42,712 nt of DNA from Candidatus Fermentibacterota bacterium (GTDB taxonomy: Bacteria > JAFGKV01), in the NCBI GenBank assembly GCA_016928395.1, contig JAFGKV010000276.1, positions 1 through 42,712 of the forward strand, written 5' to 3'. Below the pieces are notes generated by a model. The model saw only the letters and a program-made list of their open reading frames with translations. It was not told where the DNA came from and did not search any database. Position numbers and translations under genes: made by a program. Positions 1-42,712 of this stretch are shown piece by piece (the first letter of the stretch is position 1; every line of letters starts with the position of its first letter).

Positions 1-220
1 GGGCAATCCAGGCCCGAGCATCTGAACCTATGCCTGGATCACCCGGTCACGCCGGGTGATGACATTCGTGCTCCTCACCACACCCGCCCGTTCCATGCCC
101 TGGGTGGGAACGCCGCTCCACCCCTTGGCGGTGAGGGTGAACGCCGACTCCGTCCCCTGGCGCTGGATGCTCGTGCCGCGGCGGGAAGTTACAGCTTAGT
201 GGGGGCCCCGGGCATTGCCC
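1..220 (-). ncRNA. Putative ~220-nt rod-like structured RNA, possibly 6S RNA
   Basis: Ends pair (GGGCAAT 1-7 / ATTGCCC 214-220, extended by GGCCC/GGGCC). Nested stems: CGAGCATC/GATGCTCG, CCTCACC/GGTGAGG, CGTTCC/GGAACG. Side hairpin ATCACCCGG/CCGGGTGAT at 38-60. G-U pairs favour the minus strand. No convincing CDS. Confidence 0.35.
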
Positions 221-293
221 TGCTCATTACATAGGGAAACTTCTCAGGTTGATGCGTGAAGTTACAGGTTAGTTGCTGGCACTGCCGGGCGTG

Positions 294-325
294 TCCCTTT
301 GGCAAAGGGAGGTTGGGAGGGGCTT
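294..325. repeat. REP-like short palindrome (TCCCTTT-GGC-AAAGGGA followed by a G-rich arm)
   Basis: Inverted repeat seen directly; resembles the CCCTT..AAGGG-GG-rich intergenic repeat class. Confidence 0.4.
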
Positions 326-358
326 AGCTCGCTTCGCTCGCAGGTGCCAGTCTTGCCT

Positions 359-386
359 TCCGCACTCCGCATTCCGAGTTCCGCAC
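359..386. repeat. Heptamer tandem repeat (TCCGCAC-like x4)
   Basis: tccgcac tccgcat tccgagt tccgcac. Confidence 0.7.
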
Positions 387-498
387 TCGTGCCTCCCCCT
401 CCATGTTCCTCACGGTGAGTGTAGTCCTTCGATGTCGCAACGCCGCTCCGCGTTGGATGCGGGGTTCCTACATTGCGCGTGCACGGAACCATTGCCCT

Positions 499-553
499 GT
501 AGGGGCGGAGCTTTGACTTCGTCCGCAGGCAGGGTCAGAGCCCTGCCCCATGC
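499..553. repeat. GTAG-type REP/REPIN-like inverted repeat
   Basis: GTAGGGGCGGAGCTTTGAC ... GTCAGAGCCCTGCCCCATGC is an imperfect inverted pair starting with the GTAG tetranucleotide typical of RAYT-associated REPs. Confidence 0.5.
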
Positions 554-556
554 GTC

Positions 557-590
557 CCGGAGACTATTCTAATATTAGAATAGTCTCCGG
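557..590. repeat. Perfect 34-bp loopless palindrome
   Basis: CCGGAGACTATTCTAATATTAGAATAGTCTCCGG equals its own reverse complement. Confidence 0.95.
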
Positions 591-600
591 AGGTCTCTCG

Positions 601-1599
601 TCAGTACGCCGTGGTTCGGGTGCGATGGCGGGGGATCGCCTTGTAGGCCGGGCCTTGGCCACGGGTCCAGAGTAGATAGTCCAGCACATGCGCGCTGGCG
701 TGCCTGCCCAGCCGTGCACTCTCCTCGACTAGCAGCTCTACCGCATGCACCGCGCATGCCCGGATCTCCACTTCCTCGGCAGATCCTGCCGGGATGAGCT
801 CACCGGCGTTGATCCTCTTCAGGAGCGACTCGTCATACCGCAGCACGCCGTCCACCCAAAGCACATGGGGCACCAGGTTGTCGGCAAAGATGGTGAGGCG
901 ATCCAGGTCGGTGAACAACCCATACCCTTGCCCATCCAGCGCCAAAGCCAAGTCGGCCGCCATGAGCTGGGCGCGTTTGAAGAAGGGAACCTGCCTCGTG
1001 CCATAAACCGAAACATCCCGAAACAGCGGCATCTGGGCCAGCACATGCACCAGCCGGTTTGCACTCCGATCTGCCGCGGCCACCAAAGCGGTGAACTCCC
1101 CGTCGTACCGCGATGCCAGCAGCGCGCCGAGGTCGCGCAATGCCCGGGCAAACAGGGCCATGAGTTCCGCCACGGCCGGGGGAGCATTCCGCTGGCCGAA
1201 CACCTCGGCGCACACCTCGGCATCCAGCCCTGCTAGCTCCTTCGCACTCCACGGGCCATGGGTCGCGAAGCGATCCGTCAGCGACGATGCAACGGTGAAG
1301 TAGCCCGACATGCCGGGCCGCTTGCGCAGCAGGGGGAAGTAGCCAGAGCCGAAGTTGATGGTGTCCAAAGTCACGAAGAAGGCGACCGTGTCGTCCCCGT
1401 GTCCGAGGTAGTGGGTCGCGGGATCGATGGAGGGATGTAGATCTGGCCGCGAGGCCAGGTCGCGGGCACAGGAGACGAGCCGTTCATGACGGATGGCGAC
1501 CCATTGCGCACGCTCGGCCACCGCGGCGCATTGGGTGCGCACGGCGTCCAGGAGATCCGGGGAATGGCTCGGATCCAGATCATGCGGGGTATGACTCAT
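601..1599 (-). CDS. qng1: Queuosine salvage protein / queuosine-5'-phosphate N-glycosylase (DUF2419, Qng1-like)
   Basis: Motifs DTINFGSG, FFKRAQL, LTIFADNLVPHVL, EEVEIRA, LDYLLW and C-terminal HRTRTTAY. Start placed at MSHTPH (ORF extends to 1704). Confidence 0.85.
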   Translation of the reverse strand: MSHTPHDLDPSHSPDLLDAVRTQCAAVAERAQWVAIRHERLVSCARDLASRPDLHPSIDPATHYLGHGDDTVAFFVTLDTINFGSGYFPLLRKRPGMSGYFTVASSLTDRFATHGPWSAKELAGLDAEVCAEVFGQRNAPPAVAELMALFARALRDLGALLASRYDGEFTALVAAADRSANRLVHVLAQMPLFRDVSVYGTRQVPFFKRAQLMAADLALALDGQGYGLFTDLDRLTIFADNLVPHVLWVDGVLRYDESLLKRINAGELIPAGSAEEVEIRACAVHAVELLVEESARLGRHASAHVLDYLLWTRGQGPAYKAIPRHRTRTTAY

Positions 1600-1775
1600 G
1601 AGACGGATGGCTCCATGGTGCGGGTTTGAGGCGCGGTTTGTGCTGTGCGGATCTCCGCGACCGGTCACGGGTGCGTCGAGCGGCATGTCTGTGCACCGGG
1701 ACAATATGCCCCCTATGTTCGTCGCTGAAAGCCGGAACGGGTCGGCCCCGGGTGCGTTCCATTCGCTGCATCCGT

Positions 1776-2819
1776 TCAGGAATGAGCCTGGCCCGGCAGT
1801 CTGCCTTGGCGTTTGGCCAGCCGAGACTCGCGGAGCCGCATCCGCTGCGCGGTGCGGCGTGCCTCACGCTGCAGCTTGTGATAGCTCGCGAGTCGACTGG
1901 GATGGATCTCTCCGGCCTCCACCGCGCGCTTCACGGCGCAGCCGGGCTCATGATCGTGGCGGCAGTCCGCGAACCGGCACCCATCCGCCAGGCGGGCGAC
2001 GTCATCAAAGGCGGCGTCCACGCCCTCATCATCGGCCATGAGCTGGAGTTCACGCAGGCCGGGGGTATCGATGAGGAGCGCCCCATCGGGAAGTACGATG
2101 AGATCGCGGGAGGTTGTGGTATGGCGCCCCCTGCTGTCGTCCTGGCGTACTTCAGCGACTGCCTGCATGTCAGTGCCCGCCAGGCGGTTCACCAGCGATG
2201 ACTTGCCCACGCCCGATGAGCCCAGGAGCACCACCGTGATCCCTGGCGACAGGTAGGCAGCCAGGGAGTCGAGCCCCGAGCCGTCACGAGCGCTGACCGG
2301 CACGACCGCAACTCCAGGGGCGGCATCCGACGCCCGGTGGACGGCAGCTTCGACATCGAGGCAGACATCGGTCTTGTTGAGGACGAGCACCGGGGTCGCC
2401 CCGCTGTCCCACGCGGTCACGGCGTAGCGCTCGATTCGGCGGGGATTGAACTCGTGATCAAGGCCGGTCACTATAAAGGCGGTATCAACATTGGCTGCCA
2501 ATGCCTGTTCTTCGGCCACGCGGCCGGCGGCTTTGCGGGAGAAGACGGTAACGCGGGAAAGTACGGCATGGATGGCTGCGGTGTCGCCCCCATCCACCGA
2601 GGCGGCGACCCAGTCGCCGACCACGGGGAAATCCGCGACCGAGTTCGTCGCGAACCTGAACCTGCCGGTTACCTCACCAGAGGCGGCTCCGAACTCCCCG
2701 AACACAAGGTAGCGGTTTCGCTCCTGCCCTGCGATGCGGCCGGGGTAAAACCCCTGGTCGCGATATGGGGCGAAGCATGACCCGAAATGGTCATTCCAAC
2801 CCAAAGACGAAAGCTGCAC
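1776..2819 (-). CDS. rsgA: Ribosome small subunit-dependent GTPase A
   Basis: Circularly permuted GTPase: NKTD, GSSGVGKS, GRHTT, DTPG, plus Zn motif CRFADCRHDHEPGC. GTG start at 2819 with GGAGG SD. Confidence 0.93.
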   Translation of the reverse strand: MQLSSLGWNDHFGSCFAPYRDQGFYPGRIAGQERNRYLVFGEFGAASGEVTGRFRFATNSVADFPVVGDWVAASVDGGDTAAIHAVLSRVTVFSRKAAGRVAEEQALAANVDTAFIVTGLDHEFNPRRIERYAVTAWDSGATPVLVLNKTDVCLDVEAAVHRASDAAPGVAVVPVSARDGSGLDSLAAYLSPGITVVLLGSSGVGKSSLVNRLAGTDMQAVAEVRQDDSRGRHTTTSRDLIVLPDGALLIDTPGLRELQLMADDEGVDAAFDDVARLADGCRFADCRHDHEPGCAVKRAVEAGEIHPSRLASYHKLQREARRTAQRMRLRESRLAKRQGRLPGQAHS

Positions 2820-2893
2820 TGTAGGATTCCTCCGAAAGAGCACACGATGCTATGGCTCTCCGGACGGAATGATCGACGGGAAATCTGAAGCGG

Positions 2894-2947
2894 TTATGCC
2901 GGAGAGCCGGTGGATGTGGCGGCGGTGCAGGTCGTGGTGGCAATCAT
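2894..2947 (-). CDS. Putative leader peptide (uORF) MIATTTCTAATSTGSPA upstream of rsgA
   Basis: AGGAGG SD 7 nt before ATG, 17 codons, TAA stop. Overlaps one arm of a 10-bp inverted repeat (2854-2863 / 2899-2908). Confidence 0.55.
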   Translation of the reverse strand: MIATTTCTAATSTGSPA

Positions 2948-3101
2948 GGCGCAGCCTCCTTTCATCCTCCGGACACTCGGATGGACAGTGGGGACCGACG
3001 GCGCAGCGAGGACATCTCGCTGCCGGAGCCGTCTAACACTGAGATTTCGCGAATGCCTCGGATCTCACGGATGCCGTTCTGCGGGGACTCTGCACTGCGA
3101 G

Positions 3102-3418
3102 TGAGGAGTTAGGAGTTGTTTTGCCTCCGGCGGAACGAGACAGCCTGGGATCCGTGTGAGAGACACGGGAAGGAGGTTGTCATGAGCGACCGAGTGCGAC
3201 GACATCACAGTGCGGAACGGAAGGCAGCGTTGCTCCGGCGGCATGTGGTGGAGAAGGTACCCGTCTCGCAGGTATGCGAGGAGGGGCAGGTGAAGCCGAG
3301 CATATTCTACCGGTGGCAACGGGACCTGCTGGAAGGAGCAGCGACCGTGTTCTCGGCGCGACGGACCGGCCGTCCTGCCGCTCACCTCTTCACCTCTTCA
3401 CCGGTGAGCGAACTCTAG
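3102..3418 (+). mobile_element. Truncated IS3-family element: left end plus OrfA (HTH) fragment
   Basis: TG-starting IR-like segment ending ...GAGACA. ATG 3182 with SD encodes RRHHSAERKAALLRRHVVEKVPVSQVCEEGQVKPSIFYRWQRDLLEG (HTH_Tnp_1-like). No OrfB follows. Confidence 0.75.
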
Positions 3419-3872
3419 GCCTGCGTGCGCGTGCGCGGAGGCCTTGTCGCTCAGCAACTTGACAGTTTGCCAACGTCCGTGCGCCGGTGTCCCATCGCGG
3501 CAACCTCCTTCTATCACAACGCACCAGACAGATCTAGTTAGCCCGTTGCAGGGTCTAGGTGCCTTGCTGTGGTGAGTTTGGCGACTCGCGTCGTACGAGC
3601 ATGACGATCGCTTCACGTCGGAAGCAGAAGAGTCTTGTCGTGCAGCGTGTTCGACTATGGACGCTCTCTGATCGCGGGTGAGTATTCTCATCGTGGTTTT
3701 CGATTTCGATCTCATGTGCCTCTATCAAGCTCTTAGCCTCCACGCCGAAGGAGCACAGAGCATTGGTGATCACACCCGCTCGACGGAACGCTGTCGAAGC
3801 ACGACACTGCCAACTGGCACGCCATATGATCACTACCTCGTGGGAGGGGCTTGCGGGCATGGCATTACTGCA

Positions 3873-4250
3873 TCATTCGGGGAGCAGGCCATCGGGCACC
3901 GCGTGGGCGAGGATGAGGACCCCCTTCATCTCCGACAGTCGATGACAGAGTGATCCATCGCTGCCGATCCTCGCCCAAAGCCGCGCTGCTCCCGCCGCCA
4001 AGCTAGACGCGTAGCGGCCAACTCTCGCCGCTGCCCCGCTCAGCCGAATCTCAGGGTGTTCCTGCACTACCAGCACCAGCACTGACCGTGCCTCGCTCCG
4101 CTGCCAGTTCTTGCCTCCGGCCGCCAGTTCTTCTTCGCGCAGGCCCTTACCCTGGCATACCCCTCGCGATGATCTCGATCAGCGCATCCCTCTTGCCCTT
4201 CACGGGGCGGCTGCCTCCTGTACCCGCGCCGCGAACGCATCCCTTGCGTT
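3873..4250 (-). pseudogene. Frameshifted C-terminal fragment of a REP-associated tyrosine transposase (RAYT, DnaA-C-like HTH)
   Basis: Joining three frames gives RDAFAARVQEAA..DALIEIIAR/VCQGKGLREEELAAGGKNWQRSEARSVLVLVVQEHPEIRLSGAAARVGR..SSL..AARL, which resembles RAYT C-termini. No HUH domain is visible. Confidence 0.5.
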
Positions 4251-4678
4251 CAAGCGACGGCAGAAAGTGAGAGCGGCATGCTCACGCCGCGAGCGACTGG
4301 TGTTCATAGAGGACATGTCGAAAGGAGGACTGATCCTGTGTGAAGCAGCCGACGAACGTTCAGGACAGGAGCACGATGGGTGCCTGAGAGGGGAGTGGTT
4401 CGGTACGAGAGGATTGTAGAGTAAGGATTTGAACCCCAGGCCGCTCCCCCAACTCGGTCCCCCTCTCGACACCCGAAATCGAGCTGATCTGCGCGGGCCC
4501 TTGAAGGCGCGGCAACGACTACCCTGTGAGGCGTGCGGCTTTTCTCTTTCGTCATGTCGCGTTCGACACTATCGTCTTGCGGCCTGTGCATACTGGTGCA
4601 TACCCGGGTCGTGAGGTCTCTCTTCCGAGTCGTATGGCCCAGAACCCGGAAGACTTGAACGCAATCCGGAGGAATCCA

Positions 4679-5104
4679 TTGCAGAGAATCGAGTGGACAC
4701 CGAGCCTTTCCGTCGGCGTTGACCTGATCGATGAGCAGCACAAGGCGTTGATCACCCGCATTCGTGATCTCTCCGAAGCGGTGCAGGAGTTCCAGGGCGT
4801 CGATCAGGTGACCACAACCCTGAGTTTCCTGATCGACTACACGGACTACCACTTCGGCACTGAAGAGAAGCACATGCTGGGCCACAACTATCCAGGGTTG
4901 GCGCATCACATGGAGAAGCACGAGGAGTCTCGCACTACCCTAACCAACCTCGAGGGGGACTTTCAGGACGAAGGGTCATCCCAGGCTCTGGCTGAGTCTA
5001 TCCATGCTTTTCTGTTCGAATGGTTGGTGACGCACATTCAGGGTATCGACCAGGGATTCGGCACTTTCCTCGCACAGCAGGGCATCACCCTCCCCATGGA
5101 GTGA
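4679..5104 (+). CDS. Bacteriohemerythrin (single domain)
   Basis: WTPSLSVGVDLIDEQH, HFGTEE, HHMEKH, WLVTHIQGID: di-iron ligands present. TTG start after GGAGG. Confidence 0.92.
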   Translation: MQRIEWTPSLSVGVDLIDEQHKALITRIRDLSEAVQEFQGVDQVTTTLSFLIDYTDYHFGTEEKHMLGHNYPGLAHHMEKHEESRTTLTNLEGDFQDEGSSQALAESIHAFLFEWLVTHIQGIDQGFGTFLAQQGITLPME

Positions 5105-5248
5105 AGCCCGACCAGTCAGACCGGGCAATGAATGCACCCCGTGCAGTCGCGCGTGTGCATCGGGTGCGAGACATGATCCTCCACGCTGGTGCTCAGCGAC
5201 TGATGACATAGAAGTGAGTTCACCTCCGTGCCGTTCGGGAGGAAGGCC

Positions 5249-8200
5249 ATGGACCGGCTTATTCCGGGGTTCATCACAGAACGTTACCAGAGAGGCGAAG
5301 CGCAAGGTGGCTTCGAGGGTTCCGGGCTGTTTGTCGACATTGCAGGATTCTCCCGACTGACTGACGTCGCCTTTACGCTGGGGGAGGTTGGAGCCGAGCT
5401 CATCGGCCGGGAAATTCCGCGACTTTTCGAGACTCCCGTGCGACTGGTGATCGAGAACGGGGGCATCATCACACACTTCGCGGGAGATGCGTTTCTCGCG
5501 CTCTTCCCGGACGATGGCGGCGGAATCGCCCGGCGTATCGGCCTGGCAATCATAGCCCACTTCGACCGGCACGGCCGGAGTGAGACCCCGCACGGGACCT
5601 TCGACTTCGCGGTGAAGTGTGGAGTGGATGTGGGCAGGGTAGCGTGGGGTATCGTGCAAAGCACACGCCATGCCACGTGGTACTTCCAGGGCGGGCCGGT
5701 GGCAGGAGCCACGGCATTGGAGCGACTCGCCGGCCGGGGGGAGATGATTTGCTCCGACGTGGCGCGGCGTGGGGAGGTGGTCGGGGAAGGCATTCATCCA
5801 ATGGCGCCCCCGAACGATGTCGAGACGCTGTCGGCATTCTTCGACGAGGCGATCCTGGAGCGGGGAACGCTCCGTGAGATCCGGAGGGTCGTCGCGGCAT
5901 TTCTGTCGTTTGTGCGACTGGACGACGAAGGAACCCCTATGTCCATCGAAGATCATCACACCTTGGCCGCACTATTCAAGGCGGTAGACGAGCATCTTCC
6001 CTCCGGCGGCAGGGCCTTCGGCCGGCTGCTGATTGATGACAAGGGACTCAATGTGTTGGCCTATTTCGGGGCCCCCACGGCTTTGGAACACCCGGAGGAA
6101 TCGGCACTGCGTTTCCTGTTCGAGCTCCGGGGGCGGCTGAGTGAAGCCCGGCCCGATGTTCGCCTGCGGGCTGGAGTGGATCGTGGGCTAGTGTATGCCG
6201 GGCTGACCGGTGGGACCCTCCGGCATGAGAGGGCTTTCCTGGGGGATTGCGTCAACGTCTCATCACGGATCATGACCGGCGCTCCGTGGGGCGCGATCCA
6301 CGCCTCGACGCGGGTGGTCGAAGCGGTAGGGGAGGGCTGGGCGTTCACCGAACTGCCTGCGGTGGTCTTCAAAGGCAAGAGTGTTCCTGAGCCCGTGTTT
6401 CAGTTGGAGGGCCCGAGAGAAGGGCCAGGGATTCACACCTACCTGCGGCCGATGATTGGGCGAGAGCGTGAGCTTGCCTGCCTCCACCGGCTGTTGGCCC
6501 CGGCGCTGCGAGGAGAGTTCGCAGGGATGGCGTGTGTATACGGCGAAGCCGGGATGGGGAAGACGCGGCTGGTGGCGGAGTTTCGCAGACAGGTGGAGGA
6601 ATCGGGGAGTCACATGGCGTGGGTGGAGCTGCCGTGTGGAGAGGATGATTTGGGGTTGCAGCCGGTTCGGGCGTGGCTGCACGAGTTTTACGGGGTGACG
6701 CCGTTTACGTCGAATCAGGACAAGCGTACGCACATTGCTGCGAGATGTGCAGCCTTGTCAGCAACGCCGGGGGTATCCGAGGAGACCAGCAGGGAACTGA
6801 AGCGCGTGGAGTCGTTCGTGGCAGCTCTGATAGAATGTCACTGGGAGGGTTCGCTGTTTGAGAAGGTCGAGGATCCCAAGCTTCGGTACGACAATCAACT
6901 GTGGGGGCTCCGGCAGATGATCGTTGCACTGAGTGCCAGTGGTCCTGTGGTGGTGCATGTGGAGGATGCGCACTGGTTGGAGTCCGCGACTGCTGAATGG
7001 CTGGGCATCATGACCCGTGCCACCCAGAACCTGCCGCTGTTCATACTCCTGACTTCCCGCTCCGCAGAGGACGGCACCAAGCCTCAACTCGCAGCGGGAA
7101 TGCAGGCACCAGTGATTGAACTGGACCTCGATCGATTGGACGAAAGGCTCGTGCGGTGTATGGTGCGGATGCTATTGGGTGGCTCCACGGACGATCCGCT
7201 GGTGGCCCTCCTGTTGGAACGCGCGGAGGGAAATCCCTTCTTCGTCGAGCAACTGGTGCTGCATCTGTACGAGAGTGAGTATTTGACCCGGTCCGAGATG
7301 GACGGCCGCTGGGGCCTCTCTAGTCCGGCGGTGGCGGATGAACCCGGCCGTCTACCCGGGACTCTGGAAGCGGTGCTCCTGGCGCGATTCGATCGCCTTG
7401 AGGCCTCACTACGGGAAGGCTTGAAGCACGCAGCGACTCTGGGACCGCGGTTCCTGCATCGCGTGCTGGAGGAGTTGCTGGGGCGGAGCCGGGAGTTTGG
7501 CGCGGAGCCCCTGATGGTCATTCCCCAGGCTGAAGAGCATGCGATGATCCTGCCTGAACGCACGCATCCGTTCGATGCCGAACAGGCCTACCTGTTCAGG
7601 CACGCATTGATGCAGAGAGCGGCATATCATCTGCAGCCGCCTGGTATGCGTGAGTATCTGCATGGTCTGGCCGCAGACGTGGTGGAGGAGTTGTTCCCCA
7701 AACGCGAGGATATGCTGGTAATTCTCGCGGAGCACCTGGGCAAGGCGGGAAGGCGTGAGCGGGAGGCTGAGGTACTGGAGCACGCCGCCGCGGTTGCCAA
7801 GCGGGGCTACCGAAACGCTGAGGCCATTGCGCTGTATGAGCGACTTCGGGACCGATTGAAGCGGCTCGGCGCGGAGGAGTCCGAGCGCATGGTCCGTGCG
7901 CTCTACAGCCTGGCGGCGGTGAAATGGTTGGTGGGTGACTGGAGGCAGGCCCATGACGTGACACAGATAGGCTGCGCAATCGCCGAACGACTTGGCACTG
8001 ATGACCTGGTAGTCGATGGGTGGGTTCTCGCTGCAGAGCAACTGAGAAACCTCGGGGAACCCACGTGCGCTCAGGAGAGAGCGCACGCGGCGCGGGACCG
8101 TGCGACCCGGTGCGACTACCTGTTGGGCATTGCGCGTGCATTGGGGGTTCTCGGCCGGCTGTACTGGAACCAGGGTGAATATCAGCGCGCTCTCGAAGCG

Positions 8201-9268
8201 ATTCAAGGACAACTCTGCCGTGCGGACGAAGCCGGAAACGAGGCTGAGGCGCTCAATGCCAAGGGCACTCTGGGCATCGTGCTGTGGGCTCAGGGTCATC
8301 ACCCGCAGGCGCTGGAGTGTTTCAGGGATTGGCAGAAGAGGGCGGAGAGGGTAGGGGATCGACGCGGTGTCGGCAGAGCCATCGGCAATCAGGGGTTGGT
8401 GTACTGGGACTTTGGTGACTATGACCGGGCCCTGGAGTGCTACAAGGAGCAGACTCGGCAGGGAACAGAGGTGGGGGATTGGGAGAGCGTGACGCTCGGC
8501 AGTGGCAACAGCGGCAATGTGTACTGCGAGCAGGGAGAGTATGCCCGGGCGCTGGAGTGCTTCCAGGAGTGGCAGTGCCGGGCAGAAATCTTGGGAGACC
8601 GGCTGGGGGTGAGCAATGCCATCGGCAATCAAGGGAACGTATGCCTGCACGTGGGAAGGTATCGGCAGGCGCTTCAGCACAGTGAGGAATTTGTCGATCG
8701 CGCCAGGGCGCTCGGTGACCGGTTTGGCATTGCATTCGGTCTTGGGCAACAAGGGTATGCCCACCTCTTTCTCGGGGATACGACCCAAGCCTTGAAGTGC
8801 TTCCGGAAGGCGTTGACCGAAACGGAGGAATCGGGTGACAGCAAGAACGCCGCACCCGCGCTTCTCGGCATGAGCATGGCTCACCAGCATCGGAACGAAT
8901 ACGAGCAGGCGCTCGCCTGCAGTCAGAAGAGCCTCGCTATTGCCAGTGAGGAAGGCTCGCCGAACCGCATTTCAGGGGCCCGCGCACAAGCCGCAGCAGT
9001 GCTCCTTGCTATGGGGAGAACGGCCGAAGCCGCGGCCGAGGCTGGCCAGGCCCTTGAGATTGCGCGGGGCCTTCATACGCGCCCCGCCTTGATTGAGCCG
9101 CTAATGGTATTCGCTGAGGTGCAGGCGCGAGAAGGTGACATCCTCCAGGCAACCAACTCGTTGGCCGAGGCCCGTCAGATCGCTGAGGATCTCGGCCTCG
9201 CGCATCGAGTAGCCGAGATCGAACGGGTTTCTGCGCGACTCATGCCGCCTGAGGCGCGGCCCAGCTGA
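5249..9268 (+). CDS. Tandem class III adenylate/guanylate cyclase - STAND ATPase - TPR protein
   Basis: FVDIAGFS..FAGDA and DDKG..FGAP..GDCVNVSSRIM cyclase halves, Walker A GEAGMGKT, Walker B VHVEDAHW, GNPFF, ~40-aa TPR repeats at the C-terminus. Confidence 0.9.
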   Translation: MDRLIPGFITERYQRGEAQGGFEGSGLFVDIAGFSRLTDVAFTLGEVGAELIGREIPRLFETPVRLVIENGGIITHFAGDAFLALFPDDGGGIARRIGLAIIAHFDRHGRSETPHGTFDFAVKCGVDVGRVAWGIVQSTRHATWYFQGGPVAGATALERLAGRGEMICSDVARRGEVVGEGIHPMAPPNDVETLSAFFDEAILERGTLREIRRVVAAFLSFVRLDDEGTPMSIEDHHTLAALFKAVDEHLPSGGRAFGRLLIDDKGLNVLAYFGAPTALEHPEESALRFLFELRGRLSEARPDVRLRAGVDRGLVYAGLTGGTLRHERAFLGDCVNVSSRIMTGAPWGAIHASTRVVEAVGEGWAFTELPAVVFKGKSVPEPVFQLEGPREGPGIHTYLRPMIGRERELACLHRLLAPALRGEFAGMACVYGEAGMGKTRLVAEFRRQVEESGSHMAWVELPCGEDDLGLQPVRAWLHEFYGVTPFTSNQDKRTHIAARCAALSATPGVSEETSRELKRVESFVAALIECHWEGSLFEKVEDPKLRYDNQLWGLRQMIVALSASGPVVVHVEDAHWLESATAEWLGIMTRATQNLPLFILLTSRSAEDGTKPQLAAGMQAPVIELDLDRLDERLVRCMVRMLLGGSTDDPLVALLLERAEGNPFFVEQLVLHLYESEYLTRSEMDGRWGLSSPAVADEPGRLPGTLEAVLLARFDRLEASLREGLKHAATLGPRFLHRVLEELLGRSREFGAEPLMVIPQAEEHAMILPERTHPFDAEQAYLFRHALMQRAAYHLQPPGMREYLHGLAADVVEELFPKREDMLVILAEHLGKAGRREREAEVLEHAAAVAKRGYRNAEAIALYERLRDRLKRLGAEESERMVRALYSLAAVKWLVGDWRQAHDVTQIGCAIAERLGTDDLVVDGWVLAAEQLRNLGEPTCAQERAHAARDRATRCDYLLGIARALGVLGRLYWNQGEYQRALEAIQGQLCRADEAGNEAEALNAKGTLGIVLWAQGHHPQALECFRDWQKRAERVGDRRGVGRAIGNQGLVYWDFGDYDRALECYKEQTRQGTEVGDWESVTLGSGNSGNVYCEQGEYARALECFQEWQCRAEILGDRLGVSNAIGNQGNVCLHVGRYRQALQHSEEFVDRARALGDRFGIAFGLGQQGYAHLFLGDTTQALKCFRKALTETEESGDSKNAAPALLGMSMAHQHRNEYEQALACSQKSLAIASEEGSPNRISGARAQAAAVLLAMGRTAEAAAEAGQALEIARGLHTRPALIEPLMVFAEVQAREGDILQATNSLAEARQIAEDLGLAHRVAEIERVSARLMPPEARPS

Positions 9269-9447
9269 CGACGTCTCTGAGGACTGAAGTCGAGTGGGGC
9301 CACACCGCCGGTCACGCATCCCCTTGTCGTCTCTCCTGCGTCACTGCGGGGCAAAGGATCCGGCCGAGAGATCGCCGTCGAGTACGGATTGTCGAACCCA
9401 GCCGGCTGGTGCCAGGGTTCTGAGGCGCGACGTGCGTGGCTGTTGGC

Positions 9448-10374
9448 CTATTTCTCGATTTGAACGGCCATGAAATCTTCCGCGGCCTCCGTAACAGGGA
9501 AGATGGCTCGCGCCTCGGCTACGTGCCGTGCCGTTCCTCCCGATGCGGCATCATATCGGGCACTGAAGTGGGTCAGAATCAGCCGGCCCACACCGGCGCG
9601 CAGGGCGATCTGAGCGGCTTGCACGGCAGTCGAATGCCAGTGCTCGGGCGCTCGAGTGCGATCCTCTTCGGCAAAGGTGGCTTCGTGGATCAGCAGATCC
9701 GCCGAGGCGGCCAGCTCCACTGCTGCATCGCACGGCATCGTGTCCAGACACATGGCCACTGACGGTCCTCGTTGTGCAGGCGCGCACAGCTCGCCGCCCC
9801 GGACCTCGGTGCCGTCATCCAGGACGATCGTCTCCCCTCGCTTCAGGCGACCCAGGAGAGGACCATCGGGTACTCCTCGGGCCCGGGCGGCTGCCACATC
9901 AAGGGTGCCTGGCCGATCGGGTTCTTGGATCCGATATCCGAATGTTGGAATGCGATGTTCCAGCAGAGCACAGAACACGGAGTAGGCGGGCGCGCGATGC
10001 ACAAGCCCCGGCACGACCGCCTGAACCTCGATGGGGAAGGGTAGGTGGGTATGGCTCAAGGCGAGCACGGCGGTGAGAAACTCGCCCGCTCCCTCCGGGC
10101 CGAAGATGCGCATGGCCTCGTGGGTCGAGTGCAACCCCCGCGACGCCACCAGCCCAGGTAACCCCAGGATATGGTCGGCATGAAGATGCGTCAGGAACAC
10201 CTTCTTGATCCGCCCCAGCCTCACCGCATCGTTGCGCAGAATCTGGTGTTGCGTACCCTCACCGCAGTCGATGAGAAGCCATTCTGTGCATTTCGATGGC
10301 CGTATCGCGATGCTGGCGACATTTCGCTGTCGTGTCGGCATTCCCGAACTCGTGCCCAAGAAGACTACCTGCAT
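9448..10374 (-). CDS. rnz: Ribonuclease Z
   Basis: FLGTSSGMP, DCGEGTQ, THLHADH, GP-rich exosite, HEATF, THFSARY. Confidence 0.92.
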   Translation of the reverse strand: MQVVFLGTSSGMPTRQRNVASIAIRPSKCTEWLLIDCGEGTQHQILRNDAVRLGRIKKVFLTHLHADHILGLPGLVASRGLHSTHEAMRIFGPEGAGEFLTAVLALSHTHLPFPIEVQAVVPGLVHRAPAYSVFCALLEHRIPTFGYRIQEPDRPGTLDVAAARARGVPDGPLLGRLKRGETIVLDDGTEVRGGELCAPAQRGPSVAMCLDTMPCDAAVELAASADLLIHEATFAEEDRTRAPEHWHSTAVQAAQIALRAGVGRLILTHFSARYDAASGGTARHVAEARAIFPVTEAAEDFMAVQIEK

Positions 10375-10868
10375 CGGCGGCGCTCGTTTCGTGGCTCCCT
10401 CGCCGTGAACAGCATCTCTGTCCCCGACAAAGTAGAACATCGAACCCAATAGTCGAGATGCAACCACCTACCCATTGGCCACTGCCGGCATCCCACTCTC
10501 CCGCCTGAAAGAGGATGCGGGCCTACTACCTACTGCCGACTGGCTCGATCCTTCACCATACGACTCTTGCGTTCGCTCCACCTCGCCAGGTATCCGGCGC
10601 CTTCCCACCTTCCCCAGCCGCTACAAGATTTGAGATTCGCCCCCACGGGGCTGCTCTCCATTCCAAGTTCAGAATCGTCCAGGTCACGATCAAGGACTGG
10701 CATTGGATGTGGTTCAATCGAGCCGGGAGCCTTGTGTGGCCGGCTCTTTCGTCCAGTACGTTGACATCTCACCTACGTCCGTAGACTGGCTAGACTGGCC
10801 TGACACTATGCACTCTCGCAGGGGCGAGTCGTGGGCCTATCGAGGCGTGCGGCCCGTTGGCGTAGTTC

Positions 10869-11285
10869 CTATGCTCCTGCCATGATCCTCGAAAGCCGCT
10901 GTTGGGCTTTCTGGACGTCAGGATCATTCATGTAGGGCATCATCTTCCTGAAGACGCTCCCCATCTTCTTGCCCATCTCTTCGGCTCTCTGCTGCGACTC
11001 CTTCAGTTCGTCGGGCACGTTCTCCTTGTCCTTCAACTCAGGATACTTCTCGGAGAGTTCCCTCACTCGGGGCCACAGCTTCTCCATTCTGTCCGCATAG
11101 CTGTTCACGGCCTTGGCCACGTCCTTCGCGTCTTCGGCATCTTCAAGGTCGTCGACATAGGTTTCGGTGATTTCCACGAACTCCGCGTTCACCTTCTTCG
11201 CGTCCGCATACTTGCCGGAACAGCCACTCAACCATAGCGCAGGAATCACGAGACAGAGAACCAGCGGGAACTCGATCTTTCTCAT
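10869..11285 (-). CDS. Hypothetical helical lipoprotein
   Basis: Signal peptide with LSGC lipobox; GGAGG SD before MRKIEF. Confidence 0.75.
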   Translation of the reverse strand: MRKIEFPLVLCLVIPALWLSGCSGKYADAKKVNAEFVEITETYVDDLEDAEDAKDVAKAVNSYADRMEKLWPRVRELSEKYPELKDKENVPDELKESQQRAEEMGKKMGSVFRKMMPYMNDPDVQKAQQRLSRIMAGA

Positions 11286-11448
11286 TCTCAGCCTCCTCAT
11301 GCTCAGGGAGTTCCGATCGGCGGTGTCCCCGGACCGTGCGAAGACGTGTCGCGATACGCGAACCTACTGCACCGGTGGTCGGTTCCGCAACAGCGTTGAT
11401 GTCGCGGAGGTCTGCGGCGGGGGAGGGGCGATAGTCCGGCCAGTCTAC

Positions 11449-11526
11449 TCAGTCGTTCGCTGTCAGTGAGGCCTCTGGATGCGAGAGCACCCAGAGGCCT
11501 TACTGACAACTGAAAACTGACAACTG
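11449..11526. terminator. Long hairpin with heptamer-repeat arms downstream of the rSAM operon
   Basis: TGTCAGTGAGGCCTCTGG (11461-11478) / CCAGAGGCCTTACTGACA (11491-11508), 17/18 matched, closed by TGC-GAGA-GCA. Flanked by ACTGACA/ACTGAAA heptamers. Confidence 0.55.
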
Positions 11527-11572
11527 CGAGCGTTGCGCATGGGAAGGAAAGGAAGGAAACCTGAGAACTTGC

Positions 11573-12559
11573 CTACTCAGATGTGCCGCTGCAGATGGCC
11601 CGTCCGCCGTGAAGTGCCGTGCCGAGGATGCGCTCGCAGGCCTTGTCGTCGGTGTGGTAGCCCGACTTCTTCGTAGTCTTCTGCCGGAGCACCAGCACCT
11701 CGGCATCCTTGTTCGCCTGGTACTCACAGATCACCTTGGGCTGCAGGGGCATCTTCTTGTGCCACGCGGCGAGCCCAAAGCCGGGTGTGGCTGCCAGCAC
11801 GCAGTAGAAGTAGGGGTAGCTCGTCCCCTGGACGATATTGAGATTGATTTGCGCCTGGAGCCCGTAGAGTCCTTCCGGAGACGAGGGAAAGGCAACGGAG
11901 AATCGGGCGTCGACGGGCACCGACCCCTCACCCTTGCGGGCCAGAAGCAGTGCCGGCTGGAACACCTCGCCCTCCTTGCCGATCTTTGCGAATGCCTGGT
12001 GCATCTTGAGTATGATGTTCACCCGGATGGCCAGGTTAGGATGCTTGAGCATGAACCGCATACCCGTGAGCCAGAACAGCCACAGTATTACGAGGCCGTC
12101 CAATGCCACGATGAGCGCGACGCGCACGTCATCGCCCAGCACTCCAATACCCACGGACACCGCAATCACCAGAGCAGTGAGGACCACCAGCAAGGTGCAC
12201 CCCAAAGGGTTTGATGCATCGAAGGCATCGCGGTCCCACTCCTTGGCCCGCTTCCTGAGGGTCTCCAGCTCCCGTATGCGCTCGATGGACACGGGTTTCC
12301 AGGCGGGATCGATGTCGAAGGTTTTGAACCGGATCCGGCTGTCATATCCCCGCACGGCCACGAAAAGTGCGGCCGCAATGAGGAAAGGAAGGCCGGCCAG
12401 CGCATTCAGCGTGGCGATCTGCAGCGCACACGCAGCAACGGACAGAAGCAGCCCGATGAGCATCCGGCGGCTGTAGGGCAGGTCTTTGGCGACATAGAAC
12501 CGGATGCTGTCGTGCTCCTTCCCGGCAAGCGGGCTCTGTGATGCAGGGGTGGCGCTCAT
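11573..12559 (-). CDS. Hypothetical membrane protein (4 TM plus soluble C-terminal domain), third gene of the rSAM operon
   Basis: Two TM hairpins; ATGA overlap with the upstream rSAM stop. Confidence 0.8.
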   Translation of the reverse strand: MSATPASQSPLAGKEHDSIRFYVAKDLPYSRRMLIGLLLSVAACALQIATLNALAGLPFLIAAALFVAVRGYDSRIRFKTFDIDPAWKPVSIERIRELETLRKRAKEWDRDAFDASNPLGCTLLVVLTALVIAVSVGIGVLGDDVRVALIVALDGLVILWLFWLTGMRFMLKHPNLAIRVNIILKMHQAFAKIGKEGEVFQPALLLARKGEGSVPVDARFSVAFPSSPEGLYGLQAQINLNIVQGTSYPYFYCVLAATPGFGLAAWHKKMPLQPKVICEYQANKDAEVLVLRQKTTKKSGYHTDDKACERILGTALHGGRAICSGTSE

Positions 12560-13878
12560 GACACGTTCCTCCCTACGGCCGCGATGGCCGGTTCGATCTC
12601 GTCATAGTCGTGGGCATGGAAGTACAGGGGGCATGCCCCCTGGCACAGGGCAAACTCAGGGCACGGCCTGCACAAGGGATGTGCTTCGCGTTTCTCCCTG
12701 ATGTGCCGGGTTCGGGGGCCGAACCAAATGCGGCTGAACCCATCCTCGAGAATGCTGCCCAAAGGTTCGGGCCAACTGGAACACGGCAAGACCTGCCCGG
12801 AGGGATCGATGGAGAGCAGCCCTTCGCAGGCTGCGCAACTCTTATTGCCCAGCCCCTGCTGGACAGGGTTGAACAGGCAGACGGGAATCGGGGAGTACCA
12901 CATGAAGTGAATGCTCTCCGACCGCGCCGCTGCCACGATCTCTGGCAGGAGGGCTGCGGCCTCGCGATAGGTGGTTGCTAGCTCGGGGTCGATCCCCCTT
13001 CCGGCGGGGATCACCAGGTTTGCCGAGCATCGCGTCGCCCCAAGGCTGCGGGCAAAGGCAGGAAGCAGGGTCGCGGTGTCCAGGTTCATGGCGCACAGTG
13101 TCGTATGCGGATGGACATGCACGCCGGCCTCCTGGAGGGCATGAAGCCCGGCCACCGATGCGGCGTGAGCCCCGCCTTGCCCCACGATCCGGTCATGGAT
13201 CGCCGGTTCCGGCGACTCGATGCTCACCTGGGCCGATGCAAGCCCGCGTTTCTTCAACGTTGCAGCCACGGCTCTATCGATGAGGGTTCCATTGGTGATG
13301 AGGTTGACTCGCATGTCAAGGGAGCGGGCATAGGCCACCAGGTCAGGGAGATCCGGCCGAAGCATGGGTTCTCCGCCGGTGAATGAGACGCTGGGAACCT
13401 CGGCATCCTGCCGGATGATGCGGAGGACATCCTTGACGGTCTTTGTATCCATCTCGGCTTTTGGGGCCGGTTCGCTCACGTGACGGCATGCCGCATAGCA
13501 GAATTGGCATCGGAGATTGCATCGGAAGGTCAGGGAAATCTCCGAGAGGATGGGCAACTCAATGTAACCCAGTGCAAAGGGTGACCGCCGAATGGCCGGC
13601 GACCAGTGTTCGTCGGACAACTCATCGCTCAAGACCCGGGACAGGTCAGTGAAAAACACCGCCAGGTCGCGAGAGACATTCCCGTCACCGTCGTGACGGA
13701 TGATGTCGGCGATACTCCCGCCGGCGAGGAGATGGTGAAGGGTGCGGGCACCCGTTCTGTTCAGCCTGAACGCCTGATTGGGCATGCGGATGAGCACATT
13801 GTCAGTCAGGCGAACGTGGACATAGGGCCGGATAGAATCTATGAATCCGTCGACCCACTCCAGGGCCGCAGTCTCCAT
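12556..13878 (-). CDS. Radical SAM/SPASM peptide-maturase-like protein with N-terminal PqqD/RRE-like domain
   Basis: CNLRCQFC, TGGEP, ITNGT. SPASM: CAAC..SIDPSGQVLPC..CRPC..CQGACP. N-terminal LNRTGARTLHHLLAG resembles the RRE wHTH. ATG overlaps the upstream stop (TGATG). Confidence 0.9.
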   Translation of the reverse strand: METAALEWVDGFIDSIRPYVHVRLTDNVLIRMPNQAFRLNRTGARTLHHLLAGGSIADIIRHDGDGNVSRDLAVFFTDLSRVLSDELSDEHWSPAIRRSPFALGYIELPILSEISLTFRCNLRCQFCYAACRHVSEPAPKAEMDTKTVKDVLRIIRQDAEVPSVSFTGGEPMLRPDLPDLVAYARSLDMRVNLITNGTLIDRAVAATLKKRGLASAQVSIESPEPAIHDRIVGQGGAHAASVAGLHALQEAGVHVHPHTTLCAMNLDTATLLPAFARSLGATRCSANLVIPAGRGIDPELATTYREAAALLPEIVAAARSESIHFMWYSPIPVCLFNPVQQGLGNKSCAACEGLLSIDPSGQVLPCSSWPEPLGSILEDGFSRIWFGPRTRHIREKREAHPLCRPCPEFALCQGACPLYFHAHDYDEIEPAIAAVGRNVS

Positions 13879-15560
13879 CAATGGCCTCCACCGCTTACGC
13901 AGGCGGAGTGACACGCCGAATGGCAGGCGGAGTGGCACGCGGAGTGACAGGCGGAGTGGCAGGCCGAATGGCAGGCGTCATGGCAGGCGGCATGGCATGC
14001 CTGGATACCGCCCAGATCCCGGGCTACCTGCGCGAAGGAGATGGCATCCGGATTCACAGGAAGAGATGCCTCGAACTCATAGTCGTGCCGGGCAGGGTCG
14101 AAACGATCCCCCTGATGTGCCGATGCGTGATACCAGTACCACCAACTCCGTTCGGGATGACTGTCGTACACCGGGCCGTCATCGACCATGGTCTGTTCCT
14201 GGCTCGTGGGCCGGCCTGCGTCGCGCATGGTACGGCCAATCTTGTCGCCATAGAAACGCTTGGTGGCCTCGATGTCGCAATCCCACGCCTTTTCCTGCAC
14301 GGTGCGCACCATCTTCTGCAGGAGCTCCTCCAGTTCGGCGGTGCTGAACTGCCCATCGTCCTTGGCGGCCTGAAGCAACGTGTATTCGTGGGGGCCAAGG
14401 CTGCTGAGTGATTCCGGGGCGGGGCGGGCGACCTCGACGATCAGCGGATCGCGACTGATGACGGTGATGAAGCCCCGGGCCGCCAGGTGCGAGAGCATGG
14501 TGGAGAGGATCTGCTTGTAGGGTACGCCGAGAAACAGCGCCGCCTCGACGGGGTCGAGGGTGTCGGCCACCTTCCCAGGCTTGCGGAACGACGCAAGCTC
14601 GATCACGGGAGGTTCCCAGTCTTCCCGTACCCATCGGACGTCGTCCAGTTGCTCATGCGCCTTGCCAAGAGACCGGTGCTTGCCCCTCACTACGAAGGCG
14701 CCAAACCCAAGTAGTGCCACCATGGCAACCGCAAGAACCTGCCTGGCGCGGCGGGGGTCAGACACCGCGGCAGTGGAGGATGAGCTCTCGTCAGTCTCCA
14801 GAGCGGTTCGAGGCACAGATGCTTCCCGATCCCGAAGCCCCGGGAAGACCTCCGCGTGCACATACTGCTGGATCCTGAAGTCATAGCGGGAAGAAGGCCG
14901 ATTCTTGTGCAGCAGCACCTGGATCCGTTGCTCGTCTTGGACGGCGACCACCCGGTAGTCAATGAGATACTCCTTGTTCATCCATGACTCGGTCGCAAAT
15001 CCCCGGTCAAGCAACGCGCGCTCTACGGCGGCGCGGGAACCGTCTGCATCGGCGTAGGGGATAGGGTAGGTCACGCGTACGGTGTAGTGATCCATGGATT
15101 CGTCCCACTGGGTGGGCGACCAATGAAGCACCACAAGGTCGTGGCCATCATCCGTGGTGGTGGGCGCGAGGTAGCCCGCGATGGCCATGTCGGCAGCGAA
15201 GCGGAATCGGTAGGTGACCTCGCCTGAGGAGACGCCCTGGTCTCCCGCAAGGATGATATCCCACTGGCCGGATCTATAGGGTGTGATGTCAAGGCCATAT
15301 GTTCGCCCCTGGCTGTCAATGGCCGATGCGTGCTCGGTGTCGAATACCGGTTGCAGGAGACCCACGCCGCCGAAGTAGAATCCATGGAACTCGCCGGAAC
15401 GAACCTCGTAGCGCACCACATATTCGAGGACAGCCTGACCATCGGGGAAGAGGGTTACGTCGGTCTCCACGAAGCGCAATGATCCGGTGCCCGCCGAGGC
15501 GGGACCGGTCAGCCAACAGACGACGGCAAGGGTGAGAGCGAGCCGGTGTCGATGGGTCAT
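13878..15560 (-). CDS. DUF2207-like membrane protein with C-terminal (ACHx)n Cys/His repeat tail
   Basis: Sec signal peptide, beta-rich N-domain (DVTLFPDGQAVLEY; LHWSPTQWDESMDHYTVRVTYP), single TM (VLAVAMVALLGFGAFVV), C-terminus ACHAACHD(ACHS)6ACVSGGGH. AGGAG SD. Confidence 0.85.
   Translation of the reverse strand: MTHRHRLALTLAVVCWLTGPASAGTGSLRFVETDVTLFPDGQAVLEYVVRYEVRSGEFHGFYFGGVGLLQPVFDTEHASAIDSQGRTYGLDITPYRSGQWDIILAGDQGVSSGEVTYRFRFAADMAIAGYLAPTTTDDGHDLVVLHWSPTQWDESMDHYTVRVTYPIPYADADGSRAAVERALLDRGFATESWMNKEYLIDYRVVAVQDEQRIQVLLHKNRPSSRYDFRIQQYVHAEVFPGLRDREASVPRTALETDESSSSTAAVSDPRRARQVLAVAMVALLGFGAFVVRGKHRSLGKAHEQLDDVRWVREDWEPPVIELASFRKPGKVADTLDPVEAALFLGVPYKQILSTMLSHLAARGFITVISRDPLIVEVARPAPESLSSLGPHEYTLLQAAKDDGQFSTAELEELLQKMVRTVQEKAWDCDIEATKRFYGDKIGRTMRDAGRPTSQEQTMVDDGPVYDSHPERSWWYWYHASAHQGDRFDPARHDYEFEASLPVNPDAISFAQVARDLGGIQACHAACHDACHSACHSACHSACHSACHSACHSACVSGGGH
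13893..14000 (-). repeat. Nine 12-bp coding repeats encoding A-C-(H/V)-x
   Basis: 108 nt = 9 x 12. Synonymous codon variation between units (TGC/TGT, TCC/TCG, CAC/CAT, GCC/GCG/GCA). Confidence 0.95.
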
Positions 15561-15913
15561 GGTGTTACTCCTAGTCGTGATGAGATCCTCGCCGATATGA
15601 GTAGTGGCGCGGGTGCCGGTGCGCGCGGGTCATCCACACGTCAGGGAGCCTGCGCTTCTGATCACGTTGAGACCGTATGTAGTGAACACCGCGAGGGATT
15701 CGTCCGCACCATCGGCATCACAGGAAACTTATCGGTCGCGGGAGATTCCTTCCAGTGTGCGATCTTCTTCCTTGCTTTTGGAGGGATCGACGGCCGCGAC
15801 TGCCTCGAAAGTGCTATCGTCGCGGGACTTTGACGTGGCCAGTCTGCAACATCCCTGTTCGAGAGTACACGCAAAGCTCGTACTCGTCCACCTACTTGGA
15901 TTCTATGCTCGCC

Positions 15914-15948
15914 GATTACCATTACGACAACGATACCGATACCGATCC
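15914..15948 (+). repeat. Hexamer-like repeat GATTAC/GACAAC/GATACC
   Basis: gattaccattacgacaacgataccgataccgatcc, which reads DYHYDNDTDTD. Confidence 0.5.
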
Positions 15949-16216
15949 CGAGCTAGCCGGCAGGCAACCAGGGGCGGTCGCCCCAACGAGGCAACGGTTC
16001 CTCGCATGGCCCGCCCGCTGCGCCGCATACTCTCACCCTCGAGAAATCTGAGTGCGCCCCGCGCCCTCAGAGGCCATAGTAAACCCTGAACCCCTTCTCG
16101 GATCAGGGGTCACCGGGCCGAGGGCGGGCTGCTGCGGCACTCCCCCTCCACGTCTATCCTCCATGCTCAAGCTATGCACGGGCCGGCTCAGTTCAAGCCA
16201 GAGACCGCACGGTCGT

Positions 16217-17158
16217 CTAGTGACGGAGGACCATCAGCATCGCGGCCGCGCTTGCGGCGACAGCGATGCTGCCGGCTAGCAGCTGGATGAGGCGCGAGTT
16301 ACGATGAGTGAGGGTGTGGAGCCAGCCGAGGGCAAGACCTGCGAGAAGCCCGAACAGATGAGCTGACAGGTCCGTGCGAGGCCCCGTGCCGAGGAAGCTG
16401 AGAAACGCCAGTGCGGCTGCCAGAGGTGCCCATGATCGAAGCCGGGGCGCTGCGGCCGCTCGATGTTCCACGAACCGCCGTGCCGCCAGGATGCCTACTG
16501 CGGCGAACACTGCGGTGGATGCACCGATGGACAGCCTATATGTGTTGTGGGTCACTCCGTTGAGTGTATTGCCGACTGCTCCAGCCGCCAGAATGAGCAG
16601 GGCGCCCACACCGGGGCCGGTGCCGGCCGCAACCCCGGATCCCAGGACGGCAAGGGCAACGGCGTTGCCCGCTAAGTGCTGGACATCTGCATGGATGAAC
16701 AAGGCGGTGACGCATCGGTGGAATTCACCGCGGCGCAGCAGATATCCTGAGATTCCCCCACGACGGATCACCGAGTCGTGACCCTGCCACAGGGTAATGC
16801 CATGGGCCACTATGATCAGCAGAGCGAAGACGATGCCCGCGTGGGACCATTGTGCGGGGCGGTTCGCTGCCCGGAAGGCGGATTCGCGGGAATGATCTCG
16901 AATGGCCCGGATGGCCAGATGCGATTCCAGAAACGGCACCTCGATCGTCCACTGGCCATCATCCTTGGATGCCCGCGACGAGATTCCAGAGGCCGCCAAG
17001 AGGGCCGAAATGGTCTCGACAGCCTTTTCCGACGTCTCACGGGCAACGGTGACCATGGCGAGTGCTGCTGGTCTATCCCCGGCAGAGAAAACCGGAGGAG
17101 GGCCACCGTCGATTTCGGGGCGGCGTGGAGGCCGGGGGGAGAGGCCTTCGGGCCTCAC
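16217..17158 (-). CDS. Rhomboid-family intramembrane serine protease
   Basis: TALFIHADVQHLAGN, catalytic SIGASTAVF and AHLFG; multiple TMs. Start uncertain. Confidence 0.88.
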   Translation of the reverse strand: MRPEGLSPRPPRRPEIDGGPPPVFSAGDRPAALAMVTVARETSEKAVETISALLAASGISSRASKDDGQWTIEVPFLESHLAIRAIRDHSRESAFRAANRPAQWSHAGIVFALLIIVAHGITLWQGHDSVIRRGGISGYLLRRGEFHRCVTALFIHADVQHLAGNAVALAVLGSGVAAGTGPGVGALLILAAGAVGNTLNGVTHNTYRLSIGASTAVFAAVGILAARRFVEHRAAAAPRLRSWAPLAAALAFLSFLGTGPRTDLSAHLFGLLAGLALGWLHTLTHRNSRLIQLLAGSIAVAASAAAMLMVLRH

Positions 17159-17161
17159 CTG

Positions 17162-17488
17162 TCAGGAGACCCGTGACCCCGTCGGTACGGCGGTCATTGG
17201 AGCAATCAATACCGGAGTGTTGCTCTGGGGATCCAGGGCTGCCAGGAGCATGCCGCACGACTCGATGCCCCGAATGCGTGCCGGCTGGAGGTTGGCCACC
17301 AGGACGATTTGCTTTCCTGCCAAATCCTCGGCAGGGTACGCCTGGGCGATGCCGGCCACTATGGTTCTCGTGTCCGAGCCGGTGTCCACCACGAGCCGAA
17401 GGAGTCTGTCCGCGCTGGGAATGGGCTCGGCAGACATGACGGTCGCGACCACCAAGTCCAGCTTCTTGAAGTCGTCGAAGGAGATCAC
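17162..17488 (-). CDS. Stand-alone tRNA-binding OB-fold protein (Trbp111 / MetRS C-terminal-like)
   Basis: ISFDDFKKLDLVVA, RTIVAGI, VANLQPARIRGIES.GMLL. GTGA overlap with the rSAM stop. Confidence 0.88.
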   Translation of the reverse strand: MISFDDFKKLDLVVATVMSAEPIPSADRLLRLVVDTGSDTRTIVAGIAQAYPAEDLAGKQIVLVANLQPARIRGIESCGMLLAALDPQSNTPVLIAPMTAVPTGSRVS

Positions 17489-18597
17489 GAGGCCTCCCGT
17501 TGGGGCAGGGGCGCAGCACCCTGGGTTTCACGGGATATGCGGGCACGGCGGACCTCGTCCATCAGCCGGGCGCGATGGCAGGCGGTTTCATATGCCGCCA
17601 GAGGGTCGCCTTTCTCCAAGGCTGCGGTGGCGGGACAACGGAAGCACAGCGGTAGGAGCTCACATTCCCGGCATTCGGGCGCGCTCTTGCGCCGGGCAGC
17701 CCGCAATTCCAGCATCACCGGGGAGTTGGCCCAGATGTCGGCAAACCGCTGAGTACGGAGGTTTCCCGCCGACCATGGATACTGCATGCAGGGGAGCACG
17801 TCGCCGTTCCACGAAATGTCGCAGAAGCTGACACCTGCCCTGCACATGTAGCCATTCAAACGGTCTTCCCGGTTTTCCTGGAGCTGCACATTGTCGAAGG
17901 AGAGAGAACCGGGTCCTAACGTGGGATCGGCAACCAGCTCCTTGAATTGATCATCGGTCAAGGCCATCTCCAACGTGTCAATGCTGCCGTCATTCCGACT
18001 GCTGACTGTCGGGTCAAGGGAGAAGGGAATGCCCAGATCCCGAGCCATGGCGACGATCTGCGGGTACTCGTGGAAGTTGGCCTGCATGAGCAGAGTCTTG
18101 ATGCGGGTCTTGACGCCCGCTTCCTTCAAGAGATGAATAGCGTGGGTAGCGCGGGCGAAGGAGCCCTTGCTTTGGGTAATCCCGTCGTGGGTAGCCGGTT
18201 CGGCGCCGAGAATGCTAATGCTTACCTGCCATACCGCCAGCTCGCGGAGCCGCCGGGCCGTGGCGGGGCCGATAAGCGTGCCATTGGTGTAGATCTCGAT
18301 GTTGAAGGTTTTCTCTCGGGCGTGCAAGACAAGCTCCAGGAAGTCGCTCCGAATGAACGGTTCGCCACCGGAGAACGTAAGGCGCAGAGCGCCGGCATCG
18401 GCAAGTTGGTTCAGCGCGTCCTTTGCATCTTCCGTGGTGAGCTCGTCCGCATGAGACTCACGGTGACCGACCACATAACACATCGAGCAATCCAGATTGC
18501 ATCGCCGGGTGATCTCGAAGATGACATCATGGGGTATTGACCGGGAGGCCACCTCGCGGTTTGCCCTGAACAGCAGAGGGATTCTCGATTCCGACAA
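17485..18597 (-). CDS. Second radical SAM/SPASM protein
   Basis: EITRRCNLDCSMCY, SGGEP, YTNGT. SPASM: CRAG..DISWNGDVLPC..CREC..CFRCP..C. Confidence 0.9.
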   Translation of the reverse strand: MSESRIPLLFRANREVASRSIPHDVIFEITRRCNLDCSMCYVVGHRESHADELTTEDAKDALNQLADAGALRLTFSGGEPFIRSDFLELVLHAREKTFNIEIYTNGTLIGPATARRLRELAVWQVSISILGAEPATHDGITQSKGSFARATHAIHLLKEAGVKTRIKTLLMQANFHEYPQIVAMARDLGIPFSLDPTVSSRNDGSIDTLEMALTDDQFKELVADPTLGPGSLSFDNVQLQENREDRLNGYMCRAGVSFCDISWNGDVLPCMQYPWSAGNLRTQRFADIWANSPVMLELRAARRKSAPECRECELLPLCFRCPATAALEKGDPLAAYETACHRARLMDEVRRARISRETQGAAPLPQREAS

Positions 18598-18617
18598 TCA
18601 AATCTCCAAATGAAGTA

Positions 18618-18902
18618 TCACGTATTATTCGATAGAACGAGAAGGCGAAGCTTGTCAGAGGAGAGATTGGTCACAAACTCTAAAACATCATTCTCGGCCT
18701 GGGTATCTTCAACCTCGAATTCGCCACATATTGATTCGATGATTGAGCGAACCGTGGTGGCTCCATCAGCCAGTTCCCAGATACGTGTACCCACTTCATC
18801 AAGAGAATGAAGCATGCTGTCTTCGGCAGAGATGAGAATTGCTTCGCCGTCAATCACGCGCCATGCGACGTCTTTGTTTCTGGCCACGACTTTATCCAGC
18901 AT
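18618..18902 (-). CDS. Stand-alone PqqD-family (RRE) peptide-binding protein
   Basis: VAWRVIDGEAILI..LDEVGTRIWELADG..TV..I...IC.EFEV....AE.DVLEFV..L. Confidence 0.9.
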   Translation of the reverse strand: MLDKVVARNKDVAWRVIDGEAILISAEDSMLHSLDEVGTRIWELADGATTVRSIIESICGEFEVEDTQAENDVLEFVTNLSSDKLRLLVLSNNT

Positions 18903-18955
18903 CCAGCATTGACCTCCATACTTGTCACCGGGCACTTCCATGAATAATGCCCTGA

Positions 18956-18984
18956 AATGTACCGTCCGCAGACGTTCGGGTCAA
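18956..18984 (-). promoter_or_regulatory. Sigma70-type promoter of the pqqD-rSAM unit
   Basis: TTGACC - 17 nt - TACATT on the minus strand, ~55 nt before the pqqD ATG. Confidence 0.6.
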
Positions 18985-19259
18985 TGGCCCCGTCTGCTCG
19001 GAGTCGTTCCTGCCAGCAGCGCAGAAGCGTTCCGGGGCCACCCTAGCCCGACCGAGTGCACCGGCATCCCGAAATTCCCCACATCGCGGCCTTGCGATGT
19101 CGACCGGCGTGCAGCGTCCGGATTGGAAGGGCACGGGGAACAAGAACAAGGGTTCACGGCGTCTCGGGGATCAGGGACACGGAGATGATCTCGGCTCTCC
19201 GCACAGCACGGGAATCATCGCCTCGAGTGTCGCATGAACGCAGTGTGCCACAAGGGCAG

Positions 19260-21299
19260 TCATCCGCGGCCGGTTTCCTTTCCGGTCGTGGAAGCCATAG
19301 TCTGATCAGTGCCTGGTTCTACGGCTACCCAGTCCAGCCTGACGCCGTGGCGCCACAGCTCATCACTGGGACGCTCATCCAGCGGGCTTGCCCGGAGGGT
19401 CAGCAGTTGGCGGCCGTCAGGACGCATGGTCTCGGCATGTGCCATGAAACTGACAACGCTGTCGGCAGAAGTAAACGTGCCCAGAAGATGACCATTGAGC
19501 CTGGCCATCGCACACGTGCGGCCGAAATCCGCACTCTGGTGGAGGCCGATGCCGATACGCCACTGGCCAGGGATCATGTGGAGTTCGATGACGGGCGAGT
19601 CTCCTGACCACCGCGCATGGCTGCCGTCTGCCGGTGGAGCGGAGAACAAGGAAGGTTCATTCCCGGGACCGAAGTTATAGAAGCTCCTTGAGTACTCGAC
19701 GGGAGGCGGGGACTGACCTATCATGTACCACTTGTGACTGCTGGCATGCAGGATCCTGAGCGGCCGCCACGTGTTGGACACCAGCACGAGTCCGTGAGTG
19801 CCGGCCCATTGATCGGGCACATGATCAAGTTCTTGGACGTGGGCCGAAGGGAGCCAGAACAGCCCGGAGTACAGCGCCGTCCACAGTTCAGGCGAGGCCT
19901 CCGCACGGTGAAGTGCCACCGTCGCGCCCTGGGGGACGGTGGCGTGGAGCCGCCACAGGGCAGGCTCAACCGCCTCCCGACGCCTGCTCATGGCCACCTC
20001 GTGAGCCAGCGCTTCATAGGCAAGGGGGGCGAACAGAGCGAGGCAGAGGACCGCGGCCTGGGTACGGCCCCGGCCTCTGGAGATCATCACGATGGCAGGG
20101 CAGGCCAGGGCGACGATGGCAACACACAACCCCACTGGCACGGTGTTGAGAATCGAGGGGAATGGCATCACGAAAAGCCCCAAACCCGCCGTTGCCAGGG
20201 TTTGGCCGAGCTTGAACCCCCCCTCCGGCCACATGAAGACGGCCAGTGCGGCGCCGGCGGCGGGGAGCATGACATGCATCCGCCGCGGGTATGATCTCAA
20301 GGACAGGAGCCATGGGATTGTGACGGCGATTCCTGTGTCAACATACCGGCCGATGACCCGGTAGATTTGGGCGTTTGGTCCTGCTGATCCATACTGCTGG
20401 TAGGCGATGGTCAAGAGAGCCTGGCCGCCAACGACCACTCCAAGGAAACGTCTGATAGGCTTCTGTTCAGGCGGCCCCCCGGCAAGTAGCAGCCATACGA
20501 AGCCGGCCGACCCCACGATGACCATTGCCAAGGTCGTTCCCGAGTTCTGGGCGAGTGTTCGCCACCCGTGGGCCGTCAAAAGGGTCTTGGCAGCGACCGA
20601 GGCGGTGGCGAGAGGATGGTAGATCCTGAGCACCGAGGTAGGCAGAACAACGAGAAGAACCCCGGCGATCACCGTCGTGATGAGCGCACACCACCGGAGG
20701 GCACGACCGGCCAGGAAGCCCCGAGGCGCGACTCCTGCGAAGAACGCGAGGGGTGCAACCACGCCGGTTACCCGGCAGAAAGGAGCCGCCAGAGAGCAGA
20801 CCCATCCTGCCAGCAGCCACCATGTCCCTCCACCTGTAGTCACGCGGTACAACGAGATCGCTGCGACCTGCAGGAGGACAATGGAGAGGTTCTCACTCAT
20901 GATTAGGGGCACGTATGCCACTGCCGCAGGAGTCGCCAAGAAGGCCGCGGCCACCAGCGGAGCAGGTACGGCGCTCTTCGTCCACACCGCGATTGCATAT
21001 GCCAGCACGCCTCCCGCGATCCAGAGTGCGATGTTCACGGCTTGATAGCCGGCGTAGGCAATGCGGATGTCTGGGGCGAGACTGGCGGGAGCCAGGATCG
21101 CCGGGTAGAGGGGCGGGTAGTTCATCGCGCCTGGCACATCGGGGAAGACCAGGCCACGGTGTGCCAGGTTCCATGCAGCCCGGGCATACATCGTCTCATC
21201 GGCGAAAAGCCAGGGTGTTCGGTGCAGGATCACTGCGTAGGAGACCAGGCCGCAGGCGACGAGGATGACCAGGAGTAGGAATGCGTGTCGTGCGGTCAT
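19260..21299 (-). CDS. Polytopic membrane glycosyltransferase (GT-C/PMT-like) with C-terminal soluble domain
   Basis: TM1 followed by ADETMY, YPPLYP, IMSENL; many TMs. ATGA overlap with the upstream gene. Confidence 0.65.
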   Translation of the reverse strand: MTARHAFLLLVILVACGLVSYAVILHRTPWLFADETMYARAAWNLAHRGLVFPDVPGAMNYPPLYPAILAPASLAPDIRIAYAGYQAVNIALWIAGGVLAYAIAVWTKSAVPAPLVAAAFLATPAAVAYVPLIMSENLSIVLLQVAAISLYRVTTGGGTWWLLAGWVCSLAAPFCRVTGVVAPLAFFAGVAPRGFLAGRALRWCALITTVIAGVLLVVLPTSVLRIYHPLATASVAAKTLLTAHGWRTLAQNSGTTLAMVIVGSAGFVWLLLAGGPPEQKPIRRFLGVVVGGQALLTIAYQQYGSAGPNAQIYRVIGRYVDTGIAVTIPWLLSLRSYPRRMHVMLPAAGAALAVFMWPEGGFKLGQTLATAGLGLFVMPFPSILNTVPVGLCVAIVALACPAIVMISRGRGRTQAAVLCLALFAPLAYEALAHEVAMSRRREAVEPALWRLHATVPQGATVALHRAEASPELWTALYSGLFWLPSAHVQELDHVPDQWAGTHGLVLVSNTWRPLRILHASSHKWYMIGQSPPPVEYSRSFYNFGPGNEPSLFSAPPADGSHARWSGDSPVIELHMIPGQWRIGIGLHQSADFGRTCAMARLNGHLLGTFTSADSVVSFMAHAETMRPDGRQLLTLRASPLDERPSDELWRHGVRLDWVAVEPGTDQTMASTTGKETGRG

Positions 21300-22123
21300 C
21301 GGGCGCGTCCTATGAGGCCAACGGTGACTGGGTCCCACGACACGGTGAAGCCGCATGCGGCGAGACGTTTCGCGGTATTCTGCACGAAGCTCTGTCCTCT
21401 CCGCTTGCTGTACGGCGATCCGGTATAGTGGTAGAGCCTGCCTCCTCTGCGGAGAACTCGGCGAAGCGAAGCGTAGAAAGAGCGGCCGTACAAGGATCCT
21501 GCCAAGGAGAATCGCGGTGGATCATGGATGACGCTGTCGATACCGCCGTCGGGAAGCCGCTCCACCAACACTTCGGCCGATGTGCCGCGCAGCAGCAGTC
21601 CGGTCGTGGGTGCCGGAGGGCTCCAGGGGTTATGTTGCCTCAGTCTGCGGACGGCACGGTTTGGTTCGGCACTCAGCACAAGACCGGCCCCGGCAGCCAA
21701 CGCGCACCGTGCTGTGTAGCCCAACCCCCCACAGGTATCCAGAACCCAGTCACCGCCGCGCACCACGCTCCTCGCCTTTGCCTCGGCATCGGCCCATGCA
21801 TCGTCTCGCCGGTGCATCTGAATGCCCGCGATCATAAGTGTCGGAGCAGTGGCGGTGCATATTAGCTTGTACAGGCGGCCGCCCAGCGCCAGTTGCAGAG
21901 GCACAGCGATACCTGACGGGCCAATCTCGACGATGACATCGCGGAACACGGCGGCTCGTGTAAGGGTCTCTTCGGTAATCGTGACGCCCACAGCCTCGAC
22001 GCCGTCCTGCAGACGGCGAACGAGCACCGTGCTGAGGCCGAGATTGAGGCTTACCCGGGTCGTTTCGCCGCGGGGCAGGGCCAGGAGGGAGCGAGCAAGG
22101 GTGGTGGGCAGCCAGGATGTCAC
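21296..22123 (-). CDS. SAM-dependent methyltransferase (COG2521-like, often called archaeal-type)
   Basis: APTLMIAGIQMH, VLDTCGGLGYTA, NPWS, IHDPPRFSLAG.LY, HYTG.P. GTG start with AAGGAG SD. Confidence 0.8.
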   Translation of the reverse strand: MTSWLPTTLARSLLALPRGETTRVSLNLGLSTVLVRRLQDGVEAVGVTITEETLTRAAVFRDVIVEIGPSGIAVPLQLALGGRLYKLICTATAPTLMIAGIQMHRRDDAWADAEAKARSVVRGGDWVLDTCGGLGYTARCALAAGAGLVLSAEPNRAVRRLRQHNPWSPPAPTTGLLLRGTSAEVLVERLPDGGIDSVIHDPPRFSLAGSLYGRSFYASLRRVLRRGGRLYHYTGSPYSKRRGQSFVQNTAKRLAACGFTVSWDPVTVGLIGRAR

Positions 22124-22132
22124 GGTATCTCC

Positions 22133-22162
22133 TTGACGGTGAAGTGAAGGGGAGGCTAATAT
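22133..22162 (+). promoter_or_regulatory. Possible sigma70 promoter of the long plus-strand operon
   Basis: TTGACG - 18 nt - TAATAT in the divergent intergenic region. Confidence 0.45.
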
Positions 22163-22229
22163 ATAGGCCCCAATTCGCACCTGCGACATCACGGCTGTGA
22201 GCCAAGGTTTTATTCATAGGAGGAATACG

Positions 22230-22430
22230 GTGGCGAAAGACCGCAGCTTCAGCGCAAAGATAGCCCATGAGACGCTTCGACATCGAATAATCTGCCCCGT
22301 ATGCAATAAGGAGAGGGAGCCGTACCTTATCGTGCAGGGGGTTCGCGCCGAAGGCAGCGGCACCCAGCGCTTCCGGAGACAGCGCGTCAAGGTATGTGCC
22401 TGCAACCGGAGCGAGTTGGGTCTCTCCTGA
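22230..22430 (+). CDS. Small basic Zn-ribbon protein, possibly DUF4295/bL38-like
   Basis: 66 aa, AGGAGG SD, GTG start. MAKDRSFSAK..CPVC..GTQRFRRQRVKVCAC. Confidence 0.6.
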   Translation: MAKDRSFSAKIAHETLRHRIICPVCNKEREPYLIVQGVRAEGSGTQRFRRQRVKVCACNRSELGLS

Positions 22431-22481
22431 GCCCCGCCTTTCCGCGCCGCATCCCGCTATGACCGCTCGCAAAGGTGTATC

Positions 22482-22859
22482 ATGAACGACAACGGCAGTC
22501 TCGACGGTGGCACGGGGGGACCCGTGGATGATGCCCTGTTCCTGGCGTTGGTGGGCAATCTTCAGATCACGACTTTCGTGCATCTGGGAAAGCTCGCCGA
22601 TCCGGGCGCCGGCGAACCAGTCCGCAATCTTCCCGCAGCGAAGGTCAGCATTGACATGCTGCAGATGCTCCGCACGAAGACCAATGGAAACCTGTCAGAC
22701 GCTGAGTCTCGTTTTCTGGATCATGTGATCTTCGAGCTGCAGATGAACTATGTCGACGAATCGTCTACGCCTGAGCCTGCGCCCGAATCACCACAGACTC
22801 CGGTCGAACCAACGGAGGAGCAGGGCGCGCCTCCCGGGGACGATGCAGACCAGGAATAG
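22482..22859 (+). CDS. DUF1844 family protein
   Basis: LGKLADP...NLPAAKVSIDMLQMLRTKTNGNLS..E...L......LQMNYV. Confidence 0.85.
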   Translation: MNDNGSLDGGTGGPVDDALFLALVGNLQITTFVHLGKLADPGAGEPVRNLPAAKVSIDMLQMLRTKTNGNLSDAESRFLDHVIFELQMNYVDESSTPEPAPESPQTPVEPTEEQGAPPGDDADQE

Positions 22860-22862
22860 GCG

Positions 22863-23627
22863 TTGTTGACGCCCAGCCGAATCGCCGCCGGCCTGGTGTG
22901 GATTGCGCTGATCGCCGGGTGCGCATCGGCACCAAAGCCGCCATCGAAGGACGGCGCCGAGATCGTGGCCTGGGCAAAGGCCATGCTGGCACGAGAGCAC
23001 TACCGGGCGGTGGTGAACGAGCTGGAAAGGCTGGTGCTTAACTTCCCCGATCAGCCGTTTTCGGATGAGGCCCAGTTCCTCTTGGGTGAGGCTCACATGG
23101 GTCTGAACGAGTACATCTTGGCCGAGAACGCATATCGCCTGCTGATCGACAGCTACCCAGGAAGCCAGTATCGAGATGATGCCGAACTGGCGATAGCCAT
23201 GTGCTATTCCCGTCAGACGACCAATCACCGCCTTGATCAGTCTTCGACCGTCTTGGCCGAACGTGCCTTGGTTCAGTTCATCGAGGACCATCCTGGGACT
23301 CCTCTGATTCCCCACGCCCTGCAGGAACTGCGACTAGTCCGTGAACGCCTCGCCCGAAAGCTGTTGGAAGCCGCGCGATTCTACCTGCGGCGCGGCAGGA
23401 TCGATTCGGCGCGGGTGTACCTGGACCAGATCGAGCAGCGCTATCCCGACTCCACGGCGGCATTGGAGGCCCGCTATCTGCGGGGGCGGTGCCACGAGAA
23501 GGAGGGAAATCTGCACGAGGCGGCCCAGGAGTATGTCTCCCTCCTCGATGACCTGCCGCAGTCTGATTCGCTTCGAACCGAGGTTGTTCGGCGGCTGGCC
23601 GATGTCAGAGGCAAGATCGGGGCGTAG
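22863..23627 (+). CDS. bamD: Outer membrane protein assembly factor BamD
   Basis: Lipobox IAGC, TPRs, YPGSQY, DQSST, LARK...ARFY. Confidence 0.85.
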   Translation: MLTPSRIAAGLVWIALIAGCASAPKPPSKDGAEIVAWAKAMLAREHYRAVVNELERLVLNFPDQPFSDEAQFLLGEAHMGLNEYILAENAYRLLIDSYPGSQYRDDAELAIAMCYSRQTTNHRLDQSSTVLAERALVQFIEDHPGTPLIPHALQELRLVRERLARKLLEAARFYLRRGRIDSARVYLDQIEQRYPDSTAALEARYLRGRCHEKEGNLHEAAQEYVSLLDDLPQSDSLRTEVVRRLADVRGKIGA

Positions 23628-25488
23628 AGGCACACTGCCGGTTTCGTCTAAGGACGCGCCTGACCTCTTCCGAATAGCGATCCGCGACATCAGGCGGCAG
23701 CCGGGCCTGCTTCCCTCTTCCCCGGGAGTCTATCTCTTCCGCGATGAGAAGGGCGAAATCCTCTACATCGGTAAGGCGGATTGCCTCCGCGATCGAGTGC
23801 GAAGCTACCTCATTCCTGACGGACCGACACACCCGAGAACCCGCAGGCTCATGGAGCGGGCGCGAACCATTGAAACCATGGTCACCGCCAATCGCCGCGA
23901 GGCGTTGGTGCTGGAAGCGACCTTGGTTCGGCGACACAAGCCTGCCTACAACGTTAACCTCCGGGACGGCCAGCGGTATCCATACGTCTGCTTCACAGGG
24001 CCGCCGTTCCCCCGCGTCGTGGTTACCCGGGTGCCGTCGTCGTGCACGGGGCCATGTCACGGGCCGTATACGGATGTTCGTTCGCTCCGCGACGCGCTGA
24101 GGATACTCCGCACCGTCATTCCGCTGCGCACCTGTTCAGACCGGCAACTGGCGTCCCGAACCACGCCGTGCATACTCTATCAGATGCAGCGGTGTATCGC
24201 GCCCTGTGTGAATCCCCGCGTGGCCGACGAGTACAAAGAGCTTGTGCGACGGGCCTCACGCGTGCTGGAGGGGCATGTTCGTCAGGTGGTCTGCGAGTTG
24301 CGCCTGAGCATCGACACACTGGCGGCACAGCTACGCTACGAAGAAGCCGCAGCCGTCCGTGACCGCATCACTGCCCTGACGCGACTGACGCAGCGGCAGC
24401 GCGTCGTGCTGAAGGGTCACGGCGATGTCGATGCCGTAGCGATCGCTCGAGCGGGCCCGATGGCCCTGGCTACCGTGCATCTGGTCAGGGATGGATTCAT
24501 GGTGGGGCAAAGGATCATGCCTCTTCGGGGCGTCAGTTCCGAGATGTCGTCTACGGACCTGATCGAGGCATTTGTCACGCACTACTACGCAACGGCCTTT
24601 GTTCCTCCTCTGATCCTGGTTGGCGAGGCCCTTGCCGCTGGTCTCTCTCTGGAGTCGTGGCTGGGCGAGGCGCGGGGTGGACGAGTTCGCGTGCGCTGGC
24701 CACGGCACGGAGTCGCTGCCGAACTGGTGTGCGGGGCGGGTCGCAATGCCCAAAAGGCGCTTGAGGAAGAGCTCACCAAGGCGGGAGAATGGAAGGCTCG
24801 CGTGCCGTCTGGGCTCGTGAGGCTGATGGAGGTCTTGAATCTTGCCTCACCACCCCGACTCATTGTTGGGATGGACATCTCACATTTCTCGGGCGGCCAG
24901 CGGGTAGGATCTCTGGTCGTCTTCGAAGAAGGCCGGCCTCGCCGTGATGCCTACAGGAGATACCGCATCAACAGCCCGGCTCGTGATGACAGCGCCATGC
25001 TGGCGGAGCTGGGCCGTCGGTGGGGAATCAGGGTTGCGTCGGGCGAACTAGATCGACCGGGCCTCGTACTGGTCGACGGCGGCGAAATGCAGGTTGACGC
25101 CGTCATGCATGCCCTGGCAGAGTACGCCGGATTGAACGACATCCCCGTCGTCGGTCTGGCGAAACGGGAAGAGGTTCTCTACCATGGCACACCACAGCAG
25201 CCACTTCGCCTGTCGCGCCGCGACCAGGGGCTTCAGCTTCTCCAGCGTGTCCGCGATGAGGCCCATCGTTTTGCGCTGGCATTCCATCGATCTGATAGAC
25301 ACCGGGTGGCGCTGAAGAGCCAGATGGACGACCTTCCAGGTATCGGCGCCCGGCGCGCCGCGGCTCTGTTGGAACGTTTCGGAGGCATTGAACGATTGCG
25401 CAGAGCATCCCGAGATGATATCATGCAAACTCCAGGTATCGGGCCTCGGATTGCCGACAGCGTCATGCGGGCGCTAGGGAGGAGCTAG
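23602..25488 (+). CDS. uvrC: Excinuclease ABC subunit C
   Basis: LPSSPGVYLF..LYIGKA (GIY-YIG), UVR domain YEEAA..RD, DISH, LVDGG, RDEAHRFA, HhH GIG. Start uncertain. Confidence 0.93.
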   Translation: MSEARSGRRGTLPVSSKDAPDLFRIAIRDIRRQPGLLPSSPGVYLFRDEKGEILYIGKADCLRDRVRSYLIPDGPTHPRTRRLMERARTIETMVTANRREALVLEATLVRRHKPAYNVNLRDGQRYPYVCFTGPPFPRVVVTRVPSSCTGPCHGPYTDVRSLRDALRILRTVIPLRTCSDRQLASRTTPCILYQMQRCIAPCVNPRVADEYKELVRRASRVLEGHVRQVVCELRLSIDTLAAQLRYEEAAAVRDRITALTRLTQRQRVVLKGHGDVDAVAIARAGPMALATVHLVRDGFMVGQRIMPLRGVSSEMSSTDLIEAFVTHYYATAFVPPLILVGEALAAGLSLESWLGEARGGRVRVRWPRHGVAAELVCGAGRNAQKALEEELTKAGEWKARVPSGLVRLMEVLNLASPPRLIVGMDISHFSGGQRVGSLVVFEEGRPRRDAYRRYRINSPARDDSAMLAELGRRWGIRVASGELDRPGLVLVDGGEMQVDAVMHALAEYAGLNDIPVVGLAKREEVLYHGTPQQPLRLSRRDQGLQLLQRVRDEAHRFALAFHRSDRHRVALKSQMDDLPGIGARRAAALLERFGGIERLRRASRDDIMQTPGIGPRIADSVMRALGRS

Positions 25489-25490
25489 TC

Positions 25491-26096
25491 GTGTTGGTCG
25501 ACCCACTGCTCCGTTTTCTTGTGGTGGATGTGCCTCCGGGTCGCGTGTTGCTGGTTGCAACGTCCCGTGGGCTTGCACGGGTCGTTCTCGGGCCCGAAGA
25601 TTGCATGGTTGGCTCATTGGAGCAGTTGTCGGCCTCCAGGGACCCGCTGGCTGCCAGCCGGGGGAGCCCACTTCTGACGGCGTTGGCAGGCAGCCTGAGG
25701 CGGTACTTCCTTGGCCGCCGGGTTGACTTCTCTCAGGTGCCGCTCGATCTTGCGGGTTCCACCGCCTTTCAGACAGACGTCTGGCGGCTGGCGGCGCAGA
25801 TACCCTACGGGAGCGTGCGCTCCTACGGGTGGCTGGCCGCCCGGCTCGAAGGTCGAGGCTGCGCCCGGGCCGTGGGGCAGGCGCTGGCAAGGAATCCAGT
25901 GCCTGTTGTCGTGCCCTGCCACCGCGTCATCGAGGAATCGGGTGCGCGCGGCGGATTCACCGCCGGCGACGCCTGGAAGGGGTTGTTGCTGGAGCTGGAA
26001 GGAGGCGAGCAACGGCTGAGGCTCCGTGAACGCAAGGTACGGCGGCCGGCCGTGCCGGCGTCTTTCGCGATCGAGCAACCTGGACTGGATAGCTAG
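25491..26096 (+). CDS. ogt: Methylated-DNA--protein-cysteine methyltransferase
   Basis: FQ..VW....IPYG...SYG, ARAVG.A..NP, PCHRV. Confidence 0.92.
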   Translation: MLVDPLLRFLVVDVPPGRVLLVATSRGLARVVLGPEDCMVGSLEQLSASRDPLAASRGSPLLTALAGSLRRYFLGRRVDFSQVPLDLAGSTAFQTDVWRLAAQIPYGSVRSYGWLAARLEGRGCARAVGQALARNPVPVVVPCHRVIEESGARGGFTAGDAWKGLLLELEGGEQRLRLRERKVRRPAVPASFAIEQPGLDS

Positions 26097-26117
26097 AGGC
26101 ACGAAAGGAGGATTCTA

Positions 26118-26984
26118 ATGAAACGTGCCATCGGTGTTGGGCTGTGTGCGGCTATGGTTCTTGTTCTGTGGGGCTGTAGTGACGACGATGTGGTCGACCC
26201 TACGGAGTTGACTCCTCCCTCCAACCTTCGGGTGACTGACCTGGCCGCAGGGGGTGGCACCGTCGGGCTCGCATGGGACGGGGCAGTGGGGGAGTATGTT
26301 GGCTATCGGATCTATGCGCACACGCAGAGCCTGCAGAGCCTTGACAAGGCCGAGACCTTGGCGCCCTACATGAGGGGTGAGGTGGGCTCGGCGCAGCAAA
26401 ACGCGACCGTCAGCCTGACGGACTCCTACACGTACTATTATGTACATGTGCGGGCATACACAAGTGACGGCGACGTATCGCGGGCTTCGAACGAGCTTCT
26501 CGTGATTGCCCGGCCGGAAGGCGCCAACGCGGTAATCTACGAGTTTCTGTCCGCGGTCGGCAATCCCAGCGGATACGATCTCTCCACCGGAGAGGCCGTG
26601 TCCATGGCCAATACCAATCCGGACCGCTATGAACGCGTCGATTTCTTCCTTGCCTATAGCGGCGGCACGTCGGGCGGGGGCGATCTCTACCTCTGGAATC
26701 CGAAAGCGGCCAGCTCGAGCTACCAGAATACCGCAGGCTTTTACGGCTGGACCGGCACGTTCGATTCGCTTACCAGGGTTCCTGACGGCGCCGCATTCTC
26801 GGATCATGTCGCGGTGTCGGTCGGCAAGGTGGTGGTTGTCCAGGTGACGGACGAGAACGCCATCACGAACTACGCCAAGATAGAGGTAGTGTCGGTGGGG
26901 GGAACATCTCCCAATCGTACCGTCACCTTCCGTTGGGCATACCAGCCCGCCCCCGGCAGGCCGGATCTGGTTCCGCAACCCTAA
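26118..26984 (+). CDS. Lipoprotein with FN3-like N-terminal domain
   Basis: Lipobox LWGC; PPSNL..V.L.W..GYRIY..YYYVHVRAY; AGGAGG SD. Confidence 0.75.
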   Translation: MKRAIGVGLCAAMVLVLWGCSDDDVVDPTELTPPSNLRVTDLAAGGGTVGLAWDGAVGEYVGYRIYAHTQSLQSLDKAETLAPYMRGEVGSAQQNATVSLTDSYTYYYVHVRAYTSDGDVSRASNELLVIARPEGANAVIYEFLSAVGNPSGYDLSTGEAVSMANTNPDRYERVDFFLAYSGGTSGGGDLYLWNPKAASSSYQNTAGFYGWTGTFDSLTRVPDGAAFSDHVAVSVGKVVVVQVTDENAITNYAKIEVVSVGGTSPNRTVTFRWAYQPAPGRPDLVPQP

Positions 26985-26994
26985 GGCCATCGAG

Positions 26995-27081
26995 GGGCGA
27001 GGATTCGTGAGGTCCTCGCCACCCGGCACTTAGCTTGGATAGCACGCACGGGGCGGCCCGCGTGGTCGGGCCGCCCCGTGC
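26995..27081 (+). promoter_or_regulatory. Two GC-rich hairpins in the serS leader
   Basis: GGCGAGGA/TCCTCGCC, and a perfect 15-bp stem 27046-27060 / 27067-27081 just before the serS SD. No U-tract. Confidence 0.5.
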
Positions 27082-27097
27082 TGCCTGAGGAGAGCGC

Positions 27098-28405
27098 ATG
27101 CTTGATATGAAACGTATCCGTCAAGACGTTGAACGGGTTCGGGGCTCCCTGCAGGCCAAAGGAAGCGCCGCGTCCCTTGATCGGGTTCTGGAGCTGGACG
27201 AATTGGTGCGCGCAGCGATCTTCGCCACAGACTCGCTGAGGGCCGAGAAGAATACTCTGACGGAACGGTTGGCTCGAGGCGCAGTCGCTGCCGAGGAAGC
27301 CGCCGCGCTGCGCCAGACCGTTCGGGAACTCAATTGCCGTCTCAAGGAGGCCGACGAGGAGCTGAGCAGGCACAGAGACGACCTCGAACGGCTACTAGTA
27401 TGGCTCCCGAACATCCCCCATGAGTCGGTACCCCGCGGGAGCGGTCCGGAGGGCAATGTAGTGGTTCGGTCGTGGGGGAGCCTTCCCACCTTTCCGTTTG
27501 TGCCAGCTCCCCACTGGGATGTTGGGGCATCGCTGGGGATTCTCGACCCACAGCGCGGGGCGAGAATTTCGGGCAGCAACTTCCCGCTCTTGTCGGGCGA
27601 CGGGGCTCTGCTCACCCGAGCCCTCATTACCCTCATGCTGGATCTTCACACGACTGAGCACGGATACCTGGAGCATTGGGTCCCCTATCTCGTGAATCGC
27701 GCGGCCATGGTGGGGACGGGCCAGCTTCCCAAGCTCGAAGAAGATATGTACGTGTGCTCCGCCCCGGAGCTGTTTCTCATCCCCACGGGAGAAGTCCCCC
27801 TGACGAATCTGTGGCGTGAGGAGATCATCGCCGAGGATCAGCTTCCCATCCGCATGGTGGGTTACACGCCATGTTTCCGCAAGGAAGCAGGCACCTATGG
27901 CAAGGATACGAGGGGTCTCAACCGAGTACACCAGTTCGACAAAGTTGAGATGGTGAAACTGGTTGAGCCCAGCCAATCCTACGATGAGCTGGAGAGTCTC
28001 GTTGCAGACGCGGAGGAGGTGCTGCAGAGGCTGCAGCTTCCCTACCGCGTGGTGAGCCTGTGTACGGGAGATCTCAGTTTCTCTGCAGCCAAGTGCTACG
28101 ACCTGGAGGTGTGGGCTGCGGGTCAGGAGCGATGGCTTGAGGTGTCGTCCTGCAGCAACTTCGAGGATTTCCAGGCACGACGCATGGGGATTCGTTTCCG
28201 CCCCCGCTCAGGGGGAAAACCGCAGTTGGTTCATACTTTGAACGGATCCGGCCTTGCCCTTCCGCGAATCATAGCGGCGCTGCTGGAGAACGGCCAGACA
28301 GCGGAGGGAACCGTCAAGCTTCCCGAAGCGCTGTGGCCCTATATGCGCGGCCGAACCATGATCGGGCCCACACATCGGACCACAGGGCACTCAGAGGAAG
28401 GATGA
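27098..28405 (+). CDS. serS: Serine--tRNA ligase
   Basis: GTGQLPK, LIPTGEVP, CFRKEAG, RVHQFDKVE, EVSSCSN, HTLNGSGLA. Confidence 0.97.
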   Translation: MLDMKRIRQDVERVRGSLQAKGSAASLDRVLELDELVRAAIFATDSLRAEKNTLTERLARGAVAAEEAAALRQTVRELNCRLKEADEELSRHRDDLERLLVWLPNIPHESVPRGSGPEGNVVVRSWGSLPTFPFVPAPHWDVGASLGILDPQRGARISGSNFPLLSGDGALLTRALITLMLDLHTTEHGYLEHWVPYLVNRAAMVGTGQLPKLEEDMYVCSAPELFLIPTGEVPLTNLWREEIIAEDQLPIRMVGYTPCFRKEAGTYGKDTRGLNRVHQFDKVEMVKLVEPSQSYDELESLVADAEEVLQRLQLPYRVVSLCTGDLSFSAAKCYDLEVWAAGQERWLEVSSCSNFEDFQARRMGIRFRPRSGGKPQLVHTLNGSGLALPRIIAALLENGQTAEGTVKLPEALWPYMRGRTMIGPTHRTTGHSEEG

Positions 28406-28504
28406 GGCGGGCAGGGGTCCTTCCAGTTCGTTCGACAGCTTCCACCGAGTCTCTTGATTTCGGTGACGCGCCGGCGCTGGCCGAGCCACGGGCGGTCCTG
28501 AGCG

Positions 28505-29758
28505 ATGGGTGCTGAGCTGCCGCGTCATGAACCCTCATGGCTATGGCCCTCCGGGCTTTTGCGCGGCTACCTTGTTGGTGGATCGCTGCTGCTGGCCTTT
28601 GCTTTTCTGGTGTACACGCAATCTGTGGTGAATCGGATGGAACGGCAGAGCCTGGCGTTCATCCGTATGTTCAGGACCGTTCTTGAGACCGAGGCATCGG
28701 ATACTTCGGGCGCGGCAACCACCCACCTGGTCCCTCTGTTTGACGAGATCCGCGGCGTGCTTCACACCAGCATGCCCGTGGTGGTCACCGACCCTGAGGA
28801 CACGGTTCTCTTCGGGGCGGGCATCCCCGTGCTCCTCGGTCGCCCGCTGGTGGAGCAGCCGGAGCCAGTACGCCGGTCCATCCGGCGGATGGACACTTCG
28901 CGGCATCGTCTCCCTCTTCATGCAGAACCCGGGGGAGACCTTGTGGGCTACCTTATCTGGGGCGAGCACCGGGTAATCCGCGAGCTGCGGTGGATGCCGC
29001 CGCTGGAGATCCTCACGGTCGGGGTGTTTGTGTTGCTTGGATTACTGGGTCTCCGGCGTCTCAAGGCCGCTGAGCAGCGCTCTCTGTGGTTCGGCATGGC
29101 CAGGGAGGCCGCCCACCAGTTGGGGACACCCATTTCCTCGCTCATGGGGTGGGCCGAACTGCTCAAGGCGGAAGGAGGAGGGGATAGCGTACCGGCGGCT
29201 CAGGTGGCGGCTGAGATGAGCAGGGATATCGATCGGCTCTCCAAGGTTGCCCGCAGGTTCGAGCGTATTGGGCACCCTCCCCACGTCGAGACGATGGATG
29301 TTCGACCGATCATTGAGGAGACCGCGAACTATTTTCGCGCTCGCGTGCCGCATCAGGAACGCGGCGTGCGCATCCTTGAGGACTACGGAAGGATCTTGCC
29401 GGTCAAGGCCAACCGAGAGCTTCTCACCTGGGTCTTGGAGAATCTGGTTCGCAACAGCATCGAGGCTTTGGGTGACGGCGGTGAAGTGGTTCTTCGTACC
29501 GGCTTGGAACCAAGGACCAATGAAGTACGTATCCAGGTTGAGGACTCGGGGCGGGGAATGACCGGGAGGGTCCGGAGCAGGGCATTCAAACCGGGGTTCT
29601 CCACCAAGGCGCGTGGCTGGGGTTTGGGGCTTGCTATGGCCAGACGGATCGTCGAGGAGTATCACGGCGGGAGGCTTCGAATCGTGCGCAGCCAGCCGGG
29701 TCGCGGAACGCTCATGGAGATTACTCTACCAGGTCACGATCGAGGGCAAAGCCAGTGA
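28505..29758 (+). CDS. Membrane sensor histidine kinase
   Basis: 2 TMs, AREAAHQLGTPISSL (H-box), ENLVRNS, DSGRG, FSTK..GWGLGL. Confidence 0.92.
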   Translation: MGAELPRHEPSWLWPSGLLRGYLVGGSLLLAFAFLVYTQSVVNRMERQSLAFIRMFRTVLETEASDTSGAATTHLVPLFDEIRGVLHTSMPVVVTDPEDTVLFGAGIPVLLGRPLVEQPEPVRRSIRRMDTSRHRLPLHAEPGGDLVGYLIWGEHRVIRELRWMPPLEILTVGVFVLLGLLGLRRLKAAEQRSLWFGMAREAAHQLGTPISSLMGWAELLKAEGGGDSVPAAQVAAEMSRDIDRLSKVARRFERIGHPPHVETMDVRPIIEETANYFRARVPHQERGVRILEDYGRILPVKANRELLTWVLENLVRNSIEALGDGGEVVLRTGLEPRTNEVRIQVEDSGRGMTGRVRSRAFKPGFSTKARGWGLGLAMARRIVEEYHGGRLRIVRSQPGRGTLMEITLPGHDRGQSQ

Positions 29759-31317
29759 CGACACAGCGCGCATACCGGGTGCTGTGGGTGGATGACGAAG
29801 TGGACATGCTCAGACCTCACGTCATCTTCCTGGAGCAGAAGGGTTACATAGTTCGCACCGCGACCAACGGTGACGATGCGATCCACTACGTGCAGCGGGA
29901 GTCTTTCGATCTCATCCTGCTGGACAAGATCATGGCCGGCAGGGACGGCTTGAGCACACTGGAGGAGATAAAGACTATCAACTCGAGCCTGCCAGTGATC
30001 ATGATCACCAAGAGCGAAGACGAGGTGGTCATGGATCAGGCCATTGCCAAGCGCATTGACGACTATCTCATCAAACCCCTGAATCCGATGCAGGTCTATG
30101 GAGCGTGCCGGCGCATTCTGGAACGGGCACGAATCCGCGAGACGAGCCTGGCGGGCGAGTTTGCGAAGGCCTTTGGAGCCATGCAGCAACTCCTGAGGGG
30201 TGCCTGCGACCCTGCTGACTGGATCCGGTTGGCAGCCCAGCTTTCGGAATGGGACCTCCGACTGGACGGCAGCACCGACAGTGCGATGAAGCAGGCGCAT
30301 CGGGAACATCGCAGTGAGGTCAATCTGGAGTTCGGCAACTTCGTTGGCTCCCGCTATGGCGAGTGGGCTCGGGGACAGGGAGCGCCCGTGCTATCGCTCG
30401 ATGTGGTCCGCCTGTTCATCGCTCCGCATCTCCGTGCCGGGCGGAAAGTCGTGTTCTTCATCATCGACGGTATGCGGCTGGACCAATGGATGGCCATTGA
30501 ACCTCTACTTCGTCCGTTCTACAATGTGAAACGGCATGACTACTACGCGGTCTTGCCGACGGCCACGCCGTACTCCCGCAACGCCATCTTTTCCGGCCTC
30601 TACCCTGGGGAGATCGCCGAACGGTATCCGGCCTTCTGGCCTGATGCCACGGCCGAGGAAAGCTCCCGCAACCGGTTCGAGAGGGAATTGCTGGGCGAGC
30701 TTCTTCGCAGGCTTGGCATCAAGCTCAGGCATGATATCTTCTACCAGAAGGTGTTCACGGCGCAAGAAGCGGATGCAACGCGGAGGAACTTGCGCCAGAT
30801 CGCCTCTGCAGATCTTTCCGCCTTGGTGTATAGCTTCGTTGACATTCTGACCCACGGACGATCGCAATCGGAGATACTGAAAGAGATCGTGCCCGACGAG
30901 ACTGCCTTCAGAGGCCTGACCCGATCCTGGTTCAGCCATTCGGCGTTGTTTGAGCTCATGAAAGATCTCTCCGAGAAGGATAATCTCGTCGTGGTGACTT
31001 CCGATCATGGCTCAGTGCTGTGTCTGAGATCCACCAAGGTCTTCGGAAACAAGGACACTTCGACCAATGTGCGCTACAAGTACGGTCGAAACCTGGGCTG
31101 CAATGACCGGCATGCGCTGCACGTACGACATCCGAAGGAGTTTCGCCTGCCCACCGACAACCTGGTGACTGACTACCTCATCGCCAAGGAAGACTACTAC
31201 TTCGTCTACCCGACCCGTTTCCGGGAGTTCGAACGCCAGTACTACGGCGGTTTCCAGCACGGCGGCATCTCGCTGGAAGAGATGATCGTGCCTTTGGCCC
31301 TGCTTGAACCTCGATGA
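29755..31317 (+). CDS. porX: PorX-like response regulator with PglZ/alkaline-phosphatase domain
   Basis: REC domain (WVDDE, LLD, ITK); PglZ motifs IIDGMRLDQW, LPTATPYSRNAIFSG, TSDHG, FQHGG. Confidence 0.88.
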   Translation: MTTQRAYRVLWVDDEVDMLRPHVIFLEQKGYIVRTATNGDDAIHYVQRESFDLILLDKIMAGRDGLSTLEEIKTINSSLPVIMITKSEDEVVMDQAIAKRIDDYLIKPLNPMQVYGACRRILERARIRETSLAGEFAKAFGAMQQLLRGACDPADWIRLAAQLSEWDLRLDGSTDSAMKQAHREHRSEVNLEFGNFVGSRYGEWARGQGAPVLSLDVVRLFIAPHLRAGRKVVFFIIDGMRLDQWMAIEPLLRPFYNVKRHDYYAVLPTATPYSRNAIFSGLYPGEIAERYPAFWPDATAEESSRNRFERELLGELLRRLGIKLRHDIFYQKVFTAQEADATRRNLRQIASADLSALVYSFVDILTHGRSQSEILKEIVPDETAFRGLTRSWFSHSALFELMKDLSEKDNLVVVTSDHGSVLCLRSTKVFGNKDTSTNVRYKYGRNLGCNDRHALHVRHPKEFRLPTDNLVTDYLIAKEDYYFVYPTRFREFERQYYGGFQHGGISLEEMIVPLALLEPR

Positions 31318-31829
31318 TCCTGACGGCATTGACTATTCGTGGTGCGGTTGCATCGGATGCCGAGGGAATTCATCGCGTCGAAGGGGAGGCGTTCCCGGAC
31401 CCGTGGAGCCTACGCATGTTTTCCCATCTCATTGAGGGCGGCTCGCGGGCGAGTGCCCGTGTCATGGTCGGGTGCGTGGACGAGAGGATTCTGGGGTTCG
31501 TGGTAGCAGAGCGAGCGGATCCTGAGATCCACGTGACCAATATCGCCGTAGATCCTTCGTTTCGCCGGATGGGTATTGCACAGCGCCTCATGCAGGCCAT
31601 TGTCTCGTGGTCTGAGAACGAGGGGCTGGAAGAGGTGTGGCTGGAGGTCCGTGAGGGCAATCACGCGGCGCGAGCGCTTTATGGCGCCTTGGGCTTTGTC
31701 GAAATCCTCAGGCGTCCGCAGTACTATCGCCGTCCTGTCGAAGATGCGTTGATCCTGGCGCTGTTCCTGCGCGGAGCTCAGGCGTTGCCCGAGCGCCGAG
31801 TGGCGGTTTCATTGGAGCCCTGCTCGTGA
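31314..31829 (+). CDS. rimI: Ribosomal protein S18-alanine N-acetyltransferase
   Basis: FPDPWS, HVTNIAV...RRMGIA, LEVREGN..A..LY...GF, R..YY..PVEDA. Confidence 0.88.
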   Translation: MILTALTIRGAVASDAEGIHRVEGEAFPDPWSLRMFSHLIEGGSRASARVMVGCVDERILGFVVAERADPEIHVTNIAVDPSFRRMGIAQRLMQAIVSWSENEGLEEVWLEVREGNHAARALYGALGFVEILRRPQYYRRPVEDALILALFLRGAQALPERRVAVSLEPCS

Positions 31830-32228
31830 CGATGCGTCGACCGCTCGGTTGTGCGAGCGATGGCCGAATGGAGCCCGGGATTCAGCAACCGGCACCAAGA
31901 CCAGCCAGTCGGCAGTCGTTGGAATGCGTCAGAACCGTCGACAGTGCGCGGCGGGTTTCATGCGAAACGGGGCCTGGTTTTTCCGGATCCTGAGCTTCAC
32001 CAGGCTTCGGAAATGGCGTGTCCGCCAGATGTAGCCTCACCGCAGAGGCATTCAGTGCGGATCGTTTCCCCGTGGAGGTCGTTGTCGATGGCAGAGGAGG
32101 CGGGCGGGTCAAGGCACAATAGAGCGACGACAGTCGAGGTTCGGCCTTGAGTGGCAATGCCCCCGTGAGAGTCATGGAGCGGCCGCACAGCATGTCCTGG
32201 GGGCATGCTCATCGATGGGAGAGTCACA

Positions 32229-33146
32229 GTGAGTGAACCGTGGTACAAGCGAATCACCAGAGGGCCAGCGAGTCAACAGAAGCGAGACGTGCCGGAGGGA
32301 CTGTGGGTGAAATGTACTGAGTGCGGCGAGATTCACTATGAAGGCCAGCTTCGCAGGGCGCTGAGGGTGTGCCGGAAGTGTGGTTTCCATTTCCGGATTT
32401 CCGCTCGCGACTATTTCGAGTTGCTCCTCGACCCCGGGACTTTCGAGGAGTTGTACACAGACGTTCGCCCTGTCGATTTCCTCGGGTTTCGCGATGCGAA
32501 GCCCTATGCCGATCGTCTCAAGGCATCCCAGAAGAAGACAGGGCTGGAGGATGCCGCCATCGTCGGCTCTGCCGCCATTGCAGGGATTCCCGTAGCCATC
32601 GGGGCGCTTGAGTTTTCCTTCATGGGAGGCAGCATGGGCAGCGTCGTTGGGGAGAAGATCGCCCGGATCCTTGACTACGGATGCGAGCACGGTTTTCCCG
32701 CCATAACAATCACCGCCACGGGCGGGGCCAGGATGCAGGAGGGGATTCTCTCCCTCATGCAGATGGCCAAGACCGCTGGCGCGGTCGCCCGCCTCAACCG
32801 CACAGGCGTGCCCTACATCTCAATCCTGACCAATCCCTCCATGGCTGGCGTACTGGCGTCGTACGCCAGCCTTGGTGATGTCATCATCGCGGAACCCAAG
32901 GCGCTGTTGGGATTCGCGGGTCCTCGCGTTATCCAACGCACCATCAGACAGGAACTGCCGCCCGGGTTTCAGAGCTCTGAGTTCTTCCTCAACCACGGCA
33001 TGGTGGACATCGTTGCCCCCCGTGACCAACTCAGGGCTGTTGTCACGCGTGTGCTCAGTTTCTTCGTGTCGCGGCCCGCCGAGACGCCTTCCGTCGCATC
33101 CGAAAGCCTCACCGCGGAGCCCGCTGCACGCCCGGCTGACGCGTGA
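32229..33146 (+). CDS. accD: Acetyl-CoA carboxylase carboxyltransferase beta subunit
   Basis: PEGLWVKC..C, C..C, FMGGSMG, GGARMQEG, FAGPRVI, FQSSEF. Confidence 0.95.
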   Translation: MSEPWYKRITRGPASQQKRDVPEGLWVKCTECGEIHYEGQLRRALRVCRKCGFHFRISARDYFELLLDPGTFEELYTDVRPVDFLGFRDAKPYADRLKASQKKTGLEDAAIVGSAAIAGIPVAIGALEFSFMGGSMGSVVGEKIARILDYGCEHGFPAITITATGGARMQEGILSLMQMAKTAGAVARLNRTGVPYISILTNPSMAGVLASYASLGDVIIAEPKALLGFAGPRVIQRTIRQELPPGFQSSEFFLNHGMVDIVAPRDQLRAVVTRVLSFFVSRPAETPSVASESLTAEPAARPADA

Positions 33147-33826
33147 GGGACGCGCGGCGCGTGCGTCTTCTTGACAGGCTGCTTCCCGGTCTTCCCGCGC
33201 CCGCGGAACGACTATCCAATGCTCCGGTTGATAGCGGGCTAGTACGGGAGGCCCTGTCGCGTCACGGGCACTTCAGACTCACCGCGCGGGGAGGCAGCAT
33301 GAACCCGGCAATACCTGACGGCGCCATCCTGGAGATCGAACCAATACTGTTCGAACACGCCGGGTTTGGGGATGTGGTGATGGCCAGCTATGGCCCTTCC
33401 TGGTACGTGATCCACCGGGTTGTCGGTCGTGATCGTTCCGCCGACACCCTCCTCACCAAGGGCGACAGCCTTGATGCCGTCGATCCCAGAGTAGACAGGG
33501 CGGCGTTTCTTGGCCGCGTCGCCGGCTATGTCGTCGGTAGGCGCCAGGTTTGGCTAAAGAGGGGCCTCATGCGTGGGGCGGGGCCATTGCTGAGTGTGTT
33601 TTCCCTTGCATCGATGGGAGTTGCATCGCCTCTGTGCCGGATGCTGACGCGGACTCGGGGCGGCGTGAGAGTGGCTCGTCTGATCGCCAGGGCTTCTCGT
33701 GTTCCGGGCTGGGTTGTGGCCTGGTGTCTCGTTTTCCTCAGCCAGCGGCCCTGCGAGCCGCGAAGCAATGGTCAAGATAGAGGTCCCAGTGACGGTCACT
33801 GCCCCGAAGAAGCCACGGCACCTTGA
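33143..33826 (+). CDS. S24/S26-family (signal peptidase I-like) peptidase
   Basis: G.SM.P.I.DG, GDVV, VIHRV, TKGD...D...LGRV (Ser-His type). Confidence 0.75.
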   Translation: MRDARRVRLLDRLLPGLPAPAERLSNAPVDSGLVREALSRHGHFRLTARGGSMNPAIPDGAILEIEPILFEHAGFGDVVMASYGPSWYVIHRVVGRDRSADTLLTKGDSLDAVDPRVDRAAFLGRVAGYVVGRRQVWLKRGLMRGAGPLLSVFSLASMGVASPLCRMLTRTRGGVRVARLIARASRVPGWVVAWCLVFLSQRPCEPRSNGQDRGPSDGHCPEEATAP

Positions 33827-34847
33827 GGTGTTCTTCCACAATCTCAAACCCCGTCAGGTGCTCGAGTACGGTCTTTCTGGGGTCGCCGGCGCCCGCCTCC
33901 AGGTGCTGTGTCACCGCTGCGGTATGATCGAGATACGGAGTCGATACCACGAGAACGCCCTTGGGGGAGAGTACCCGCACCTTTTCGGCCAGAACGGCAA
34001 ATGGATCATTGACGATGTCAATGAGATTGCAGCTCGTGATCACATCGGCACTGCCCGTCTCCAGGGGAGTCTCGGTACCGCTGGCCACCACGAAATCCAC
34101 ATTTGCTGCAGTCATGGGCGGCAGCGGCACGTTTTCGAAAGAGATTCCCTCCCGATACACCCTTAGAGGCGGCGGACCGCACGGGACACCCAGCAGCGTT
34201 CGGCGGGCGGTAAGGATCTTCTCGAAGCTCAGGTCGATGCCGATGGCCTGCCGGCACAGACCAGCGATTCTGCGCGTCAACCCCCCCACCGAACACCCCA
34301 TGTCAACACCTAGCCCGGGGCTGTCGTTGGACCAGCGCTGGGCCATGTCGCCGAGCAGGCGAATCGGACCGCCGTCGTGGGAGGCAGTCTGGAGAGAGTC
34401 GAGGAGGTCATTGCCCGATGGAACAGGTGGGAAGTAGTGGGTCAGCAGGTAGGTCCCAAGCCATTTGTTCAGTGGGTGCGCGACCTGTTCATTGTAGGGG
34501 ACCGGTCGAGGAAACAGCTTGTCCTTCTTGCTCTCCAGATCGGCGAGCATGTGGGTGTGCAACCATACCTGGAACGGGGGACTCATCCCGCCAACGTCGG
34601 CCAGGTAGTCCTTGGCGAATGGGTAGAAGCTGCGGAAGAACCGGAAGGGGTTTCGTAGGAGCACTGCGACCCCCGCCACCACCGGGTAGACGGCTCCGCA
34701 TGCAGCACAGGAAAGCGCGCCCTCAAGCACCTCCTCGTTTCTCTCCGTCGCTGCCGGTTCCGGCGCGAGGACCAAATGCCCCCGGCACGGAGCTTCGACC
34801 TCGTCAAGGCCGACACACCTCAGCGCAGATAAGGCCCAGAGTCTCAT
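33738..34847 (-). CDS. Class I SAM methyltransferase with N-terminal Trm112-like Zn ribbon
   Basis: LRC..CRG.L..EG.L.C..CG..YPV..GV, then DMGCSVG, GIDLS, NLID, STPY. Confidence 0.8.
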   Translation of the reverse strand: MRLWALSALRCVGLDEVEAPCRGHLVLAPEPAATERNEEVLEGALSCAACGAVYPVVAGVAVLLRNPFRFFRSFYPFAKDYLADVGGMSPPFQVWLHTHMLADLESKKDKLFPRPVPYNEQVAHPLNKWLGTYLLTHYFPPVPSGNDLLDSLQTASHDGGPIRLLGDMAQRWSNDSPGLGVDMGCSVGGLTRRIAGLCRQAIGIDLSFEKILTARRTLLGVPCGPPPLRVYREGISFENVPLPPMTAANVDFVVASGTETPLETGSADVITSCNLIDIVNDPFAVLAEKVRVLSPKGVLVVSTPYLDHTAAVTQHLEAGAGDPRKTVLEHLTGFEIVEEHLKVPWLLRGSDRHWDLYLDHCFAARRAAG

Positions 34848-34849
34848 AG

Positions 34850-36988
34850 CTAGTTCAGATAACCCAGGGCGCGAAGCTGGGCCTCGGTCTCGGCGTCAAT
34901 CTTGGCCTCGGCGCCGTCAGCAGTGCTGGGAATTGACTCGGAGAGTGCCTCCGATGTCTCCATCCATGCCTGCAACTCCTGCAGCATGATCCGTGCATGC
35001 GCCGAATCGCTCCGCGCCAGATCCCACCGTTCGAGTGGATCCTGTGTGAGATCGAACAGCATCGTTTTGCCGCTGCCCGGATTGAGCACCAGTTTGAAGC
35101 CATCCCGCGTCAGTGATTTCAGTTCGTCGAAGTACAGCAAGGCCTCGGCGAAGGAGGGCTGTGCTTCATAGTCATCCGCGCCGTCGACAAGCGGCAGGAG
35201 ACTCATGCCCTGCATTTCCGGTGAGCCGGGGACACCGTACAGATCCAGAATCGTGGGCATCAGATCCAGGAGGCGTACCGGTTGACGGATCACGAGCCCT
35301 TCGGGCACGCGCCCGGGCATTCGCATGATGAGCGGTACTCGTAGTTGATCCTCATACAGCGTATGCCCATGCATGATCCCGTCGTGTTCCCAGAATTCCT
35401 CGCCGTGGTCTGAACCCACGATGAAAAGCGTCTGGTCCCAAATCCCTGTCTCCCTCAGTGCCTCTACCAGGCGTCCCATCTGGTCGTCCGTGTAGCGGAT
35501 CTCACGATCGTACAGGATCTCAAGCTGCATCTTATCCTCAGGCGAGAGGCGGGCACCCTGACGCATGGGATGGAGAAGCCCCGACGCATGCATGAATCGA
35601 CCCTTGTACGGCGCCTCGGAGAAGAGCCCCCGATACTCTTTTGGTGGGTCGTAGGGGTCATGGGGATCCACCGAATGGATCCACAGGAAGAAATCGCGAT
35701 CGTGGTGGAGGCGTATCCATTCTGTCGCCCTGTCCACGACGTCCTTGGCGAGGAAGGTACGATTCAGGCTGAATAGGTCGGGGCGGAAGCGTCGTACCAG
35801 GCGCATCCAGAGCATTCGCTGATACCGGCCCCAGTTGAACACCTCGCCCGAGTGGTGAAACCCATCGAACCCCTGCGCTATCCCGAACGTGTCCTGCAAC
35901 CACCCATTGGTCACGATGGCCTGGGTCAGGATACCGTGCTCCTGGAACTGCTCAGCCAGGGTGATGCGGGCCAGGTCGAGCTTGTTGTTTCCCGTGAGGA
36001 CTCTGTTCACCGTGGGATAGGTGCTGGTCATGAAACTGGCGATGGAGGAGAGGGTCCACGGTGACTGGGAGTACGCATGCCAGAACAGTGCGCCCTCAGC
36101 CGAGAGGGAATCCATGACCGGCGAGGTGTCGCGATGGTGCCCATAACACCCCAGATGATCCGCGCGAAGGGTGTCGATGGTGAACAAAATCACCTTGATG
36201 CCCTTGCCGCCGGGCCCGCCAGGCAGGAGGCGGATATGGGGCGTGACACTGGACGATACTGCGGCTATTGACAGAGCGCCAATGAGTGCCGGCAACGCTA
36301 ATGCCCGTACCAGCCCCGGGTGGCCCCGGTAGAGGACGGACAGAAGCCGGTGGATGACAGCCAGCATGACGAGAAAGGCGATGATCAGAAGTGCGAAGGC
36401 CGCCAGCATCCTCCAGAGCGCGGGGCCGAGCAGTAGATTCCGCTTGGCCCACAGGAAGAGCATCGCGGTGATGACGAGGGAGGGGGTCAAGGCTGCCAGC
36501 GTCAGAGCCACAGTCCGAGAGGAGAAGCGCCTGCATAGGGCATAGGCAATCACCCCGATGCCGATGCCGGCCAGGATCCCGCCCCCCGCGATCTGGGCAT
36601 TGAAGAGGATGCGGGAGGCGGAGAAGAGGATGGCCGCATTGAGGAACGGATTGCTGGCCATAATCGCCCACGCACACGCAGCAGCGGACGCGACGATGCC
36701 GGTCACCATGCCGACGCGGCCCGCGGGTGTCAGCAACCTGGCCCGCCGCGCCCACAGGGGATAGGAGAGAAGAGACAGGAGCAAGGCGGCAAGGGCCGCC
36801 CCGAATGGGTAGGCCGCTAGCGGTACCGCTACCGACGCGCTGAAGTCTTGCCAGGAACGGATTGTCTTGCTGGCGGGCCCCATTTGGATGGAGAGGATTG
36901 CTTGGAGGCCTTCGATGCCGGCATAGGCGAGACCGCCCAGATAGCCGACAATGATGGAGGTCTTGACGACATTCTTGAATGTGGACAT
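34850..36988 (-). CDS. Membrane-anchored sulfatase-like / alkaline-phosphatase-superfamily transferase
   Basis: ~7 N-terminal TMs; TIDTLRADH, SPWTLSS, DPHDPY, SDHGEEF..H, VPL. Confidence 0.85.
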   Translation of the reverse strand: MSTFKNVVKTSIIVGYLGGLAYAGIEGLQAILSIQMGPASKTIRSWQDFSASVAVPLAAYPFGAALAALLLSLLSYPLWARRARLLTPAGRVGMVTGIVASAAACAWAIMASNPFLNAAILFSASRILFNAQIAGGGILAGIGIGVIAYALCRRFSSRTVALTLAALTPSLVITAMLFLWAKRNLLLGPALWRMLAAFALLIIAFLVMLAVIHRLLSVLYRGHPGLVRALALPALIGALSIAAVSSSVTPHIRLLPGGPGGKGIKVILFTIDTLRADHLGCYGHHRDTSPVMDSLSAEGALFWHAYSQSPWTLSSIASFMTSTYPTVNRVLTGNNKLDLARITLAEQFQEHGILTQAIVTNGWLQDTFGIAQGFDGFHHSGEVFNWGRYQRMLWMRLVRRFRPDLFSLNRTFLAKDVVDRATEWIRLHHDRDFFLWIHSVDPHDPYDPPKEYRGLFSEAPYKGRFMHASGLLHPMRQGARLSPEDKMQLEILYDREIRYTDDQMGRLVEALRETGIWDQTLFIVGSDHGEEFWEHDGIMHGHTLYEDQLRVPLIMRMPGRVPEGLVIRQPVRLLDLMPTILDLYGVPGSPEMQGMSLLPLVDGADDYEAQPSFAEALLYFDELKSLTRDGFKLVLNPGSGKTMLFDLTQDPLERWDLARSDSAHARIMLQELQAWMETSEALSESIPSTADGAEAKIDAETEAQLRALGYLN

Positions 36989-37067
36989 TGGATGACCTAT
37001 CCTTGGGAGCGAGGGAGTGCGGGATGCCCTCGGAGATGAGATCCTTTGAAGAGAAGATACGGCTCAA

Positions 37068-38863
37068 TGAACAAGATGCTCGTGAGAATGGCAACATGCC
37101 TCCCTGCTGCGGCATTGATGGCCCTCTCGGCCGGGGCCGCGCCGTGGCCTGCGCCTCGGCACAACCCCGAGAACACAGCGTTTTCGGGGCGCCCCGCCGC
37201 GCTTCATCGTCAGCCCGTGCTACGCTGGAGGTTGGCATCTGCGGCCGGATCCGTCAATGCCTCATATCTGGCTGTGGGGGATCTCGACGGTGACGATTCG
37301 TCCGAGATCGTCACCGGGGCGGCACCAACGTCGGCGGGCAGTGACTCGGGAATGGCATGGGCTGTCAATGGGCAGGGTTCACTCGTGTGGTCAACTCCGC
37401 TGGACGGCTATGTGAAATGGGCCTCCCCCGTCCTGCTTCGAATCGATGGCGACACCCTCCCGGATGTCGTGGTGGGTGCATCCTCATGGTCGAGTCTCTT
37501 CGCCCTGCGGGGGTTCGACGGCGATACCCTGTGGACTGCCTTGGAAAGCTTGGCGCAGGTGGGCATGAACGCGGGAGATCTCGACAGCGACGGGAACACT
37601 GAGATCGTGGTCGCCGACTATCAGAGCCCCCGCCATGTGAGGTGCATCAATCGTTTCGGCGGGGTCGAATGGACCGTGACCACCTCGGGTACCACGTACA
37701 ACATCCCCGCCATCGGTCACCTGGGGGAGCTTCGCGGTGCGGCGTTCACCGCCCATGCCGCAGGGTGGCGGGAGCGCCTGTATTTTGTTGATGCCGAAGG
37801 AGGAGTCATCTGGTCGTATCTCGCCTCGCCGACCCGGGAGCAATTGGATCTCACACCGCCGGAGCTGGGCTACCTTCCCGACTATGGTTACGTATCGGCC
37901 ATTCTGGCTGACTTCGACGGTGACGCCCTGAACGAAATCGGTTTCGGCACTGATTTGAACTACTATGTGCTGGAACAGGATGGGGCATTGCGGTGGAAGA
38001 GGCCGACTGGCATCACCGGTACCGGTTTCACGGCTCTCCTGAACGCCGGGGGCGATACCGTCTCATTCCAAGATCACCACTACCAGGTCATGGATGCGGC
38101 CGTGGTCGATCTGGACGGCGACGGTTCCTGTGATGTGGTATACGGCCTTGGCAGCGATTGGTGGGGTCGCCAGGTTCAAGGGGAGCCCGCCACCTTGGAG
38201 GTGACCGAGGTCGTGTACCGGAACGCCATGGTGGCGCGTGGAGGCTTGGATGGTCGCCTCCTCTGGCAGTTCGATGCGCTCCATCCGTGCCTTGAGACGC
38301 ATGGAAGAGGGCGGATGGGCGAGCCGGTGGCCTGTCTCGTGGGCGGTGACGTGGTGGTGATTGCCGGGAGCAATGATGGCTATCTCTACGCAGTTCACGG
38401 ATCCACCGGAGCACTGCTCTGGGAGTTGTGGGGTGACTCCATGACATGGCGGCGGGGTATGGCCCTCGCCGACCTGGACGGCGACGGTCTGGATGAACTC
38501 ATCGTAGCGCGCGGCGGCGGCATCGAGGCATGGTCGTCCCTGGCCTCTCCCGTGGTGTCCGCATTGACGGGCCAGGGCGGTGTGCAGCTTTCCTGGTTTG
38601 GCGATTCCGCAAGCGAAGAATGGAGGATCTACCGCTGTTCTGGCGCCCATGCCCCGCAGGGGGAACTTCTCGCCACACTGCCTGCGGGCGTGACGACACT
38701 CACGGATCCGGCGCCGGGGTTCTGGCAGAACCCCGGTCTCAATGCCTACTATTATGTGGTGGGTGCCGCGGGAACGACGATGTCCGGCACATCGAACCGG
38801 GTGGGCGAGTTTGATTGGGCTCTTTCCAGGGGAAGGCCCGGGATCCGGGACACACCTGACTGA
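37068..38863 (+). CDS. Secreted FG-GAP/PQQ-like beta-propeller protein
   Basis: Signal peptide, repeated DLDGDG..E/D motifs, C-terminal domain ending YYYVV..SNRVGEFD. Confidence 0.8.
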
Positions 38864-38886
38864 GCTCTGGCCCCGACCCCGATGGT

Positions 38887-39540
38887 CTAAAAGAGCCGCC
38901 CGAGACCCAGCTGGACCGCGCAGTTGTGTGCGGCCCAACTTCCGTATCCCTCCACATCCAGGGTGCGTCTCACCGCGTGAATGATGAGTTCACCAAACCA
39001 GAACTTGTCAGGCCCGATACCACCCTGCAGGCCTGCGGCGGCGCTGACTCCCACGCTTCGCCGGAAGTCGATGTTCTCGTCGGGATACGCCGAAGGGTCG
39101 CCGCGCAGCTTCGCGGAACCAGAGTAGACCCCGACACCGGCGCGAAGGTAGGGAAAGAATGAACCCCGGCCGAAATCGTACCGTGCGACGGCCGAGATCG
39201 CATTTTGCGAGACCGTCGTCTCACCCGCGCTCTCATTGGAGAGCCGGTAGTCCCACGTGAATGGCATCAGCGACAGCCGCAGTTCGACGCCCAAGGAGAG
39301 GCGGCCCACCACCGGTACCGTGCCGACCAGGCCGATCGGCACTTCCTTGCCATGGGCAGTCGTACCCAAAAAGCGCATGAACTCGTCGTCGAAGAAGGAG
39401 ATGCCATATCCGGCCATGAGTGCGACCTGGGGTCCCGCAGAGGCCGAAGGCGTCGATCCGAGGAAGCCCAGAAGCGCCAGGGCGACCAGGAACTGACGGG
39501 CATGGGAGCGGGCTCGGGTGACAGGCCGGATTCGAACCAT
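38887..39540 (-). CDS. Outer-membrane beta-barrel protein (8-strand type)
   Basis: Signal peptide, amphipathic strands, PYLRAGVG, terminal Phe. Confidence 0.75.
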   Translation of the reverse strand: MVRIRPVTRARSHARQFLVALALLGFLGSTPSASAGPQVALMAGYGISFFDDEFMRFLGTTAHGKEVPIGLVGTVPVVGRLSLGVELRLSLMPFTWDYRLSNESAGETTVSQNAISAVARYDFGRGSFFPYLRAGVGVYSGSAKLRGDPSAYPDENIDFRRSVGVSAAAGLQGGIGPDKFWFGELIIHAVRRTLDVEGYGSWAAHNCAVQLGLGRLF

Positions 39541-39607
39541 CAGGCGGGACGACCTCAGGCTGTGAGCGTACTCGATTCGGGTTGCTTCCGGATCAGACCA
39601 AGAAGGA

Positions 39608-39643
39608 GAACGGGGGCCGGGGATTCACCCGCGGCCCCCGTTT
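39608..39643 (-). terminator. Intrinsic terminator after the OMP gene
   Basis: AACGGGGGCCG / CGGCCCCCGTT stem followed on the minus strand by a pyrimidine-rich run. Confidence 0.7.
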
Positions 39644-39655
39644 CACACAGCGCAG

Positions 39656-40246
39656 CTAGAACTTCATCCCTGCACCCAGGTGCAGGGCCCAGTTGTTGGC
39701 GCCGAAGCTCTCGGAACCCGCAACATCGGCCTCACGGCTGACGATGTGGTACACGAACTCCAGCATCCAGATCTTGGTCTCGCCGAAGTCGGCCGTCAAG
39801 CCACCGCCGACATTGAAGCCGAAGGCGTTCTTGTAGTCGACATCTGAGTCAAGCAAGCCGGAGTTCTCCTCAGCTTCGAACTCACCATTCCCCATGTAGA
39901 GGCCCGCTCCGCCTCGAACGTGCGGACGAAGCGATCCTTGGCCCATCTCGAATCGAGCCAGACCGCCGAGGATCATCTGGTTGATCTTGGTCTCTCCAAC
40001 CTTCGTTCCTGCGTACTCGTACTCCCAGGTGAACGGCACCACGGCATAGTTGACTTCCGCGCCGACTGAGAGGCCCGGGCTCATCTCCACCATGATCTCG
40101 GCGCCGACCGGGATATAGCCGGCTGCGTCATCTTGATCCTCGAACGCCGACTGGCCATAGCCAACGAACCCGAGCAGGGTTGTCTGGGCGGAGGCGCCGA
40201 CAGCAATCACCGCGAGAGCAAGGAGAGTGATGAACATCTTCATCAT
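39656..40246 (-). CDS. Outer-membrane beta-barrel protein (paralog of 38887-39540)
   Basis: Signal peptide ..ASA/Q, PHVRGGAG, FGFNVGGG, terminal Phe; GGAGG SD. Confidence 0.82.
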   Translation of the reverse strand: MMKMFITLLALAVIAVGASAQTTLLGFVGYGQSAFEDQDDAAGYIPVGAEIMVEMSPGLSVGAEVNYAVVPFTWEYEYAGTKVGETKINQMILGGLARFEMGQGSLRPHVRGGAGLYMGNGEFEAEENSGLLDSDVDYKNAFGFNVGGGLTADFGETKIWMLEFVYHIVSREADVAGSESFGANNWALHLGAGMKF

Positions 40247-40329
40247 GTTCTTCCTCCTCTGAAGATATGGACACGCGGGTGGGCGACCCCGTCAAGGGTG
40301 TCCGCAGCTTGACGAGGCGAATTCGTGAG

Positions 40330-40358
40330 ATCTTAACGCACGATGGTTCAAAAGGCAA
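40330..40358 (-). promoter_or_regulatory. Sigma70-type promoter of the OMP gene
   Basis: TTGCCT - 17 nt - TAAGAT on the minus strand. Confidence 0.55.
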
Positions 40359-40683
40359 ATACGGGCATGAGGGCGCCTGCGCACGGTGTCAGGATTCACG
40401 GGTCGGGGCGTTTGGGAAGAAAACCGGCCATGGAATGCCCAGCACGGGATCCGGTGGGAGGGGTGGGGGCTTTCGGGTAGCCTGGAATGACAACCCGGCC
40501 GGAGCAAAGAAAGTAGGAACTCGGTGTGCCTCAGTGTCTTTGGCCCCGGCAAGGGCATAGGGGCCAACACCACGAGGTCATGGCGTGCCTGTTCGCAGTC
40601 ATGCTGAACCGGGCGCACCCAGGGCACACGCCCGGGCGTTTCGACACGCCCGGACGTCTACCTGGTGAAGACCGAGGTGCTCT

Positions 40684-41178
40684 CTAGCGGACTGCCACCG
40701 CCACCTTGACCGGCGAGGCGCCCTTCTTGCTGAACCAGGTAACCTGCTCTTCCACCATGTCCCACACGAGATAGTATGTTCCCGGGGTCGCAGGGGCGTT
40801 CACGCGAGCCTTGAAGAAGGCCATCTGGCCCGCAGGTACGTCCTTCTGTGGCCTGGCCCGCCCCCCCAGCTTCTCGATCTCATTCCCCTTCTCGTCTTGC
40901 CACCGGTACCCGAGCTTGAAAGGCCCATCCTTTGGCCAGTCGCACGAAGATGTGTTCTTGAGCTTGAGCAGCACCACGGTGACCGAGTCCGCCATCATGG
41001 AGGGCGGTGTATCGTGCTCAAGGATGTCGAACGCAAACCTGGGCTGAGGGGCCCCACGCGGAGCGGGAGTGGATGGTGCAGCCGGAGTCCGCGGTGTGGG
41101 CGTAGCCGTGTCGTGGGGGGGCTTCGGCGCGCATGCCACCATAACGGCGAAGGCGAGTATGGCACAGAATCTTGACAC
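40684..41178 (-). CDS. Lipoprotein with Pro-rich linker and NBR1-type Ig-like domain
   Basis: Lipobox VAC; LKNT...W, LGYRW, V.APATPGTY.L.WDMV.E..WF. Confidence 0.75.
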   Translation of the reverse strand: MSRFCAILAFAVMVACAPKPPHDTATPTPRTPAAPSTPAPRGAPQPRFAFDILEHDTPPSMMADSVTVVLLKLKNTSSCDWPKDGPFKLGYRWQDEKGNEIEKLGGRARPQKDVPAGQMAFFKARVNAPATPGTYYLVWDMVEEQVTWFSKKGASPVKVAVAVR

Positions 41179-41316
41179 TGGAGGGCTCCCTTCTCTTCAG
41201 GATAGGATGGAAATGCAGTTACATGGACTTGGAGGGGCTGGTGAAGAAGCACAATCGCTCCAGCAATCTACAAGTGAGGCTCCCCCGCGGCAAGCCGATG
41301 CGCAGCAGCGAGGATG

Positions 41317-42477
41317 CTACCACGTCAAGGACAGCAGATCAAGATAGAGCGAGACGATGTTCGCGGTGCGCTGGTTCATGGAGGCGATGATGCACGCGTC
41401 TCGTGACGGCACGTAGGCCATGACCGAGACGAAGCCCAGCGATTGGCCGAAGTGCCCGTATCCTACGACACCGTCTCCGGTGATGATTGTGGCCAGACCG
41501 AGGCCATAGCCCCCGGGGCTTTTCATCTCCTCCAGCGTCGAGGTGTTCTGGAATAGCCGGCCACCCATGAGGGCATCCATGAATTCGTGGAGGTTTCCCA
41601 CGGTACCGACGAGCCCCGATGAGGCCCATTCGAAGCTGTAGTCATAGGAGGAGACATCGGAGGCGCCATCGTAACCCGCAGCCAGGGGAGGCGGGATGGC
41701 TTCATACTCGGCGAGAAAGGTGCTGCTGAGGCTGAGCGGAATCAGAATCCGATCGCGAACGAGGTGGTGATATGCTCGACCGTCTATCTGCTCAGCGATC
41801 TTGCCCAGCATGATGTAGTTTGTGTTCGAGTAGCCATATTCGTCCGGAGGCAGTACATCAGGCACGAAGTAGGGCTGACCGCTGTTGATGGCATAGCGGA
41901 CCAAATCCAGAGGCTGCCATCGTCGTGTCGGATCCGCCCGCAGCAACTCGTAGAACTCCTCGTCCGCGTAGTCATATACACCGCTCCGATGGGAAAGGAG
42001 CATTCGGATGGTGATCCGATGGCCATACGACTGGCCGTCGAGTATCACGAGACTGTCTATGATGCCGCGCTCGAAGAAGGGAACGATTGTCTCGTCGAGC
42101 CCGAGGCGGCCTTCTTCGGCCATTTGGAGGATCACCGTCGCGGTGAACAGCTTGGTGAGGCTTGCGATGCGCACCTTGACGAAGGGATTCATGATCTCGC
42201 CGGACAGGCTGGCGTAGCCGCTGCCGCCACTCCATACGTCATCGCCCCGGGATACCAAAGCCACCGCCCCTGGAATTGTAGAGTCGGCCGTATACCAGTC
42301 GATGGCTGACTGGAAATCCGAGATGGGCGGGTCCGTGGTATCCGAGATGGTACATCCGCTTTGGCCGAGGATCAAGAGCGCGGCGGTGAGGCGCACCCCC
42401 GCCGTGAGCACTCGACGCTCGCACCTCGGAGGGCGGACGGTGCGGGCAGTCGGCAGGGACAAGGCGCTCAATGCCAC
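41317..42477 (-). CDS. Serine hydrolase, beta-lactamase/D-Ala-D-Ala peptidase family
   Basis: IASLTK (SxxK), LLSHRSG, YSNTNY (YxN), GHFG. Start uncertain. Confidence 0.88.
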   Translation of the reverse strand: MALSALSLPTARTVRPPRCERRVLTAGVRLTAALLILGQSGCTISDTTDPPISDFQSAIDWYTADSTIPGAVALVSRGDDVWSGGSGYASLSGEIMNPFVKVRIASLTKLFTATVILQMAEEGRLGLDETIVPFFERGIIDSLVILDGQSYGHRITIRMLLSHRSGVYDYADEEFYELLRADPTRRWQPLDLVRYAINSGQPYFVPDVLPPDEYGYSNTNYIMLGKIAEQIDGRAYHHLVRDRILIPLSLSSTFLAEYEAIPPPLAAGYDGASDVSSYDYSFEWASSGLVGTVGNLHEFMDALMGGRLFQNTSTLEEMKSPGGYGLGLATIITGDGVVGYGHFGQSLGFVSVMAYVPSRDACIIASMNQRTANIVSLYLDLLSLTW

Positions 42478-42712
42478 GGGCCAAACGATCCCGCCACCAG
42501 GTCTCGGTCGAACCCTGGCGCTGTGGTGTTCTCTCGCGCATACGCATACACCGTAGCCTGGAACACGCTCTGCAGAGCTGACATGACCAGACTCAATGCC
42601 ACCAGATAGGCGGCGGCGATCACCCCTAGCGTCAGGCCGTACGCCCGCGTACCCGACGACGATGTGACGCCCATGAAGATGAGGAGGATCCCCGGTATGC
42701 TCAACAGGAACC
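42468..42712 (-). CDS. 3' end of a membrane protein (DUF6159-like), truncated by the window
   Basis: Hydrophobic helices then SALQSVFQATVYAYA..G. Confidence 0.55.
   Translation of the reverse strand, partial: FLLSIPGILLIFMGVTSSSGTRAYGLTLGVIAAAYLVALSLVMSALQSVFQATVYAYARENTTAPGFDRDLVAGSFGPWH

What the first reader, a model, noticed from the sequence alone, without database searches (positions are those of the whole stretch)
11573..15560. RiPP-like system whose substrate is the Cys/His repeat tail of a membrane protein
Seen: three translationally coupled genes (TGATG overlap at 13876-13880, ATGA overlap at 12556-12559). Gene 1 has a signal peptide, a DUF2207-like exported domain, one TM and a C-terminus ACHA-ACHD-(ACHS)6-ACVS-GGGH. 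Gene 2 is an RRE-fused radical SAM/SPASM enzyme. Gene 3 is a 4-TM protein. No small precursor ORF is visible. Established: RRE+SPASM enzymes modify Cys-rich peptides, e.g. ranthipeptide/sactipeptide thioethers and QhpD cross-links, and DUF2207 proteins usually end in Gly/Ser-rich tails. Inference: the tail lies in the cytoplasm, where the rSAM acts, and is the core peptide. The product would be a poly-crosslinked or metal-binding module tethered to a transmembrane protein, for example for metal/redox sensing or envelope signalling.
Basis: partly seen in the sequence, partly recalled or inferred. Interest (0 to 1): 0.9.

Follow-up and report, generated by a model that had tools for sequence, protein, structure and literature searches.

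The report
Radical-SAM cassette for Cys-His-tailed membrane protein
A three-gene module found in hundreds of mostly uncultured bacteria pairs a peptide-modifying radical SAM enzyme with a large membrane protein whose cytoplasmic end is a nearly invariant Ala-Cys-His-x ladder, which points to an untested enzyme-made modification on a whole membrane protein.

Summary
Three overlapping minus-strand genes encode a DUF2207-like single-pass membrane protein ending in ACHA-ACHD-(ACHS)6-ACVS-GGGH, a radical SAM/SPASM enzyme with a weakly RRE-like N-domain, and a 4-TM protein.

In 80 species-level loci carrying more than 20 phylum-level labels, 72 of the 75 with upstream sequence encode an (A-C-H-x)n-ACVSGG tail directly upstream of the enzyme. 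For four non-adjacent or cut cases, the tailed protein lies elsewhere in 3 of 4 genomes. Cys is invariant in 624 of 624 units. The third gene follows in 75-78 of 80 loci, and nothing else is conserved nearby.

The best reading is iterative radical SAM modification of the cytoplasmic tail, which stays attached to the protein. The chemistry is unknown; thioether, His cyclophane and epimerisation are all open.

The cassette fits no curated family. The CXXX-repeat system is only an analogue (TIGR04117 scores 15.7 bits against a cut-off of 50; TIGR04115 gives no match). Seven paper searches found no description. The complex prediction gave no verdict, and no RNA data were found.

This scan had already noted the same cassette on other DNA several times.

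The parts
13878..15560 (-). Gene 1: 560-aa DUF2207/YciQ-like single-pass membrane protein with a Cys/His ladder tail (stop codon included)
   Evidence: ORF. Homologues carrying the same tail.
14874..15470 (-). Gene 1 residues 31-229: exported DUF2207 N-terminal domain
   Evidence: Pfam PF09972, E 4.1e-7, 30.8 bits against a gathering score of 24.4.
14682..14738 (-). Gene 1 residues 275-293: the single internal transmembrane segment
   Evidence: Kyte-Doolittle 19-mer score of 2.18. It is followed by the conserved KHRS motif.
14289..14588 (-). Gene 1 residues 325-424: folded cytoplasmic domain, related to TIGR04222 / DUF2207_C
   Evidence: TIGR04222 scores 31.6 bits, below its cut-off of 43. AlphaFold2 pLDDT is above 90 for this part. 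DUF2207_C appears as an Atlas lead at 0.88-0.89.
13881..14000 (-). Gene 1 residues 521-560: ACHA-ACHD-(ACHS)6-ACVS-GGGH, the proposed substrate ladder
   Evidence: Read. The columns are invariant across 68 sequences.
12556..13878 (-). Gene 2: 440-aa radical SAM/SPASM enzyme. Its start overlaps the gene 1 stop (TGATG).
13564..13878 (-). Gene 2 residues 1-105: conserved N-domain, RRE/PqqD-like by weak hits only
   Evidence: Pfam PqqD E 0.21. hhalign against the window's own PqqD gives E 0.0036 and probability 9%. TfuB1 E 0.15. The TigE alignment starts inside that enzyme's RRE.
13102..13539 (-). Gene 2 residues 114-259: radical SAM core with invariant C120, C124 and C127
   Evidence: Pfam PF04055, E 9.6e-25. 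Invariant columns.
12658..12837 (-). Gene 2 residues 348-407: SPASM domain. The Cys motif continues to C416.
   Evidence: Pfam PF13186, E 5.1e-9. Invariant C348, C351, C366, C403, C406, C412 and C416.
11573..12559 (-). Gene 3: 328-aa protein with four TM helices as two hairpins and a cytoplasmic alpha/beta domain. Its ATG overlaps the gene 2 stop (ATGA).
   Evidence: No Pfam or NCBIfam family. Its family has 617 representative clusters.

Best explanation
This is a self-contained three-gene protein-maturation cassette.

Gene 1 is exported by a signal peptide. It sits in the membrane with its DUF2207-type domain outside and its folded DUF2207_C/TIGR04222-like domain inside. An aromatic/His-rich linker and the ladder C-(H-x-A-C)n-VSGGxH also lie in the cytoplasm.

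The co-translated radical SAM/SPASM enzyme docks on the segment just before the ladder through its N-terminal RRE-like domain. It then works along the ladder unit by unit, as known RS-SPASM enzymes do on repeated motifs, installing one radical-derived modification per unit (8-10 units). The modified tail stays attached to the protein.

Gene 3 has all its soluble mass in the cytoplasm, including a domain with a weak YbjN / type III chaperone-like fold. It is proposed to hold or present the tail at the membrane, or to be the partner of the matured tail.

Shown: gene order, co-occurrence, tail invariance and domain content.

Inferred: that the tail is the substrate (about 0.7), the topology, and the role of gene 3.

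The chemistry is a guess:
- Cys-centred thioether cross-links are most likely, at about 0.35 of that 0.7;
- a His-x-Ala cyclophane or a regular epimerisation are the main alternatives;
- a His-lined, metal-binding rigid rod is the plausible product.
For: Adjacency:
- 72 of 80 loci have an (AC[HV]x)n tail ORF ending just before the rSAM on the same strand.
- Of the 8 without, 5 have the rSAM at a contig end.
- For L029, L045, L072 and L073, a whole-genome search found a tailed gene 1 elsewhere in 3 of 4 genomes.

Tail constraint, from 624 units in 72 loci:
- Cys in 624 of 624.
- Ala in 601 at position 1; Val or Phe occur only in the first unit.
- His in 552 and Val in 72 at position 3; Val occurs only in the last unit, in all 72 loci.
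- 8-10 units per protein, with the end VSGG[SA][HR] in most.

Gene 3 follows the enzyme in 75 of 80 loci by tblastn and in 78 of 80 by ORF clustering. No other gene is shared by more than 6 loci, once antisense shadow ORFs of the cassette genes are set aside. None of 6 window neighbours hits any of the 80 loci.

Enzyme type:
- Radical_SAM plus SPASM.
- The nearest solved relatives are peptide maturases with the RRE-RS-SPASM layout: SkfB at E 1e-23 and TigE (8vpo) at E 4.5e-18, aligned from inside its RRE to its SPASM domain.
- TigE and TvgB modify repeated short motifs, TIGSVS and TVGG (PMC10878394, passages read).

The N-domain is as conserved as the core, with invariant R23, D26, P33 and F75 across 40 sequences.

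Translational coupling was read.

The gene 3 model is confident (pLDDT 91.8). Its soluble parts all lie on one side, flanked by K/R-rich segments (reading).
Against: No direct evidence exists of any mass change.

RRE identity is not significant in any test: E 0.21, E 0.15, and hhalign probability 9%.

The top NCBIfam scores of the enzyme are to cofactor enzymes, NirJ2 at 124.6 bits and AhbD at 123.2 bits. It reaches the cut-off of none of the 25 best families listed, out of 86 matched. The family therefore does not indicate the chemistry.

The positive-inside signal at the TM is mild: K+R is higher after the TM in 38 of 63 homologues and lower in 15.

AlphaFold2 models the ladder only at pLDDT 52-59.

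In one Aminicenantes subclade the rSAM-gene 3 pair is unlinked from gene 1. In one genome (L029) no gene 1 was found with this query.
Confidence: 0.7

Rival explanations
1. The tail is an unmodified metal-binding or Fe-S-binding Cys/His motif, like the His/Cys-rich tails of metallochaperones (recalled). The radical SAM enzyme acts on something else, such as a lipid, a cofactor or gene 3. Genes 1 and 3 would then serve as membrane scaffold, metal donor or electron donor.
For: No modification has been shown. Alternating Cys-His is a natural metal ligand set (general knowledge). The enzyme's best NCBIfam scores are to the tetrapyrrole enzymes NirJ2 and AhbD. A lipid-modifying rSAM, GDGT-MAS (7tol), is among the solved hits at E 6.7e-15. 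RRE evidence is sub-significant.
Against: The invariance of Ala as well as Cys and His, and the fixed first and last units, exceed what simple metal chelation usually demands. The full-length alignment to the RRE-RS-SPASM peptide maturase TigE and a strongly conserved N-domain fit peptide recognition. Those NCBIfam scores lie far below the cut-offs (125 against 500).
Confidence: 0.15
2. This is a classical RiPP. The ladder is the core peptide, the rest of gene 1 acts as a giant leader, and the modified peptide is cut off and released or exported.
For: The core sits at the C-terminus, as in RiPP precursors. A moderately conserved pre-repeat motif (E..[ILM]P...D, or CYEGCF in other subgroups) looks leader-like. 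A rhomboid protease gene lies upstream in this window.
Against: No protease or transporter is conserved with the cassette. The rhomboid hits 0 of 80 loci and no further gene cluster is shared. The 520-aa 'leader' is itself conserved in both its exported and cytoplasmic domains, which argues that it has its own function.
Confidence: 0.1
3. The tail is low-complexity noise or an assembly or annotation artefact, and the gene order is accidental.
For: None found.
Against: The same ladder occurs in 72 independent species-level records with more than 20 phylum labels. Synonymous codon variation within the repeat was seen. The start/stop overlaps were read directly.
Confidence: 0.01

Closest known systems
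CXXX-repeat radical SAM target system (NCBIfam TIGR04117 'Cys-Xaa-Xaa-Xaa repeat radical SAM target protein', maturase TIGR04115)
   Same: A Cys every fourth residue in a C-terminal repeat is predicted to be the target of a radical SAM/SPASM maturase. The tail aligns to profile positions 61-97 of TIGR04117. Pfam PF27846 is precomputed on several gene 1 homologues and on short Cys-His-repeat proteins.
   Different: The target here is the tail of a 560-aa membrane protein, not a peptide of about 98 aa. TIGR04117 scores 12.4-15.7 bits against a cut-off of 50. TIGR04115 (cut-off 350) does not match gene 2 at E<=0.001. Gene 3 matches no NCBIfam model even at E 10. That system is itself only predicted; I found no paper on it.
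RS-SPASM enzymes that modify repeated short motifs: TigE/TvgB cyclopropylglycine synthases (PDB 8vpo; PMC10878394)
   Same: RRE-RS-SPASM layout. The profile alignment runs from inside the RRE to the SPASM domain at E 4.5e-18. One enzyme modifies each copy of a tandem motif (passages read).
   Different: The substrate motifs are TVGG and TIGSVS on small peptides. The GYW motif that the paper's abstract calls unique to cyclopropyl synthases is absent from gene 2 (reading of the translation). This gives no indication that a Val or Ile cyclopropane is made here.
Sactipeptide and ranthipeptide maturases (SkfB, CteB, PapB, StsB)
   Same: They are the closest solved sequence (SkfB 6efn, E 1e-23; CteB 5wgg, E 1.9e-9). 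They have Cys-rich substrates and SPASM or twitch auxiliary clusters. That PapB acts on repeated CX3D motifs is recalled, not checked here.
   Different: The family models are far from met: SkfB 69 bits against 300, PapB 64.3 against 340, StsB 80.1 against 625. No obvious acceptor residue exists apart from the invariant Ala or His. The substrate is not a free peptide.
DUF2207 / YciQ-like and TIGR04222 membrane proteins
   Same: Exported DUF2207 N-domain. The cytoplasmic domain resembles DUF2207_C and TIGR04222. A low-complexity C-terminal tail is present. One homologue (L049) even appends GGGGSSGGGGASGGW after the ladder.
   Different: It has a single TM after the exported domain, an aromatic/His-rich linker and a Cys/His ladder. 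It has an obligatory rSAM partner. No paper holds both 'DUF2207' and 'radical SAM'.

Membership tests
Radical SAM superfamily (PF04055) | CX3CX2C cluster motif and the core domain | tested here: met
   Pfam E 9.6e-25, 88.1 bits against 29.5. C120, C124 and C127 are invariant in 19 sequences.
SPASM subfamily (PF13186) | C-terminal Cys-rich domain with CX9-15GX4C ... CX2CX5CX3C | tested here: met
   Pfam E 5.1e-9, 36.7 bits against 21.5. C351-X9-G361-X4-C366 and C403-X2-C406-X5-C412-X3-C416 were read from the invariant columns. No Cys follows C416; invariant C262 and C334 lie upstream. The motif wording is recalled.
RiPP recognition element (PqqD-like, PF05402) | N-terminal winged helix-turn-helix detectable by profile | tested here: inconclusive
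   PqqD E 0.21. hhalign against the window's PqqD protein gives probability 9% and E 0.0036, in the expected register. Lasso RRE TfuB1 E 0.15. The TigE alignment starts at its residue 43, inside its RRE of 3-85.
CXXX-repeat rSAM system, target (TIGR04117) | Score over the curated cut-off of 50 bits | tested here: not met
   15.7 bits for the last 100 aa, 12.4 bits for the whole protein, and 13.1 bits for homologue P0126.
CXXX-repeat rSAM system, maturase (TIGR04115) | Score over the curated cut-off of 350 bits | tested here: not met
   The own-genome search lists 5 matches at E<=0.001, none at gene 2. It is not among the 25 best families of gene 2.
DUF2207 (PF09972) N-terminal domain | Score over Pfam's gathering score | tested here: met
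   30.8 bits against 24.4, residues 31-229.
TIGR04222 domain-containing membrane protein | Score over the curated cut-off of 43 bits | tested here: not met
   31.6 bits, E 1.2e-7, residues 325-424. It is related but below the cut-off.
Cyclopropylglycine synthases (TvgB/TigE) | Gly-Tyr-Trp motif giving a Tyr ligand to Aux I (abstract of PMC10878394) | tested here: not met
   No GYW is present in the 440-aa translation (reading).
Sactipeptide / ranthipeptide maturase families (SkfB TIGR04403, PapB NF047865, StsB NF045574) | Score over each curated cut-off | tested here: not met
   69 bits against 300, 64.3 against 340, and 80.1 against 625.
His-Xaa-Ser (Hxs) system | HxsB/HxsC-type rSAM over the cut-off; a period-3 H-x-S repeat | tested here: not met
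   HxsC4 scores 73.6 bits against 500. The repeat here has period 4.
YbjN / type III secretion chaperone-like fold (gene 3, residues about 175-328) | Clear structural match of the alpha/beta domain | tested here: inconclusive
   Foldseek: YbjN 6vu7, E 0.05-0.07, probability 0.80-0.87. VIA: 2plg Z 7.3, Spa15 Z 7.1, SpcS Z 6.3, AmyR Z 6.0. The Atlas structure row for YbjN has TM 0.52 by row. All of these are in the range the tools call middling.

The most novel reading that the evidence does not exclude
The cassette builds a new kind of protein-derived cofactor. It would be a covalently cross-linked, metal-loaded Cys/His ladder of fixed length (8-10 units) on the cytoplasmic tail of a transmembrane receptor-like protein. 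The ladder is connected through a Trp/Tyr/His-rich linker and is handled by a dedicated membrane chaperone (gene 3). Anaerobes from more than 20 phyla would use it for transmembrane redox or metal signalling or for electron transfer. It would also be the first radical SAM RiPP-type chemistry shown to act in situ on a full-size integral membrane protein.
Probability: 0.25. Interest if true: 0.9.

Novelty: new variant of a known kind. Interest (0 to 1): 0.8.

Why it matters
RS-SPASM maturases are known for small peptides and a few soluble proteins. Here the same enzyme type appears locked to the tail of a large membrane protein.

The tail is conserved almost letter for letter across more than 20 phylum labels. 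The module occurs in at least 497 species-level genomes. No NCBIfam family reaches its cut-off for the enzyme among the 25 best listed, and none matches the third protein at all.

If the tail is modified, this defines a new post-translational modification and gives the first functional handle on the large, uncharacterised DUF2207 family. It also supplies a compact, highly regular substrate for enzymology: one enzyme and 8-10 identical sites.

It is directly testable by co-expression and mass spectrometry.

Tried and rejected
Complex prediction of gene 2 (alignment A1) with the last 100 aa of gene 1 (A3), plus 3 [4Fe-4S] clusters and SAM. The verdict was 'no answer' (0.16 and 0.00 against a mark of 0.32), and controls were not run. 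This counts neither for nor against binding.

Expression. The run search listed no RNA holder. The two metatranscriptome runs of the same study hold next to none of the words.

Rfam on 10500-19500 gave only a chance mir-344 row at E 0.086. The promoter and terminator scan of 10800-16300 gave nothing above the shuffles.

Foldseek on the gene 1 cytoplasmic model gave only weak GOLPH3/Vps74 rows (E 0.12, TM about 0.3). I did not use them.

Heme c attachment. Consecutive Cys make CX3CH strings. I rejected this by reasoning only: the side is cytoplasmic and there would be 8 residues per site. It was not tested.

Apparent gene 1-rSAM fusion ORFs (810 and 937 aa in L063 and L065) are upstream extensions of the rSAM frame over gene 1 in another frame. 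They are not fusions.

The second rSAM/PqqD operon and the rhomboid in this window as parts of the system. PqqD, CsaA-like, rhomboid, MBL, lipoprotein and the 698-aa ORF hit 0 of 80 loci. The second rSAM hits only the cassette rSAM itself.

The profile search with gene 3 found only full-length orthologue-like proteins and no link to a known family.

Paper searches that found nothing relevant:
- 'DUF2207' + 'radical SAM'
- 'ACHSACHS' (one unrelated paper)
- 'CXXX repeat' + 'radical SAM'
- 'Cys-Xaa-Xaa-Xaa' + 'radical SAM'
- TIGR04115/04116/04117/PF27846 (one unrelated paper)
- SPASM + cysteine-histidine + repeat + membrane protein

Supplementary files of papers were not seen.

Full report
**What is in the window**

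Three genes lie head to tail on the minus strand:
- gene 1 at 13878-15560 (560 aa);
- gene 2 at 12556-13878 (440 aa from the ATG);
- gene 3 at 11573-12559 (328 aa).

The stop of gene 1 overlaps the start of gene 2 as TGATG. The stop of gene 2 overlaps the start of gene 3 as ATGA. A GGAG lies before gene 1 and a GGGAGGA before gene 3.

A 655-base gap without an Rfam match separates gene 1 from the operon upstream.

**Gene 1**

- The N-terminus reads as a signal peptide (reading).
- Residues 31-229 match the DUF2207 N-domain above Pfam's gathering score.
- One hydrophobic segment lies at 275-293.
- A cytoplasmic domain follows. AlphaFold2 models it at pLDDT above 90. It resembles TIGR04222 (31.6 bits, below the cut-off of 43) and DUF2207_C (Atlas lead).
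- Next comes a Trp/Tyr/His-rich linker.
- Residues 521-560 read ACHA-ACHD-(ACHS)6-ACVS-GGGH.
- The nine units use different synonymous codons, so the repeat is held by selection on the protein.

**Gene 2**

Gene 2 has the radical SAM core and a SPASM domain. Twelve Cys are invariant, three of them the CX3CX2C motif.

None of the 25 best NCBIfam models listed, out of 86 matched, reaches its cut-off. The best is NirJ2 at 124.6 bits against 500.

The first 105 residues are strongly conserved. They look PqqD/RRE-like only through sub-significant hits that agree in register.

Against solved structures the profile is nearest to SkfB (E 1e-23) and to 8vpo (E 4.5e-18). It aligns with 8vpo from residue 43 to 427. 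The paper that reports 8vpo names it TigE. It describes an RRE (3-85), an RS domain and a SPASM domain, and shows that TigE and TvgB modify each copy of a repeated short motif (PMC10878394; abstract and passages read). The GYW motif of that family is absent here.

**Gene 3**

Gene 3 has no Pfam or NCBIfam match even at E 10.

Its AlphaFold2 model is confident (pLDDT 91.8). It shows two helical hairpins, 29-67 and 118-165, and an alpha/beta domain to which the N-terminal and inter-hairpin strands belong. All soluble parts therefore lie on one side. The flanking K/R-rich segments suggest that side is the cytoplasm (reading).

The alpha/beta domain resembles YbjN-family proteins and type III secretion chaperones in three searches, but only at middling scores.

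A conserved loop, RQ.TTK.SGYHT (R292, Q293, T295, G300, Y301 and T303 invariant or nearly so), is a candidate functional site.

A profile search of 1.84 billion representatives found 617 clusters, 306 of them at E<=1e-30. The 150 listed are of similar length, and no link to another family appeared.

**The co-occurrence test**

The rSAM has more than 2,000 database relatives. The best 120 are 54-70% identical over at least 96% of their length.

Scanning one genome per species gave at least 497 species with a relative. The 80 best loci carry more than 20 different phylum-level labels in their titles.

In 72 of these 80 loci an ORF ending in an (AC[HV]x)n ladder lies directly upstream on the same strand. 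The other eight split as follows:
- Five have the rSAM at a contig end.
- L029 has another ORF inserted upstream.
- L045 and L073 have unrelated genes upstream.

Whole-genome searches of L029, L045, L072 and L073 found a gene 1 homologue with the same ladder elsewhere in three of the four genomes.

Gene 3 follows the rSAM in 75 of 80 loci by tblastn and in 78 of 80 by ORF clustering.

Nothing else is conserved:
- the next clusters are antisense shadows of the three genes, or are shared by at most 6 loci;
- this window's neighbours hit none of the 80 loci;
- no small upstream ORF is shared by more than 5 related loci.

**The ladder**

Across 624 units in 72 loci:
- Cys is invariant.
- Ala precedes it in 601 units; the exceptions are all in the first unit.
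- His follows it in 552 units, and Val follows it in exactly the last unit of all 72 loci.
- The fourth position is Ser 510, Asp 93, Gly 11, Ala 5, Asn 4 and Gln 1.
- There are 8, 9 or 10 units.
- The end is VSGG[SA][HR] in most loci.

Read in the other register, the ladder is C-(H-x-A-C)n-VSGG. It starts and ends with Cys, and every His has a Cys at -1 and +3.

The segment before the ladder is conserved within subgroups, for example E..IP...DH....., or CYEGCF.H. This is what a recognition sequence would look like.

**Distribution**

- The window's own phylum holds only three genomes in the collection, and all three have gene 3.
- In the class around the Aminicenantes locus L001, 26 of 201 sampled genomes have it.
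- The module is therefore accessory, patchy and usually single-copy.

**Mechanism**

I take the tail to be the substrate of the enzyme, modified in the cytoplasm and retained on the protein (confidence about 0.7).

The chemistry cannot be read from sequence:
- Thioethers from the invariant Cys are my first guess.
- A His-x-Ala cyclophane is also compatible with invariant A, C and H and a free fourth position.
- So is a regular epimerisation.

Rival readings are scored in their own section: an unmodified metal-binding tail with another substrate for the enzyme, and a cleaved, exported RiPP.

**What did not help**

- The complex prediction gave no verdict.
- No RNA data were found.

**Comparison with what is known**

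The nearest curated concept is the CXXX-repeat radical SAM target system, but its models are not met. Pfam PF27846 is flagged on homologues in precomputed columns. It is absent from the local library, so I could not read what it says.

Seven paper searches found no description of this pairing.

**Earlier notes of this scan**

Earlier notes describe the same cassette in other genomes and reach the same reading. I reused from them only the pointer to TIGR04117 and PF27846, and I tested TIGR04117 here.

**Verdict**

This is a real, widespread and uncharacterised maturation cassette. It is a new variant of the RS-SPASM/repeat-target theme. Interest 0.8.

Noticed in passing
window 16217-18941 (minus strand), with 19260-21356: A second, separate RiPP-like operon lies directly upstream. 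It encodes a PqqD-family protein (18618-18941; Pfam E 3.5e-16) and a 370-aa radical SAM/SPASM enzyme (17485-18597; best NCBIfam AhbD at 179 bits against 500). It also encodes a tRNA_bind/CsaA-like protein (17162-17488) and a rhomboid protease (16217-17158). No precursor was identified. None of these accompanies the cassette in the 80 other loci.
   Followed up: partly
P0298 (229 aa) and P0300 (143 aa): These are short proteins with an N-terminal signal-peptide-like start and a C-terminal xCHx repeat ending in GSRGWR. The same kind of Cys-His ladder therefore sits on a different, apparently exported architecture. P0298 carries the precomputed PF27846 flag. Their gene neighbourhoods were not examined.
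   Followed up: no
L049:4807-4935 (Candidatus Vecturithrix record): In this homologue the ladder ACVSGG is followed by GGSSGGGGASGGW.
   Followed up: no
L029:341-1834: A 497-aa ORF sits where gene 1 would be, immediately upstream of the rSAM. Its C-terminus looks like a group II intron maturase or reverse transcriptase, by recall only (not tested). No gene 1 was found in that genome with this query.
   Followed up: partly
L072, L073, L082, L083 (Aminicenantes records): This is a divergent subclade (rSAM 37-38% identical). The rSAM-gene 3 pair is unlinked from gene 1. Gene 1 lies elsewhere, next to the same unrelated gene in both genomes, and still carries the ACHS ladder, preceded by ACHSACFTHD.
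   Followed up: partly
window 5228-9268 (plus strand): A 1346-aa protein with an adenylate/guanylate cyclase domain, an AAA_16 ATPase and many TPR repeats, of the MalT-like regulator type.
   Followed up: no
window 11573-12559, gene 3 residues 290-303: A nearly invariant loop motif, RQ.TTK.SGYHT, lies between the last strand and the last helix of the cytoplasmic domain. Its role is unknown.
   Followed up: no
window 14100-14250, gene 1 residues about 455-500: The linker before the ladder is rich in Trp, Tyr and His (WWYWYH in the window; WYYWYH in the consensus). It is variable in length among homologues and remains unexplained.
   Followed up: no
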